Source of the DNA: Bacteroidales bacterium
GTDB taxonomy: Bacteria > Bacteroidota > Bacteroidia > Bacteroidales > P3
DNA length: 63,415 nucleotides
Assembly (NCBI GenBank): GCA_017613375.1
Contig: JAGADZ010000006.1
Location: forward strand, 1-63,415
Direction of reading: 5' to 3'
Shown here: positions 1-63,415 of the stretch, one piece after another
Layout of the letters: the number at the start of each line of letters is the position of its first letter
Position numbering within the stretch: position 1 is the first letter of the stretch
Translations under genes and position numbers: made by a program
Notes under the pieces: generated by a model
Seen by the model: the letters and a program-made list of their open reading frames with translations, nothing else
What the model was told of the DNA's origin: nothing
Databases searched by the model: none

Positions 1-13
1 CAAAACCATTATT

Positions 14-123
<110 letters not shown>

Positions 124-133
124 TTTTTTATAA

Positions 134-161
134 GGGAACCGTTATCGGTTCCCTTTTTTTT
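134..161 (+). terminator. Intrinsic terminator of the rRNA operon
   Basis: GGGAACC-gttatc-GGTTCCC perfect 7-bp stem followed by T8. Confidence 0.8.
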
Positions 162-218
162 GTTTTGTTCAGTCCAATATTTTCTTGTATTTTTGCAAGT
201 CGAAATTGAAATTGCATT

Positions 219-1394
219 ATGCTTGCATCATCCTATCGACCACGCAATCCAGGCCACGATTACTATGGCTGCGGAACATATCTCATCACACTGGTGGTGG
301 CCTCGCGTGCGCACCTGTTGGCTCATTTCGCGACCGAACTCGGTCGCGAAGGGAATGCCCTCGGTCGCGAAACAATAGCCCTCACCCTTCTCGGAGAAGC
401 CGTGCAGCAATTCTGGTATAAGACTCCACAAATACAAGCCACCCATGGCAACCGCGTGGCGGTACATGCCTGTGTCTGTATGCCTGACCATTTCCATGGC
501 GTGATAGAGGTGCTCGAACCGATGGAGTGGAGCCTCGGCGATATCATTCAAGCCTTCAAGGCCGCCTGCACCAGCCGATGGCAGCAAGAGCAAGGCCTCC
601 CCTCATCCACCAATCGACCGATTTCAGTCGATTGCCAAAGTCCCGACTGCCCCCAGTGGCTGCGTGAGAAGGCCATCCTCCATTACAACGAAGGCTCCCT
701 CATCCGCAGTCTCTCCAAGAAGCAGCGCCAAGAGTACTACTCTTTTGTTGGCCGCAGTCAGCGTCCTCTTTTCGACGACAACTACGACGATACCGTCTGC
801 CTCGACGACCGCCACCGCGAGGCGATGATAGCCTATGTGAACGACAACCCACGCCGTGCGCTCCTGCGTCGGCTCTTGCCCGACGTGATGCAACGCAGCC
901 TTCACGTGATGATAGGCCAGCGCAGCTATGGCACTTTCGGCAACCTCTTCCTTCTGCGGTGGGCCCGCAAAGTGCAGGTGCAGTGCCACCGCCGCCATCC
1001 CGTCAGTCGCATCCCATACGAGGATACCGCCGACTACGCCGCCAAGCACGACCAATGGTTGTCCGCCGTTCTCGGCGGACAGACGGTCATCGTCACCCCC
1101 GGCATCTCGCGTGGTGAGCTCTTGATGAAGAAAGAATGCTTGGAGAAGGGCTATCCGTTGATACACCTGCAGAAAGAGCCCATCGGCCCCTATTGGAAAC
1201 CCGAGCGCCAGCGTTTCGAGGCCTGCGCCCGCGGCAGCCTGCTGATATTGGCCCCATGGAATCTCGACACCATGGGAGCTGTCGCCGGTATCCCTTTCGA
1301 CAGCGACTACAGCCGCTTCCACAACCTCAACAATCTCGCCGCCGAAATCTGCTCCTTCTCCGGCGAGGCCAGGATAATAGAAAAAGGTAGATAG
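219..1394 (+). CDS. HUH-motif Y1 (IS200/IS605 / REP-associated tyrosine transposase-like, COG1943-type) protein with a roughly 170-aa C-terminal extension
   Basis: 391-aa ORF. N-terminal half has MPDHFHGVIEV (HUH motif), SLGDIIQAFK, LFDDNYDDTV and IAYVNDNPRRA (Tyr-x-x-x-NP), as in RAYT/IS200 TnpA. Visibly more GC-rich than neighbouring genes. The C-terminal part was not recognised. Confidence 0.65.
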   Translation: MLASSYRPRNPGHDYYGCGTYLITLVVASRAHLLAHFATELGREGNALGRETIALTLLGEAVQQFWYKTPQIQATHGNRVAVHACVCMPDHFHGVIEVLEPMEWSLGDIIQAFKAACTSRWQQEQGLPSSTNRPISVDCQSPDCPQWLREKAILHYNEGSLIRSLSKKQRQEYYSFVGRSQRPLFDDNYDDTVCLDDRHREAMIAYVNDNPRRALLRRLLPDVMQRSLHVMIGQRSYGTFGNLFLLRWARKVQVQCHRRHPVSRIPYEDTADYAAKHDQWLSAVLGGQTVIVTPGISRGELLMKKECLEKGYPLIHLQKEPIGPYWKPERQRFEACARGSLLILAPWNLDTMGAVAGIPFDSDYSRFHNLNNLAAEICSFSGEARIIEKGR

Positions 1395-1543
1395 GTTTCA
1401 GCATTCTTTATTAGGGAGCCGATTTCGGATTCCTTACAAAGTGCAACAGACCATATTACCATTCCATACTAAAGAAAGGGCATCCCGCTGAAACGAGATG
1501 CCCCTCAGCCCAATCCAGCTGTCCCAATATTCTATAGTCAGTC

Positions 1544-1723
1544 TTATTTCCCTTGTTTCTTATACAATGTGTAGAAGAAATACCCCAATCCGCAATAGGC
1601 AGCGAGGCGTAGAATGAGGATTATCATTCTACCTCCATTAAGGTACCAGATTAACAATCCAAGGATCTCAGCAAAGATTAATACCGCCATACTGATGGTC
1701 GCAATAAGTGATGCTTGTTTCAT
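1544..1723 (-). CDS. Small hydrophobic protein, 59 aa (below the ORF-track cutoff)
   Basis: Hand translation gives MKQASLIATISMAVLIFAEILGLLIWYLNGGRMIILILRLAAYCGLGYFFYTLYKKQGK*, with two predicted TM helices. The ATG lies 3 nt after the stop of the upstream 153-aa gene on the same strand. Confidence 0.4.
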   Translation of the reverse strand: MKQASLIATISMAVLIFAEILGLLIWYLNGGRMIILILRLAAYCGLGYFFYTLYKKQGK

Positions 1724-1726
1724 TGC

Positions 1727-2188
1727 TTATTTGTTTTTGCGTGTGTTGTACTCAATTCTTGAAAGTAGGATTATCTGTGAGAAGAATACCATCGAACCGA
1801 TGATAATACCGATTCCTGCTGCTTCGTCACGCCACTCCGAAGCGACAACAATGCCACCGATAACTCCAACGGCCATTAGTATTATTGCGAACCAATACCA
1901 AAAACTCATCTTGCCTTTGTTTGTGCCGTTGGGATTAACCTCGTTGGGTACATACTTCAGCAACTCTTCGTATTCTTCATCGGACACCTCGCCTACATTG
2001 TAGCGATAGTAATCGTTCTTCTCCATGTCATAGAAAGGAAAATCCATCGTTGGATCGCCCTCACAATCGCCAAGATACTCTTTCTTTCCGATTTGCAACT
2101 TGTTGAGGACTTCGGCCAAGGACATCTTCTCGTCCTCTTTGTTCTCCTTTTTCTTTTTGGAGATGTAATCTTGAATGTAATTGTTCAT
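1727..2188 (-). CDS. Hypothetical membrane protein (acidic N-terminal domain, two C-terminal TM helices)
   Basis: 153-aa ORF with C-terminal hydrophobic segments FWYWFAIILMAVGVIGGIVVA and GIGIIIGSMVFFSQIILL. No family recognised. Confidence 0.55.
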   Translation of the reverse strand: MNNYIQDYISKKKKENKEDEKMSLAEVLNKLQIGKKEYLGDCEGDPTMDFPFYDMEKNDYYRYNVGEVSDEEYEELLKYVPNEVNPNGTNKGKMSFWYWFAIILMAVGVIGGIVVASEWRDEAAGIGIIIGSMVFFSQIILLSRIEYNTRKNK

Positions 2189-2570
2189 TGTTTGACTGAA
2201 TAAGTTGCGCTCGTCCGTGCCGCAGCAAGCATTTCAAACAACGAAGCGTGGCACCGATATACCAATTCTTTCGTGAGAGGTTGTGAGATACCTTGAAATA
2301 CAGAAATGGATACAGTCCACGCTTGATACACGCGAACCGTTACACCGTTCTTGTATTTCGTTAGAAGTTCTCACATTTCTCACGATAAGAAACGAGCATA
2401 ACGCCTCGTGATTTCCTTCTGAAATCGACTGCAAAAGTACGACAATTTTCCCATTCGGCAAATTTTTTTTGTTGAGTCGAGGAAAGTTTGTATCTTTGAT
2501 TCGCTGCGCTCACGAAGATACTGCATTTCCGAAATGTCAAAATAAATTTTGCCATTTCGCTCAACTTTCG

Positions 2571-2578
2571 TATCTTTG
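2571..2578 (+). promoter_or_regulatory. Bacteroidetes-type -7 promoter box (TATCTTTG)
   Basis: Matches TAnnTTTG 34 nt upstream of the ATG at 2612. A second box, TATCTTTG, lies near position 2490. Confidence 0.5.
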
Positions 2579-2611
2579 CAACTCGTAAGAGCAACTTAAA
2601 ACTAACAGATT

Positions 2612-3166
2612 ATGAAGAACGTATTGTTTATCGTGGGCTCTATGAGGGAGCGGTCGTTCAACAGGCAATTGGCGAAGGTGGCCGAGGGGATGCTGAAGGG
2701 CAAGTGCAATGTGAAATACCTCGACTACAAGGATCTGCCGTATATGAATCAAGACCTTGAAATGCCTGTGCAGCCCAGCGTGGCGAGGGTGCGCGAGGAG
2801 GTCAAAAACGCTGATGCGCTGTGGATTTTCACGCCGGAGTATAACTTCAGCTATCCCGGTGTGCTGAAGAACCTTCTTGACTGGCTGTCGCGCCCGATGG
2901 ACATGAGCAACTTCCAGAACCCCTCGGCGGTCGTCGGCAAGAAGGTGGCCATCAGTGGTGCCGGTGGTAAGAACATGACGCAGAGCTGCCGTGCCAAGCT
3001 CACCGAGCTGCTCGACTTCATGAAGATGGACCTCATGCACGAGCCGCAGACCGGCATTGCCCTCGGCATGGAGGCTTGGACCAAAGGCGAGTTTGCCCTC
3101 ACCGCCGAGCAACGTGCCGAACTACAGAAACAGGCCGATGCCTTCTGTGCATTTATCGGAGCATGA
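2612..3166 (+). CDS. NADPH-dependent FMN reductase family oxidoreductase
   Basis: 184 aa. N-terminal flavodoxin-like segment MKNVLFIVGSMRERSFNRQLA and the motif FTPEYNFSYPGVLKNLLDWLS are typical of the FMN_red family. Confidence 0.8.
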   Translation: MKNVLFIVGSMRERSFNRQLAKVAEGMLKGKCNVKYLDYKDLPYMNQDLEMPVQPSVARVREEVKNADALWIFTPEYNFSYPGVLKNLLDWLSRPMDMSNFQNPSAVVGKKVAISGAGGKNMTQSCRAKLTELLDFMKMDLMHEPQTGIALGMEAWTKGEFALTAEQRAELQKQADAFCAFIGA

Positions 3167-3167
3167 T

Positions 3168-3467
3168 ATGTACGACGTAAAGATTACAGCCATCCGCAAG
3201 GCGGACTACAAAGACCTTCAGGCTCTCTATGAGAACCCGATAGAACACACGTGCGACGTCGTTGAAGGACAGATGTGGGTGAGTCACAACGGCAAGAAGC
3301 CTGATGGCATGTGTGACAGTGCCTGGGAGAGTATGCAGTGGTTTGTGCAGGAACTGGCGGCAGGCAGAGGCAATTTCTACGATGGATGGATGAAGAATCC
3401 CAACAGTGCCATGATTAGCTGCAACGACGGATTCCGCCCGGTAAGTTTCCTCTTGGAAAGAATATAG
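3168..3467 (+). CDS. TIGR04076-family small protein
   Basis: ATG at 3168 lies 2 nt after the upstream stop; I trimmed the track ORF 3057..3467 to this start. MYDVKITAIRK...CDVVEGQMWV...GMCDSAW...ISCNDGFRPVSF resembles the conserved roughly 95-aa TIGR04076 family, from memory. Confidence 0.6.
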   Translation: MYDVKITAIRKADYKDLQALYENPIEHTCDVVEGQMWVSHNGKKPDGMCDSAWESMQWFVQELAAGRGNFYDGWMKNPNSAMISCNDGFRPVSFLLERI

Positions 3468-3519
3468 AAACTCATTTGCAATTTTATCTCCAGGAAATCG
3501 TTATAAAACAAAAAACGTA

Positions 3520-3918
3520 ATGAAACTGTTTCGACTTACCATACTGCTTTTTGCCGCAGTCACACTGTCGGCATGCAATCCTGAGGACTATCAGCATCCC
3601 GATGTGCTGAAAGGGATATGGGTTAGCGTCGCTAATGCCAAAGATCCGGCTCTGATTCTCGAAATATACGATGAGACCCTTGTCGTTAAAGACGGCTCAT
3701 GGAATTACCGTCCTTTCACGTCCGACGAGGAGTGGGATTATCATATGGACCGTGATTCCGTTTTGCATATCTCACGCTATGAGTATGATTCCGACGGCGA
3801 CTACACAGAGAGTTCGCACGTCTTGGACCTCAGTTTCAGCAACTCCTTCAATACACTGACACTATACTATAAACCACTCTTCAGCTCTGTCAGAAAATAC
3901 ACCTTTATGAGGCGATAG
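3520..3918 (+). CDS. Hypothetical lipoprotein
   Basis: Signal peptide with lipobox MKLFRLTILLFAAVTLSAC. No family recognised. Confidence 0.6.
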   Translation: MKLFRLTILLFAAVTLSACNPEDYQHPDVLKGIWVSVANAKDPALILEIYDETLVVKDGSWNYRPFTSDEEWDYHMDRDSVLHISRYEYDSDGDYTESSHVLDLSFSNSFNTLTLYYKPLFSSVRKYTFMRR

Positions 3919-3943
3919 ATAACATTCTTCGTAAATATTATAA

Positions 3944-3986
3944 ACAAGACAGGGTGCCAAAGTGTGGCACCCTGTCTTGTATTTAT
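3944..3986. terminator. Bidirectional hairpin terminator between convergent genes
   Basis: ACAAGACAGGGTGCC-aaagtgt-GGCACCCTGTCTTGT, a 15-bp perfect stem with A/T runs on both sides. Confidence 0.8.
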
Positions 3987-3998
3987 GCTTGGAATTTC

Positions 3999-6900
3999 TT
4001 ATTTGAAAGCATTCTCACTCAAGCCTTTGCCGCTCAGTGCGAGATCTTTCATATACGAAGGCACGTCGTGGCCTAAGTATTTCTCCACATAGAGTTTGGC
4101 GAGGTATTGGCCGAGCATGAAACCATGTCCACGCAGACCTGTCAGCAGACCCACCTCGGGATCGACAATGTAGCGAGGTTCTGTGTAGCGTCCTGCCCAT
4201 ACGGCGAGGATGCTGACTTCTCTCAGGTTGGGAATCCATTCTGCGAAGACTTCGCTGACAATCTCAAGGAACTCTTTGCTGTTGTATTTGATGTTCTGGC
4301 GGGTCTCGTAGGCATCAGTATCGGGGCTTGCACATCCGATGATCTGACCGGTATGGGCGAACTGCTGGCCGTAGACGGCACTGAAGCCTTTATAGTGTCG
4401 ACGGTCGATAATCATGTCAAGGGCATCGCCGTTAACACCCATAAGAGGAAGTCTGCGGGTGATGAAAGCCTGATGCTTGACAGGATACAGGCCTGTGTCT
4501 ATTCCCAACATATCGGTGAAACGTTCGGCACCCCAACCCATGCTGTTGACGAAATGTTCGCAGTCGTACTCTACGTATTTGCCTTCGTGTGTACGAACCA
4601 AAGCCAAGGTCCGGTTGCCATTACGCTGAACATGGAGAAGTTCGCAGTCCTCATATACGCGTCCGCCGAGCGAGCAACCGATACCGCGGATGTAATCGAT
4701 GACGCGGCCTGGAGTGGCTTGCCAGCAGTCGCGTGTCATCAGGGCGTGGCTATAGGTCGTCTTGCTGTCGTCCCATAGCGGTGATATCTCTTTCTTGAAA
4801 TCCTTACGGTCAACCATATAGGCATCGCTCCAGGCACGCGATGCGTCAAGAGCCTTGTAAGTGGCTTCGTCGTGGACGAGGTTTACATAGCGTGTGGGCT
4901 TATAGTTGATATTGTGGACTTTCTGGATTGATTTGAATATCTCGTGACTGTGTTGTGCGATGTCGGCGATATCGGGGTTGGAGAATGCGGGACGGCCGCC
5001 ACCGATATTTCTCCATGAAGCGCCGCGGCTCCAGTTCACAAGCACAGGTTTGAATCCTGCCTCACTGAAATAGCGGAATAATCCGCTGCCTGCTATGCCG
5101 CCTCCTGCAATGAGCACTCGCACCTGTTCACGGCTGACATCGTTGTTCTTCGGGAATACGAAGACCTCCTTGCGGCCTTCGGTATAGATGTCCCCGACGG
5201 TCACTTGGTTGCTGAGTGGTGCACGCGGTGTCGCGTCGCCTGTGACCTCGATGCCGTGAGCTCTCAGCACCTGACGGGCTCTCGCGATACAGCGTTTGCC
5301 GCGGCAGGGACCCATACCCATGCGGGTTATGTGTTTCAACTCGTCGACCGAGATGTATTTGCGGTCGCCGACGACATCTATCAGTTGCTGTTCGCTGATA
5401 TCCTCGCAGTGGCAGATGAATGTCTCGCCAGTCTGGTCGGACGAGCTGCATTTGTCACTCATGGACAGTGTTTCAGGGTATCTCTCTTTTGCTATAAAAC
5501 CCTTAATGTCGGTCATGGCACCGTCAATCTTCGCCACCTTAACCCTCGCCACATTGGTCTTGTTCTCTTTCTTAAGGATTTTTTCTATGACACCCTCTCC
5601 GATTTTACGTCCGTTATTGTCGACAAGGTAAACTTCCTTGCCTTCGTCGATGTCATATTCTATCGGCAGGAAGCACCATTCTTTCTGAAGGTTGTATCCG
5701 AAGATTGCCAGTCCTGGGCAGTGGTTCACGCACTCCATGCAGCCTATACATTTGTTGTAATCCACTGTCGGCGTGCTTGCCGTGGTCGGCTTGCTGATGG
5801 CTCCCTGTGGACAGCTGAAAGTACATGGGTTGCAGGCAAAGCCATACAGGCAGTCTATCTGCACAAAGGGTTTGGCGTTCATCCTCTCTGATGTCGGCAA
5901 ATTGGGCTTTTCAAGTAGTCTTACAGGGTGTTGCTGGGAATCAATATATTGGCGTGAGATGTCAAGATATTCGTCGTAATTGAAGCGGATAGCCATCTCC
6001 TGGGCTATCTCGTAAGCAGCCTGACGGCCACGGAGAACGGCACTGGTGCCTTCACCTATGCGAACAGCGTCACCGACACCATAAACATGGTGACCATACA
6101 GTTCCTTGCCTTTTGTCAGGAGTTGGTTATCGGGCACAAGACCTGTACAGATATTGATGATGTCGATATCTTCAATCACCTGCTCAGTCCCTGGGATGAC
6201 CTTGAAATTCTCACATTTGGCAATGACGGCACCGACAACGCCTGTGCGGTCTTCATTGGGAATTGCACGAACCAGTGTGTAACCGGTCATTATGGGAATG
6301 CCAAGGCGACGCACACGGTTTGCCTGCACGGGGAAGCCTCCCTCACGGGGCATGGCCTCGATGATGGCTTTGATGGTGGCTCCGGCCTGCATGCCCTGAT
6401 AGGACGTCAGGTAGCCGATATTGCCGGCACCGACAGTCAGCACCTTTTTACCGAGGAGTGTATGTTCCTGGTTCATCATCTTCTGGAACACTGCAGCGGT
6501 GTATACGCCTGGTACGTCGTCATTCTCGAAAGCCGGCATGAACGGAACGGCACCAGTTGCGACAACGAGATGCTGGGCGTCGATATAAGCCATATCTCCG
6601 GTGACGATGTTCTTTATCGCCAGACGCGGACCTTCGAGGATGTCCCATACAGTGTAGTTCAGTAGAATTCCTTCCTGATTGTCGCCGGCAAGAGTCTTCG
6701 CAATGTCGAAACCACGCATTCCTCCGTATTTCTTTTCTTTCTCGAAGAAGAAGAATTGATGGGTCTGCATATTGAACTGTCCACCGATGCGGGCGTTGTT
6801 GTCTATAACCAAATTGTCTATCCCGAAAGCATTGAGTTGCTCCCTGCAGGCCAGACCTGCCGGACCGGCACCGACTATGGCGACCTGGGTCTTGTATATC

Positions 6901-7238
6901 TTCACTTCGTCGGGTCTCTTCAGTTTTTTTATGTCTGCAAGATTCTGCTCGCTGTTGTCAAGTCTGCGAACCTCTTTCACGCCATCGACAGGGGTGATAC
7001 ATATTCTACGCACCTGACCGTCGACAAGCATCTCGCAAGCACCACATTTGCCTATGCCGCATTCCAGTGAACGGTTACGGCCGCTAAGAGAATGGCTGTG
7101 AACAGGATATCCAGCCTCATGCAATGCCTTGGCAATGGTGTAGCCTTTACGGCCCTGAACTTTGTGGCCTTCATAGTCAAATTCCACCACCTCGCTCTGA
7201 GGGATGTCCAAAATGGGATGTTTCTCAATTCTATACAT
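3999..7238 (-). CDS. Multidomain FAD/NAD(P)- and Fe-S-dependent oxidoreductase, a fusion of 2Fe-2S + Pyr_redox + 4Fe-4S + BFD-like 2Fe-2S + DAO-family dehydrogenase modules
   Basis: 1079 aa. N-terminus has ECGIGKCGACEMLVDG (SoxA/HcnA-like 2Fe-2S). VAIVGAGPAGLA and VLTVGAGNIGY are two Rossmann dinucleotide sites. CIGCMECVNHCP is a 4Fe-4S motif. CHCEDISEQQL...GMGPCRGKRC is a BFD-like motif. VLIAGGGIAGSG begins a roughly 380-aa DAO (SoxB/HcnC/OoxB-like) domain. Confidence 0.8.
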   Translation of the reverse strand: MYRIEKHPILDIPQSEVVEFDYEGHKVQGRKGYTIAKALHEAGYPVHSHSLSGRNRSLECGIGKCGACEMLVDGQVRRICITPVDGVKEVRRLDNSEQNLADIKKLKRPDEVKIYKTQVAIVGAGPAGLACREQLNAFGIDNLVIDNNARIGGQFNMQTHQFFFFEKEKKYGGMRGFDIAKTLAGDNQEGILLNYTVWDILEGPRLAIKNIVTGDMAYIDAQHLVVATGAVPFMPAFENDDVPGVYTAAVFQKMMNQEHTLLGKKVLTVGAGNIGYLTSYQGMQAGATIKAIIEAMPREGGFPVQANRVRRLGIPIMTGYTLVRAIPNEDRTGVVGAVIAKCENFKVIPGTEQVIEDIDIINICTGLVPDNQLLTKGKELYGHHVYGVGDAVRIGEGTSAVLRGRQAAYEIAQEMAIRFNYDEYLDISRQYIDSQQHPVRLLEKPNLPTSERMNAKPFVQIDCLYGFACNPCTFSCPQGAISKPTTASTPTVDYNKCIGCMECVNHCPGLAIFGYNLQKEWCFLPIEYDIDEGKEVYLVDNNGRKIGEGVIEKILKKENKTNVARVKVAKIDGAMTDIKGFIAKERYPETLSMSDKCSSSDQTGETFICHCEDISEQQLIDVVGDRKYISVDELKHITRMGMGPCRGKRCIARARQVLRAHGIEVTGDATPRAPLSNQVTVGDIYTEGRKEVFVFPKNNDVSREQVRVLIAGGGIAGSGLFRYFSEAGFKPVLVNWSRGASWRNIGGGRPAFSNPDIADIAQHSHEIFKSIQKVHNINYKPTRYVNLVHDEATYKALDASRAWSDAYMVDRKDFKKEISPLWDDSKTTYSHALMTRDCWQATPGRVIDYIRGIGCSLGGRVYEDCELLHVQRNGNRTLALVRTHEGKYVEYDCEHFVNSMGWGAERFTDMLGIDTGLYPVKHQAFITRRLPLMGVNGDALDMIIDRRHYKGFSAVYGQQFAHTGQIIGCASPDTDAYETRQNIKYNSKEFLEIVSEVFAEWIPNLREVSILAVWAGRYTEPRYIVDPEVGLLTGLRGHGFMLGQYLAKLYVEKYLGHDVPSYMKDLALSGKGLSENAFK

Positions 7239-7444
7239 GTGATAGTATTCTATGAATTAATAATTTGCATCATTGTTGCTTTCTCGTAAAAGCATCACAA
7301 AAATAGTAATTCTTATTTTATAATGCAAATAATATCTTCTTTTTTTATCACCTGTGCCGTATTTTCTGTCTGAAAAAAGGATTATGTACCGCCGGACAAT
7401 AATATTATTCCGTTTTTGACGTTTAGAACCAAAATGCTACGAGA

Positions 7445-8491
7445 ATGAAAAAAGCGTCAATAAATCTTATCCTTATCGCAGCCGTGGTGACTTTCATGGC
7501 TTCCTGCAGTAGTCCGTCGGCTCCTGCACCCAAAGACAATCATTACACCATCTCAGGAAAAGTCCCTGACAGAGTCGATGCCGAATGGATGTACCTCTAT
7601 AATATCGACAGGGAAAACCAGGTTGCGTTTGATTCAGCCAAAATCATTAACGGAGAATTCTGTTTGGAGGGCACAGCACCTGATACTGTGCTTCTCGCCG
7701 TGTTGCACCCCGGTGCTCTCGATGATTACCCTGCTGTGGGGTGGAATGTTATTGTCGAACCAGGCTATATCGTGGCTGATGATGCCGATGCCTTTGCCAG
7801 CGGCACGCCTCTCAATGACGGTCTCCGTAGTTGGATGTTGCAGATAGCCAGATTGTTCAAGGAGGGCAATCAAGATGAAAAGGCCATTCTCACCGCTTTC
7901 TTTAAAGAGCACTGGAATGAGCATTCGTCTGATTTTGTAGGAGCCTTTGTGCTTGTTGATGCTTGGATGTATATGGATTTCAACTATGTAGATTCTCTCG
8001 TTTCACAAATTCCGGAAGATATTCGCAATATACAGCTTATCAGGCAGAACCTTATAGAACCTGTCGCATCGACACGTGCTTCGCAACCGGGCAACTCTTT
8101 CAAAGATATCGCTCTCATCACTCTCGACGGTGCCGAGACTCATCTGTCCGACTATGTTGGCAAGGGTGATTATGTCCTTGTCGATTTCTGGGCAAGTTGG
8201 TGCGGCCCCTGCAGGGAATCCATTCCCGAATTGCAGGCCGCCATTCAAAAACATCCCAAGGTCAAAGTCCTCGGTGTTGCTATACGTGACGATGCCAATG
8301 ATACCAGACAGGCTATCAAGAATCTGAAAATCACTTGGCCTGTAGTGAGCGATCCTGCAATCAAAAGTGGAGAAATATACGGTTTCTCAGCGATTCCATT
8401 TATGATGCTTTTCGGTCCTGACGGTAAAATAATTGCCCGCAATATTTTTGCCGAGGAGCTCGACAGGACTCTCACCGAGAAAGTCAAATGA
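7445..8491 (+). CDS. TlpA-family thiol:disulfide oxidoreductase lipoprotein (DUF4369-like N-domain + thioredoxin fold)
   Basis: Lipobox FMASC. The redox motif DFWASWCGPCR lies in the C-terminal roughly 140 aa. Confidence 0.85.
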   Translation: MKKASINLILIAAVVTFMASCSSPSAPAPKDNHYTISGKVPDRVDAEWMYLYNIDRENQVAFDSAKIINGEFCLEGTAPDTVLLAVLHPGALDDYPAVGWNVIVEPGYIVADDADAFASGTPLNDGLRSWMLQIARLFKEGNQDEKAILTAFFKEHWNEHSSDFVGAFVLVDAWMYMDFNYVDSLVSQIPEDIRNIQLIRQNLIEPVASTRASQPGNSFKDIALITLDGAETHLSDYVGKGDYVLVDFWASWCGPCRESIPELQAAIQKHPKVKVLGVAIRDDANDTRQAIKNLKITWPVVSDPAIKSGEIYGFSAIPFMMLFGPDGKIIARNIFAEELDRTLTEKVK

Positions 8492-8500
8492 TGATAAAAA

Positions 8501-8530
8501 AAAGCCGCCCCATATAAACAGGGCGGCTTT
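8501..8530. terminator. Bidirectional hairpin terminator
   Basis: AAAGCCGCCC-catataaaca-GGGCGGCTTT between convergent genes. It is the only clear terminator downstream of the fab-etf-acd block. Confidence 0.75.
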
Positions 8531-8558
8531 CCATTATGAAAAAACAATCTTATTTTTC

Positions 8559-10196
8559 TTATTGCAACATGGCTATGTGACGGCTGACCTCGCCGATGCT
8601 CTCCTTGACGAAGTAGCGGCAGGAGTTCAGATAACGTGCGTCACGTAGACTGTCAAGTAGCAACAGGTATCCCATGATTATGTAGCTCAGCACCTCTGTC
8701 AATGCACGTGTCGTATGCTCGAAACGCTCAGATGTGGTGCCTTCCGATGCTGCCATCTCGTAGAGTTTCTTGTATTCTTCGGTGGCTTTCCGGAGGGTCT
8801 CCATGTATTTCTGCATCTCTGCATTGGGAGTGTTGGCGAGGGCTTCGGCCACACGGGTGTCGTAGCTCTCTATCTGTTTGAGATAAGCCCCGCTGGCGAT
8901 ACCTTTCATGGCGGCTACGACTTGCAACTGGCTGGTGCCTTCATAGATGCTCAGGATTCTGGCATCGCGATACAGGCGTTCGCAGGCATACTCTTTCATG
9001 AATCCGCTTCCTCCATGTACCTGGATACAGTCGTATGCACAACGGTTGGCGAATTCACTGGCATTGAGTTTCACAAGGGGTGTCAGGATATCGGCAACGC
9101 GTGAGGCGCCTTTTGAACTTGTAGAGAGGTCTACGTAGCGTGCTGTCTCGTACATAAGACTGCGAGCACCGTCGGTGCGTGAACGCATCTGGTAAAGAAG
9201 GTCTTGGACGGCGACAAACTGGTTGATGGCGTGGCCGAACTGTTCACGTGATGCAGCGTAGGCTTCAGCTTCGCGGCAGGCGGCTTCGCACAGTCCGATG
9301 GACTGGGCTCCAACACCAAGACGGGCACCGTTCATAAGAGACATGACATATTTTATCAGTCCCAGACGCCGTTCGCCGACAATCTGGCAGGGGGCGTTGG
9401 TGAACTGTAATTCTGCTGTCGGAGAGCCTTTTATACCCATTTTGTTCTCTATACGACGGACAATCATGCCGCCGTCGGCCTTGTCGAAGACAAAGTAGGA
9501 GAGACCGCGGCCGTCATTGGTGCCTTCTTCACTGCGTGCCAATACAAGGTGCAGATCGGCGTCGCCATTGGTGATGAAACGTTTTACGCCGTTCAGACGC
9601 CAGCATTTGTTTGCCTCGTCGTAGGTGGCTTTCAGGCGTACCGATTGCAGGTCGCTGCCGGCATCGGGCTCCGTGAGGTCCATGGAGCAGGTGGCTCCCT
9701 GATAGATTCTCGGAAGATATTTGTTTTTTAGCTCTTCGTTTGCAAATTGCTGAATAGTGTCGGCACAGTCCTGAAGACCCCAAATTGTGGCGAAGCCAAC
9801 GTCGGCACGTGCAATTATTTCCGCAGCCATTACGGCAGCCACACGCGGGAAATTCAGACCGTTGTATTGGCGTTCCAGAGTCATGCCGTAGAGTCCCGAC
9901 TGTATCAGTGCGTCAAGGTTCTTGCGTGTGCCGGGAGCGTAATGTACGCGTCCCTCTTCAAGTTTCGGGCCTACATGGTCTACCTCTTCGGCATTTGGAG
10001 CTATCACATCGCCTGCAATCTGGCCTAACAGGTTCATCACCATGTCGTACTGATTCACGGCTTCCTCTGCGGAGGCAGGGGCTTCGGGATGGTTGCCGGC
10101 TTCGGCGTAATTCTTCTCTTTTACTGCTACCACTTGCTCCATTTCGGGATGATGGAGGTAGAAAGATAAGTTCTCGTTATCGGTATAAAAATTCAT
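8559..10196 (-). CDS. Acyl-CoA dehydrogenase family protein (long, 545 aa)
   Basis: ACAD-like segments LTEPDAGSDL, RFITNGD and RILSIYEGTSQLQ, plus a C-terminal extension of about 100 aa. Confidence 0.85.
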   Translation of the reverse strand: MNFYTDNENLSFYLHHPEMEQVVAVKEKNYAEAGNHPEAPASAEEAVNQYDMVMNLLGQIAGDVIAPNAEEVDHVGPKLEEGRVHYAPGTRKNLDALIQSGLYGMTLERQYNGLNFPRVAAVMAAEIIARADVGFATIWGLQDCADTIQQFANEELKNKYLPRIYQGATCSMDLTEPDAGSDLQSVRLKATYDEANKCWRLNGVKRFITNGDADLHLVLARSEEGTNDGRGLSYFVFDKADGGMIVRRIENKMGIKGSPTAELQFTNAPCQIVGERRLGLIKYVMSLMNGARLGVGAQSIGLCEAACREAEAYAASREQFGHAINQFVAVQDLLYQMRSRTDGARSLMYETARYVDLSTSSKGASRVADILTPLVKLNASEFANRCAYDCIQVHGGSGFMKEYACERLYRDARILSIYEGTSQLQVVAAMKGIASGAYLKQIESYDTRVAEALANTPNAEMQKYMETLRKATEEYKKLYEMAASEGTTSERFEHTTRALTEVLSYIIMGYLLLLDSLRDARYLNSCRYFVKESIGEVSRHIAMLQ

Positions 10197-10261
10197 AATT
10201 GTCGTTGCTATAACCTCACGGTCGTTTCAGGATTTCGTCCCATGTCGCCGTGAGTATTAAT

Positions 10262-11290
10262 TTATTTCAAATTGTTTTTGTAGCAGGCCATAAACTGCGG
10301 TATCACTGTCATTACGTCACCAATGATTGTGTAGTCGGCAATGGCGTTGATAGGAGCCTCGGGGTCGGTGTTGATAGAAATTATCTTGGCACTCTGCTCC
10401 ATGCCGGCTCTGTGCTGCACGGCACCGCTGATTCCGCAGGCAATATAGAGCTTCGGACGTACTGTCACACCCGTCTGGCCTATCTGGCGTTCGCCTTCTG
10501 CAAAGCCTGCATCCACGGCGGCACGTGTAGCTCCTACGCTGCCTCCTATGAGATGTGCAAGTTGGTGGAGTATCTCGAAATTCTCTTTGCTGCCCATGCC
10601 GTAGCCGCCGGCAACGATTATCTGTGCTCCCTTGATGTCGATTTTCTGCTCTTCGATTTCTCTGCTGAGAATTTCCACAGCCTTGTCGGCAGTGTCTATT
10701 GTGGCGTCAAGTTCCACGGGAATAATGGACCCTTTGTAATTGGCATCCAGTATTTCTTTTTTCATTACGCCTTCGCGCACGGTGGCCATCTGGGGACGTG
10801 TCTCGGGACATACGATGGTGGCTATTATGTTGCCGCCGAAAGCGGGGCGCATCTGCAAAAGGATATTGTCATAGTTTTTCTTGTTCTTCATGTCCTCGTG
10901 GGAGCCAATCTCCAGAGAGGTACAGTCTGCCGTAAGGCCACAACGCAGGAACGATGCGATGCGTGGTGCCAGGTCGCGTCCGACTGACGAAGCACCGAAA
11001 AGGACGATATCGGGTTCCTGCTTCTGGATGAGCTTGGAAAGCACATCGAAGTGAGGCAGTGTGCGATAGGGTGAAAGACGTTTGTCGTCGGCAAGGAACA
11101 CATCGTCTACTCCGTAGGGGTATAGCGACTCTGCTGCTTCGCGTACATTGTAGCCAAGCACGGCGGCTTGTAGGCGTACACCCAAGCGGCTTGCCAACTG
11201 GCGACCCTTGGTGCAGAGCTCCAAACTAATGTCGGCAATCTTGTTCTGCTCCGACAATTCACAGTATACTAATACGTTATTTTTTGTCAT
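10262..11290 (-). CDS. etfA: Electron transfer flavoprotein subunit alpha (FixB-type)
   Basis: 342 aa. GLTADCTSLEIG segment, and a C-terminal FAD-binding region IVAGGYGMGS...PKLYIACGISGAVQH. Confidence 0.9.
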   Translation of the reverse strand: MTKNNVLVYCELSEQNKIADISLELCTKGRQLASRLGVRLQAAVLGYNVREAAESLYPYGVDDVFLADDKRLSPYRTLPHFDVLSKLIQKQEPDIVLFGASSVGRDLAPRIASFLRCGLTADCTSLEIGSHEDMKNKKNYDNILLQMRPAFGGNIIATIVCPETRPQMATVREGVMKKEILDANYKGSIIPVELDATIDTADKAVEILSREIEEQKIDIKGAQIIVAGGYGMGSKENFEILHQLAHLIGGSVGATRAAVDAGFAEGERQIGQTGVTVRPKLYIACGISGAVQHRAGMEQSAKIISINTDPEAPINAIADYTIIGDVMTVIPQFMACYKNNLK

Positions 11291-11304
11291 ACTTACGAAA
11301 TCAA

Positions 11305-11424
11305 GTTTCAGAATTCAAATTTCAATATTTGGAATTACCAATCCAGAGATATTATTTCAAAATTCGATATTTAAAAATAAAAATCATAGATTTAATTTCA
11401 AAATTCAAAGTTCGAAATTCAAAA
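11305..11424. repeat. AT-rich short-period quasi-palindromic repeat block (GAATTC/AATTCAAA words) filling the etfB-etfA spacer
   Basis: Contains tttcagaattcaaatttcaa ... tttcaaaattcgat ... tttcaaaattcaaagttcgaaattcaaaatt. It shares a 12-mer and an 11-mer with 38199..38267 and a 13-mer with 24955..24987. Confidence 0.7.
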
Positions 11425-12225
11425 TTACAAAATGTGTTCCTTTATCAACGTTGCGGTCAGTTCGTTTAGAGCCTCCTCGGTGGGCTCCATAACTACAGAC
11501 TCCTTATGCGCCAGCACCACATTCTCTATTTTTTTGACTTTTGTCGGAGAACCTTTAAGTCCCAGACGCTCCATATCGGCATCTATGCCGTCGGCAGTAA
11601 TCATACGCACTTCATCTTTGGCCTGTCTGAGCAGTCTGTGGGCGTTGGGGAAACGGCAGTCTGCCCCGGCAGAGGTTACTGTCACCAATACGGGTAGCTG
11701 TGCCTTCACACATTCTGTTCCTCGTTCCAGACGACGGCGAATCGTGATTGCCTTGGCGTCGATATCAAGAAGCTCTTCGGCGTAGGTGATCTGAGGTATA
11801 TCCAGCTTTTCAGCTACCTGTGGTCCCACCTGTGCCGTGTCACCGTCAATAGCCTGACGACCTCCAAAGATAACGTCGACTTTTCCCAGTTGTTTGATGG
11901 CTTGCGACAGTGCATAGGAAGTGGCAAGAGTGTCAGCCCCTGCAAAACGGGCGTCACTGAGTACAAAACCATCGTCGGCTCCGCGTGATTTAGCATCTTT
12001 GATTATCTCTGCGGCTCTCGGAGGTCCCATCGTCACCACTGTTATTGTCGCTTCTGGCATGGCGTCTTTTACTCTCAGTGCCATCTCAAGGGCTTTAAGG
12101 TCCTCGGGATTGAACACTGTTGGCAACGCCGCACGGTTCACCGTGCCGTCGGCATTCATGGCGTCGGCACCGACGTTGTGGGTGTCAGGCACCTGCTTTG
12201 CCAATACTACTATATTAAAAGCCAT
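11425..12225 (-). CDS. etfB: Electron transfer flavoprotein subunit beta (FixA-type)
   Basis: 266 aa beginning MAFNIVVLAKQVPDT, with NPEDLKALEMAL, typical of EtfB. Confidence 0.9.
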   Translation of the reverse strand: MAFNIVVLAKQVPDTHNVGADAMNADGTVNRAALPTVFNPEDLKALEMALRVKDAMPEATITVVTMGPPRAAEIIKDAKSRGADDGFVLSDARFAGADTLATSYALSQAIKQLGKVDVIFGGRQAIDGDTAQVGPQVAEKLDIPQITYAEELLDIDAKAITIRRRLERGTECVKAQLPVLVTVTSAGADCRFPNAHRLLRQAKDEVRMITADGIDADMERLGLKGSPTKVKKIENVVLAHKESVVMEPTEEALNELTATLIKEHIL

Positions 12226-12273
12226 ATCTGTTTTCGATTTTCTGTTTCGTGGAATTGTTGTCAGTAAATTGCG

Positions 12274-12525
12274 TCAAGCTTTTTTCACATATTCGATGAT
12301 ATCGCCTACGGTCTTTATCTCTTCGGCAGCTTCCTCGGGAATTGAGATGTCGAATTTCTGCTCGATAGACATGATAAGTTCCACGCTGTCAAGCGAGTCG
12401 GCGCCAAGGTCGTTGACCAGGCTCTTCTCGGGGGTGATGTCTGCTGACGATATGCCCAGTTTCTCTTCTATTATTGCGCAAATTTCACTTTCTAACTGTT
12501 CCGGTGTTAATTCTTTTACGTTCAT
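12274..12525 (-). CDS. Acyl carrier protein (divergent, probably a second ACP)
   Basis: 83 aa with the phosphopantetheine site [12 protein letters not shown]. Compared with the housekeeping AcpP as I recall it, it has an N-terminal extension of about 9 aa. Confidence 0.85.
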
Positions 12526-12569
12526 ATTGTGTGTTGTTTTTGTTTCATTGAATTGTTAATAATTATTTG

Positions 12570-13319
12570 TTAGTTGATGGCAAGACCGCCGTCGCAGCTT
12601 ATCACCTGTCCTGTTACATAGGAGGCGAGGTCTGAAGCCAAAAACAGCGATACATGTGCCACGTCGGTGTCATGACCGCCTCTGCGAAGAGGGATCTTGG
12701 TCATCCAGTCTTTACGCACATCTTCGGGGAGCTGCTGTGTCATAGGGGTCTCTATGAATCCAGGAGCAACGGCGTTGCAACGGATATTTCTCGAACCAAG
12801 CTCTTTGGCTATGGAACGGGTGAAGCCAATGATGCCCGCCTTGGAAGCAGAATAGTTGCATTGGCCGGCATTGCCGTTAAGACCGACGATAGAGCTGATA
12901 TTGATTATGGAACCTTGACGCTGCTTCATCATCATAGGAGCGAAAGCCTTGGTGTAGTTGAATACAGAGCGGAGGTTTACATCCATTACGAGATTCCAGT
13001 CTTCCACGCTCATACGCAGTATCAGTTGGTCTTTGGTGATACCGGCATTGTTGACAAGGATGTCAAGTCTTCCATAGTTGTCGGCAACCCATTTTGCGAC
13101 TTCCATGGCTTGTTCGTTGTCGGCGGCATTCGAGGCAAGGAAATCGGCTCTGACTCCTTTGGCACGGAGTTCGGCAAGCAGCGATTCGCTGTTCTCGTTT
13201 TCTTTCAGGTCGGTGAAGATAATGTCGGCACCTTCTTCGGCAAACAGCAGTGCATGGCTGCGACCTATTCCGCGTGACGCTCCAGTAATCAGTGCTATTT
13301 TTTTATCCAATAGTTTCAT
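12570..13319 (-). CDS. fabG: 3-oxoacyl-ACP reductase (SDR family, FabG-like)
   Basis: TGASRGIG cofactor motif, NNAG, and the catalytic YSASKAG. Confidence 0.85.
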   Translation of the reverse strand: MKLLDKKIALITGASRGIGRSHALLFAEEGADIIFTDLKENENSESLLAELRAKGVRADFLASNAADNEQAMEVAKWVADNYGRLDILVNNAGITKDQLILRMSVEDWNLVMDVNLRSVFNYTKAFAPMMMKQRQGSIINISSIVGLNGNAGQCNYSASKAGIIGFTRSIAKELGSRNIRCNAVAPGFIETPMTQQLPEDVRKDWMTKIPLRRGGHDTDVAHVSLFLASDLASYVTGQVISCDGGLAIN

Positions 13320-13415
13320 AATAATATATTTTTTGTTTTTTTTAATGGAAAAAGTTAATAGTCAAGCCAATCCAACGTCGTCCGATTGACTTAACTATTA
13401 TAACTGTAGTAATAG

Positions 13416-13832
13416 TTATTTATTGTCTACCAATGTAAAAATCAGACTGCCCTTTGCGCAGAGCTTGTCTTCAACTCTCGCTTCGGCATCGACAAAGAAC
13501 GTCAAGCCTCTTTTCGCGGTGACTTTGCCACGGATGGTGATTGTGTCTCCGGGACGGACTTGGTTTTTGAAACGCACCTTGTCCAATCCGCTGTAAAAAG
13601 GTGTACGGCCTGGCAGGTCGTCTTTTATCAAGATACAGCAGTTCTGTCCCATGATTTCACAGAGTATCACTCCGGGAACTACAGGATAACCAGGGAAATG
13701 ACCCTGCAGGAAATATTCGTCACCACGTACATGGTAGTGTCCCACAGCAATGCCGTCTTCCAAGGTTACATCGTCTACAAGCAGCATGGGCTCGCGATGC
13801 GGCAGAAAGGTCTTTATTTCATCTCTTTCCAT
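13416..13832 (-). CDS. fabZ: 3-hydroxyacyl-ACP dehydratase (FabZ-like hotdog fold)
   Basis: LPHREPMLLVD and HFPGYPVVPGVILCEIMGQ, carrying the catalytic His and Glu context. Confidence 0.8.
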   Translation of the reverse strand: MERDEIKTFLPHREPMLLVDDVTLEDGIAVGHYHVRGDEYFLQGHFPGYPVVPGVILCEIMGQNCCILIKDDLPGRTPFYSGLDKVRFKNQVRPGDTITIRGKVTAKRGLTFFVDAEARVEDKLCAKGSLIFTLVDNK

Positions 13833-13871
13833 ATTATATTATTTTATTGTTTTCAATATATATAATTACCC

Positions 13872-15107
13872 TCAGATTTTTCTAAGAGCGACACATGCAT
13901 TTTGACCACCGAAACCAAATGAATTGCTTATGGTCATCTCGGCTCCGAAATCACGTGCGGTGTGGGGAGTGTAGTCCAAATCGCAGTCTGGATCGGGTTG
14001 GTCAAGATGAATTGTCGGTGCCACTTTACCATCACGGAGTGTCAAGGCACAGATAATCATCTCTATGGCTCCCGTGGCTCCCAACATATGGCCCAACATT
14101 GATTTGGTACTGCTGATTACAGCTTGACGTGCCGCGGCCTCGCCCATGGCCTGTTTTATTGCCAGGGTCTCGGTTTTGTCATTCAGCGGTGTGCCAGTAC
14201 CGTGTGCATTGATATACAGTCTCTCGCCTTTGAAACCTGCTTCTTCCAAAGCTAAGCGTATGGCGTTAGTGGCACATTTGGCATCTGCTCTCGGTGCGGT
14301 ATAGTGGAAAGCGTCGCATGTGTTGCCATAACCACATACTTCTGCATAGATATGTGCACCGCGTTTACGTGCCAAATCGTAGTCCTCGAGAATCATAACT
14401 CCAGACCCTTCACCCATTACGAAACCTTTTCTTCTAAGGTCGAACGGTAGTGATGCGGCCATTGGGTCTTCGCTGGTTGACAATGCTTTACTGTTTGCAA
14501 AACCGGCTATTGCTATGTCGCAGATGGCAGCTTCAGCACCTCCTGTTATCATGGCGTCGGCACGGCCTTCGCGAATCATTCTATAGGCTTCGCCAATCGA
14601 ATGTGTTCCTGTGGCACAAGCCGTTACAACTGGCAGGTTTGGACCTTCGGCATGAAAGACTATGGCCACGTTGCCGGAAGCGATATTGGCAATCATCTCG
14701 GGGATGAAAAGGGGAGACACGCGGCGAGGACCTGCTTCAAGCAGTGATGTATGCTCGCGGCAGAATGTCTGGATGCCACCTGTACCGGAACCGATAGCAC
14801 AGCCAAATCGGCTGGAGTCAATATCTTTCCCCACTTCCAGACCGCTGTCTTTCATCGCCTGTGTGGCTGCGGCGATGGCATAAAGGGCATAGCGGTCATT
14901 GTGACGTACCATGGCTTTGTCTATGCCAAAATCTTCAGGATTGAAGTCCATCACTTCTGCAGCGACTTTGACGGGGAGTTTCTCGGCATCAAGTTTTTGT
15001 AATTTCTTGATGGCGCAAGTGCCTTTCAGCAGTTCGCTCCAGAAGGTCTCTATATTGTTTCCAAGTGGGGTGACGCATCCCATACCTGTGATTACTACTC
15101 GTTTCAT
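13872..15107 (-). CDS. fabF: Beta-ketoacyl-ACP synthase II
   Basis: 411 aa with the Cys-His-His triad context VVTACATGTHSIG, NAHGTGTPLND and KSMLGHMLGATG. Confidence 0.9.
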   Translation of the reverse strand: MKRVVITGMGCVTPLGNNIETFWSELLKGTCAIKKLQKLDAEKLPVKVAAEVMDFNPEDFGIDKAMVRHNDRYALYAIAAATQAMKDSGLEVGKDIDSSRFGCAIGSGTGGIQTFCREHTSLLEAGPRRVSPLFIPEMIANIASGNVAIVFHAEGPNLPVVTACATGTHSIGEAYRMIREGRADAMITGGAEAAICDIAIAGFANSKALSTSEDPMAASLPFDLRRKGFVMGEGSGVMILEDYDLARKRGAHIYAEVCGYGNTCDAFHYTAPRADAKCATNAIRLALEEAGFKGERLYINAHGTGTPLNDKTETLAIKQAMGEAAARQAVISSTKSMLGHMLGATGAIEMIICALTLRDGKVAPTIHLDQPDPDCDLDYTPHTARDFGAEMTISNSFGFGGQNACVALRKI

Positions 15108-15156
15108 TTCTATTATCTATTTGTTTCTCAATGATTATCTAAAAAATACCTCTGTT

Positions 15157-16113
15157 TTATATTTGCGACCATTTGATGAGGGCTGCTCCTGTGACAAAGC
15201 CGCCTCCGAAAGCACTGAGCATCAGGGTGGCGCCGTCGTTCAAACGGCCTTCCTTGTGCAGTTCGTCAAGCAATATTGGAATACTTGCTGACGATGTGTT
15301 GCCATAATGCTGCATGTTTGTCGGGAATTTCTCTTTGGGTTGTCCCAGATGTTCGCGGATGTTCTCAATGATTCTAAGATTGGCTTGGTGAAGCAGGAAG
15401 AGATCGATGTCCTCTGACGTCACTTTGCATTGTTTCATCAGAGTGTCGATATCCTTTATTGAGGCACTGACGGCCAGACGGAAGACCTCACGTCCAATCA
15501 TGACAAGAGGCGTGGTGCGTTCTTCTACGCGGTCGTAGGGTGTACGCTCCATCGAACGTTTGTAATACAGCACATCGGTATGTGTGTCAGCGGTCACTCT
15601 TATTCCCATCAGGTTATTGCCGGTTGTAACAACCACGGCTCCAGCACCGTCTCCAAACAGCACAGAGGTCTCTCTCTCATGCCAGTTGCAGAAACGTGTA
15701 GGTTCTTCTGCGCAGATTATCAGGATGTTCTTTGCTCTTCCGGTCTTCAGGAATGACTCGGCGATATCCAGAGCGTAAATGAATCCTGCACATGCTCCAT
15801 TCAAGTCAAAGCAAGGACATTTGCAACCTAAACGGTTCAAAAGAATACTGCTAAGTGACGGACTGACATAGCTGTTGGCTACATTTGAGCATATTACATA
15901 GTCTATTTTTGACCCTCTGATGTTCGCAGACTCTAATGCAGACATGGCAGCATCATAGGCCAAGTCGCGCAATGTTCCGGTACTTAACATTCTACGTGTT
16001 TCAATACCCGTTCTTGTTCTAATCCAGCTGTCGCTGGTGTCAAGGAATCCGGCAAGCATGTCATTGGTGACTATTTTGTCCGGAAGTGCACTTCCTGTTC
16101 CAATAATTCTCAT
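15157..16113 (-). CDS. fabH: Beta-ketoacyl-ACP synthase III
   Basis: 318 aa with LNGACAGFIYAL (Cys), LLHQANLRI (His) and YGNTSSASIP (Asn). Confidence 0.9.
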   Translation of the reverse strand: MRIIGTGSALPDKIVTNDMLAGFLDTSDSWIRTRTGIETRRMLSTGTLRDLAYDAAMSALESANIRGSKIDYVICSNVANSYVSPSLSSILLNRLGCKCPCFDLNGACAGFIYALDIAESFLKTGRAKNILIICAEEPTRFCNWHERETSVLFGDGAGAVVVTTGNNLMGIRVTADTHTDVLYYKRSMERTPYDRVEERTTPLVMIGREVFRLAVSASIKDIDTLMKQCKVTSEDIDLFLLHQANLRIIENIREHLGQPKEKFPTNMQHYGNTSSASIPILLDELHKEGRLNDGATLMLSAFGGGFVTGAALIKWSQI

Positions 16114-16243
16114 ATTAATGTTTCTATTTTAATAAACCTATATGAAGATTTCGTTTTTTTCGGGCTGCAAAGAACGAACAAATAATTAAATAAATTTTGT
16201 TAAAAACGATATTTTACACAATATTTTTGACGAAATGCCGATA

Positions 16244-16276
16244 TTTTGGGTGAAATTTTCACTTTTTGGGTGAAAT
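16244..16276 (+). promoter_or_regulatory. Perfect 13-nt direct repeat TTTTGGGTGAAAT x2 (candidate LytTR operator)
   Basis: Copies at 16244..16256 and 16264..16276, 20 bp start to start. They lie 23-55 nt upstream of the LytTR gene ATG, in the divergent region shared with fabH. Confidence 0.45.
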
Positions 16277-16298
16277 ACATAAAATTTGAATCGTTTTT

Positions 16299-17168
16299 AT
16301 GCAAAAAAGACACAATAATATACCGAAATTTCTTTCCGAAAAAAGGAGTATATGGCTATTTCTTCTTTCCGTTCTTTTCTTTGCCATATTGTTTATTTTG
16401 TTTTACAAGCCTGCCGGTTTTATGCGTACCAGCGAGCTCCTTTCTCCTTGGAATGAATATATCTATACTGCCATTCAGGTTTTTAGTGGCTTTATCATTC
16501 TTCTTGTAAGTCGTATTTCCCTCGCTCATTTTCTACAACGCCATGAAACGGATTTTTCAGGCATTGCTTTGTGGATTGCCTTGGAAATGATTGTCATTAC
16601 ATTGGTATTAAGTGTGATAGCTTCTCTTTTAAACGCCGATGAAGGTCTTGATTTTGTAGAGTTGCTTTGGCGTGTTGCTGTAAATATTATCAAAATTCTT
16701 TTTATTCCCTATGTTATTACTGTTCTGATATTTATGCTTCGAGACCGTCGTCACCAGATAGATACTCTCAGCAAAAGAATTGAGAATATGTCCGGCGGAA
16801 ACGATATGAGTAATGACAACATGAATTTCTACGACCGTGGTGGAAAACTTGTATTCTCCACACGTCGTTCCAACGTGCTTTATATTGAAGCCGCAGACAA
16901 TTACAGCAATATACATTATATTAATGAGGGGAAGGAGGAGACTTTTATCCTTCACAACTCCATGAAGCATCTCGATATATCAGACAATTACCCCAATCTA
17001 CTCCGTTGCCACAAGTCTTATATGGTCAATATTGACAATGTCAAGCTTTTACGCAAGGAAAAAGATGGTCTTCTTCTTGAACTGGCACAAGGAGCACGCT
17101 CAATCCCTGTCTCGCGGACATATAATGAAAAGGTGGTCCATTTTTTCGCCAGTGTCCCGGAGTCTTGA
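16299..17168 (+). CDS. Membrane-anchored LytTR-family DNA-binding protein
   Basis: The N-terminal roughly 150 aa has about 4 TM helices. The C-terminal LytTR domain reads VLYIEAADNYSNIHY...LLRCHKSYMVNIDNV...IPVSRTY. No receiver domain is present. Confidence 0.8.
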   Translation: MQKRHNNIPKFLSEKRSIWLFLLSVLFFAILFILFYKPAGFMRTSELLSPWNEYIYTAIQVFSGFIILLVSRISLAHFLQRHETDFSGIALWIALEMIVITLVLSVIASLLNADEGLDFVELLWRVAVNIIKILFIPYVITVLIFMLRDRRHQIDTLSKRIENMSGGNDMSNDNMNFYDRGGKLVFSTRRSNVLYIEAADNYSNIHYINEGKEETFILHNSMKHLDISDNYPNLLRCHKSYMVNIDNVKLLRKEKDGLLLELAQGARSIPVSRTYNEKVVHFFASVPES

Positions 17169-17252
17169 TCCATTAACAGAGATTGTCTGTTATAAGCCAT
17201 TCGAAAAATACAATTTTTTTTTCAGTATCTCGTTTCTTAAAAAACTATTGTT

Positions 17253-17939
17253 ATGAAACGGAGATATTTGTTTTTAATAATTGTTGTTTTCGCTGTCATA
17301 TCATGCCGTACATCCACTACAGAAGTCGTGATGTCGGATACTTCGTTTATGAATGGTGACCTTATTTTTGTCGCCATGCCTTCCAATATGGAGAATCCCG
17401 CCGATACTGCTGATATGGGAAGTGCCATCGTTGCAGCGACAGGCGATTCTAATTCCCGGAACTATATCCATGTGGCTATAGTTGAGCGTTCAGGTGATTC
17501 GCTGTTTATCATAGATGCTACAATAAAGCGTGGTGTTGCACGCTATCCTATAGATACATTCTTCACGGATTTCCATAATCCCGATGGGACTCCGTTGCGT
17601 TTCGATGTGATGCGATTAAAGGAACAGGACAATATGGAATTGTTTGTCAGCAATGCAAAACGCTATGTGGGACAAGGGTACGACCTCTTTTTCAAGCCTG
17701 ACAACGACATGCAGTACTGTAGCGAGTTGGTCCGTAACGCCTATCGCATTAATGATTCTTCATACCTCTTCGATGAGGCTCCTATGAATTTCAGGAATCC
17801 AGACGGCTCTTTTTCACCGTATTGGATAAAGTTGTTTGAGGGTTTGGGAAGTCCGATACCACAGGATGTTATGGGTACAAACCCGAATTCCATGTCGCAT
17901 TCGCAACTGCTACGTTTTGTCAGAACTATTGTCAGATGA
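17253..17939 (+). CDS. YiiX/YaeF-type permuted papain-like (NlpC/P60 superfamily, C92) lipoprotein
   Basis: Lipobox AVISC. GDLIFV, HVAIV and MQYCSELVRNAY (catalytic Cys context) are in the permuted order. Confidence 0.6.
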   Translation: MKRRYLFLIIVVFAVISCRTSTTEVVMSDTSFMNGDLIFVAMPSNMENPADTADMGSAIVAATGDSNSRNYIHVAIVERSGDSLFIIDATIKRGVARYPIDTFFTDFHNPDGTPLRFDVMRLKEQDNMELFVSNAKRYVGQGYDLFFKPDNDMQYCSELVRNAYRINDSSYLFDEAPMNFRNPDGSFSPYWIKLFEGLGSPIPQDVMGTNPNSMSHSQLLRFVRTIVR

Positions 17940-17970
17940 TTTTTGTGGTAATATCTAAAAATGATTGACA

Positions 17971-19551
17971 ATGAAAAAAATAAAATTCTGTATACTGTTG
18001 TTTTTTGTATTGTCGTTCTCCTCCTCGATGGCTTGGGCCGTGAATCAGGATTCCGACACCCTCATATGGAATGGTAAGAAGTACGCGCTGCTTATCGACT
18101 GGCGCTGTCCTTCGGTGATGCAGGTTTATTATCAGCGCAGGGATATCAAATCTCCGTTCACTACGTGGAGCTCCAATAACAACCGCGGTCATGTCGCCAC
18201 ATTTGAATTGCGGGAGGACGGACTTTATCTGCTAAATATTGAAGCAAAGAGGTTCCGTACTCGCAAGGGGAATCTCTGGACAGAGACAGGCATTGACACT
18301 GTCGCTGTGCCGGATTTCTTTGGTGTAAAGCCGCTCTTTGCAGCTCAGCCTTTCGACGATGACGCGGTTCTCGCCGATTGGTTCTCGGGAGTCATAGAAT
18401 TGGTCTATATCCCTAAAGACAAGAAAGACAGAAAGAATCCTGAAACCGGCGGCAATAGGTTCCTCTATGTAAGGAACGGACGCATAGTGTCGAATCTTTT
18501 TATCACCTCGAAAGAACGTACACGAATAGAAGCAGAAACGAAGCATGACGATGTCATTGATGTCAATGCTCCGCTACCTTTTGGAGGCGACAGGGTCATG
18601 CAGCAGAAGGCCGAGATGATGTTCCGCCATTGGAGTTATATCTGTTTCTATTACCGTGGCATCGCCGACAGGGAGAATGTGACTATGAATGGTCACAGGG
18701 GCCAGTTTGAGCATAATGACTTTGACCTGCCCCTTGTCATGAAACGCTTCGACAACGACCCGATGAGATGGGTGTATAATTGGGAGCAAGAGTCTTTCCA
18801 AGGCGTACCCATAGGAACATGGGTGATACGCAATGACTCCATCTTCCTCGTATCTGTTGCCGTGCATGGAGGGTTAGAACCCTATAAGTATAGTATGACT
18901 CCAGTGCCTTTGGAAATTGCTTTTGGTGACACCCTTATGGACGACGGTACCCTTCTGGCCAGATGGCTCAATGGCGAATATGTCATACAGTACGGCAATG
19001 AGAGCGTTGACGATTACGGTATTCCACAGTATACAGTATACAAAACACAGCGTATCAGGGTAAAGAACGGTGTTATCCTCTCTTCTCAATACACGCCGAG
19101 GAGTTTCGAGGAGGATGCTGCAGAAGAGGAGGGCTCGGATTTCGCCCCATGCAATGCTGCAAATATATGGTCTGTGGAAGACAAGCAACTCGCAGAGGTC
19201 GTGGGAACTTTCAACGCTCCCAAGAAAGCTCCATCCTATCTGGGAGACAAACCGACGCTGAGAGGCTATTTCGTCACCCATCCGCTGACAGACGACCGTG
19301 TCAAAGACCGCCTGTTCCGTGTCCGTATAGGCTTTATGGTGAACTGTAAAGGCGAGGCCGGCAATTGGCAGATTATCAGCAAAGGGAAGGGTGAATTGCA
19401 TGAATTCGCACAGATGGTACTCGAGCTTGTCAAGGCGATGCCGCAGAACTGGATTCCGGCAGAAGATAAAAGAGGCAATAAAGTGGATTGCTGGCAATAC
19501 CTCGAGTTTACCGTGAATAACGGGGTTCTGACCAACGCCAACTATAAGTAG
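17971..19551 (+). CDS. Hypothetical secreted protein (526 aa)
   Basis: ATG at 17971 is preferred over the track's TTG at 17965. Signal peptide MKKIKFCILLFFVLSFSSSMAWA. The C-terminal roughly 90 aa is vaguely TonB-C-like. No firm family assignment. Confidence 0.6.
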   Translation: MKKIKFCILLFFVLSFSSSMAWAVNQDSDTLIWNGKKYALLIDWRCPSVMQVYYQRRDIKSPFTTWSSNNNRGHVATFELREDGLYLLNIEAKRFRTRKGNLWTETGIDTVAVPDFFGVKPLFAAQPFDDDAVLADWFSGVIELVYIPKDKKDRKNPETGGNRFLYVRNGRIVSNLFITSKERTRIEAETKHDDVIDVNAPLPFGGDRVMQQKAEMMFRHWSYICFYYRGIADRENVTMNGHRGQFEHNDFDLPLVMKRFDNDPMRWVYNWEQESFQGVPIGTWVIRNDSIFLVSVAVHGGLEPYKYSMTPVPLEIAFGDTLMDDGTLLARWLNGEYVIQYGNESVDDYGIPQYTVYKTQRIRVKNGVILSSQYTPRSFEEDAAEEEGSDFAPCNAANIWSVEDKQLAEVVGTFNAPKKAPSYLGDKPTLRGYFVTHPLTDDRVKDRLFRVRIGFMVNCKGEAGNWQIISKGKGELHEFAQMVLELVKAMPQNWIPAEDKRGNKVDCWQYLEFTVNNGVLTNANYK

Positions 19552-19554
19552 TAC

Positions 19555-19938
19555 TTACCGTTGTTTCTTTTCACGTCTAATTATCTCTCGTAGCCATCCG
19601 ATTGTCATATCGCGTCGGGAGACATTCTCTTGACTTTCCAATTTATAAGCCGACCGTTCAAACGGTATCTCCCGATAGGCTTTTTCGCTGTCACGATAGA
19701 CAATCAGGTTGGCAATCCAGAAAGCAAGGTACAACAGATAGAACCCGACAATAAGCAGGCTGATTTCTTGCCAAACATGAACGATTTCATGCCGCAATTC
19801 GGTGTCGTCCATTTTTCTTCCGTTGTGGAAAACAAACGGGAAAAGTGTGATGGCATGGAACCTCTTGGGCGGAAAGTGCCGTGTATGTATGATGACGGGA
19901 ATCATTGTTCTTCGCTCAAAGTCATTTGTCGACAACAA
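19555..19938 (-). CDS. Small membrane protein with an HExxH zincin-like motif
   Basis: RHEIVHVWQ is followed directly by a TM helix, ISLLIVGFYLLYLAFWIANLIV. The start may instead be the internal Met at 19905. Confidence 0.5.
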   Translation of the reverse strand: MLSTNDFERRTMIPVIIHTRHFPPKRFHAITLFPFVFHNGRKMDDTELRHEIVHVWQEISLLIVGFYLLYLAFWIANLIVYRDSEKAYREIPFERSAYKLESQENVSRRDMTIGWLREIIRREKKQR

Positions 19939-20133
19939 TCAAACGCTGATGTCTCATTTTTATTGCAACTGGAGATATACTGTTCGGCATAGTAAACTAT
20001 ACAATCAATGGTTTCGTTTTCCTCCATATAATAAACCGTACTTAAAGAGACGCAATAAAAACTCCTCTTTTGCGTTACTAAAAACCGAATAAAACGGCAA
20101 TTCTTCGCATTGCTTTAGAAAATCTTTTTCTTT

Positions 20134-20892
20134 ATGATACTTTGGTTTTCAGGATGTGGCAACAGCCGCTATGTGGCAGAAGAGCTGGCACGACTGACCG
20201 ACGACAGGCTGGCGTTCATCGACCCCAACGACAAAAGTCCTCGCATAGAGCTGTCGCCCGACGAGGCATTGGGTTTTGTCTGTCCTGTCTATGCGTGGGC
20301 AGTGCCGCGTCTGGTAGATGATTTTGTACGGCGAATGACGTTGACCGGCAGGCCCTCTTACTGCTATCTTGCCTGCACCTGCGGCGACAATGTCGGCCGA
20401 ACACCGGAACGTTTCTCAAAGACACTCTCAAAACAGGGGCTGACGCTCAATGCCGCCTTTGGATTTGTCATGCCAGAGACCTACATCAACCTCAGGGGGT
20501 TCAATCTGGACAGCCCGGAAAACGAACAACGCAAGATTGCCGCAGTCAAGGAACGCCTGCCTCGTGTTGCCGAGCAGATAATGCAACGGAAAGAAACGGT
20601 TGATGTTGTTCGTGGAACAGCACCGTGGATTACAAGTTATTTGATCAATCCGCTGTTTTATGGCTTGCTGATTACCGACAGGAAATTCCATGTCAACGAC
20701 GACTGTATCCATTGCGGTATATGTGAGAAATCATGCCCTTTGGGCAATATTGCCATAAAAGAAGGGCTTCCAGTCTGGCAAGGGAACTGCACAAACTGTA
20801 TGTCGTGCTACCACCACTGCCCAAAAAACGCCATCCATTTCGGCAAAGCCACGCTTGGCAAGGGGCAGTACTTCTTCAGGACTCACGATTGA
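20134..20892 (+). CDS. EFR1-family ferredoxin (flavodoxin-like domain + 2x[4Fe-4S])
   Basis: N-terminus MILWFSGCGNSRYVAEEL. C-terminus CIHCGICEKSCP and CTNCMSCYHHCP. Confidence 0.8.
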   Translation: MILWFSGCGNSRYVAEELARLTDDRLAFIDPNDKSPRIELSPDEALGFVCPVYAWAVPRLVDDFVRRMTLTGRPSYCYLACTCGDNVGRTPERFSKTLSKQGLTLNAAFGFVMPETYINLRGFNLDSPENEQRKIAAVKERLPRVAEQIMQRKETVDVVRGTAPWITSYLINPLFYGLLITDRKFHVNDDCIHCGICEKSCPLGNIAIKEGLPVWQGNCTNCMSCYHHCPKNAIHFGKATLGKGQYFFRTHD

Positions 20893-21055
20893 AGTCGTCC
20901 GTAATGCCTGAACAATCAGGACTTTTATTTGCTGTGCACTCGCTGCAAGGGTAGCTTTGCACTTGTCAGAGGTCTTGTTGTAGGGAGCGTTGATTGTGGA
21001 ATACATTGTTCAGCAATTCAAGAACTGGAGAAAAGAGCATAATCGAAAAAAAGTA

Positions 21056-21063
21056 TATATTTG
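21056..21063 (+). promoter_or_regulatory. -7 promoter box TATATTTG
   Basis: TAnnTTTG match 37 nt upstream of the ATG at 21100. Confidence 0.5.
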
Positions 21064-21099
21064 CATTGAATATGTTATTGTAAAATTATTCTTAATGGC

Positions 21100-22188
21100 A
21101 TGATTATGAAGAAAAAACTATTCGTTTCAATCGTCGTTGCATTGTTTGCACTGCCTGTTTTAGCACAAGAGGCAAGGCGCGATGTGTTGTTTGTCATGGG
21201 TCCTCATGAGGAAATTTATGCGGAAGAATATCAGTTCAGACTAAAAGCCAACGATGTAAACTATGCCTGTGTATTATATGATACTGTCAGTGAAGAAGAA
21301 ACACTTATATATAATGGCGAGAGGAAAGGGACGGTTGAGTATGTTTATTATATAGATTTGAATGATTTCAACAGGTTTGTATTTACGTTTTCAGGAAAAG
21401 ATGGAAAGTACATTTTTGCCAATGGACATAATTATGGTCCCTATAAAGAGGTTAGATCTGATATGTATGAAAGAGAGCCTATGACCAGTGGCCGTTTTGT
21501 ATTCTCGTATGAGGGGAGTGACATATATGTCCATGATTATGATGGCAAGATATATCCTCTCAAGGATGGCCGCCACGAGTACAAAAGTCTCAATAAGCAG
21601 CATACTCTTAAAGTGAGCGATGACTATACCACTTATACACTTGATGGGTATGAATTCACACTCCCTTTACCGGAAAACTTCGAAATTTCGACGGGTTATT
21701 TTGAATACTATCCCGTAGATATCTTTGTTTTCAACAATGGTAATTGCTTCATCGATATTCATGGTAAAACTCCAGAGACTGGTTATTATTCTGCGAGTTT
21801 TTTTGTCGAGGGTTTTTATGTGAAGAAACTATCTGATCAGCGTGTTGATTTTGAATCTGGTGAACTGGCAGGTTCTGCAAGGGATTCTTTTATCAATAAG
21901 CAAAATTTTGAAAATAATCCACATTCTTTTAGTTTTTCGGAGGATGATTATGATTATGTGGAGAATGAGGAGACTGGGGAGTATCAGGTCGCCTATGAGT
22001 TTGTTATGAATGACCGTTCTGACCGTCATTCTTTCTTCGCCAACTGGAAACATGACTATGTCATCATTGACGGAAAACATTATGGTCGTGCATGTCCTAT
22101 AGAAGCTAAATATGATGCAGAGAACAACCGTTTTATTTGGTTTGCTATCGAGGGCCGGGAGGTTGTAAGATATATTTTCCAACTGTAA
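21100..22188 (+). CDS. Hypothetical secreted protein
   Basis: Signal peptide MKKKLFVSIVVALFALPVLAQE. Tyr/Phe/Asp-rich. No family recognised. Confidence 0.6.
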   Translation: MIMKKKLFVSIVVALFALPVLAQEARRDVLFVMGPHEEIYAEEYQFRLKANDVNYACVLYDTVSEEETLIYNGERKGTVEYVYYIDLNDFNRFVFTFSGKDGKYIFANGHNYGPYKEVRSDMYEREPMTSGRFVFSYEGSDIYVHDYDGKIYPLKDGRHEYKSLNKQHTLKVSDDYTTYTLDGYEFTLPLPENFEISTGYFEYYPVDIFVFNNGNCFIDIHGKTPETGYYSASFFVEGFYVKKLSDQRVDFESGELAGSARDSFINKQNFENNPHSFSFSEDDYDYVENEETGEYQVAYEFVMNDRSDRHSFFANWKHDYVIIDGKHYGRACPIEAKYDAENNRFIWFAIEGREVVRYIFQL

Positions 22189-22199
22189 AGTACTGACGT

Positions 22200-22877
22200 A
22201 TGACACTCTGTCTCGCTCTGCTGCTTGCCGTCGGCGGTTTCTTTGACGCATATCCCAAAGATGCAAACGCAACTATAGATTTTATCGGGAATCACAGGGA
22301 GATTCGGGAGATTCTTGTAAAAACCATGTCCGACGATGTGGCTGATATGGCTATTGCCATAGTGGCTCCTGAGATTAGCCAGTACTCTTCGGTCACCAAC
22401 TTTGCCCAGCAGAGGTCTTTGTCGCTTTCTTATATCCTTTACGGTCGCGGTGATTTCAGCGTCGGACGGTTCCAGATGAAGCCCTCTTTCGCCGAGGCTG
22501 TGGAGAAAACAGTGGCATCTGACAGGGAATTGAAGACGCTTCATCCGAAACTATGTTTTGTCGTGGCTGAGGATGCTGATGAGATGTCTCTGCGAGAACA
22601 GCGTCATGACCGTCTGGAGAGGCTTTCGTCTCTGGAATGGCAATGCCGTTATCTCGCCGCATTCATCAGTATTGTAGAAAAGCAGACCGGTTCAATGACG
22701 TTCAGTTCCAAAGAGGAGAGGCTGCGATACTGGGCCACTCTGTACAATGCCGGACTGAACCGCACCGCTTCTCAGGTGGCAGCGATACAGAAAAAGAAAC
22801 AGTTTCCACGTTTCGGCAATGTCAAGTTCAATTATGCCGATGTCGCGGTGGAGTTCTACAGACATTTAAAGAGGTAG
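22200..22877 (+). CDS. Putative lytic-transglycosylase-like (SLT/lysozyme-like superfamily) protein
   Basis: The motif order PEISQYSS (Glu-Ser), GRFQMKPSFA (GLMQ-like) and YWATLYNAGLN (AYNAG-like) follows the SLT domain pattern. N-terminal signal-like segment. Assigned by eye only. Confidence 0.45.
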   Translation: MTLCLALLLAVGGFFDAYPKDANATIDFIGNHREIREILVKTMSDDVADMAIAIVAPEISQYSSVTNFAQQRSLSLSYILYGRGDFSVGRFQMKPSFAEAVEKTVASDRELKTLHPKLCFVVAEDADEMSLREQRHDRLERLSSLEWQCRYLAAFISIVEKQTGSMTFSSKEERLRYWATLYNAGLNRTASQVAAIQKKKQFPRFGNVKFNYADVAVEFYRHLKR

Positions 22878-22887
22878 TTTTTTCCTG

Positions 22888-27620
<4,733 letters not shown>

Positions 27621-27623
27621 AAC

Positions 27624-28520
27624 CTATTTCTTTTCCTTGCCAGTCTTCCACATCTGCCAGCTGTTCCATACGTTTTGGAATATGGAGTAGAACGCCATAA
27701 ATACCGATGCCAATGGTGTCAGGTAGTAGTTGGCCATCCAGATGCCCATAGCAGTGTTTTTCTGCCCCAGCAGTTGACCACCGCTTATCTTGTCGCCATA
27801 TCGACCTCCAAGCCATCTGCCAAAGCCGAACTGCACAATGCAGAACATCAGGGAGGCAACACCGAGCCAGGCAATGCTGCTCCAGTTGCCCTCTCCGTGC
27901 AGGAATATGAAATCTATCGTCTGGCCAAGGGTGAAGAGCAGTGCCAATGACCATAGGTAGAATGACAGCCCTTTGTAGCGGCAAAGGAAGCCGCTTGCTT
28001 TAGGCCACCAGAGTAGCAGAGCCCAGGCAATGAAGAACGGTATGCCCAGGACAGTGCCGATACGTTTTAGAATCATGAAGAACGACTCAAAAAAGGGCAT
28101 GTCTTGATTGGTGCCGATAAAAGAAAAGAAAATGGGTGCCACCACCGCTACCATAAGGTTGCCGATGATGGTGTATGCCGTCACCGTCTCGCGGTTGGCG
28201 CCAAGCATACAGCTGATGACGGCTACAGATGACGCCACAGGGCAGAGCACACCTATCAGCACTCCTTCGGCGACAATGTTGCCAGCCCCCAACCATTTCA
28301 ATACTAAGTAAGACCCGAGACTTACGGTGATTTGGAACAGCATCAGCCAGATATCAAGTCTGGACATACGCAACTTCCTAATGTCCACGGCCGAGAAAGT
28401 GAGCAGCAGAATGGAGAAGATGATGTATGGCACCAAAAAACTGAACATAGCGCACCAGTGGTGCAGCAGAAGGCCAAGAATGATGGCAATTGGCAATATG
28501 TAACTTCGGTATTTTTGCAT
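27624..28520 (-). CDS. Polytopic membrane transporter (bile acid:Na+ symporter / SBF-like family, putative)
   Basis: About 9-10 TM helices. The start was trimmed to the second MQKY at 28520, which lies about 80 nt downstream of a minus-strand TATCTTTG box (28599..28606). Confidence 0.55.
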   Translation of the reverse strand: MQKYRSYILPIAIILGLLLHHWCAMFSFLVPYIIFSILLLTFSAVDIRKLRMSRLDIWLMLFQITVSLGSYLVLKWLGAGNIVAEGVLIGVLCPVASSVAVISCMLGANRETVTAYTIIGNLMVAVVAPIFFSFIGTNQDMPFFESFFMILKRIGTVLGIPFFIAWALLLWWPKASGFLCRYKGLSFYLWSLALLFTLGQTIDFIFLHGEGNWSSIAWLGVASLMFCIVQFGFGRWLGGRYGDKISGGQLLGQKNTAMGIWMANYYLTPLASVFMAFYSIFQNVWNSWQMWKTGKEKK

Positions 28521-28638
28521 TTTATTATTGTGGCAACAATAATGCTTATAGTTGTTAGTCATAATGTTATGACAAACAGCCGCTCTCTGTTGGCGTTGCA
28601 AAGATAAGGGAAAACATCTTATATTTCGTAAAAATGTG

Positions 28639-28646
28639 TATTTTTG
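28639..28646 (+). promoter_or_regulatory. -7 promoter box TATTTTTG
   Basis: TAnnTTTG match 26 nt upstream of the ATG at 28672. Confidence 0.5.
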
Positions 28647-28671
28647 CAAAATCTTTACAAGTTATTCCAAG

Positions 28672-29427
28672 ATGTTAAGAGAAGAGACTGTTTTTGGACC
28701 TATTCATAGCCGTCGACTCGGTACGTCGCTCGGCATCAATTTGTTGCCCGAGAAGGGTAAGTTCTGCAACTTTGACTGCATCTACTGCGAGTGCGGCTGG
28801 AACCGTGACGGACGCAATGATACCAAACTGCCTTCTGCCGAGAAGGTCCGTCACGACCTGAGTAATAAACTGCAGGATTTGGCTGGCGAAGGTATCACTG
28901 TCGATTCCATAACCTTCAGCGGTGACGGTGAGCCGACACTTAACCCGGAGTTCCCACAGATTATTGACGACACTATCGCCTTGCGCGACCGTTATGCACC
29001 GACAGCAAAGGTCTCCATCCTTTCCAACGCTACACGAGTCCATATTCCCGAAGTGTTTGCCGCCTTGTGCAAGGTCGACAACCCAATTCTGAAAATAGAC
29101 GCTCCCACCAACGAGTTGATTGCAAAAATCAACAACCCAGCCCCTGGTTATGACGTGGCTCGTGTCATTGAGGCTCTAAAAAAGTTCGAGGGCAATTTCA
29201 TACTTCAATGGTGTATGTTGCGTAGCCCCGATTTTGACTCCTCCAAGCCTGAGGTGGTGGAGGGGATGCTCGATATCATAAGGCTCCTTCATCCTCGCGA
29301 GGTTATGGTCTACACTATCGACAGGCCTACACCGGCTCAGGATTTACAGAAATTGTCGGTCGATGAAATGCACAGGCTCCTGCAGCCTCTCATCGACGAA
29401 GGCTTCAAGGTCCAGATAAAAGGATGA
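28672..29427 (+). CDS. Radical SAM protein
   Basis: CNFDCIYC (CxxxCxxC) cluster motif near the N-terminus. The start was trimmed to MLREET because the track start lies inside the promoter box. Confidence 0.8.
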   Translation: MLREETVFGPIHSRRLGTSLGINLLPEKGKFCNFDCIYCECGWNRDGRNDTKLPSAEKVRHDLSNKLQDLAGEGITVDSITFSGDGEPTLNPEFPQIIDDTIALRDRYAPTAKVSILSNATRVHIPEVFAALCKVDNPILKIDAPTNELIAKINNPAPGYDVARVIEALKKFEGNFILQWCMLRSPDFDSSKPEVVEGMLDIIRLLHPREVMVYTIDRPTPAQDLQKLSVDEMHRLLQPLIDEGFKVQIKG

Positions 29428-29551
29428 TGTTTTTATAAAGCACCGTGTGATGCTTGTCTATCAGTGTGATAAAAAAATATTTGTATAATTTGAAAAAAAA
29501 TCATAATTTTGCAAATTCGAATTCATTAATTATAAATTAAATATATCAGAA

Positions 29552-31138
29552 ATGTCAAAGTTGCTTTTGCTTGGCGATGAGGCTATTGCCCAAGCCTTTA
29601 TAGATGCCGGCGGTAGTGCCATAAACAGCTACCCTGGAACTCCCTCGACGCAGATTACAGAATATGTGATTAAATCAAAAGAAGCCAAGGAAAAAGGCGT
29701 TGTTGCCAACTGGTGCGCCAACGAGAAAACAGCCCTTGAGGCTTCTATCGGTGTGGCTTATGCAGGCAAGCGTGCCATGACTTGTATGAAGCACGTTGGT
29801 CTGAATGTCTGTGGAGACCCTTTCATGAATGCCGCCATCATCGGCACCAAAGGCGTCATCATCGTTGTTGCTGACGACCCCAGCATGTTCTCCTCTCAGG
29901 ACGAACAGGACAGCCGCTACTACGGTCACTGGGCTATGATTCCCATGCTTGAGCCCAGCAACCAGCAAGAGGCCTACGATATGGTCTTCTTTGGCTATGA
30001 ACTCTCAGAGAAACTCGGCACCCCGATTCTCTATCGCATCCCCACCCGTCTTGCCCACAGCCGCGCAGGTGTGGAACGCCGTCCTGCTCTGCCGCAGAAT
30101 CCGCTGACAAGTCCTAGCGACCCGAAGAGTTTCGTGCTGCTGCCTGTCAACGCCAAGCGTCTGTATCGCGACCTTATAGACAAACAGCCTGCTTTCACAA
30201 AATCAAGCGAGGAGAGCGGATTCAACAAATACTATGAAGGTACCGACAAGAGCCGTGGTATCATCACCACTGGCATCGCCTTCAACTACCTGCAGGAGAA
30301 TTTCCCCGGCGGCAAATGCCCCTATCCTGTTGTAAAAATTACACAGTATCCGTTGCCGTTCAATATGCTTAACAAACTGTATGACGAAGTCGACGAGATA
30401 CTCGTCCTCGAGGATGGCCAGCCATTCGTGGAGGAACATATCAAAGGTTTCCTTGGCAAAGGCAAGCCTGTCCACGGTCGTATCGATGAGACTATCCGTC
30501 GCGATGGCGAGCTGAATGCTGAGAAGGTCGCCAAGGCTCTTGGCCTCACCGTTCCCAACGGCCCTGCTGTACCTGATGTTGTAACCAACCGTCCTCCGGC
30601 ACTCTGCGTGGGATGTCCTCATATCGACAGTTACGAGGCTGTTGTCGAGGTTATGAAGAAATACCCCAACGGACGTGTCTTCGGTGATATTGGATGCTAC
30701 ACCCTCGGATTCAACATGGGTGCCATCAACACCACCGTCTGCATGGGAGCCTCTGTCACCATGGCCAAGGGTGCTTCCGAAATGGGTATCTTCCCCGCAA
30801 TCGGTGTCATCGGCGATGGCACTTTCGGTCACAGCGGCATGACAGGCCTGTTGGATTGTGTCAACGAGAAAGCCAACGTCATCATCATGATTCTCGACAA
30901 CGACATCACTGCTATGACAGGTGGCCAGCCCTCAAGCGCCAATCAGAAGCTTTTCAATATCTGCAAGGGCCTCGGTGTTGACCCGGATCATATCCGCACC
31001 ATCGTGCCTCTGAAGAAAAACCACGACGAATTTGTCAAGATTCTCGAGGAGGAAATCGCTTACAACGGTGTCAGCGTCATTATCCCGCAGCGCGTATGCA
31101 TTGTTGAGAATAAAAAGAGAATTGCAGCAAAGAAATAA
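29552..31138 (+). CDS. iorA: Indolepyruvate:ferredoxin oxidoreductase subunit alpha
   Basis: 528 aa. TPP-enzyme N-terminus GDEAIAQAFIDAG...YPGTPST, a CxGCPH segment and GDGTFGHSG are typical of IorA. Confidence 0.85.
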   Translation: MSKLLLLGDEAIAQAFIDAGGSAINSYPGTPSTQITEYVIKSKEAKEKGVVANWCANEKTALEASIGVAYAGKRAMTCMKHVGLNVCGDPFMNAAIIGTKGVIIVVADDPSMFSSQDEQDSRYYGHWAMIPMLEPSNQQEAYDMVFFGYELSEKLGTPILYRIPTRLAHSRAGVERRPALPQNPLTSPSDPKSFVLLPVNAKRLYRDLIDKQPAFTKSSEESGFNKYYEGTDKSRGIITTGIAFNYLQENFPGGKCPYPVVKITQYPLPFNMLNKLYDEVDEILVLEDGQPFVEEHIKGFLGKGKPVHGRIDETIRRDGELNAEKVAKALGLTVPNGPAVPDVVTNRPPALCVGCPHIDSYEAVVEVMKKYPNGRVFGDIGCYTLGFNMGAINTTVCMGASVTMAKGASEMGIFPAIGVIGDGTFGHSGMTGLLDCVNEKANVIIMILDNDITAMTGGQPSSANQKLFNICKGLGVDPDHIRTIVPLKKNHDEFVKILEEEIAYNGVSVIIPQRVCIVENKKRIAAKK

Positions 31139-31140
31139 AA

Positions 31141-31217
31141 TTAGTGAATCGTGAATAGTGACGAATGAATAGAAAGACGATTTTTTGATATCTCTAATCA
31201 CCAATCACTAATCACTC
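31141..31217. repeat. Imperfect inverted repeat built from GTGAAT(n) heptamer words in the iorA-iorB spacer
   Basis: The left arm is ttagtgaatcgtgaatagtgacgaatgaatag and the right arm is ctaatcaccaatcactaatcactc. Its reverse complement, gagtgattagtgattggtgattag, matches about 15/19 positions of the left arm. Confidence 0.6.
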
Positions 31218-31231
31218 AAAAAAGAATAACA

Positions 31232-31795
31232 ATGAAAAAAGACATCATACTTTGTGGCGTAGGCGGTGACGGTATCGTTTCCGTAGCCAAAATCATAAGC
31301 GACGCAGCCCTTAATTTGGGCCTTAATGTTAAGCAGAGCGAAATCCACGGTATGTCTCAACGCGGCGGTTCTGTATTCAGCCACCTCCGCGTCAGCAGCG
31401 ACCCCATTTTCGCTGACGTCATCCCTGAAGGTAAGGCCGACATCATCCTTAGCTCCGAGCCCATGGAAGCTCTCCGCTATCTGCCTTTCCTCGCTCCCGA
31501 CGGCGTGGTGATTACCAACAGCGACCCCTTTATAAATATCACCAACTATCCCGATATGGAAAAAGTCAATGCTGAGTTGGCTAAGCTGCCGAAATGCGTC
31601 AGCTTTAACGCCAATGCCATTGCCAAGGAACTCAATGCCCGCGGTAATATGGTATTGCTTGGCGCTGCTGCCCCATATCTCGAGATTGCTTTCGAAGAAC
31701 TTGAAAAAGCTATTAAGTCAATCTTCGGTCGTAAAGGCGATGCTGTCGTAGATACAAATATTAAGGCTATCCGTGCCGGTCGCGACGCTAAATAA
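31232..31795 (+). CDS. iorB: Indolepyruvate:ferredoxin oxidoreductase subunit beta
   Basis: 187 aa. ILCGVGGDGIVS and SEIHGMSQRGGSV are typical of the gamma-like IorB subunit. Confidence 0.85.
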   Translation: MKKDIILCGVGGDGIVSVAKIISDAALNLGLNVKQSEIHGMSQRGGSVFSHLRVSSDPIFADVIPEGKADIILSSEPMEALRYLPFLAPDGVVITNSDPFINITNYPDMEKVNAELAKLPKCVSFNANAIAKELNARGNMVLLGAAAPYLEIAFEELEKAIKSIFGRKGDAVVDTNIKAIRAGRDAK

Positions 31796-31813
31796 ACATA
31801 ATAGAATTCCAAT

Positions 31814-31845
31814 AAAGGAGAGATCTTCCGGTCTCTCCTTTTTAT
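31814..31845 (+). terminator. Intrinsic terminator after iorB
   Basis: AGGAGAGA-tcttccg-(G)TCTCTCCT stem followed by TTTTT. Confidence 0.7.
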
Positions 31846-31866
31846 GTTTCATACAGAGTTGAGGAC

Positions 31867-33903
31867 ATGAGGAAAATTTTTTATCTGCTCGTTGCTATAT
31901 TTCCTTTGTTTTTGAACGCACAAAACCGCTCAATTAAGACTGGTGATTTCGAGGTTCCGTACACTGCGAATTGGGACTTGCGTTTTCCTGGAACGTATCA
32001 TTATTATTATGGCCCTGAAGACAATATCGTATGGCATGGGCAGGCCATAGTGAACAGTAACAAAACAAATAGTGACAGAGTATATAATTATGGTGTCAGT
32101 GTATCATATACCGATAGACGTACTCTTAATGTAAAAGCCAATTACAAAGATGGGACACTGGACGGCCTTTTTACATTGAAACATGTAATAAACTTTAAGG
32201 CAACAGGAGATGTCTCTTCTACTATTGCAGGTACTTTTACATTGACGGCACATCATAAGGAGGGTGTTCCCGATGGACAGTGGAAATTCGATATTAATGC
32301 CACTCTTGATGGCAAGAACGGCGTATATAACAGCCAGGTGACTTATAAGGACGGAGCTGTCGTAAAATTTGACGCTACAGAGTCGGCAGCGGGAGAGAAG
32401 CAGTCCGAATATCATCTTACAATGGATGACAACCAATATGTAATCAATGGAACGGCATTCAATTCCGATATTGACATTACAATTAAGAATGGACTGGCTT
32501 CAGACAGACTCATTCTGATTGATTCCTATTCCGAATACCAAACGCCTAATGCTGAGCAACAAAAAATAATTGAGAATTATCAGAATGGCATTTTTAATGA
32601 GGACTCCCTCCTCGACAGGGGATTTATTTTTGTAGAAAGGAGCATCTCTGATATTAACAATACATTCATTGAAAATCTGTTTGATGAAGGTTATGTCAAT
32701 TATGATTGGTGGACAGGCGGCAATTCCAGAATAGGAACACTTACCGTGCATTATAAGGTCTTACAGCAGATTGAACTGACAAGCTTCGCCCGTTATAAGG
32801 ACAGGATGACGAACTTGTCCAGAAATGAGCTGAAACATTTGATAGCGGCCATGGACTCCACGGGACGCTATAACGACTGCTATTTGACCTCTAAGACACG
32901 AAAGGAAATACAGGAATATGCCGTCGTCTTGATTAATAAAATCAATACCGGAATCCAGAACAGAAATAAGGACGCCTTGCTTTCTTTGATTCTCCAAAAT
33001 CTCCATAACCAGCCCGTGGAGCTGAAGGATGTCAGGTACGACGAGGATAATAATATTACTTATGTCTCTTTTAAGACAGACTGCCCTTATAACACTGGAG
33101 TCGGGTTCTTCACCAAGGTGTGTGTGATTAATGATGTTGCTATAAAATATATAAGCGAACAGGTTTCAAAGGCCTTTGACCATGGAGAAACCGTTGAAAA
33201 CGAATGGGCCAGTGTCCAGACTCCCTACCGCAATACTCTCCAGAGGAATGAACAGATGTTGAGCATGATAGATGGTAAGATATTCTCGGGACTGAAAAAT
33301 TCATATTTGGAAGACTATAACACACGTTTGACTGCTCTTGACAAGAACAACCCGTCGGTGGCTAAAGATAACTTGGACTCGATTCATTCCATGATGGACA
33401 GATATACCAACTTGTGGAGAAATGTCCAGCAGAAATACAACGAGATATTGCAACAGGATAAACGTGTCCATTCAATTGTCGACGATGCCTCTTTTGTTGA
33501 AATCAACCAGGCGTATTCGACAAATTTCAACAATTTGAAAAATGCAATTAACAGCTCCCCTGCGGAAAGTGTTATGCAGACATTGTCATTCGTGTTGTCC
33601 CGTCAGCAGTCGTATTATCAACTTGCCGAACTAAAGAGACAGATACTCAGCAATAACGATATGATTGCAAATCAAGACAACAAGCAGGCCAAGCATATTC
33701 TGGAAGTTTATAATGCTTACTACCAGACATTGAATCTGGTTTTCGACTCTCCTGATAGAATTAATGAGATGCAGAATATTATTGATATCCAAAACCAAAT
33801 CATTACTGCACTTCGTAGCGAGAAAATAAAAGAATATGACAAGAGGGTGAAGAAAGCCAAAGATCCGACAATCTATACCGTCATTCAGTTGATAAATGAT
33901 TAA
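31867..33903 (+). CDS. Hypothetical secreted protein (MORN-like repeats at the N-terminus, helical/coiled C-terminal half)
   Basis: Signal peptide. Repeated Y/HK(D/E)G..DG.. units (YKDGTLDGLF, HKEGVPDGQW, YKDGAVVKF). Asn/Gln-rich helical C-terminus. Confidence 0.6.
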   Translation: MRKIFYLLVAIFPLFLNAQNRSIKTGDFEVPYTANWDLRFPGTYHYYYGPEDNIVWHGQAIVNSNKTNSDRVYNYGVSVSYTDRRTLNVKANYKDGTLDGLFTLKHVINFKATGDVSSTIAGTFTLTAHHKEGVPDGQWKFDINATLDGKNGVYNSQVTYKDGAVVKFDATESAAGEKQSEYHLTMDDNQYVINGTAFNSDIDITIKNGLASDRLILIDSYSEYQTPNAEQQKIIENYQNGIFNEDSLLDRGFIFVERSISDINNTFIENLFDEGYVNYDWWTGGNSRIGTLTVHYKVLQQIELTSFARYKDRMTNLSRNELKHLIAAMDSTGRYNDCYLTSKTRKEIQEYAVVLINKINTGIQNRNKDALLSLILQNLHNQPVELKDVRYDEDNNITYVSFKTDCPYNTGVGFFTKVCVINDVAIKYISEQVSKAFDHGETVENEWASVQTPYRNTLQRNEQMLSMIDGKIFSGLKNSYLEDYNTRLTALDKNNPSVAKDNLDSIHSMMDRYTNLWRNVQQKYNEILQQDKRVHSIVDDASFVEINQAYSTNFNNLKNAINSSPAESVMQTLSFVLSRQQSYYQLAELKRQILSNNDMIANQDNKQAKHILEVYNAYYQTLNLVFDSPDRINEMQNIIDIQNQIITALRSEKIKEYDKRVKKAKDPTIYTVIQLIND

Positions 33904-33940
33904 AGAACAACAGCGAAGGTCTTTCCTTCGCTGTTGTTCT
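33904..33940. terminator. Bidirectional hairpin terminator
   Basis: AGAACAACAGCGAAGG-tcttt-CCTTCGCTGTTGTTCT, a 16-bp perfect stem between convergent genes. Confidence 0.8.
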
Positions 33941-34825
33941 TTATCTATTCCGATGCAAAGAGAGCATTCTTGCCTTGCCTCGGAAGTCGTCATGTATTGT
34001 TCCCTCAAATCCGTCTTCTTTTAGCAGGTGCATTGTCTCATGCCCAAGATGTTCGTTGATTTCCAAGACGAGTAAGCCATCGGCAGCAAGATGCCTTTTG
34101 GCGATATTTGCAATAGCCTTGTAAAATTTCAATGGGTCCTCATTGGGGACAAACAACGCCTCGGCGGGTTCCCAATTCAGCACATTACGTTGCATTGTGC
34201 TTCTTTCTTGTTGCATCACATAAGGAGGGTTGCTGATAATCAAGTCGAAAGGAAAGGGTGGGGTAGGAACGTCATTCTGAAGCAGGTCCATCTGTATGAA
34301 ATCTACTCTGACATTGTTGTTTTCCGCGTTTTCACGGGCTTTGTCCAGAGCTTTTCCTGAGATGTCCACCGCTGTCACTTCGGCATTGGACCACTCTTTT
34401 GCCAATGCTATGGCGATACATCCACTGCCGGTGCATAAGTCCAGTATCCTTTTCGGGGTCCTTCCTTCGTGCATGGCGATGGTTTTCCGCACAATCTCTT
34501 CTGTCTCGGGTCTCGGTATCAGGGTGTTCTCATCAACTTCTATGCGACATCCGCAAAACTCTGTCCAACCGATGATTTGTTGTATAGGACGCTGTCGCTT
34601 CAAATCCTCCACAGCCCAATGGAAACGCAGCAGGTCGGATTGATTGATTGTCTCGTCGCGATGAACAAGGAAGTCTGTGAGACTCCATCCCATCCAAGCC
34701 TCGAACATCATCCTTACAAACATGCGTATTTCTCCCTCGGGATAAAGTTTTTGCAATTCGGTGAGGCAGTAGCGTTCTATGTCACGTACTCTGTTTGAGG
34801 ATATATGTAGTTCGGTAGTATTCAT
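33941..34825 (-). CDS. prmC: Peptide chain release factor N5-glutamine methyltransferase
   Basis: DLCTGSGCIAI (SAM motif I) and IISNPPYV (NPPY). Confidence 0.85.
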   Translation of the reverse strand: MNTTELHISSNRVRDIERYCLTELQKLYPEGEIRMFVRMMFEAWMGWSLTDFLVHRDETINQSDLLRFHWAVEDLKRQRPIQQIIGWTEFCGCRIEVDENTLIPRPETEEIVRKTIAMHEGRTPKRILDLCTGSGCIAIALAKEWSNAEVTAVDISGKALDKARENAENNNVRVDFIQMDLLQNDVPTPPFPFDLIISNPPYVMQQERSTMQRNVLNWEPAEALFVPNEDPLKFYKAIANIAKRHLAADGLLVLEINEHLGHETMHLLKEDGFEGTIHDDFRGKARMLSLHRNR

Positions 34826-35484
34826 TTCCTATTGAAATCGGCAGGAATCTCACCCCATTGCTCGGTGTTCCATTTCAGTATTTCTGTGGAATAGCTGTTG
34901 TTGTGAAGCCATGCTTCGGCTCGGTGTATCACGTCATACAGTTGTGCTGTCTCTGGGGTGAGTGGCAGTTTTGTACGGCACTGTTTTGCCAAAACCCATT
35001 TTATGGCGTTCACTGAGTCTGAATACAGCACTTGGTTCATTTTGTTTTTCTTCAAGTAGGCCAATCCGTGAACTATTGCGAGAAATTCCCCTATGTTGTT
35101 TGTCCCTACGGGTGCTTTGTAATGAAACAGCTGTGTGCGACTGGCGACATAAACGCCTTGGTATTCCATCACCCCGGGATTGCCGCTGCAGGCCGCGTCG
35201 ACAGCTATGGAGTCTAAAATAGGGACAGGACCATTGGAGTCCTTGTTAATCACAGTCATGCCTTCATCGTCAATGGACAATACGGTGTTGTTTTGTTTAG
35301 TGGGTACAGAAATAGAGAGTTCGGGGCCTAAGCGCAGAGCTTGTTCGGCGAGTGAAATACTTTCGTATGACTTGTATTTTGCACCGGCTACTCCTTTTAT
35401 TTGTTCTTCACATTCGGCCCACGAATTGTATATGCCAGGTTGTTTGCCTTGCCAGACTACATAGTATTTTTGTTTTTTTGCCAT
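34822..35484 (-). CDS. rnhA: Ribonuclease HI with an N-terminal viroplasmin-like dsRNA/hybrid-binding domain
   Basis: N-terminus KYYVVWQGKQPGIYNSWAECEEQI. RNase H catalytic contexts DAACSGNPG, NNIGEFLAI and YSDS. It overlaps the prmC start by 4 nt (ATGA). Confidence 0.8.
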   Translation of the reverse strand: MAKKQKYYVVWQGKQPGIYNSWAECEEQIKGVAGAKYKSYESISLAEQALRLGPELSISVPTKQNNTVLSIDDEGMTVINKDSNGPVPILDSIAVDAACSGNPGVMEYQGVYVASRTQLFHYKAPVGTNNIGEFLAIVHGLAYLKKNKMNQVLYSDSVNAIKWVLAKQCRTKLPLTPETAQLYDVIHRAEAWLHNNSYSTEILKWNTEQWGEIPADFNRK

Positions 35485-35635
35485 CGTTAGATGTCTCTCT
35501 ATTCGTCTTCTGCAAAAGGTACCATTCTCTTTATCATGGCTATTTCCAAGGAGATGAGGTTGACCATTAGAAAAAGAAAACTAAAAAACTTGTGCAAAAA
35601 TACACTTTTTTTCTCACACATTAGAAAAATATATG

Positions 35636-35643
35636 TATTTTTG
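35636..35643 (+). promoter_or_regulatory. -7 promoter box TATTTTTG
   Basis: TAnnTTTG match 27 nt upstream of the ATG at 35670. Confidence 0.5.
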
Positions 35644-35669
35644 CATCGTGAATTTAATATGAAAGATAT

Positions 35670-36140
35670 ATGAGAAGATTATTATTATCTGTTTTTGTTC
35701 TGTCAACGTTGCTTTTTTGTGCCTGTCACAAAGAAGAGGAGAAACCTGTCGAACAACCTGTGGACAATAATCCTGCAAACGCTTTCGTCGGAGAATATGA
35801 TGTGGATGTCGAGGCAACGCTTATCCTGCCTATTATTGGAGAATATCCGTTAAGTATGCCTGACATGGACGGCTCTATTGTCAAGGTTGGCGATGATGGC
35901 GATGTCAGGGTTACCCTTTTTGGCCAGACTCAAGATGCCTATGTACGCAACGACGGCATGCATGTCGATCCATTTATTATGAATCAGGATATCTCTGGAA
36001 TGACTTTGGCGATTACTGTCGCCATGCCTGTGGTCAAAGCACCTGTCGACGGTGTGATAACCACTACCGCCATACTCAGTGGGACGACTTCGCTGGGTGC
36101 TATAAACGGAACGGCGGATATTGTTGCTGTTAGAAGATAA
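35670..36140 (+). CDS. Hypothetical lipoprotein
   Basis: Lipobox LLFCAC. No family recognised. Confidence 0.6.
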   Translation: MRRLLLSVFVLSTLLFCACHKEEEKPVEQPVDNNPANAFVGEYDVDVEATLILPIIGEYPLSMPDMDGSIVKVGDDGDVRVTLFGQTQDAYVRNDGMHVDPFIMNQDISGMTLAITVAMPVVKAPVDGVITTTAILSGTTSLGAINGTADIVAVRR

Positions 36141-36161
36141 AACAACAGTTTGTATAAAAAT

Positions 36162-36200
36162 AACGAAGCCGCATCATTGATTGACGCGGCTTCGTTTTAT
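36162..36200. terminator. Bidirectional hairpin terminator
   Basis: AACGAAGCCGC-atcattgattgac-GCGGCTTCGTT followed by TTTAT, between convergent genes. Confidence 0.7.
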
Positions 36201-36236
36201 ATTGACATCGCGGGGATGTGATGATTCCCTTGTGTC

Positions 36237-37226
36237 TTATGCTCCAAGTTCGAGGCGTTTGAATCCTGTGCACTTGAGTTCTTTGTCAGTGCGGGCGATA
36301 AAATCCTTCACGCTGACTTTGCTTTCCATGATGTACTCCTGGTTCATCAGGGTATTCTCCTGGAAGAACTTGTTCAGACGGCCTTTTGCAATGCCTTCAA
36401 TCTTGGCTTCGGGCAGTGATGCTGATGTCTCGGCACCGACCTTCTCCTTGATTTCACGAGCCATCTTGGCCTGTTCCTCTGTGATCCAACCTTTGGCCAT
36501 GTTGGAGTTGATGTGATCTTCGCTGTCAACATGAGCGGGGTTGATGCCGGCTTTCTTGAGAGCGGCTTCAACAGCTTTCTGTGTCAACTCCTCTTTGGTC
36601 TTCTCGCGGTAGACGTTGAGCTCGGTGTCGATGACGTTCTGAGGAACGCTCTGCTCATCGAGGGCAACGGGACGCATGGCCACGACTTGCATAGCCACGT
36701 TGTGTCCTACCTCGTCAAAACCAGCCTTGTTCATTCCAACGATGCTGGCCATGCGGTTACCAGGATGGATGTATGCGTAGACGGCCTCGGCGTTGATGGC
36801 TTCAAAGTGTGCGAGCTCAATCTTTTCGCCGATTTTGGCAATCTGGTCGGTGATGCTGTCGCTGACTTTGCGGCCGTTGAGGTCCATCTCCATTACCTCA
36901 TCCTTGGTGGTAAGGTGTTTTGCCATGGCATTGTCAAGGATGGAAGTGGTGAAAGCAACGAAATCAGCGTTGGTTGCCACGAAGTCGGTCTCGCAGCTAA
37001 GCATGATGATGGCACCGTAGTTGCCAGTGCTTTTTGCTAAAACGCAGCCTTCATTGGCATCGCGGTCTGCACGCTTTGCGGCCATTTTCTGACCTTTCTG
37101 GCGCAGAAGCTCGATGGCTTTCTGAACGTCGCCGTCACATTCTACGAGGGCTTTCTTGCAGTCCATCATTCCCACGCCAGTCAACTGACGCAGCTCGTTT
37201 ACCTGTTTTGCGGTGATATTTGCCAT
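36237..37226 (-). CDS. tsf: Translation elongation factor Ts
   Basis: MANITAKQVNELRQLTGVGMMDCKKAL is the UBA-like N-terminus of EF-Ts. 329 aa. Confidence 0.95.
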   Translation of the reverse strand: MANITAKQVNELRQLTGVGMMDCKKALVECDGDVQKAIELLRQKGQKMAAKRADRDANEGCVLAKSTGNYGAIIMLSCETDFVATNADFVAFTTSILDNAMAKHLTTKDEVMEMDLNGRKVSDSITDQIAKIGEKIELAHFEAINAEAVYAYIHPGNRMASIVGMNKAGFDEVGHNVAMQVVAMRPVALDEQSVPQNVIDTELNVYREKTKEELTQKAVEAALKKAGINPAHVDSEDHINSNMAKGWITEEQAKMAREIKEKVGAETSASLPEAKIEGIAKGRLNKFFQENTLMNQEYIMESKVSVKDFIARTDKELKCTGFKRLELGA

Positions 37227-37238
37227 AGTTTTAACTCC

Positions 37239-38063
37239 TTATTGTTCTTTGTTTGTGTTACTTTTTTTTCTCGGACGACGCGGGCGGGCATCTTCACGTG
37301 CTTCGGTTTGCTCCTCGGCAGCGGTCTCTACAACTTCTTCGTCTTTCTCTTCCTCGACATGGTTTTCCTTGTCGAGCATACGTTCGTTAAGACCTTCCTG
37401 AATGGCTTCCACCATAGGTTTAAGGATGGCGGCAATCGACTTCGAAGCATCATCGTTTGCGGGAATCGGGAAGTCGATAAGGTCAGGGTTGCAGTTGGTG
37501 TCGACAATGGCGAAAGTCGGTATGTTCAGTCTGCGAGCCTCGGCAACGGCAATGTGCTCCTTGTTGATGTCGATGACAAACAGGGCGCTGGGCAGACGGG
37601 TCAAGTCGGCGATACTGCCAAGGTTCTTGTCGAGTTTGGCACGTTCACGCTTAACCTGGAGACGTTCGCGTTTGGAGATATTGTTGAAATCCTTGTCGTG
37701 CATCATCTGATCCAATGAGTTCATCTTCTTGACAGCCTTGCGGATTGTAGAGAAGTTGGTCAGCATACCGCCGGGCCAACGCTCGGTGACGAAAGGCATG
37801 TCTACCGTCTTCACCATCTCGGAAACAACATCTTTTGCCTGTTTCTTTGTGGCGACGAAAAGAACTTTCTTGCCGGATTTTGCTATTTGCTTCAGAGCGG
37901 CGGCAGCCTCTTCGGCTTTGGCGATGGTCTTCTGAAGGTCAATAACATGGATGCCGTTGTGCTCCTTGAAGATATAAGGAGCCATTTTGGGATTCCATTT
38001 TCTTTTGAGGTGGCCAAAGTGGCAACCTGCGTCGAGTAATTCTTCGAATTTTAATTCTGTCAT
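37239..38063 (-). CDS. rpsB: 30S ribosomal protein S2
   Basis: LLDAGCHFGH and WPGGMLTNF are conserved S2 blocks. A charged C-terminal tail is present. Confidence 0.95.
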   Translation of the reverse strand: MTELKFEELLDAGCHFGHLKRKWNPKMAPYIFKEHNGIHVIDLQKTIAKAEEAAAALKQIAKSGKKVLFVATKKQAKDVVSEMVKTVDMPFVTERWPGGMLTNFSTIRKAVKKMNSLDQMMHDKDFNNISKRERLQVKRERAKLDKNLGSIADLTRLPSALFVIDINKEHIAVAEARRLNIPTFAIVDTNCNPDLIDFPIPANDDASKSIAAILKPMVEAIQEGLNERMLDKENHVEEEKDEEVVETAAEEQTEAREDARPRRPRKKSNTNKEQ

Positions 38064-38198
38064 TTTTTTTGTTGTTTACATTCCTTGATTACCAATTGCG
38101 GGGTAGTCCTTTGGGCCCGGTTTTTCGGCGGTCTCATGCTGCCGAGGTGGCAACCGTGCAGAGTCCCTGCAATTTGGATACTAAACTATTCTTTAATT

Positions 38199-38267
38199 GT
38201 GAATTCTGAAAGATGAATTTCGAAAATCTGGCGGTAGCCGTTTCTAAATTCAAGATTCTAAATTCAT
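38199..38267. repeat. Long imperfect hairpin made of GAATTC/GAAATTC words in the rpsI-rpsB spacer (same word family as 11305..11424)
   Basis: gtgaattctgaaagatgaatttcgaaaatctggcgg-tag-ccgtttctaaattcaagattctaaattcat. The arms are roughly complementary. On the minus strand it contains TTCGAAATTCA and TTTCAGAATTCA, both also present at 11305..11424. Confidence 0.65.
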
Positions 38268-38275
38268 AATTAATA

Positions 38276-38665
38276 TTAACGTTTGCTGAATTGGAAACGT
38301 TTACGTGCTTTGGGCTGACCGGGTTTCTTACGCTCGACCATACGCGGGTCACGCATAAGGAGACTCTTAGCCTTCAGAGCCGGACGATCCTCGGCGTTGT
38401 TCTCGCAGAGAGCGCGGGCAATAGCCATTCTCAGTGCTTCTGCCTGGCCGGTGATTCCACCGCCGTCAAGATTAGCCTTGACATCCCATTTGCCTTCTGC
38501 GTCGACAATCTGGAAAGCCTGATTGACGATGAACTGCAGCGGACCTGTGGGGAAATATTCTTTATAGTCTCTGTTGTTGACGGTGATCTTTCCGCTACCC
38601 GGGGTCATATAAATACGGGCAACAGCGGTCTTTCTTCTACCTATAGTGTTGATTACTTGCTCCAT
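38276..38665 (-). CDS. rpsI: 30S ribosomal protein S9
   Basis: GRRKTAVARIY...GGGITGQAEA...KKPGQPKARKRFQFSKR. Confidence 0.95.
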   Translation of the reverse strand: MEQVINTIGRRKTAVARIYMTPGSGKITVNNRDYKEYFPTGPLQFIVNQAFQIVDAEGKWDVKANLDGGGITGQAEALRMAIARALCENNAEDRPALKAKSLLMRDPRMVERKKPGQPKARKRFQFSKR

Positions 38666-38670
38666 TGTTA

Positions 38671-39126
38671 TTATCTTATGTCGTTAATATTGATAACTTT
38701 AGGATTCTGTGCCTGATGAGGATGCTCACTACCGACGTAGATGTAAAGGTTGCGGTAGAGGGCGTCTCCCAAACGGTTCTTCGGAAGCATGCCGCGGATG
38801 GCGTGCTCGAGAATACGCTCGGGATGGCTGGCCAACACCTTGGCAGGAGTGGTCTCGCGCTGTCCTCCCGGATATCCGGTATAACGCTGGTAAATCTTGT
38901 CGGTCATTTTCTTACCCGTGAAAACAATCTTCTCAGCATTGATGATGATAACGTTGTCGCCGCAATCAACGTGCGGTGTGAAGTAAGGTTTTGTCTTACC
39001 TCTCAGAATATTGGCTACTCGCGTTGCCAGACGTCCTACGGTCTGATTCTCTGCGTCTACAAGAACCCATTCTTTCTGTACGGTATTCTTGTTTGCCGAT
39101 ACTGTCTTGTAACTTAATGTACTCAT
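38671..39126 (-). CDS. rplM: 50S ribosomal protein L13
   Basis: EWVLVDAENQTVGRLAT...YTGYPGG is the conserved L13 pattern. Confidence 0.95.
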   Translation of the reverse strand: MSTLSYKTVSANKNTVQKEWVLVDAENQTVGRLATRVANILRGKTKPYFTPHVDCGDNVIIINAEKIVFTGKKMTDKIYQRYTGYPGGQRETTPAKVLASHPERILEHAIRGMLPKNRLGDALYRNLYIYVGSEHPHQAQNPKVININDIR

Positions 39127-39324
39127 TTTTTACTTTACGATGATGTTCTTTACTTTTTTGTCTTTCGACATCCTTTCGGATGCCCGATTCCTTTTTTTTC
39201 TCTTGATTTCAATAACAATATTTGGACTGACGGATAATCCAGATACAGCCATATCTATCTGATGGAGAAGATATTGAACGGGTAATCATTTCTTCTCACA
39301 TCACTTTAAGAGGGTGCAAAATTA
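39127..39324 (-). promoter_or_regulatory. Promoter (-7 box TAATTTTG, complement of 39317..39324) and a roughly 185-nt 5' leader of rplM-rpsI
   Basis: The box reads gtttgTAATTTTGcaccc on the minus strand. The leader contains small hairpins, for example CATCC-gaaa-GGATG (minus-strand orientation). Confidence 0.35.
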
Positions 39325-39410
39325 CAAACAATTTTTGTTCTGACAAAATTTATTTGTTCATTTCTTCTTAAAAAATGTTGAAAAGTTTTTGGCTGTACCA
39401 ACTGTCCGGA

Positions 39411-40598
39411 CTATGCCGGGCTGCACAGCAGGGCGGTCTTTTTGGTTCCGACGGTGCATGCGATGACATGTTTGTCGCCTCCTTCAACAAGTCCGGTCTG
39501 TTTCTGCAAAGTGGCTGCATCAACGGGGTAGTTGCGTACTGTGACGTGTGCCCTCTTTTCGGGGATGGCCGCGTAGAGGCTTTTTTTGTTCAGTGCTATT
39601 GTCCCTTCTACAACGAAGATGCGTCCCGGGAAGTCTTTGTGCAATTCCGAGGAGGTGTATAGATGTGTGTTGCGCGACAGTTTCGCCAATCCCCATTTGA
39701 GGCAGATGCTCTTGAATGCACCGCCTTTCATGATGGCGGCATTGGGTTCGTAAAGGTATTTCCCTACAGTGTCGCAGTAGGTCGCTTGTGTCAGATATTC
39801 CTCTTTACGTGTAAATTTGAGGGTGTTGACGCTTCCGTCATGCCGGATGTCCGTGCAGTGTATTGTTGGCATTTTGTCCCTGTCGTCGCAGATAAAAAGG
39901 ACTTCTTTGCACTCGTTCCTGACAGCGATTACATGGATGTCGCATACATTGCCGAGTTGTGACGCCGCCAAGTCAATATCTATCATGGGCGACGCTTTCA
40001 CCATCAAGGTGTCGCAGTGTTTTGCCAGTAGTTCCCGGAAGGTCAGGATGTCTGGCGAGCATTCCTCGAATGCGGCTACTTTTCTGCCGTTTCTGTCTCT
40101 CCTCGCAGGGTCGATGAATATCAGGCTGAAATATTTCCCGCAGTTTCTAAGCCATTCCATGCTGTCACAACAATGGCATGTGATGTTCTTTTTCCCGAGC
40201 ATCTGCCTGTTATGTTCCATGATATTGCAAAGAGCAGGGTCTTGTTCCACATAGTCTGTTGTTGCCTCTGTCTGTGCAAGAAACAAAGTGTCTATGCCCA
40301 TCCCTCCGGTCAGGTCGGCGATAGTGACTATGGGGTGAGTCATACTGGTGACAATGGAAAGTTTGTGTTTCGCTGTCGCCTCCGAAGAGCTTTGCTCACG
40401 ATTCAGTTTGGGAGGATATATAATTTGATTACAAGCGGCAAGCGTCGGCCATTTAGTCGACGCTTGTCGCTTCCCTTCTATCTGTTGTGCAGCCATCGCT
40501 ATGTCGACATCAGGATAGCGGTCTTTTTGCAGCAACAGTTTCGTTGGGTCTTCGTCCCTGTGTTTCTGGACGAACTCTAATAATCTGTCTATATCCAT
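39411..40598 (-). CDS. Class I SAM-dependent methyltransferase with a THUMP-like C-terminal domain
   Basis: IADLTGGMGIDTLFLA (SAM motif I) and IFIDPARR. 395 aa. Confidence 0.7.
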   Translation of the reverse strand: MDIDRLLEFVQKHRDEDPTKLLLQKDRYPDVDIAMAAQQIEGKRQASTKWPTLAACNQIIYPPKLNREQSSSEATAKHKLSIVTSMTHPIVTIADLTGGMGIDTLFLAQTEATTDYVEQDPALCNIMEHNRQMLGKKNITCHCCDSMEWLRNCGKYFSLIFIDPARRDRNGRKVAAFEECSPDILTFRELLAKHCDTLMVKASPMIDIDLAASQLGNVCDIHVIAVRNECKEVLFICDDRDKMPTIHCTDIRHDGSVNTLKFTRKEEYLTQATYCDTVGKYLYEPNAAIMKGGAFKSICLKWGLAKLSRNTHLYTSSELHKDFPGRIFVVEGTIALNKKSLYAAIPEKRAHVTVRNYPVDAATLQKQTGLVEGGDKHVIACTVGTKKTALLCSPA

Positions 40599-40600
40599 TA

Positions 40601-40758
40601 AAAGTCAACGTCGAGTTAAAGTAACGTTAAGAATAACGTTAAAGTTGACGCTATCGTTTGCTCCACTTCGGTCGCAGGCCATGGCCATAGGTCAGGCAGA
40701 AGGTTGAAAACAAGTTTTCGTTTTCGTCAAAAACGTTAAAGTTAAGGTTAAAGTCAAA
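40601..40758. repeat. Spacer made of AACGTTAA/GTTAAAG short-period words flanking a GC-rich roughly 75-nt core
   Basis: The left block is aaagtcaacgtcgagttaaagtaacgttaagaataacgttaaagttgacg. The core is ctatcgtttgctccacttcggtcgcaggccatggccataggtcaggcagaaggttg. The right block is cgtcaaaaacgttaaagttaaggttaaagtcaaatt. Confidence 0.6.
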
Positions 40759-41649
40759 TTAATACACTCCTTCTTCGTGCAGGCGTTTGAGGCGTTCCAC
40801 CACCATTGGACGGTCCTCTTTATAGGTGACGCCAAACCACTGTGCCGATGTCTGAAGGACACGCATTGTGGCGTATCCGCTGTTGAGGAAGGTGTTGACG
40901 GCAAAAGGAATGTAGTATTCCGATTTCATCTCGCTGCCGTGGGCTTTCAGGAAGTCGACAAACAGTTTCTCGCTCTCCACGAAATAGTCTGGAGTGAATC
41001 CGAAGAGATTCATCGACACTGTTGCGTCGGCGGGAAGTGGGTACATAGAGCCGTCGTCGTCTTTATATTCGATTCCGTTGGCGGTGCGTCCGATGCTTGT
41101 GCGTTCGGTCATGCCTATGAGGTATCCGTCGTTGCTTGTCTGGCAAACTCCGCGGCTGACGGTGCCGTTTTCGGAAAGGGTGTTTTCCAGGCGGTAGCCT
41201 ACCATGCAGTACTTGCCTTTGCCGCCTTCGAGGCTTCGCAGAGAGTCACCAATGACTTTGAATGCGTCGGCGCCGTAGAAGTCGTCGGCATTGATGACAG
41301 CGAAAGGCTCATGGATGGCATCCTTGGCCATCAGAATGGCATGATTGGTGCCCCAGGGCTTCTCGCGGCCTTCGGGTACTGTGAATCCTTGCGGCAGATT
41401 GTCGAGTTCCTGGAATACATACTCTACGGCAATCTTGTTGCCAAAATGCTCGGCGTTGATTTTTGCCTTGAATTCCTGCTCGAAGCTTCGGCGGATGACA
41501 AACACCACTTTGCCAAAGCCGGCACGGATGGCGTCGGTGATGGAATAATCCATTATTATTTCACCATTGGGACCTACGCCGTCCATTTGCTTCAGTCCAC
41601 CATAGCGGCTTCCCATGCCTGCCGCCAGTACTAATAAAGTTGGTTTCAT
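40759..41649 (-). CDS. Sugar-phosphate nucleotidyltransferase family protein
   Basis: LVLAAGMGSRYGG N-terminal NTP-transferase signature. 296 aa. Confidence 0.75.
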   Translation of the reverse strand: MKPTLLVLAAGMGSRYGGLKQMDGVGPNGEIIMDYSITDAIRAGFGKVVFVIRRSFEQEFKAKINAEHFGNKIAVEYVFQELDNLPQGFTVPEGREKPWGTNHAILMAKDAIHEPFAVINADDFYGADAFKVIGDSLRSLEGGKGKYCMVGYRLENTLSENGTVSRGVCQTSNDGYLIGMTERTSIGRTANGIEYKDDDGSMYPLPADATVSMNLFGFTPDYFVESEKLFVDFLKAHGSEMKSEYYIPFAVNTFLNSGYATMRVLQTSAQWFGVTYKEDRPMVVERLKRLHEEGVY

Positions 41650-41696
41650 TGTCGTTATTTTTTTCTATTATTGATTTACCATTTGCTATACTGTCA

Positions 41697-42155
41697 CTAT
41701 CCCCGTCTTTTCTTGAAGAATTCTTTCATGAGCGCTGCACATTCTTCTTCCAGCACTCCTCCGACCACTTCGGTCTTTGGATGCAGCATTTGGTGCCCCA
41801 GCAGTTCGAATCCGCGTTTGGCGTCGGGGGCACCGTAAACGATGCGACCTATCTGTTCCCAGCCTGCTGCTCCGGCGCACATGGCACAGGGCTCGACAGT
41901 TACATATAGCGTGCATTCGGTGAGATATTTGCTTCCGAGGGTGTTGGAGGCTGCCGTAAAAGCGACCATTTCTGCGTGTGCCGTGACATCATGCAGTTGC
42001 TCTGTGTTGTTATGGGCTCTTGCAACAATATGGTCTTTGCACACTATCACTGCTCCGATTGGTATTTCTCCCTCATCGTAGGCCGCTTTGGCTTCCTGCA
42101 GTGCCTGTCGCATATAAAATATGTCGTTATTCTCTATGTCGCTGTCAATGCTCAT
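41697..42155 (-). CDS. tadA: tRNA adenosine(34) deaminase
   Basis: HAEMVAF (zinc His/Glu) and PCAMCAGA (zinc Cys pair). Confidence 0.9.
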   Translation of the reverse strand: MSIDSDIENNDIFYMRQALQEAKAAYDEGEIPIGAVIVCKDHIVARAHNNTEQLHDVTAHAEMVAFTAASNTLGSKYLTECTLYVTVEPCAMCAGAAGWEQIGRIVYGAPDAKRGFELLGHQMLHPKTEVVGGVLEEECAALMKEFFKKRRG

Positions 42156-42919
42156 CTTTTACCTCTCTTGAACAGTTCCTCGTTGATGGGAAGATAACAC
42201 ATTTTATGAAACATGAATGTTATGTCGTCATCGTATTGATAGCTCTCGATGGAAGGGAACACAGCTGTGCCGAGAGGTTGGTACTCGTGATATGCACGCC
42301 AGTCTACATGGACATTGTTGACAGTGTCGAAACTGGGGCTGTGGCCTGTGGTCTCGTCAATCAGGAAGAGCAGTCCGCTGTTTTTCTCAAACAGGTAGTA
42401 TCTGTCGTAGCGTAGTGGCGATTCCACCAGGATACGGTATACATTCTCCCCTTGGAATTTCCATACGCCTTTGTAGGTCAGTTTGCAGCCTTCGCTTTTC
42501 CAGTTGAATAGAGGCTCGTGGAAATCGTATGCCTTGGCGTGGTCGTAATACCATGTCACACCGACATCGTCCCAATGCTTGCTCCATCGGTCATATTCGA
42601 GAAAAACGCTCTCGGCATCGCATACCAGGCCTGTTGTCAGGGTGTCGCCATGCCATATCTCGGTGCGATATTTGTAAGGCGCCACATGCCAGCGTCGCAT
42701 CATTATTGTGTCGTGAGGATTGCTGCGTGAATAGATGACGGTCTCTATGTATAGCATGCTGTCCTGTCGCAGTGCATCATAGTTCAGCAGCCTGAGATAT
42801 CTGTTGACTACGATTTCGGCACTGTCGGCAATATATTGGTGGTTTTGGGCGTGAAGGCCTCCTGCCAACAACAGAAGCAGTGTTATTAAAACTGTTTTTC
42901 TCATGGTTGTCTGTTTCAT
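42152..42919 (-). CDS. Hypothetical secreted/periplasmic protein
   Basis: Signal peptide LLLLLAGGLHAQ. Trp/Tyr-rich. The stop overlaps the tadA start (ATGA), and the start lies 1 nt after the DUF4292 gene stop. Confidence 0.6.
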   Translation of the reverse strand: MKQTTMRKTVLITLLLLLAGGLHAQNHQYIADSAEIVVNRYLRLLNYDALRQDSMLYIETVIYSRSNPHDTIMMRRWHVAPYKYRTEIWHGDTLTTGLVCDAESVFLEYDRWSKHWDDVGVTWYYDHAKAYDFHEPLFNWKSEGCKLTYKGVWKFQGENVYRILVESPLRYDRYYLFEKNSGLLFLIDETTGHSPSFDTVNNVHVDWRAYHEYQPLGTAVFPSIESYQYDDDITFMFHKMCYLPINEELFKRGKR

Positions 42920-42920
42920 A

Positions 42921-43712
42921 TCAAAACTCTTTGAATCTTGCAGGAATCTTGAACGGATAGCTCTGGCTTGGATTCAACGTTATTTTTTCCAAGTTGACGT
43001 CAGTTGTCACGTTTGCAGCCCGGCATCGCAAGGCTACTCCTATTATCGAAGGCAACAGGTCTCCTCCGATATTTTTCAACTCTTTGAAGTTCACTAAAAT
43101 CTGTTGGTTCAGTTCGCGACTTGTAAGGAGACTTGACATCAATTTCTTGTTTCGGCGGTTTTTTGTAAGTGTCACTTGCCGCTGTTTTCCGGTGGCACCG
43201 CTTGTCTGGTTATACCACAGAGTGATAGTGTCGCCGTTCTGGCGGGGCTCGTTGCTTTTCTTGCAACCGGGCACACAATTGCCCACAATAAGCGCTTCAA
43301 GTGTGGCGTAGTCTATGTCCACCCCCCATCGTTTGCTTATGGCGGCATAGTCTCCCTTGTAGTAGCGGCCCATGACTTTGACATAGCCTTCCACTCCACT
43401 GGGAGTGGCGATTATCCTGCCGAGTTCTATGATTTTGTTCAGGCTTATCCATATGATACTGTCGTGACGAATCCGTATTTGTCCGTTTACGGTGACCCCA
43501 TCGATGGTGCAGCTGAAATTGGCGCTGTAGGTGTCGAAGTGGGTGTTGCGAATGGTGTCCAGGCGTGGGGTTTGCCGTGGCGGGGTGGGCTGTACGACGA
43601 CGGTGTCTGTCCTGACGTCGCCGCCAGTGGTGATATGCCTGTGGGAACGACAGCCTGTCATTAGGAGCGCCGCAAGCGTCAATACTGTTATTGTCCACGT
43701 CCTGCTTCTCAT
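42921..43712 (-). CDS. DUF4292-family (LolB-like) outer-membrane lipoprotein
   Basis: Lipobox LLMTGC. FSCTIDGVTVNGQIRIRHDSIIWISL matches the DUF4292 pattern as I recall it. It follows a TPR protein, as is typical in Bacteroidales. Confidence 0.6.
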   Translation of the reverse strand: MRSRTWTITVLTLAALLMTGCRSHRHITTGGDVRTDTVVVQPTPPRQTPRLDTIRNTHFDTYSANFSCTIDGVTVNGQIRIRHDSIIWISLNKIIELGRIIATPSGVEGYVKVMGRYYKGDYAAISKRWGVDIDYATLEALIVGNCVPGCKKSNEPRQNGDTITLWYNQTSGATGKQRQVTLTKNRRNKKLMSSLLTSRELNQQILVNFKELKNIGGDLLPSIIGVALRCRAANVTTDVNLEKITLNPSQSYPFKIPARFKEF

Positions 43713-43719
43713 CTGTTGA

Positions 43720-45420
43720 TTATTGGTTAAGGATTATTCTGTAGTGTTCTTTTATCTCGTCTGAGGTTTCGCCGCCGTTTTTCATGGCGCGGCGTATGTA
43801 TTTGGCTGCCTCGCTATCGTTCCCCCTCAGGTGCAGAATCCAGGCGTAGGTGTCGAGATAGTGTGGATTGTCGGGCTCGTCTGTGATTGTGCGTTTTGAC
43901 ATTCTTTCGGCCTTCTCGAGGTTGCGGCCTTTCTGTGCCAGATAGTAGGCGTAGGAGTTCAGTGCCATGTTGTCGTTGGGCTGCAGGGCGAGATATTTGT
44001 CGAAGTATGCCTCGCATCGTTCGTCGTCAAGACGGCTGTAGCATACCGCCAGCAGATTGTATGTCTCGGCTTCGAGATAACCCTTGTCGAATCCCATCAG
44101 TTCGCATTTGTGTGCCAGTTCGACAGCGCTGGCAAAATCGCCTCGGTCGTGTGCCGCGACAGCTTGCACGAAATAGGGCAGGGGATGCAAGGGAAACAGT
44201 CTCGATGCACGCATGGCATCGAGTGTGGTCTGGGCTGTGTCTGTGCCGGATTGCATTTCTGCCACAAGCAGAGCCTCCCATATGTCGTAATGGGTGCTGT
44301 CGGCATTCAGTGCAATACGGAACTGAGATGCCGCTTCGTCGAATTTCTTTTGCCGCATCAGGACATCGCCATAGAAGGCGAAAGCTGTAAAGGAGGTGCT
44401 GTCGTCGCAGTTCTGCATGATGTCACTGAGCAGGCTGTAGGCATATTCTGAATAGATGCCGTAAAACTCTCCGTTGTTGTAGAAATTGGTCAGTAGTTGT
44501 ATTTTGTTGGCGGTGTTGAGTGACGGATGTGCCAGCCCGATACGCATTTCTTCATATGCTTTCCCGGGTTGGTTGGTGGCTTTGTAATATTCTGCCAACG
44601 CGATATGAATATATTCGTTGTTAGGGTCCGATGCCAGGACGCGGTCGTAGTATTGCTTTGCCTTGGCGTAGTTTTTGCTGTTCATGTAGTTCCCGGCAAG
44701 CATGGCACTGTATTTTGTCTCGTTGGGCATGGCATTGGCGAGGGCTTCTATCTCTTCCATGGCCTTGTCCTCTTTGCCGGCATAGCTCCATAGTTTTGAC
44801 TTCTGGAGGGATACAACCTCGGTGATGCCTACACGCTCTTCAACGCGGTTCAACGTACTGATGGCTTTCTTGATATTGTTGTCGAGCAGGTAGGCATTCG
44901 ACAGTTCGTAGTAATAGTCCAGCACCTCGGGGTTCTGGCTTACTATCTTCTCCCAAGTGGCAATACTCTGGGCTTTGTTGTTGGTGTATCTGTACAGTAT
45001 TGCCAGGTTGAGCTGGTACCATACGTTCTCAGGCTCGGTGTTGGCGGCTTTTTCAGCATAGAATATGGCGCTGTCGGCAAGTCCGGCTTCTGCCATGATA
45101 CGGCTCGTTTCAAACAGTGCGGCGCCATAGCCACTGTCCGATTTAAGGATTCTGCGGAATACTTTCAGGGCTTCCTCTTCACGACCGGTCTCCAGGAGCA
45201 TTTTGCCCTGAATCATAAGAGCATCGGTCTTGATTTGGGTCTCGCTCCTCGCCACAGCGGCACGCTCTTTGGCATTTGCCTGTCGTGAGGATGCGGGCTT
45301 CCCGCTGCTACAGCCGCACAGCATCACAAACAACAAGATAACGGGCACGACAGTCAGAGCAGCGAGAGTTGTGCGTAACCTATCAATAGGTATATACATA
45401 TATATTATTCCATTCTTCAA
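43720..45420 (-). CDS. Tetratricopeptide-repeat lipoprotein
   Basis: Lipobox-like MLCGCSS and many TPR units (A..Y...L..DP.N......LA). The start may be an internal Met. Confidence 0.75.
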   Translation of the reverse strand: MKNGIIYMYIPIDRLRTTLAALTVVPVILLFVMLCGCSSGKPASSRQANAKERAAVARSETQIKTDALMIQGKMLLETGREEEALKVFRRILKSDSGYGAALFETSRIMAEAGLADSAIFYAEKAANTEPENVWYQLNLAILYRYTNNKAQSIATWEKIVSQNPEVLDYYYELSNAYLLDNNIKKAISTLNRVEERVGITEVVSLQKSKLWSYAGKEDKAMEEIEALANAMPNETKYSAMLAGNYMNSKNYAKAKQYYDRVLASDPNNEYIHIALAEYYKATNQPGKAYEEMRIGLAHPSLNTANKIQLLTNFYNNGEFYGIYSEYAYSLLSDIMQNCDDSTSFTAFAFYGDVLMRQKKFDEAASQFRIALNADSTHYDIWEALLVAEMQSGTDTAQTTLDAMRASRLFPLHPLPYFVQAVAAHDRGDFASAVELAHKCELMGFDKGYLEAETYNLLAVCYSRLDDERCEAYFDKYLALQPNDNMALNSYAYYLAQKGRNLEKAERMSKRTITDEPDNPHYLDTYAWILHLRGNDSEAAKYIRRAMKNGGETSDEIKEHYRIILNQ

Positions 45421-45516
45421 AACTATTTTAGTAACTTACGAGAGACAACTTTATTGTGTGGATTCTAAAAAAAACAAAAAAAGAAAAAAAAATTTTGCCA
45501 TGAATGAGAATTGTAC

Positions 45517-45524
45517 TATATTTG
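45517..45524 (+). promoter_or_regulatory. -7 promoter box TATATTTG
   Basis: TAnnTTTG match 115 nt upstream of the ATG at 45639. Confidence 0.45.
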
Positions 45525-45638
45525 CAACAAAATAACTGAAGTGTAATATTACGCTTTTATGGTATTTAATATACTGTAACGACGAGATTTACACATGTAA
45601 ATGGATGAAAATTTTTTATTAATCAAAATTCAATTACA

Positions 45639-48197
45639 ATGAAAAAAACATTAATGGTTCTTAGTTTTGTATTGTGCGCATCGTTCGTTTTCGCACAATC
45701 AAACATGAGACTTTCTCCGAAAGTCGTCGACAAGGCCGCCATTCAAGTTGAAAACACCATCCAGGAAGCTGGCTACACTGGTACCATCTTCACAAAGGAT
45801 GTTGAGCTTTTCAACTGCTCATTCGCGGCTGAAAACCAGGGCTACACCACCGGTGTTATCGGAAATGGTGAGCTCATCGACGGTACCGCTGCCCTCGCAC
45901 ATGTCCAGACCAAATGGCATGCTACATGGCATCGTATCGCTGATACCACTACCGCTACCTGCACCGCTCTCCGTAATGGACAGAACTATCCTTACACTTT
46001 CGGTGCAAACTCCGGCTTTGCTTCATTGGAAGGTGTCAGTTCAGAAACTCCTATGAACGGTTTGATGCTCTGCACCATGCAGGACCAGATCGCAGCATGG
46101 GGTGGTGAAGGTGCTATCGGTGTTTTCAACACCTACATCAAGTTTGGACCTATCGCTACTACTGGTTATCCTCTCGTTCGCGTCCGCTTCAACCAGTACT
46201 ATCGTAAATTCTACGATAACTGCTATGTCGACTATAGCACCGACGGTACTACCTGGAGCTCTGTTGAAGTCAATGTCACTGGCATTGATGTCACTGTCAA
46301 CGGTTCTTATAACGGACAATACACCCAGACAATGCCTGCAGCAGTCGCAAATAGCGCTACCGCTTATTTCCGTCTCCGTTACTTCTCCGACTACGTAGAC
46401 CGTGGCGGTGGAGCTTATGGTTACATCTGGATTGTTGATGACTTCAAGGTTATTCCTTCTCCGGAAAACTACCTCAATGCTAAGACCAATTCCTACTACG
46501 AAGGTTTCTATCAGTTGATGCCTCAGAACTTCCAGGTTCCTGTAGTTTGGAAGTCTGATATCGTAAACGAAGGTCAGTTCGCTCAGACCAATGTTCAGGG
46601 TAAGATTTTCACCTATATGGATGGTGATGCAAATGCTACCGCAATTGCTACTAAACCCCTCGGAACAATCAACTCTACAGTTTCACGCCTCGTTCTTATC
46701 GACCCGCTCGGATTCTACGATTCAACTGGTACTTACCATGGTGAAGGTGGCTACTATGAGGATGCCGCTCACGTAGGTCCTACCGCTTATCTGCCCACCT
46801 CTACTCTTGGTGTTGGCCACTTCTTCGCCAATATCAACAGCGACGCTATCAGCAAGATTTATGGTGACACCGCTACATTCGATACCCTCCGTTACGAAGT
46901 GAACTTCGATAACACTTGGGAGCAGGGTAGAGGTTCATGGGGCCGCGACAATGGCGCTCTCCGTAAATTCTCATACTATGCAGCTCACATGGTCGGTGAC
47001 CGTACATTCAGCACCAGCCCCAGCCAGACTCCTCTCGGATGGGCAAGTGCAGGTTATGGCGTTTTCGTTTCCTATACCACTGGTAACACCGTTCCTGACG
47101 GATGGCGTATCCTCGGTGTTGAAATGGTCGCCGCTACCCGCGAAGGTATGAACGAGCCCGGTACTCAGCTCAATCCTGTTCTGTGGTATGATATCGTAGA
47201 CTCCGGTGGAGGACTTGCTGGTTTCAACCAGATTGCTACTGGTGCTCCTACCTACACTGTTCAGGAGTCCGATGTTATCCGCGGTACCTCTTTCCAGAAC
47301 TTGACTTATCGTACCCGCGCTAACACCCCGACTATCTTCATCCCGTTCCCCAACCAGCCTGAACTCGAGCCTATGACATCTTACCGCGTAGGTTATGAGC
47401 TGCCTGAGGATGGTAACTTCGCAGTCGCTATCGACGCTACTTACTACTACACCCTCGAGGACAGTTCAGCTGTTTACTTCCGTGAGACCCCCGGTATGCA
47501 GAGCTACGGTCACAAACAGAACCTTGGCGACAATGTCTACAATGTCCTGATTGAAGACCCCTATGGCACTGGTGGATATCACATCTTCAGCACCAACGAT
47601 TATCCTATGATTCGTATGGTTGTCGGTCCTTCATACTTCATCCAGAGCTACGGCATCAACTTCGAATGCGAAAATGCTGACGGTGAAATGGGTGCTGTGA
47701 CCGACTACAACTACGAGGAAGATTTCTGCGGTGGTGTTGATTCTGTTTATCAGGGCTCCAACGCTGAATACTACATCGTTCCTAATCCTGGTTACAAGAT
47801 TGCTCACGTTTATGTTGACGGTGCTGAGTTCAACTACACTCACCACACCGACGCTCAGGGTGATGAATATGGCTCGATCCTCTTCGAGAACATCCAGGGT
47901 GCTCACACTGTTAGAGTAGTCTTCGAACAGAAGATTGGTTTCGACCCGATTGCCAACGCTGTTTCTATGAAACTCCAGCCCAATCCTGCCACTTCCAATG
48001 TCCATGTCACTCTCAGTGGCGTCAGCGGAATGGTCAACATGGCTCTCATTGACATGAGCGGTCGCGTTATCACCACTTCTCAGTTCAACGCTGAGAACGG
48101 CGCTAACATCAATGTTTCCAACCTTGCCAAGGGTGCTTACTTCGTACGCATCACCAACGACAAGTTCAGCAAAGTTGAGAAGCTGATTGTTCGCTAA
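45639..48197 (+). CDS. T9SS C-terminal-sorting-domain secreted protein (852 aa)
   Basis: Signal peptide. The C-terminal roughly 80 aa (LQPNPATSNVHV...NLAKGAYFVRITNDKFSKVEKLIVR) is a type A Por secretion tail. Confidence 0.8.
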   Translation: MKKTLMVLSFVLCASFVFAQSNMRLSPKVVDKAAIQVENTIQEAGYTGTIFTKDVELFNCSFAAENQGYTTGVIGNGELIDGTAALAHVQTKWHATWHRIADTTTATCTALRNGQNYPYTFGANSGFASLEGVSSETPMNGLMLCTMQDQIAAWGGEGAIGVFNTYIKFGPIATTGYPLVRVRFNQYYRKFYDNCYVDYSTDGTTWSSVEVNVTGIDVTVNGSYNGQYTQTMPAAVANSATAYFRLRYFSDYVDRGGGAYGYIWIVDDFKVIPSPENYLNAKTNSYYEGFYQLMPQNFQVPVVWKSDIVNEGQFAQTNVQGKIFTYMDGDANATAIATKPLGTINSTVSRLVLIDPLGFYDSTGTYHGEGGYYEDAAHVGPTAYLPTSTLGVGHFFANINSDAISKIYGDTATFDTLRYEVNFDNTWEQGRGSWGRDNGALRKFSYYAAHMVGDRTFSTSPSQTPLGWASAGYGVFVSYTTGNTVPDGWRILGVEMVAATREGMNEPGTQLNPVLWYDIVDSGGGLAGFNQIATGAPTYTVQESDVIRGTSFQNLTYRTRANTPTIFIPFPNQPELEPMTSYRVGYELPEDGNFAVAIDATYYYTLEDSSAVYFRETPGMQSYGHKQNLGDNVYNVLIEDPYGTGGYHIFSTNDYPMIRMVVGPSYFIQSYGINFECENADGEMGAVTDYNYEEDFCGGVDSVYQGSNAEYYIVPNPGYKIAHVYVDGAEFNYTHHTDAQGDEYGSILFENIQGAHTVRVVFEQKIGFDPIANAVSMKLQPNPATSNVHVTLSGVSGMVNMALIDMSGRVITTSQFNAENGANINVSNLAKGAYFVRITNDKFSKVEKLIVR

Positions 48198-48218
48198 GAC
48201 TTTTAGCAACACTAAATA

Positions 48219-48252
48219 AAGAAAGGCTCGCATTCGCGAGCCTTTCCTTTTT
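48219..48252. terminator. Bidirectional hairpin terminator
   Basis: GAAAGGCTCGC-attc-GCGAGCCTTTC followed by CTTTTT. Confidence 0.8.
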
Positions 48253-48294
48253 ATTGCTTGGCCATTCCAACCATGTTGGAATGGATATTGTTTT

Positions 48295-49164
48295 TTAGAG
48301 AATATTACCCAACTGCTCCTTAATCTTCTCCAACTCGTCTTTCATCACCACGACCAACTTCTGTATCTCTACATGATTTGCCTTGGAACCGGTGGTGTTT
48401 ATCTCACGGCCCATCTCTTGGGCAATAAACGAGAGCTTCTTTCCGCAGCTCGGTTCGTTGTCCATCACATTGCGGAAATAGTCTATGTGTTTTGCAAGTC
48501 GTACTTTCTCCTCGGTGATGTCTAATTTCTCAAGATAGTAGATTATCTCCTGTTCGAAGCGGTTCTCGTCAACGTCATGGGCCTGGATTTCGGACAGGTT
48601 GTTGCGAAGCCGTTCCCTGACATTGTCAATACGCTCTTTTTCATACTGCGGAATCTCCTTCATCTTGGATTCAATGAGGTCTATGTGTTTCGATATGTCC
48701 TGTTTCATAATTTCTCCTTCGTGGAGGCGTGTGGCGTCGACTTCGCATATTGAATCACTGATGACTTTTGAAATGGTGTTCCATTCTTCTTCGGACAATT
48801 CCTCTCTTTCCCCATTCATCCAACAGTCGGATTGCTGCATTATTATAGCTATAAGTTCGGAGTTGCTTGTCTTTGGGTCTATCTGGCTGGTCAGTTCCCT
48901 TAACTCCTGATAACGTTGCATGACAAGTTCTCTGTTCAGAGAGTTCCCGCCTGCATTGTCAGGTTCTTCGTTGAGTACGAAATCTATCTTTCCTCGCTCC
49001 AGCTGGTTCAGCATCTGCCGTATGTATAGCTCTTTGTCTCTATAGTTGGTCGGCAGTTTGACTGTGGCATCCATCTGTTTGCTGTTGAGTGTTTTTATTT
49101 CAACAGTCACTCGCCGTCCTCCTACAACGCATTGTGTTTTGGCATAGCCGGTCATTGATTTCAT
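48295..49164 (-). CDS. yicC: YicC-family stress-induced protein
   Basis: MKSMTGYA N-terminus and the C-terminal QEMGREINTTGSKAN motif. Confidence 0.85.
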   Translation of the reverse strand: MKSMTGYAKTQCVVGGRRVTVEIKTLNSKQMDATVKLPTNYRDKELYIRQMLNQLERGKIDFVLNEEPDNAGGNSLNRELVMQRYQELRELTSQIDPKTSNSELIAIIMQQSDCWMNGEREELSEEEWNTISKVISDSICEVDATRLHEGEIMKQDISKHIDLIESKMKEIPQYEKERIDNVRERLRNNLSEIQAHDVDENRFEQEIIYYLEKLDITEEKVRLAKHIDYFRNVMDNEPSCGKKLSFIAQEMGREINTTGSKANHVEIQKLVVVMKDELEKIKEQLGNIL

Positions 49165-49203
49165 AGGATATCTTCTATTTTAATATTATTGTATCAAATT
49201 GTT

Positions 49204-50244
49204 TTATTCGTTTATCAGTTCCTTAAAGCCGGGCGTTGCATAAGTCATGTATTTTCCACCTTCGTTGTAGATGAAGAATACAGCCTGCATGCCACTGTCG
49301 TCGGGGTGTGCCTTAATGAATTCGAGGGATTTCTCGAGGCCCATGACCATAAAGGCTGTTGCCAGAGCATCGGCACGCCACGCCGCGGTATCTATCACCG
49401 ACACACTTAGGAGGGTGTGGTCTACAGGATGTCCGGTGGAAGGGTCTATCGTATGAGAATAACGTATCCCGTCTTTCTCGTAGTATTTCCTGTAATTACC
49501 GGAGGTGACGATGGATTGGTTCTGCAAAGCTATCGTGGTCTCTATTTCAGGAATGCTCTCTTTGTCTGTAGCGGGTCTCTCGACACCGACCTTCCATGGT
49601 GTTCCGTCAGGCTTACAGCCGCGAGCATACACCTCGCCTCCAATGTCGACAAGATAGTTTGTAATGTCGTGTGATTCGAGGAATTGACATATGATGTCTG
49701 TTGCGTAGCCTTGTGCTATGGCGTTGAAGTCTATCTCTGTCTCGCCATGTGCTTTGTGGATTATCAGTCTGCCGTCAGGGGCTCTCTCTATTGTCGGTTG
49801 CTTGCCACAGTACTGCATCATGCTGTCGATGGCACTCATTTCTATATCTTCGCGATGTGCAAAGCCAAAGCCCCAAGCTCTCACTATCTTCCCTATTGTG
49901 CAGTCGAAGCACCCATTTGTGAAGAGGTTCATCTCCACGGATTTTTCAGTCATGTCGGCGAACCATTCGTTGACGACACTGTCACGGTTGTCGTTCACTT
50001 TTCGTATGAGGGATTTCTGTTCCCACAGCGATGCCGTCATGTCGAAGACATGCAGTAAGGAGTCAATGGATGACTGAAGATTGTGATGCTGCGGGTCGAC
50101 ATAAATAATCCTGTAGTATGTCCCTTGAGCCTCACCGTCCAGAGTGATCATGTCGGGCATATTGCTACGGCAGCTCTGAAACAGTATTGTTGATGCCATC
50201 GCGGCAACGATGGCCAGTGATGATAACAGGGTCTTGCAATACAT
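49204..50244 (-). CDS. apbE: FAD:protein FMN transferase (ApbE family) lipoprotein
   Basis: Lipobox-like FQSC. AIAQGYATD, LVDIGGEV, VTSGNYRKY and HTIDPSTG are ApbE blocks. Confidence 0.85.
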   Translation of the reverse strand: MYCKTLLSSLAIVAAMASTILFQSCRSNMPDMITLDGEAQGTYYRIIYVDPQHHNLQSSIDSLLHVFDMTASLWEQKSLIRKVNDNRDSVVNEWFADMTEKSVEMNLFTNGCFDCTIGKIVRAWGFGFAHREDIEMSAIDSMMQYCGKQPTIERAPDGRLIIHKAHGETEIDFNAIAQGYATDIICQFLESHDITNYLVDIGGEVYARGCKPDGTPWKVGVERPATDKESIPEIETTIALQNQSIVTSGNYRKYYEKDGIRYSHTIDPSTGHPVDHTLLSVSVIDTAAWRADALATAFMVMGLEKSLEFIKAHPDDSGMQAVFFIYNEGGKYMTYATPGFKELINE

Positions 50245-50259
50245 CGTTTAATTATGAAA

Positions 50260-50286
50260 AAAAGCGTCCGGAGACCGGACGCTTTT
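50260..50286. terminator. Hairpin terminator
   Basis: AAAAGCGTCCGG-aga-CCGGACGCTTTT. Confidence 0.8.
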
Positions 50287-50306
50287 TGCAGTATAATCTA
50301 ATTTGA

Positions 50307-51674
50307 TTATTTTGACAAAACAATTGTGCGGGTTGAAATAGCGCCGTTGGCAAGCTCAATACGGACAACATAAGTGCCGTTTGAGAGGCTTCTCAGGTCG
50401 ATGGTTTGGGTGTCGTGGACACTCATCATCTGCTGTCCTGCAATATTGAATATCGCTATGCTCTTAACACTCTCGGCAGCGGCGATGTTCAGCATTGCTG
50501 TTGTCGGGTTGGGATAGATGGTGATATTCTCTTCTTCGGCTCCATTGATGCCGTCGTTTGCAAGAACGGTGACATAGGTGGTCATCTGACATCCGGTGCT
50601 TGGATTTGTTCCGACCAAGAAGTAGTCTTTGTTGGAGTAGAGGGGCTCGGTGACAATCGTTTCGGTTGTCTCGCCTGTGCTCCAGAGGTAGTTGACGGTT
50701 TGGTTGGAAGATCCGATAAGAGTTGCACTCTCTCCCTTTGCGACGCGGGTGTCACCAGTGATGGTGACGACAGGAGTGGGATTGATGGTCACATTGACAA
50801 CAATGAGGCTGTCGCATCCGTTGGCGGCGGCTTTCTTTAAAGTGATGGTGTCGGGACGTGAGAATGTGTATTCATAGGTCGACGAACCAACAACAAGAGT
50901 ATAGGAGTCGCAGCTCACAGGGTTTATCTCATAAAGGCCGCGGGGCTTTACGACGAAATGTACTGTGAAATTTGTGTCGAAGCAGCGTGCCACGGTGCGG
51001 GGGTGATACATTGTCTTGTTGCCGAGGGTGTATAATTCACTCGTTGTATCGTAACTCGTGAGGATTTCTGGGAATTCCATACTGTTGGCATCCCACATGT
51101 ATCCGATAATCTTGTAGCAGCTTGATACGATGGTGTCGCCCCATTTCTGCTCGGGCTGGATGACGACGAGGTTCAGCGTCAGGACTGAGTCGCAACCGGT
51201 GTTTGAGACAGAAGTCGGGATGTTTTTATTGTATGTGCCGCTTGTGGTGAGCGTGTCACCTTTCCAGATACGCATCTCGCATACGGTGTCATAGTATGTG
51301 ACACTTGCAGCGCTGTTGATGACAACGTCAACGGTGACGGTGCTGTCACAGTTTTTTGATGATCTGAATGTCTGACTGTGATATCCAGGGGTGTTATATG
51401 TCTGGTTGCCCCACGTATAAGTACAACCGCCGTTGACAGACATCGGCAGGGTGTCATTGTAGACAGGATAAATGGTGAGGTCAAGAATCCATAAGGTGTC
51501 TCCGGTAAATGCGACATAAGCACCTGTAGAATCGTAGGTTTGATTGGTGACGTTCCATGTGTAACTGCCACAAGCCTTGACGGTGGTGTCAATGTGAGTG
51601 GAAGCATAATGTTGGGCCTGCATGGCGAAAGGCATCATGGCGACCAATAGCATAAAGAATACTCTTTTTTTCAT
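50307..51674 (-). CDS. T9SS C-terminal-sorting-domain protein built from Cys-containing repeat modules
   Basis: Signal peptide. About five modules of C-x-x-Y-x-W ... G-x-Y ... GCDS ... L-x-L-x-V. The Por tail reads IYPNPTTAMLNI...NGTYVVRIELANGAISTRTIVLSK. Confidence 0.8.
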   Translation of the reverse strand: MKKRVFFMLLVAMMPFAMQAQHYASTHIDTTVKACGSYTWNVTNQTYDSTGAYVAFTGDTLWILDLTIYPVYNDTLPMSVNGGCTYTWGNQTYNTPGYHSQTFRSSKNCDSTVTVDVVINSAASVTYYDTVCEMRIWKGDTLTTSGTYNKNIPTSVSNTGCDSVLTLNLVVIQPEQKWGDTIVSSCYKIIGYMWDANSMEFPEILTSYDTTSELYTLGNKTMYHPRTVARCFDTNFTVHFVVKPRGLYEINPVSCDSYTLVVGSSTYEYTFSRPDTITLKKAAANGCDSLIVVNVTINPTPVVTITGDTRVAKGESATLIGSSNQTVNYLWSTGETTETIVTEPLYSNKDYFLVGTNPSTGCQMTTYVTVLANDGINGAEEENITIYPNPTTAMLNIAAAESVKSIAIFNIAGQQMMSVHDTQTIDLRSLSNGTYVVRIELANGAISTRTIVLSK

Positions 51675-51873
51675 CTTGTCAATTGAATTAATAGATGTTA
51701 TACTACTTTATTATTATTTGCATATTTAATTGTTGTTGAATATCTTGAATACCCTTTTTGAGGGTATTGCACTAATATTAACAATATGCAAAGATAATAA
51801 AAAAATCAATACTGCATCATTTTTTTTGTTTTTTTCTTTTTTTTACGACATATTTTGTCAAAAAAAAGATGTG

Positions 51874-53301
51874 TCAGGAGTTGCGGAGGGTGAGCAGCAC
51901 TACATTCTCCACATGTTGTGTGTGTGGGAACATGTCGACGGGTTGGATGCGTCCGATGTCATATTTTGTATGCAGCATTTCCAAGTCGCGAGCCTGCGTT
52001 GCCGGGTTGCAGCTTACGTAAACGATGCGGCCGGCTTCGATTTTCAACAATTGTTCGACGACTTTTTCGTGCATCCCGGCCCGTGGGGGATCGGTGATGA
52101 CCACATCGGGTTTTCCATGACGGCTGATGAATTCATCGGTGAATACTTTCGCCATGTCGCCTGCCACGAAGGTGCAGTTGTCGAAACCGTTTGTCTCGGC
52201 GTTCAGTCGGGCGTCGGCGATGGCCTCTTCGACATACTCTATGCCGACGACCTTTTTGCAGCTGTCAGCAAGAAACTGGGCGATGGTGCCGGTGCCGGTA
52301 TACAAATCGTAAACGGTCTCGTCGCCTTTTAACTCCGCAAAATCGGCAACGAAGCTGTAAAGCCTGTAGGCCTGCTCGGAATTGGTCTGGTAGAATGATT
52401 TAGGATTGATTCTGAACTGCAAAGGGTCGCCGTCTCTATGACGCGGCATTTGTTCGGTGATGTAGCTCTTGCCGCTGAATGTCACAACATCAAGGTCGCC
52501 ATAGGAGTCGTTGAACTTGCTGTTTATGATATATTGCAACGATGTTATGTCGGGGAAACCGGCTTTGAGGTGCTCCAGGAGGGGGAAGAGCCATTCCGGC
52601 CTGTCTTCGGCGACAATGACAGTGACCATCCATTCGTTGGTACTGGTGTTTCTGATGACTATATTGCGCAGAAAACCTGTATGGTTGCGTATGTCGTAAT
52701 AAGGCAGATTGTGCTCTTCGGCATACTGGCGGACGGTGTTGCGGATGATGTTGGAGGGGTCTCGTTGCAATGCACAGTGTTCTATGGGAATCACCTTGTC
52801 AAACACTGTCGGGGCATGAAACCCCAACGCTCCTTGTTCATTCTCGTTACGGACTTCGCCGTCGTTGAGCCATCTCTTTGTAGAAAAGGTGAACTCCAGT
52901 TTGTTGCGGTAGTAATAAATTTTCTCGGAGCCGCAGATGGGCTGCATGCCTGAAGTGTCTATATGGCCAAGGCGTTCCAGGTTGTCTTTCACCTGCTGCT
53001 GCTTGAACTGCAGCTGAGCTTCATATTTGAGGGTCTGCCATTTGCAGCCGCCGCAAATACCGAAATGTGGACAGGCAGGCTCCACTCTCAGAGGGGAGGC
53101 CTGTTTGATGGTTATGGCCCGTCCCTCGGCATAGTTCTTCTTTTTCTTGTAGATAAGAAGATCTATCACGTCTCCGGGGACCACGAAAGGGACAAAAACC
53201 ACCATGCCGTCGACACGGACAATTGCTTTGCCTTCGGCACCGGCGTCGCTGACGGTGACATCGGGAATAATCGTTTCTTGCTTGGTCTTGCGAAGTTTCA
53301 T
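51874..53301 (-). CDS. rlmD: 23S rRNA (uracil1939-C5)-methyltransferase
   Basis: TRAM-like N-terminus, Fe-S Cys cluster CPHFGICGGCKWQ, SAM motif DLYTGTGTI, and the catalytic-site Cys in VYVSCNP. Confidence 0.9.
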   Translation of the reverse strand: MKLRKTKQETIIPDVTVSDAGAEGKAIVRVDGMVVFVPFVVPGDVIDLLIYKKKKNYAEGRAITIKQASPLRVEPACPHFGICGGCKWQTLKYEAQLQFKQQQVKDNLERLGHIDTSGMQPICGSEKIYYYRNKLEFTFSTKRWLNDGEVRNENEQGALGFHAPTVFDKVIPIEHCALQRDPSNIIRNTVRQYAEEHNLPYYDIRNHTGFLRNIVIRNTSTNEWMVTVIVAEDRPEWLFPLLEHLKAGFPDITSLQYIINSKFNDSYGDLDVVTFSGKSYITEQMPRHRDGDPLQFRINPKSFYQTNSEQAYRLYSFVADFAELKGDETVYDLYTGTGTIAQFLADSCKKVVGIEYVEEAIADARLNAETNGFDNCTFVAGDMAKVFTDEFISRHGKPDVVITDPPRAGMHEKVVEQLLKIEAGRIVYVSCNPATQARDLEMLHTKYDIGRIQPVDMFPHTQHVENVVLLTLRNS

Positions 53302-53349
53302 TGTCTGTTTGTTTTGAGCCGGCAGCCTTGAAAGGCATGCCCGAATACT

Positions 53350-53378
53350 AAAAAAGAAGTATTGGCAACAATACTTCT
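53350..53378 (-). terminator. Intrinsic terminator after rpmH
   Basis: On the minus strand, AGAAGTATTG-ttgc-CAATACTTCT followed by TTTTTT. Confidence 0.8.
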
Positions 53379-53418
53379 AATTCATGTAGCAAAGAGGACC
53401 CCTTGGGAGACCTTGCAC

Positions 53419-53565
53419 TTATCGTTCGTCTGATACGGTCAGTTTCTTTCTGCCTTTTCTGCGGCGTGCTGCCAAAACTTTTCTGCCATTTGCCGTCGAC
53501 ATTCTCTGACGAAAACCGTGCTTATTTGCTCTCTTTCTGCGTGATGGTTGAAATGTTCTCTTCAT
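53419..53565 (-). CDS. rpmH: 50S ribosomal protein L34 (absent from the ORF track, 48 aa)
   Basis: Hand translation of the minus strand gives [57 protein letters not shown] box lies about 25 nt upstream. Confidence 0.95.
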
Positions 53566-53718
53566 TTTTTACTCAATTTGGAAGTGCAAAAGTACACAAA
53601 AAAAACAATATAGAGTGAAAAAAAAGTTTAAAACTTTTTGAAGTACACGCAACTGGCTGACAATCACAATAATAAAAATTTCTAATTTTTAGTTTTTCTC
53701 CATATGGAAAAAAGTGTG

Positions 53719-53726
53719 TATATTTG
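53719..53726 (+). promoter_or_regulatory. -7 promoter box TATATTTG
   Basis: TAnnTTTG match 36 nt upstream of the ATG at 53762. Confidence 0.5.
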
Positions 53727-53761
53727 CATTTTATTTTTTCAGATTACAATAACACAAAATA

Positions 53762-54430
53762 ATGGAAAAATCAGCGTTTAATGTCAAGTTATCCAACCTC
53801 TGCAGTTACTCCATGACCGACAAGTCGGAAATACAGCAGGAGAAGAACCGTTTCCCCTACTGCGCCCTGTTGCAGGTGATGGATACTTTGAGCGACAAGG
53901 CTACGGGAACTTCCCAGTGGGAGCAACGTTTTTTGCCACGCACTCTGTTGTATCTCTCTGACAGGACCAAGTTTCTGTATTATCTGGATCAGGTGTCGCA
54001 GACTGATATACAGACTCCTGCCGACCTCAAGGCAAAGGAGCGCGTGGAACAGGCCAAAAACCAGGAATACACCTCTGCAGAGAGTGAATCTTTTGATATT
54101 ATGAAGGAGATTAATTCCTATCAGGAGGTCTCTTTCAAGACGGCTCCGAAGAGTGTGATTCTGTCCAAATTTCTTGAAACAGGCAACTACAATTCTCAGG
54201 ATTTGGGTGTCGCCAGTGATGTGCCGATAGAAGTTTTAGGCAAAAAAAGTATTCAGGAAGATGATTCGTTAGATACTGAAACTCTTGCTGTTGTGATGGA
54301 GAAACAGGGGAAGTATGACAAAGCCGTCGCAATATATGAAAAATTAATTTCTAAATATCCCGAAAAAAGTAGTACTTTTGCACTCCGAATTTCGGAACTA
54401 AAAACAAAGATAGAAAATAATAAAAAATAA
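53762..54430 (+). CDS. Hypothetical protein (single TPR-like C-terminal unit)
   Basis: 222-aa ORF ending GKYDKAVAIYEKLISKYPEKS. It lies 5 nt upstream of secG. No family recognised. Confidence 0.55.
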   Translation: MEKSAFNVKLSNLCSYSMTDKSEIQQEKNRFPYCALLQVMDTLSDKATGTSQWEQRFLPRTLLYLSDRTKFLYYLDQVSQTDIQTPADLKAKERVEQAKNQEYTSAESESFDIMKEINSYQEVSFKTAPKSVILSKFLETGNYNSQDLGVASDVPIEVLGKKSIQEDDSLDTETLAVVMEKQGKYDKAVAIYEKLISKYPEKSSTFALRISELKTKIENNKK

Positions 54431-54435
54431 CAGTT

Positions 54436-54780
54436 ATGTACAATTTTTTGGTAATTCTTATTTTGATTGTCAGTGTTCTTTTGGCCATAGTTGTATTGGT
54501 GCAGAACTCAAAGGGCGGTGGTCTTGCTGCCAATTTCTCGGCTCCCAATCAGATTATGGGTGTCCGCAAGACGACTGATTTTCTGGAGAAGGCTACATGG
54601 ACTCTTGCTATCGCTCTCGTGGTGTTAAGTTTGATTGCAACAATAACAATCCATTCTGGAAAATCCTCTGTTCAAAAGAATGCCATTAATGCAGAGAATA
54701 CCGCTGTACCCGTTTCTGCAGCCCCGGTTGCTGCTCCGCAGTCACAGCCTGTCGCTCCTGCTCCTTCTGAGAATCAGTAA
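54436..54780 (+). CDS. secG: Preprotein translocase subunit SecG
   Basis: ILILIVSVLLAIVVLVQNSKGGGL is the SecG signature, followed by a second TM helix and a Pro/Ala-rich tail. Confidence 0.85.
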   Translation: MYNFLVILILIVSVLLAIVVLVQNSKGGGLAANFSAPNQIMGVRKTTDFLEKATWTLAIALVVLSLIATITIHSGKSSVQKNAINAENTAVPVSAAPVAAPQSQPVAPAPSENQ

Positions 54781-54839
54781 TTCTTTTCAGAATTCTTACA
54801 TAGAGAGATTTGTCCTTGGGCAAATCTCTTTTTTTGCCT

Positions 54840-56273
54840 ATGAACAGTGCCGAGAAGCTGATTTTTTCCTTTTTTCCTCATACTCCCACCGATGGTCAGC
54901 GTGAGGCTTGCAGCAGTATCGTCTCGTTTCTGTTCGACAAGGACCCAAGGGCGGCATTCCTATTGCACGGCTACGCCGGAACAGGAAAGACATCGCTTGT
55001 CGCCGCGCTTATCCAGGCGGCTCCGCGAATGAGGATAAAGACTGTCCTGCTGGCTCCTACGGGACGTGCCGCCAAGGTGCTCTCGGGCTATGCTCACAAG
55101 AAAGCGTTCACCATACACAAAAAGATTTATACAACAGTGACCGACGCAACAGGCAATATACGTTGTGTCAGGGCACAAAACAAGCATGCCTACACCCTTT
55201 TTATTGTCGACGAAGCTTCCATGATAGGGGTGAACTCTTCGGAAGATGGTTATGTCGGACGCCATTCGCTGTTGGAGGACTTGATTGATTTTGTGAATGA
55301 GGGAAGCCATTGCCGTCTGATGCTTATCGGCGACACGGCACAGCTGCCACCCGTAGGCTCGGCCGACAGTCCCGCATTGTCTCCGAATTACCTGCAATCG
55401 GTGTCGGACTTGAATATCCATCAGGCCTCCCTGACCGAGGTGGTGAGGCAGGACTCATTGTCGGGAATTCTTGACAATGCCACGGAACTCCGACGGAAGA
55501 TTGCTAAAATGCGGGATTCTGACGAGGTGGCTGTGCCGCTGTTCAATATTGGAAGCAATGCCGATGTGATTCGACTCAACGGAGCGGATTTGGAGGATGC
55601 TCTCAACAAAGAGTATTCCGATGCCGGCGTTGACGGCGTTGTGTTTGTCTGCCGTTCCAACAAACGTGCAAACCTTTTCAATCAGGCAATAAGAAACAGG
55701 GTGCTGTTCCGGGAAGATGAAATAAACACTGGCGATTATTTGATGGTTGTAAAAAACAACTATCACTGGCTCGAGGATGATTCCGAGATTGGCTTCATCG
55801 CCAACGGCGACATTGTCGAGGTGCTGGCTGCAAGGAATTTCGAGGAATTGTACGGATTCCACTTTGTTGATGTGACGCTCCGTTTTATTGATTATCCGGA
55901 CGCTCCGACTCTCGACTGCAAGATAATGCTCGAAACGTTGCATTCGGAGTCGCCGTCTCTGACCCGTGAGGAATCGCAGGCTCTTTTCAACAGTGTCATG
56001 GAGGACTACATTGATTTGCCCACCAAGGCGGAACGGTTGAACGCGGTGCGATCCAATCCCTATTTCAATGCGTTGCAGGTGAAATTTGCCTATGCTCTGA
56101 CTTGTCACAAGACACAGGGCGGTCAATGGCCTGTGGTTTTTGTCGAGCAGGGCTTCTTGACGGAGGATATGATAAACAAAGAATTCCTCAGATGGCTATA
56201 TACGGCGTTGACGCGTGCCACACAGAAGGTTTACCTGTTGAATTTCGAGGAACGCTTTTTCGAACAGGCATAA
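54840..56273 (+). CDS. RecD-like (SF1, AAA_30/UvrD_C_2) ATP-dependent DNA helicase
   Basis: Walker A GYAGTGKTS, LFIVDEASM, and the C-terminal AYALTCHKTQGGQWPVVFV. ATG at 54840 is preferred over the track's TTG at 54810. Confidence 0.8.
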   Translation: MNSAEKLIFSFFPHTPTDGQREACSSIVSFLFDKDPRAAFLLHGYAGTGKTSLVAALIQAAPRMRIKTVLLAPTGRAAKVLSGYAHKKAFTIHKKIYTTVTDATGNIRCVRAQNKHAYTLFIVDEASMIGVNSSEDGYVGRHSLLEDLIDFVNEGSHCRLMLIGDTAQLPPVGSADSPALSPNYLQSVSDLNIHQASLTEVVRQDSLSGILDNATELRRKIAKMRDSDEVAVPLFNIGSNADVIRLNGADLEDALNKEYSDAGVDGVVFVCRSNKRANLFNQAIRNRVLFREDEINTGDYLMVVKNNYHWLEDDSEIGFIANGDIVEVLAARNFEELYGFHFVDVTLRFIDYPDAPTLDCKIMLETLHSESPSLTREESQALFNSVMEDYIDLPTKAERLNAVRSNPYFNALQVKFAYALTCHKTQGGQWPVVFVEQGFLTEDMINKEFLRWLYTALTRATQKVYLLNFEERFFEQA

Positions 56274-56275
56274 AA

Positions 56276-56301
56276 AAAACACCTCTGAAAAGAGGTGTTT
56301 T
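56276..56301. terminator. Bidirectional hairpin terminator
   Basis: AAAACACCTCT-gaaa-AGAGGTGTTTT between convergent genes. Confidence 0.8.
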
Positions 56302-56317
56302 AATTTTCCGTGCTTTC

Positions 56318-56575
56318 TTAGAAAGTCTTGCTGGCTTTGAATTTCAGAACTTTCTTTGCGGGAATCTTGATAGCCTTGCCGGTACGAGGATTTTTGCCTT
56401 TGCGTGCAGGTCTGTTCTGCATGAAGAATGAGCCAAATCCAATCAAGGAAATCTTCTTTCCAGCTTTGAGTTCGGTGCGAGCAACTTCGCTAAGAGCGTT
56501 GAAAGCTTTTGCAGCGTCAACTTTTGTCATACCAGCTTTCTTTGCGAGAGCGGCGATTAATTCAGTTTTGTTCAT
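56318..56575 (-). CDS. hup: HU-family DNA-binding protein
   Basis: MNKTELIAALA...GFGSF...RKGKNPRTGKAIKIPA. Confidence 0.9.
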   Translation of the reverse strand: MNKTELIAALAKKAGMTKVDAAKAFNALSEVARTELKAGKKISLIGFGSFFMQNRPARKGKNPRTGKAIKIPAKKVLKFKASKTF

Positions 56576-56688
56576 GTTTTTGACATTTGAGGGTTAAACA
56601 ATTATTTTTGACGGTGCAAATATAAGTATTTTTTTTTATACATTTTTAGTTTTTAACAAAAAATTTATGATATTTTTCTATTAAAAAA

Positions 56689-57636
56689 TTATATCATTAA
56701 TTTCCAATTAGATACATTGTAGCCACGTAGAAATTCTTCCACACTTATTTTTTTCTTTCCGCTCATTTGGAGCTGCAAAATCTTGATAAATCCGTCTTTA
56801 ACTTCAATTTTCAGTTCTTTTTTTTGATCGCTGATTATCTTTCCGAGGCTGTTTGAAGACCCTTTTTCATACACTGTCTTGAATATTTTCAGGTAGACTT
56901 GTTCCCCGTTGCCGTTGGTCATTGTCGCTGTCGCGGCGGGGTAGGGTGAGAGTCCTCTGACAAAGTTGAATATCTCCTGTCCACCGAGGTTCCAGTTGAT
57001 GGCGCAGTTTTCTTTGAATATCTTCGGTGCAGGATGTAACGGTTCCTCCATGGGTTGCGGATATGGCTTCAGGGTGCCGTTGAACAGTCCGTCAAGGGTC
57101 TCGACAACAAGCGTGCTGCCTATGGAAGCAAGTCTGTCATGCAGCGTTTCTGCGGTGTCGTCATCGCTGATGGCTATCTCTTTCTGCATGAGGAGCATGC
57201 CTTCGTCGATATTCTCGTTCAGCAGGAATGTGGTGACGCCGCTGCGTTTCTCACCATTGATGATGGCATGGTTTATTGGGGCGGCACCGCGGTATTGCGG
57301 CAAAAGGGATGCATGCAGGTTGAACGTGCCCATGGGAGGCATGGCCCACACTGCTTTGGGCAGCATTCGGAAGGCGACGACGACAAAGATGTCGGCATTG
57401 TATGCTTTCAAGGTTTCGAGGAATTCGGGGTCGCGCATCTTCTCGGGTTGCAGTACCGGCAGGTTGTGTTGTATTGCATATTCTTTCACGGGTGACGCTG
57501 TCAGCTTCAGTCCGCGTCCGCTTTGACGATCGGGGACAGTGACTACTGCGGCCACCTCATATCCGGCATTTACTATGGCATCGAGGGAGCCGACGGCGAA
57601 GTCGGGGGTTCCCATAAAAACTATCTTTCCTTTCAT
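56689..57636 (-). CDS. fmt: Methionyl-tRNA formyltransferase
   Basis: IVFMGTPDFAV, NLHASLLPQYRGAAPI. Confidence 0.9.
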   Translation of the reverse strand: MKGKIVFMGTPDFAVGSLDAIVNAGYEVAAVVTVPDRQSGRGLKLTASPVKEYAIQHNLPVLQPEKMRDPEFLETLKAYNADIFVVVAFRMLPKAVWAMPPMGTFNLHASLLPQYRGAAPINHAIINGEKRSGVTTFLLNENIDEGMLLMQKEIAISDDDTAETLHDRLASIGSTLVVETLDGLFNGTLKPYPQPMEEPLHPAPKIFKENCAINWNLGGQEIFNFVRGLSPYPAATATMTNGNGEQVYLKIFKTVYEKGSSNSLGKIISDQKKELKIEVKDGFIKILQLQMSGKKKISVEEFLRGYNVSNWKLMI

Positions 57637-57651
57637 TAGGACGGCAGGGCT

Positions 57652-58146
57652 TTATTTCTTGGAGAGTTCTTGTTGCAGTTTTATCATCTTCAATGCCGTG
57701 ACGGCACCTTCGACGCCTTTGTTGCCGTGTTTGCCACCGGCACGGTCGAGAGCCTGTTGCATGTCGTTGGTCGTAAGCACACTGAAAATGACAGGCTTTT
57801 CATATTTTAGGGCGACATTGGTAAGCCCTTGGGATACAGCCTGACAGATAAAATCGAAATGGCGAGTCTCGCCTTGGATGACGCATCCGATACAAATCAC
57901 GGCATCGAGCGAGGCATCGTTTTTCAGCATCAGGTCAGCCCCTGTCGTGAGTTCGAAACTGCCGGGGACATGCTTGACTACGATATTGTTCCCTGCGACA
58001 CCGTAGTGTTGCAGTGTCTCTGTGGCACCGTCGGTCATGGCATAGGTGATGTTGTCGTTCCATTCGGCCACGACTACGCCGATTCTATATTTTTCGCCAG
58101 AGGGGATTCCGGCGGCGTTGTGTTCGGAGAGATTGGTTTTCTTCAT
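57652..58146 (-). CDS. ribH: 6,7-dimethyl-8-ribityllumazine synthase
   Basis: VPGSFELT, GCVIQGETRHFDFI, GNKGVEGA. Confidence 0.9.
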   Translation of the reverse strand: MKKTNLSEHNAAGIPSGEKYRIGVVVAEWNDNITYAMTDGATETLQHYGVAGNNIVVKHVPGSFELTTGADLMLKNDASLDAVICIGCVIQGETRHFDFICQAVSQGLTNVALKYEKPVIFSVLTTNDMQQALDRAGGKHGNKGVEGAVTALKMIKLQQELSKK

Positions 58147-58171
58147 ATAATTTATATCATTAAAGACTCTG

Positions 58172-59056
58172 TTATCTAACCCTGATGCGTTGTCCTGGCT
58201 GCAGGCGTCCGATTCCGGGGTTCAATTCTTTGAGATGTTCTTTGGTGGTTTGGTGCATCTCGGCAATCTTCGACAGGGTGTCGCCCCGCTTAACTTCGTA
58301 GTATACCTCTGCTGGTTTTTGACGAGGAGGACGTTCCTTGATGATGCTTCTGTCGGCTTTGAACGAAGGGGGCTTGTTGCCTCTTGGGGGACTGATGCCG
58401 AAATAGGTCTTGTCGAGATGAAGCCTGCGGGTGCGGAGGGTGTAGTTGGAGAAGTCAAGAATCCATTCGGGGTCGAAGGGCTCGTATTGGAAGCGTACCT
58501 CGAAATGCAGATGCGGACCTGTGGAACGCCCTGTGCTTCCACCCAGTCCTATTATGTCGCCGGCCTTGACAATCTGGCGTGGCTTCACCATGATTCGCGA
58601 CAGGTGGCCATAAACCGTCTCCAGACCGTTCTCATGGCGTATGACGACGAGGTTGCCATAGTCTCCCATGGGACGTGCAATACGGACCACACCTCCGAAA
58701 CAGGCTCGAACAGGGTCGCCCATATGCAGGGCGATGTCAACTCCTCGGTGCGGCCTGTTCCATCGCCAGCCATAGGGAGATGTACGGACGTTCTTTATGG
58801 GGAAACAGAACTCGCTGGTGTCTTTTACCAAGACAAGGTTTATGTCGTCGGGCAGCGAATCCATAGGCATATTCCGTAGCCTTACAAGGGCTCCCGACAT
58901 GTTGTCGTTGTAGAAGAGTTGCCACATCGTCACGTCGCTGCCGTTGCCGTTGTAGAATCTGACATCCTTCCCACCGGGTTGCGACATGACGCTACCGCTG
59001 ACAAGCAACAGTAGAACAAGTGGCAGTGCGATATGTCGTCTTCTCACAATCGGCAT
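58172..59056 (-). CDS. M23-family metallopeptidase with a C-terminal LysM domain
   Basis: HRGVDIA and GSTGRSTGPHLHFE (M23 zinc ligands). The LysM domain reads YYEVKRGDTLSKIAEMH...LNP...LQPGQRIRV. Confidence 0.85.
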   Translation of the reverse strand: MPIVRRRHIALPLVLLLLVSGSVMSQPGGKDVRFYNGNGSDVTMWQLFYNDNMSGALVRLRNMPMDSLPDDINLVLVKDTSEFCFPIKNVRTSPYGWRWNRPHRGVDIALHMGDPVRACFGGVVRIARPMGDYGNLVVIRHENGLETVYGHLSRIMVKPRQIVKAGDIIGLGGSTGRSTGPHLHFEVRFQYEPFDPEWILDFSNYTLRTRRLHLDKTYFGISPPRGNKPPSFKADRSIIKERPPRQKPAEVYYEVKRGDTLSKIAEMHQTTKEHLKELNPGIGRLQPGQRIRVR

Positions 59057-59128
59057 AAATAATACATTTAATATATATACGAAAAAAATGAGACAAAGTT
59101 TCGCTGTCGGAGCAGTGAAAACGAAGGG

Positions 59129-60586
59129 TCATCGTACTTCCTTACGCATTCGTCCCACAGGGATGCCCATGTTTTCGCGATATTTTGTCACAGTGCGTCG
59201 AGACAACTGGAACCCTTCCTCTTGAAGTTTCTTGGTGAGGGCTTCATCGGTCAAGGGCCGCTTCTTGTCTTCATGGTCGATTATATGCTGTAAAGCCTCT
59301 TTAAGCCTTTCGGCTGCGAGGGAGTCTCCCTTGTCGGTGGCTACAGCTTTGGAGAAAAGGTTTTTCAGCAAAATGGTGCCGAATTCGGTCTGCACATATT
59401 TCTCGTTGACCACCCTCGAGATGGTCGATTCGTCGTAGTGTGTTATCGCCGCGATGTCTTTCAGACGCATGGGACGCAGGTCTCTGTTGTTGCCACTGAG
59501 GAAATACTCTTTCTGGAATTTCAAGATGGCAGCCATGGTGTCTGACAGTGTTATGCGACGCTGCTGCAGAGTGTCTATAAGCCAGTTGGCAGACTCGCTC
59601 TTGCTCTTGATGAATTGTATGGTCTCTTTGTCTGTGGTGCTGGGCTTGGATTGATGGCTCAGCTGTTCAAGCATCTCGGTGTAGTCGTTGTTGATGCGGA
59701 GTTTGGGACTGTTGTGTTCGTCAAGCATGAAAGTCAGATGGTCGCCTTCACGCACAACGATGAAATCCGGCATAATGTATGTGGCGCCGCGATGTTCCTC
59801 TTCACGTCCCCAGCCCGGTTTGGGATTCAGTCGACGGATGATATTCACGGCACGGTTCAGCTCGTCGTCGCCAATCTTCAGTTGGTTCGCCAGTTGGTGA
59901 AAGTGTTTGTTGCTGAACAGGTTGAAGTGGCTATCAACAATAGTTGTCGCCCTTATGGTATCTTGGTCGGGATTTTCAATACGATGGAGCTGAAGAGAGA
60001 GGCATTCCTGTAGATTGCGGGCCCCGACTCCTGCGGGATCAAGGGATTGAATGGTTTTCAGCACCTCCTCGACCTCGTCGTCGTGGACATCCACTCCCGA
60101 GCGGAAAGCGAGGTCGTTGGCAATAAGCGATGTGTCGCGGCCGAGGTAGCCGCTGCCGTCGATACTGCCTATGATTTCGTTGCCAATGATACGCTCTCTT
60201 TCCGTGAGATTACGTAGTGCAAGTTGGCGCAGCAGAGATTCAGAGAACGATGCCGATTCGGAGAAATCGTAGTTGCGTTCTTCGACATTACGGTCTTTCT
60301 CAAGGCGTTCGCGGTAGCTATAATCATCGTCGTCGAAATAATCGTCCATGTTCAACCCTTTGAAATCGTCATCGTCGCCGTTTTCGTCGCCAAAGTCGGG
60401 GCTTTCCTGACGGTCGTCGGTGTAGTGGTCGTCGGAGTCGTCTATTTCAAGCATGGGATTTTTCTCCACCTCTTCTTTTATCTTCTGTTCGAGACTTGTT
60501 ACAGGGAGTTGAAGCAGTCGCATAAGCAGCAGCTGTTGAGGTGTCAGCTTCTGTTGCATTTTCATTTTTTGTTTCTGAGATATCAT
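59129..60586 (-). CDS. rpoN: RNA polymerase sigma-54 factor
   Basis: Gln/Leu-rich region I MKMQQKLTPQQLLLMRLLQLP, an acidic region II, and the C-terminal RpoN box RRTVTKYRENMGIP. Confidence 0.9.
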   Translation of the reverse strand: MISQKQKMKMQQKLTPQQLLLMRLLQLPVTSLEQKIKEEVEKNPMLEIDDSDDHYTDDRQESPDFGDENGDDDDFKGLNMDDYFDDDDYSYRERLEKDRNVEERNYDFSESASFSESLLRQLALRNLTERERIIGNEIIGSIDGSGYLGRDTSLIANDLAFRSGVDVHDDEVEEVLKTIQSLDPAGVGARNLQECLSLQLHRIENPDQDTIRATTIVDSHFNLFSNKHFHQLANQLKIGDDELNRAVNIIRRLNPKPGWGREEEHRGATYIMPDFIVVREGDHLTFMLDEHNSPKLRINNDYTEMLEQLSHQSKPSTTDKETIQFIKSKSESANWLIDTLQQRRITLSDTMAAILKFQKEYFLSGNNRDLRPMRLKDIAAITHYDESTISRVVNEKYVQTEFGTILLKNLFSKAVATDKGDSLAAERLKEALQHIIDHEDKKRPLTDEALTKKLQEEGFQLSRRTVTKYRENMGIPVGRMRKEVR

Positions 60587-60810
60587 GGTGGCAGTTGTTT
60601 ATGTTAAACAATAGATTTGGAAGTTGATATGATACAAATAATTATAAATCACTGTATTTATCGAATGTCCTTTGCAATTTGCTGTAATGCAAATATACGA
60701 AAAAAATAATAATGATGTCAAAAAAAATACAACATTTTGATTAAATATCACGTATGTCGCGTTTACTTGGCGTCTCTTACATTTTAGATGCATAAATACA
60801 TTTTTTTGTG

Positions 60811-60818
60811 TATATTTG
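60811..60818 (+). promoter_or_regulatory. -7 promoter box TATATTTG
   Basis: TAnnTTTG match 54 nt upstream of the ATG at 60872. Confidence 0.5.
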
Positions 60819-60871
60819 CAACGTGTAATAAGTAAAACAGTGTTGTATAAAATGATAAAGAACAATATAAT

Positions 60872-62512
60872 ATGGATATAGTATTAGTTGTCATAGCTGT
60901 ATCATGTCTGGGACTGGGAGGGTTGATTGCTTTTTTTGCCATGAAGGCAAAGTATGCACCTTTGTCGGAGACTGTCAAGAAACAGGACAGCGACATGCAG
61001 ACTCTTCGGGATATTCTCTCGTCCAAGGAAGAAGAACAGTCAAGAGCTACAACCGAACGGCAGCAATTGCTGGCAGACAAGAGTGCCGCGGACAAAGAGC
61101 TTGAACTGGTTAAACTGCAAGTCGTTGAGAAGTCTGAGGCGATTTTGAAATGCGAACAGGAAAACGAGGAACTGCATGGTCAGTTAAGTCGTCTGCAGGC
61201 AGATAACCAGGGTGTGCAGAAAGAGATACAGATACTTAGGGAGCAGTTGCAGGAGAAGCAGGCACAGGAAAGGAAAAACGAGCAGGAGCGTGCGGATTTG
61301 TCGTCACGTCTGGAGAAACAGAAGGAGCAGACCGCCATGGTTCAGTCGCAGCGGGACACTGCACAGAAAGAGGTGGACCTGCTTAAGGAGCAGATGCTGC
61401 AAAACGAGAAGGAACGTGCCAAAGCGTTGTCACAGCAGATGGAACTGGCCAAGGAGCAGCTGCAGAACGCCACACAGGAGATATTGAAACAGAGGGAGGA
61501 GACCCTTAGCAAGACGAATGTCGAACAGATAGGCAATGTCGTGACTCCGCTCAAAGAGCAGCTGGAGGCTATGCAAAAGCAAGTCAACGAGAGCATCAAG
61601 ACCACTACGGACAATAAGGCTTCCTTGGAACGCGCCATCGAGGACTTGATAAAGCAGACCAAGATGATTGGCGACGATGCCAACAACCTTGCCAAGGCTT
61701 TGAAGAATGAGTCAAAGACACAGGGTAACTGGGGTGAGATGTTGCTGGACAAACTGTTGGAAAGCAGCGGCCTCGTGAAAGGGATTCACTATGATATACA
61801 GGTGACTTTGCGTGATGCCATGGGCAAGGCTGTCACACATGACGAGACAGGGAGACGGCTGATACCGGATGTCGTGATACACTACCCTGATGGCAAGGAC
61901 TGTGTCGTCGACTCCAAGGTCTCGTTAAGCGATTATATTGACTACTTGGAAGCTACCGACGAAACAGAAAAAGAGCGAGCTCTCTCCAGACATTTGGTTA
62001 GTGTGAGAAAGCATGTAAAGGAACTGTGTGGCAAAGATTACTCTTCCTATATCAAGCCGCCGCGGACGGCAATGGCCTATACAATCATGTTTATCCCCAA
62101 CGAGTCGGCTATGCAGTTGGCATTGCAGAACGACACCACACTGTGGCGTGAGGCCTTTGACAAAGGAGTATGTATTGCATCGGAGCAGAACCTGTTGATA
62201 ATACTGCGAATGATACAGATGGCATGGATACAGGTCCAGCAGGCACAGAACCAGCAGGAGGTGTTCGAGCAGGCACGTAAATTGCTCGACAGGGTGTCGG
62301 ACTTCCTGGAACGTTTTGATAAAGTCGGCGACTGGATTGGCAAGGCAGGCGACGCATACAGCAAAGCCAAGGACAAGCTCTATAACGGACAGCAGAGCGT
62401 TGTGAAGGCCGCCAAGGAGATGGAACGCCTCGGAGCCAAGACAAGCGCCCGCAAGCAACTCCCGGAACCGGAGGACTGGAACCATTCAGAGGAGAAGGGA
62501 ACAAATGAATGA
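60872..62512 (+). CDS. rmuC: DNA recombination protein RmuC
   Basis: N-terminal TM helix, long Gln/Glu-rich coiled coil, and a C-terminal nuclease-like RmuC domain (QGNWGE...IPDVVIHYPDGK..VVDSKVSL...MFIPNES). Confidence 0.85.
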   Translation: MDIVLVVIAVSCLGLGGLIAFFAMKAKYAPLSETVKKQDSDMQTLRDILSSKEEEQSRATTERQQLLADKSAADKELELVKLQVVEKSEAILKCEQENEELHGQLSRLQADNQGVQKEIQILREQLQEKQAQERKNEQERADLSSRLEKQKEQTAMVQSQRDTAQKEVDLLKEQMLQNEKERAKALSQQMELAKEQLQNATQEILKQREETLSKTNVEQIGNVVTPLKEQLEAMQKQVNESIKTTTDNKASLERAIEDLIKQTKMIGDDANNLAKALKNESKTQGNWGEMLLDKLLESSGLVKGIHYDIQVTLRDAMGKAVTHDETGRRLIPDVVIHYPDGKDCVVDSKVSLSDYIDYLEATDETEKERALSRHLVSVRKHVKELCGKDYSSYIKPPRTAMAYTIMFIPNESAMQLALQNDTTLWREAFDKGVCIASEQNLLIILRMIQMAWIQVQQAQNQQEVFEQARKLLDRVSDFLERFDKVGDWIGKAGDAYSKAKDKLYNGQQSVVKAAKEMERLGAKTSARKQLPEPEDWNHSEEKGTNE

Positions 62513-62679
62513 TGGTTGGACAAGTATGTGAAATTGAATATTCTTTTGCAATTTCAACATAAGACAGAATTCTGCCAGTTTGCAATTTGTAAGGGCTAAT
62601 TTATGCAGAATGATGTGCAATCATCCATCTCTGCTATCTGAAACAGTCTTATTATTTTTGCATATTAAAAAAACTTATG

Positions 62680-62687
62680 TATCTTTG
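62680..62687 (+). promoter_or_regulatory. -7 promoter box TATCTTTG (a second box, TATTTTTG, at 62653..62660)
   Basis: TAnnTTTG matches. No comparable box is seen between 62872 and the ATG at 62931. Confidence 0.45.
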
Positions 62688-62714
62688 CAGTTGTATTAGG
62701 TTTGGATAGAAATC

Positions 62715-62795
62715 ATGATATTTTGCTTTAATAACTTAAATATCAATACTTTACCCCCCCCCTACAGCACCGTTTGTTCTCTGTGCGGCATGTAG
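62715..62795 (+). other. Candidate 26-codon upstream ORF (MIFCFNNLNINTLPPPYSTVCSLCGM*)
   Basis: It starts 28 nt after the -7 box. The PPP is encoded by the C9 tract at 62754..62762. The TAG stop lies inside the 3' arm of the hairpin CCCCTACA...TGTAGGGG. Confidence 0.25.
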
Positions 62796-62827
62796 GGGCG
62801 TATATGTTTTTTGATATGATCGTTACT

Positions 62828-62871
62828 GGCGGCACTTGCATTATGCGATGCAAGTTGCCGCTTTTCTTTTT
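62828..62871 (+). terminator. Strong intrinsic terminator/attenuator hairpin
   Basis: GGCGGCACTTGCAT-tatgcg-ATGCAAGTTGCCGC (one bulge) followed by TTTTCTTTTT. It lies 60 nt upstream of the next ATG. Confidence 0.7.
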
Positions 62872-62930
62872 AAATAAATAAAAAACAGTCTATTAGTAAT
62901 TCGCAATTATATAATCAAAAACATTTAACG

Positions 62931-63415
62931 ATGAAACGGACAAGTTTTTTGCTTTTAGCTTTGTTTGCTATGTTAAGTTGCGGGCTTTGTGCCTGCGAGG
63001 AAGAGAACAATACCCCCGGCGGCGGAGACAATCCTGGCGGCGGAACAACCCAACAAGGCGGTTTCGACAATAACGGTGCCAGCAACGCCACCTTCTCGGT
63101 GAGTGCCACAGAGACAATTCAATTCAGCCGAGGCAACCTGCAATACCAAGCCTCGACGGGCACTTGGCGTTTCGCCGAGAGCCAGCTCAACTTTGTGGGC
63201 GACGCCAACAGCAATATCTCCTCCAACAATTCGGGGTGGATTGATCTCTTCGGTTGGGGCACCAGCGGCTGGAACAACGGCGCAGAGGAATATATGCCCT
63301 ACAGCTCAAGCCCCAATTTCCAGCACTACCTACGCAACGTCGACCTCACGGGCAGCTATGCCGAGGCCGACTGGGGCTGGCATAACGCTATCAGCAACGG
63401 CGGCAACCAGACGCA
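62931..63415 (+). CDS. Lipoprotein, 5' partial (runs off the window); Gly/Pro-rich linker then an Asn/Gly/Trp-rich domain
   Basis: Hand translation gives MKRTSFLLLALFAMLSCGLCACEEENNTPGGGDNPGGGTTQQGGFDNNGASNATFSVSATETIQFSRGNLQYQASTGTWRFAESQLNFVGDANSN...DLFGWGTSGWNNG. It is open to the end of the window. Absent from the track because it has no stop. Confidence 0.7.
   Translation, partial: MKRTSFLLLALFAMLSCGLCACEEENNTPGGGDNPGGGTTQQGGFDNNGASNATFSVSATETIQFSRGNLQYQASTGTWRFAESQLNFVGDANSNISSNNSGWIDLFGWGTSGWNNGAEEYMPYSSSPNFQHYLRNVDLTGSYAEADWGWHNAISNGGNQT

Follow-up and report, generated by a model that had tools for sequence, protein, structure and literature searches.

The window analysed here, a 63,415-nt stretch of Bacteroidales DNA, encodes on its minus strand a run of eight genes, fabH-fabF-fabZ-fabG-acp-etfB-etfA-acad, in which type II fatty-acid synthesis (FASII) genes are followed by those of an electron transfer flavoprotein (EtfAB) and of an acyl-CoA dehydrogenase (ACAD) family flavoprotein. 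Conservation of this linkage supports the fab block and etfBA-acad forming one functional unit, and we consider, with a probability of about 0.5, that ACAD-EtfAB may act as the enoyl-thioester reductase of the fab module. The first-pass annotation had proposed that ACAD/ETF supplies the enoyl-reduction step; this is favoured by the conserved linkage, the bifurcating type of the ETF, the lack of a clustered enoyl reductase or FabD and the lack of a predicted terminator between acp and etfB, and the ACAD has a Bcd-like core with its catalytic Glu, although no residue sets fab-linked ACADs apart from unlinked ones.

Operon boundaries and the divergent LytTR gene

The ORF list of the window reproduced exactly the eight-gene, head-to-tail run described in the first-pass annotation, with intergenic gaps of 49, 39, 96, 44, 48, 134 and 65 nt from fabH to acad, and NCBIfam and Pfam agreed with all eight gene assignments. 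The terminator described after the last gene was also recovered: a hairpin (8499..8532, minus strand), with 15 base pairs in its stem and a run of T, marks the operon end, opposite a convergent thioredoxin-like gene (7445-8491). The minus strand showed no other strong candidate for a terminator than this hairpin, which it reads as 8532..8499, and no terminator was predicted within the operon, including the acp/etfB gap. The eight genes are one operon, bracketed by a single upstream control region and this single terminator.

The control region (16114..16298, minus strand) separates fabH from a divergent plus-strand gene (16299..17168) for a 289-aa protein with about four N-terminal hydrophobic helices followed by a C-terminal LytTR domain; PF04397 (LytTR) is recorded in Pfam for a gene identical to it. 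The lytTR gene is kept divergent beside fabH in about 27 related loci. Two exact copies of the direct repeat ATTTCACCCAAAA (16276-16264 and 16256-16244), with no further copies in the window, and a third repeat, ATTTCGTCAAAAA (approximately 16236-16224), are placed at 20-nt spacing; after them comes a TTTG box resembling the Bacteroidetes -7 element (approximately 16175-16166). Equivalent repeats, in 2 to 8 copies, occupy the same place in related loci with a conserved spacing of 20-21 nt, and 21 of 23 intergenic regions contained a 9-mer repeated in the same direction 20 nt away, as against 1.65 expected from shuffled sequences. The locus combines a LytTR domain with direct repeats about two helical turns apart, as in the LytTR family, and the membrane-anchored regulator presumably binds these repeats as a putative operator. 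Neither the regulator nor the repeats had been described in the first-pass annotation.

Functions of the eight gene products

FabH, FabF, FabG and ACP all scored above NCBIfam cut-offs for type II fatty-acid synthesis, and the catalytic motifs previously listed for the Fab proteins and ACP were all located, intact, in the translations. The initiating condensing enzyme FabH (beta-ketoacyl-ACP synthase III; 15157-16113, minus strand, 318 aa) scored 342 bits to NF006829 (cut-off 249) and 300.7 bits to TIGR00747 (cut-off 292.1), and carries the Cys-His-Asn triad in the motifs NGACAG, HQAN and GNTSSAS. The elongating enzyme FabF (beta-ketoacyl-ACP synthase II; 13872-15107, minus strand, 411 aa), with ACATG, HGTGT and GHMLGATG, scored 557.8 bits to TIGR03150 (cut-off 493.75) and was 46.6% identical to E. 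coli FabF. FabG, the 3-oxoacyl-ACP reductase (12570-13319, minus strand, 249 aa), scored 326.7 bits to TIGR01830 (cut-off 297.75) and carries TGASRGIG and YSASK; its gene is the best conserved of the cluster, with identity to relatives of up to 96%. The stand-alone 3-hydroxyacyl-ACP dehydratase FabZ (13416-13832, minus strand, 138 aa), which has a Pfam FabA domain, scored marginally below the cut-off of NF000582 (110.8 bits, cut-off 113) and below that of TIGR01750 (98.2, cut-off 155.15), and retains the catalytic His in HFPGYPVVPGV and the Glu of CEIMGQ. Precomputed Pfam data also list ApeI-like and ApeP-like matches for FabZ, neither of which was returned by our own Pfam scan. An aryl-polyene or flexirubin type II polyketide synthase was rejected, as the single FabF scored above the cut-off of the FabF equivalog, the FlxB-type reductase model gave only 237.4 (cut-off 340), and no KS/CLF pair and no adenylating or tailoring genes of such clusters were found near the cluster.

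The in-operon acyl carrier protein (12274-12525, minus strand, 83 aa) scored 97.4 bits to TIGR00517 (cut-off 70.45) and carries DSLD. Its N-terminal extension, previously noted, is real but restricted to the lineage, other cluster ACPs being 78-81 aa long. The cluster ACP is fast-evolving and has gone from the cluster in several relatives.

The reported lack of an enoyl reductase or FabD was borne out and extended: searches of the window, and of about 10 kb around each related cluster, turned up no homologue of FabD, FabI or FabK. An E. coli FabI query matched only FabG genes (24-33% identity), and no NMO or enoyl-reductase Pfam domain was present in the annotated contexts of the window and related loci. 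FabK gave no match in 117 sequences (116 loci and the window), a weak negative given the provisional query sequence. Since many well-known fab clusters, among them the E. coli fabHDG-acpP-fabF cluster, likewise lack their own enoyl reductase, its absence is weak evidence when taken alone. An enoyl reductase may also be encoded elsewhere in the genome, for example by fabK, which is common in Bacteroidales.

Sequence motifs and matches to solved structures place the ETF in the bifurcating type (group 2), as the first-pass annotation had suspected from the GLTADCT segment present in EtfA. The small subunit EtfB (11425-12225, minus strand, 266 aa) carries AKQVPDT and GRQAIDGDTAQVGPQ, both of which line up with the corresponding segments of CarD and of EtfB from C. 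difficile and which we take to be FAD/NADH-site motifs replacing the AMP-site sequence of non-bifurcating ETFs. Its best solved-structure matches were CarD (6FAH), EtfB (5OL2), 4KPU and LctB (7QH2), with E values of 1e-46 to 1e-53 against 6FAH, 5OL2, 4KPU, 7KOE and 7QH2, versus 1e-15 at best against 1EFV and 1EFP (human ETF-beta, 1e-15). For the large subunit EtfA (10262-11290, minus strand, 342 aa), the best matches were CarE (6FAH) and EtfA (5OL2), both about 1e-85; bifurcating ETFs as a whole gave values of 1e-67 to 1e-86, whereas human ETF-alpha and the non-bifurcating set gave 1e-41. Some complexes with bifurcating-type ETFs are non-bifurcating, such as the acryloyl-CoA reductase of Clostridium propionicum. 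The equivalogs for that enzyme, AcrABC (NF042970, NF042971 and NF042972), scored 305.8, 208.9 and 240.1, below their cut-offs of 600, 475 and 640.

The ACAD (8559-10196, minus strand, 545 aa) consists of a Bcd-like core and a PF12186 C-terminal domain of the type usual in long-chain ACADs, and its full-length matches were ACADs of 577-611 aa. The core is nearest to the butyryl-CoA dehydrogenases 4L1F, 1BUC and 5OL2_C, and the catalytic Glu is kept in the YEGT motif (IYEGTSQLQ).

Linkage across Bacteroidales

Among 80 species-level Bacteroidales genomes anchored on ACAD, fabH/fabF was linked to the etfB-etfA-acad trio in 33, and the trio stood without fab genes in the other 47. Anchoring on FabH, which avoids the bias of selecting loci by their ACAD, gave linkage in all five contexts that extend far enough downstream. 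The linkage persists across four gene orders. The first, fabH-F-Z-G-(acp)-etfB-etfA-acad, is that of the window; in the second, fabH-F-Z-etfB-acp-etfA-acad-fabG (L025, L029-L037, L099 and L100), acp lies between the ETF genes and fabG after acad; in the third (L097) acad-etfA-etfB is divergent from fabH-F-Z-G; and the fourth is acp-fabF-fabH-etfB-etfA-acad (L023 and L024). fabZ is absent from L022, L096 and the loci of the fourth order. In L100 the ends of neighbouring genes abut or overlap (acp/etfA by 1 nt, etfA/acad by 1 nt and acad/fabG by 14 nt), which points to translational coupling. The trees of FabF, FabH, FabG and ACAD were congruent, with the fab-linked ACADs clustering apart from the unlinked ones. 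The check on adjacency called for in the first-pass annotation thus came out in favour of linkage, and its persistence in 33 of the ACAD-anchored genomes and through four gene orders supports one conserved functional unit.

The unlinked trios (L041-L082) come from Odoribacter, Paludibacter, Rikenellaceae and Muribaculaceae, have no adjoining fab genes and fall into separate ACAD clades. They share the domain architecture of the operon proteins, with identities of 53-57% (ACAD), 57-66% (EtfA) and 50-60% (EtfB), and show no group-specific residues. In the alignment of fab-linked and unlinked ACADs, 139 of 545 columns were invariant and no position separated the two groups at the 85% threshold, so that nothing in the ACAD sequences indicates a change of substrate from CoA to ACP thioesters.

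Proposed role of ACAD-EtfAB and alternatives

We suggest that the LytTR-controlled operon would encode a full fatty-acid elongation cycle. FabH would initiate the chain by joining malonyl-ACP to an acyl-CoA primer, FabF would elongate it, FabG would reduce the 3-keto group and FabZ would dehydrate the product to a trans-2-enoyl thioester. The enoyl group, ACP-bound or otherwise FASII-derived, would then be reduced by ACAD working in the reductive direction in place of FabI, FabK, FabL or FabV, with electrons passing from NADH through EtfAB to ACAD, like in the clostridial Bcd-EtfAB and CarCDE systems. If bifurcation is real, every elongation round might yield reduced ferredoxin in addition. 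FabD, for malonyl transfer, and malonyl-CoA would be supplied by genes outside the operon.

The Bcd-EtfAB complexes of Clostridia (5OL2, 4KPU/4L1F) likewise combine EtfAB of the bifurcating type with a reductase of the ACAD family, rank among the best solved-structure matches of all three proteins, and encode the ACAD with the YEGT Glu beside etfBA (65 nt downstream of etfA in the window). By analogy, NADH-driven trans-2-enoyl thioester reduction, possibly with ferredoxin reduction, may be common to both. Bcd is, however, about 380 aa long, whereas the 545-aa ACAD has the PF12186 domain, like dimeric long-chain ACADs; and Bcd acts on crotonyl-CoA in Clostridia, whereas a FASII intermediate is presumed as substrate in Bacteroidales. 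Bcd genes adjoin those of thiolase, Hbd (3-hydroxybutyryl-CoA dehydrogenase) and Crt (crotonase), domains of which were not found in the window or the annotated contexts, where etfBA-acad is instead embedded among fab genes and acp. Caffeyl-CoA reductase CarCDE of Acetobacterium woodii, the top match for EtfB and EtfA, exemplifies recruitment of an ACAD and a bifurcating ETF to non-butyrate enoyl-CoA substrates, although its pathway context differs and CarE has an N-terminal ferredoxin domain that EtfA lacks, the alignment beginning at CarE residue 71.

The strongest alternative, though still unlikely, is that the two blocks serve separate pathways and lie together only as one LytTR-controlled lipid-homeostasis regulon: ACAD-EtfAB would act on free acyl-CoA or enoyl-CoA, perhaps processing exogenous fatty acids or making saturated acyl-CoA primers for FabH, and a FabK or FabI encoded elsewhere would reduce enoyl-ACP. 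The wide occurrence of the trio without fab genes and the absence of residues distinguishing linked from unlinked ACADs are consistent with it, as are a LytTR-domain ORF before etfB in L050 and L071, where fab genes are absent, and the invariant W30 and R147 of FabH, the Trp and Arg which presumably bind CoA primers. It leaves unexplained the placing of acp between etfB and etfA with overlapping frames, the placing of fabG after acad, the survival of the linkage through four rearrangements and the congruence of the gene trees; moreover, none of the enzymes by which an acyl-CoA pathway might be supplied (thioesterase, acyl-CoA ligase, hydratase or thiolase) has a conserved gene in the neighbourhood.

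Plain housekeeping FASII genes lying by chance beside an unrelated trio are a poor explanation. The above-cut-off scores of FabF, FabG, FabH and ACP suit it, and so does a sister lineage (A2) in which a highly conserved, E. coli AcpP-like acp lies beyond lytTR, always beside the cluster. Chance adjacency is nevertheless very unlikely, as it would not last in at least 33 species-level genomes, through four gene orders that include interleaved and overlapping genes and with congruent phylogenies, nor would it place eight genes between a single control region and a single terminator. As to whether the set is a dedicated secondary pathway, as proposed in the first-pass annotation, or the housekeeping FASII, the hints are mixed.

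The oxidative alternative raised in the first-pass annotation, in which ACAD would dehydrogenate a saturated acyl thioester and pass electrons to ETF, so that the product would be unsaturated or a 2-enoyl fatty acid acting as a signal (compare the backtracking dehydrogenase FabX of Helicobacter and DSF-type signals), is slightly less probable again: ACADs ordinarily run oxidatively, LytTR regulators often govern signalling circuits and FabZ-family enzymes can isomerise in some bacteria, but a dehydrogenase would be redundant where FabZ already yields the trans-2-enoyl intermediate, and some variants lack FabZ. Further points against it are the NADH-linked, bifurcating type of the ETF, the lack of a conserved ETF:quinone oxidoreductase gene or other outlet for electrons in the vicinity, and the absence of a signal-releasing thioesterase.

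That ACAD folds can take acyl groups tethered to carrier proteins by phosphopantetheine is shown by MbtN/FadE14 and the prolyl-PCP dehydrogenases RedW/PigA (4IRN), which are oxidative and belong to secondary metabolism; we know of no ETF partner encoded alongside them. The ACAD scored far below the NCBIfam cut-offs for MbtN, RedW and PigA (35.3 versus 700, 138.2 versus 650 and 125.3 versus 500). FabI, FabL and FabV (SDR superfamily) and FabK (FMN TIM-barrel), which catalyse the step proposed for ACAD-EtfAB, are of unrelated families and are single-subunit NAD(P)H enzymes without energy coupling; none of them is encoded in or close to a cluster. As an enoyl reductase, ACAD-EtfAB would be of a kind that is new, to our knowledge, and that might save energy. 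Many Bacteroidales of the rumen and gut that have not been cultured carry the cluster.

Conserved linkage of the fab and etfBA-acad genes

The eight minus-strand genes fabH-fabF-fabZ-fabG-acp-etfB-etfA-acad (8559-16113) were found at exactly the positions and with exactly the gaps (49, 39, 96, 44, 48, 134, and 65 nt) of the first-pass annotation, all of whose gene assignments were backed by NCBIfam and Pfam and all of whose quoted catalytic motifs were present in the translations. NCBIfam scores were above the cut-offs for FabH (TIGR00747, 300.7 bits vs 292.1), FabF (TIGR03150, 557.8 bits vs 493.75), FabG (TIGR01830, 326.7 bits vs 297.75), and ACP (TIGR00517, 97.4 bits vs 70.45), and marginally below it for FabZ (NF000582, 110.8 bits vs 113). 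EtfB and EtfA carry the Pfam domains ETF and ETF_alpha, and the 545-aa acyl-CoA dehydrogenase family protein (ACAD) contains three ACAD domains and the C-terminal domain PF12186. For FabZ (13416-13832, minus strand), the precomputed Pfam record gives ApeI-like and ApeP-like (aryl-polyene dehydratase) matches while a fresh scan gave FabA and 4HBT domains only, a mismatch that may come from differing Pfam versions. The terminator proposed after the last gene was recovered as a terminator-like hairpin at 8532..8499, directly 3′ of the ACAD gene and the sole strong one on the strand. Hairpins within the operon were weak (3 G-C pairs; 13889-13868 and 13464-13449), the terminator scan gave no hairpin in the 48-nt acp-etfB spacer, and Rfam and tRNA scans detected no RNA element in the cluster. 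The 134-nt etfB-etfA spacer (11291-11424) is AT-rich and packed with TTTGAA(T/A)TT repeats, and no terminator or Rfam match was found in it; the spacer is about 20-95 nt long in close relatives (26 nt in the related locus L003), the 134-nt form being lineage-specific.

The adjacency of the two gene sets was kept in relatives. When all eight proteins were mapped onto the ACAD-anchored loci of 80 species-level genomes, FabH and FabF directly adjoined EtfB-EtfA-ACAD in 33 of the 80; the remaining loci with enough flank carried the EtfB-EtfA-ACAD trio alone, and included Odoribacter, Paludibacter, and MAGs labelled Rikenellaceae, Muribaculaceae, or Prevotellaceae. A FabH profile was used as a second anchor, independent of ACAD, to guard against ascertainment bias, and etfBA-acad lay beside the fab genes in five of six contexts thus examined, the sixth contig stopping after fabZ.

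Four gene orders were distinguished among the related loci (L001-L116). In type A, found in the window and most relatives, lytTR is divergent from fabH-fabF-fabZ-fabG-(acp)-etfB-etfA-acad. In type B (L025, L029-L037, L099, L100), lytTR is divergent from fabH-fabF-fabZ-etfB-acp-etfA-acad-fabG, and one such locus, carried on a contig of 1.17 Mb, has abutting or overlapping genes at acp/etfA (1 nt), etfA/acad (1 nt), and acad/fabG (14 nt). Type C (L097) has acad-etfA-etfB divergent from fabH-fabF-fabZ-fabG. Type D (L023 2285-8863, L024 477-6680) has the order acp-fabF-fabH-etfB-etfA-acad with FabF and FabH from another subfamily (sharing about 46% and 35% identity, respectively, with their window counterparts), lacks both fabZ and fabG, and encodes an atypical ACP (DLSADSLD). 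The invariant core is FabH, FabF, EtfB, EtfA, and ACAD; the in-cluster acp is missing from L009, L011-L014, L016-L019, L022, L040, L096, and L097, and fabZ from L022 and L096. In neighbour-joining analyses, the FabF, FabH, FabG, and ACAD trees were congruent, and fab-linked ACADs clustered separately from unlinked ACADs. As the linkage is conserved through interleaving rearrangements, with overlapping reading frames and co-inheritance, there is strong evidence that the fab block and etfBA-acad form one functional unit. Two ACAD indels, a loop deletion of 17-23 aa and a C-terminal shortening in the window clade, were rejected as marks of linkage, as both are lineage-specific.

ACAD-EtfAB as a candidate enoyl-reduction step

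The first-pass annotation had noted the lack of an enoyl-ACP reductase (ENR) and of FabD, and proposed that ACAD and ETF supply the enoyl-reduction step. No other fab gene was present among the genes scanned in the 63-kb window. In the related loci, examined with about 10 kb of flank per side, an E. coli FabI query matched FabG genes only, and an E. coli FabD query matched a single gene, at the unlinked locus L028. A FabK query gave no match in 117 sequences (116 loci and the window), which is a weak negative, and none of the annotated contexts contained an enoyl-reductase-type Pfam domain. An ENR may be encoded elsewhere in the genome.

The ETF is of the bifurcating type, in line with the FixB/Bcd-like GLTADCT segment noted earlier in EtfA. 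Compared with the bifurcating ETFs CarDE (6FAH), C. difficile EtfAB (5OL2), A. fermentans ETF (4KPU), 7KOE, and LctBC (7QH2), EtfB gave E-values of 1e-46 to 1e-53, against 1e-15 with human ETF, and EtfA gave 1e-67 to 1e-86, against 1e-41 with human/Paracoccus ETF. EtfB contains both AKQVPDT and GRQAIDGDTAQVGPQ, a signature that we associate with bifurcating ETFs. In its core, the ACAD is nearest to butyryl-CoA dehydrogenases from bifurcating complexes (4L1F, 1BUC, 5OL2_C, CarC), and it retains the catalytic Glu (IYEGTSQ). In length and C-terminal domain the ACAD resembles 577-611-aa ACADs and VLCAD-type enzymes, which suggests a long-chain substrate range. Scores against the NCBIfam equivalogs acryloyl-CoA reductase, MbtN, and prolyl-PCP dehydrogenases were all far under the cut-offs.

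We regard the operon, with a probability of roughly 0.5, as a self-contained elongation cycle in which ACAD-EtfAB reduces the enoyl intermediate. FabZ would make the trans-2-enoyl intermediate, and ACAD-EtfAB would run reductively on NADH, as Bcd-EtfAB does, to reduce it, a step that ferredoxin reduction may accompany. Bcd-EtfAB and CarCDE are the nearest known systems in proposed mechanism. The cluster nevertheless falls outside the Bcd system proper, since its longer ACAD bears an extra domain and the thl, hbd, and crt genes are missing, and its proteins fall outside the AcrABC equivalogs. The comparative evidence for the linkage is strong, and the enoyl-reductase hypothesis is directly testable.

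A less probable but serious alternative is that ACAD-EtfAB is a co-regulated, biochemically separate acyl-CoA reductase. No alignment position that separates fab-linked from unlinked ACADs was found, so that either the whole Bacteroidales ACAD family already takes such substrates or the ACAD acts on acyl-CoA. A separate acyl-CoA reductase, however, would not account for the order in which acp interrupts etfBA and reading frames overlap. Chance adjacency of housekeeping genes is very unlikely, being contradicted by the conserved linkage, the rearranged orders, the overlapping frames, and the congruent trees. Oxidative 2,3-desaturation, FabX-like or for signal synthesis, has only a slim chance, because the 2-enoyl form is already a FabZ product, the ETF is linked to NADH, and neither an electron outlet nor a thioesterase lies nearby.

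The four canonical ENR families are unrelated to ACAD-EtfAB, and we know of no ETF-dependent ACAD shown to serve type II fatty-acid synthesis (FASII). Tentatively, the enoyl-reducing ACAD-EtfAB could be a fifth, mechanistically new ENR class that couples each elongation round to flavin-based electron bifurcation, and by extension the orphan Bacteroidales trio may serve FASII likewise. If so, lipid synthesis would return reduced ferredoxin, and hence energy via Rnf-type complexes, and the large NADH-to-enoyl redox drop would not be wasted. Fatty-acid synthesis in bacteria is paced by ENR, an established drug target (triclosan, isoniazid, FabI inhibitors), and each new ENR class so far has altered the understanding of resistance and target spectrum. 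A reductase built on ETF and ACAD would be the first ENR to have several subunits and, potentially, to conserve energy, and flavin-based electron bifurcation would reach beyond fermentation pathways into anabolism. Rumen and hindgut Bacteroidales commonly carry the cluster, and a single ACP sequence associated with it is indexed in hundreds of assemblies; given this abundance, the cluster may influence ruminant membrane-lipid and odd- or branched-chain fatty-acid output.

The LytTR regulator and its putative operator

A divergent LytTR regulator and its repeats had been overlooked in the first-pass annotation. The gene at 16299-17168 (plus strand) encodes a membrane-anchored protein of 289 aa whose N-terminal part has about four hydrophobic helices and whose C-terminal part is a LytTR domain, and lytTR is divergent from fabH in the window and in about 27 related type A and type B loci. 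The intergenic region (16114-16298) contains two copies of ATTTCACCCAAAA and one of ATTTCGTCAAAAA at 20-nt spacing; these two are the only exact copies of ATTTCACCCAAAA in the whole window. Between two and eight equivalent repeats (e.g., TTTCGCCCAAAA and TTTCGTCACAAAA) stand at the same position in related loci, with a conserved TTTG-containing box downstream of them. A 9-mer direct repeat spaced at exactly 20 nt was present in 21 of 23 control regions, where shuffling predicts 1.65. The classical LytTR operator consists of direct repeats about two helical turns apart; as the 20-nt layout matches it, we infer that the LytTR regulator probably controls the whole operon. Both being conserved in related loci of gene orders A and B, the protein and repeats are a candidate regulator and operator of a Bacteroidales fatty-acid synthesis operon. 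To our knowledge, no FASII regulator is known in Bacteroidota, for which the conserved LytTR regulator and putative operator offer a tractable candidate. A strict TAnnTTTG search upstream of fabH gave no match, though the TTTG-containing box is visible, and the sigma-70 promoter scan is uninformative for Bacteroidetes. At the fab-less loci L050 (6050-6544) and L071 (7515-8006), a short soluble LytTR-domain ORF (163-164 aa) lies on the same strand directly upstream of etfB; a LytTR-etfBA-acad link therefore exists without the fab block.

The carrier protein, host, and surroundings

Hints on whether the cluster is a second FASII system point both ways. The in-operon ACP is dispensable and fast-evolving (41% identity between the window and L015, against 74% for the ACADs of the same pair), and genomes that lost acp must encode another ACP. 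FabZ in Bacteroidota is normally fused to LpxC, so that the stand-alone FabZ also hints at a second system. Against this, the cluster enzymes all look like bona fide FASII enzymes, and FabG is very strongly conserved, reaching 96% identity in relatives. The sister lineage A2 (L005-L007, L010, L101-L116) has no internal acp, but a highly conserved ACP is always encoded just across lytTR from the operon, its gene standing alone between an NlpC/P60 gene and lytTR (e.g., L007 3537-3776); its approximately 58-60% identity to E. coli AcpP is a further hint against a second system. This lineage is very abundant, one exact A2 ACP sequence being on record on 255 contigs. A search for a primary acpP-fabF pair with the AcpP-like ACP of L007 led back to the cluster in all homologues examined (81-100% identity, 16 contexts), and in none of the 16 contexts did an A2-type ACP lie next to another fabF. 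The type D FabF and FabH were dropped as candidate primary Bacteroidales copies, the adjacent ACP being atypical, with just 41% identity to E. coli AcpP.

The window derives from the chromosome of an uncultured Bacteroidales bacterium of the rumen type. The closest genomes are rumen MAGs (ACAD identity up to 90%), an identical ACAD occurs in metagenome assemblies only, and every carrier of the cluster is a MAG or metagenome contig. Around the cluster lie commonplace housekeeping genes, namely those for 5S rRNA, ribosomal protein S2, EF-Ts, RpoN, and T9SS cargo proteins. The 5S rRNA gene (14-125, plus strand; Rfam RF00001, 77.4 bits) lies at the extreme start, and the window thus starts at the end of an rRNA operon.

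Several redox genes lie in the window. A 1079-aa fusion protein with Fer2_4, Pyr_redox_2, 4Fe-4S, BFD-like 2Fe-2S, and DAO domains (3999-7238, minus strand) recurs near etfBA-acad in the window lineage (L001, L004, and L086-L095) and is also close to an unlinked trio at L071; this recurrence may reflect a redox partnership or simple synteny. A 2-oxoacid:ferredoxin oxidoreductase of the indolepyruvate-oxidoreductase type with two subunits (528 and 187 aa; 29552-31795, plus strand), whose genes immediately adjoin the cluster's lytTR in L008, L009, and L011, could be a source of acyl-CoA primers and reduced ferredoxin. A flavodoxin_5 and 4Fe-4S protein is encoded approximately 4 kb from the cluster (20134-20892, plus strand), a position kept in the close relatives L001 and L086-L094, and an ApbE flavin-transferase gene lies farther away (49204-50244, minus strand); the two may bear on electron flow via ferredoxin or flavins.
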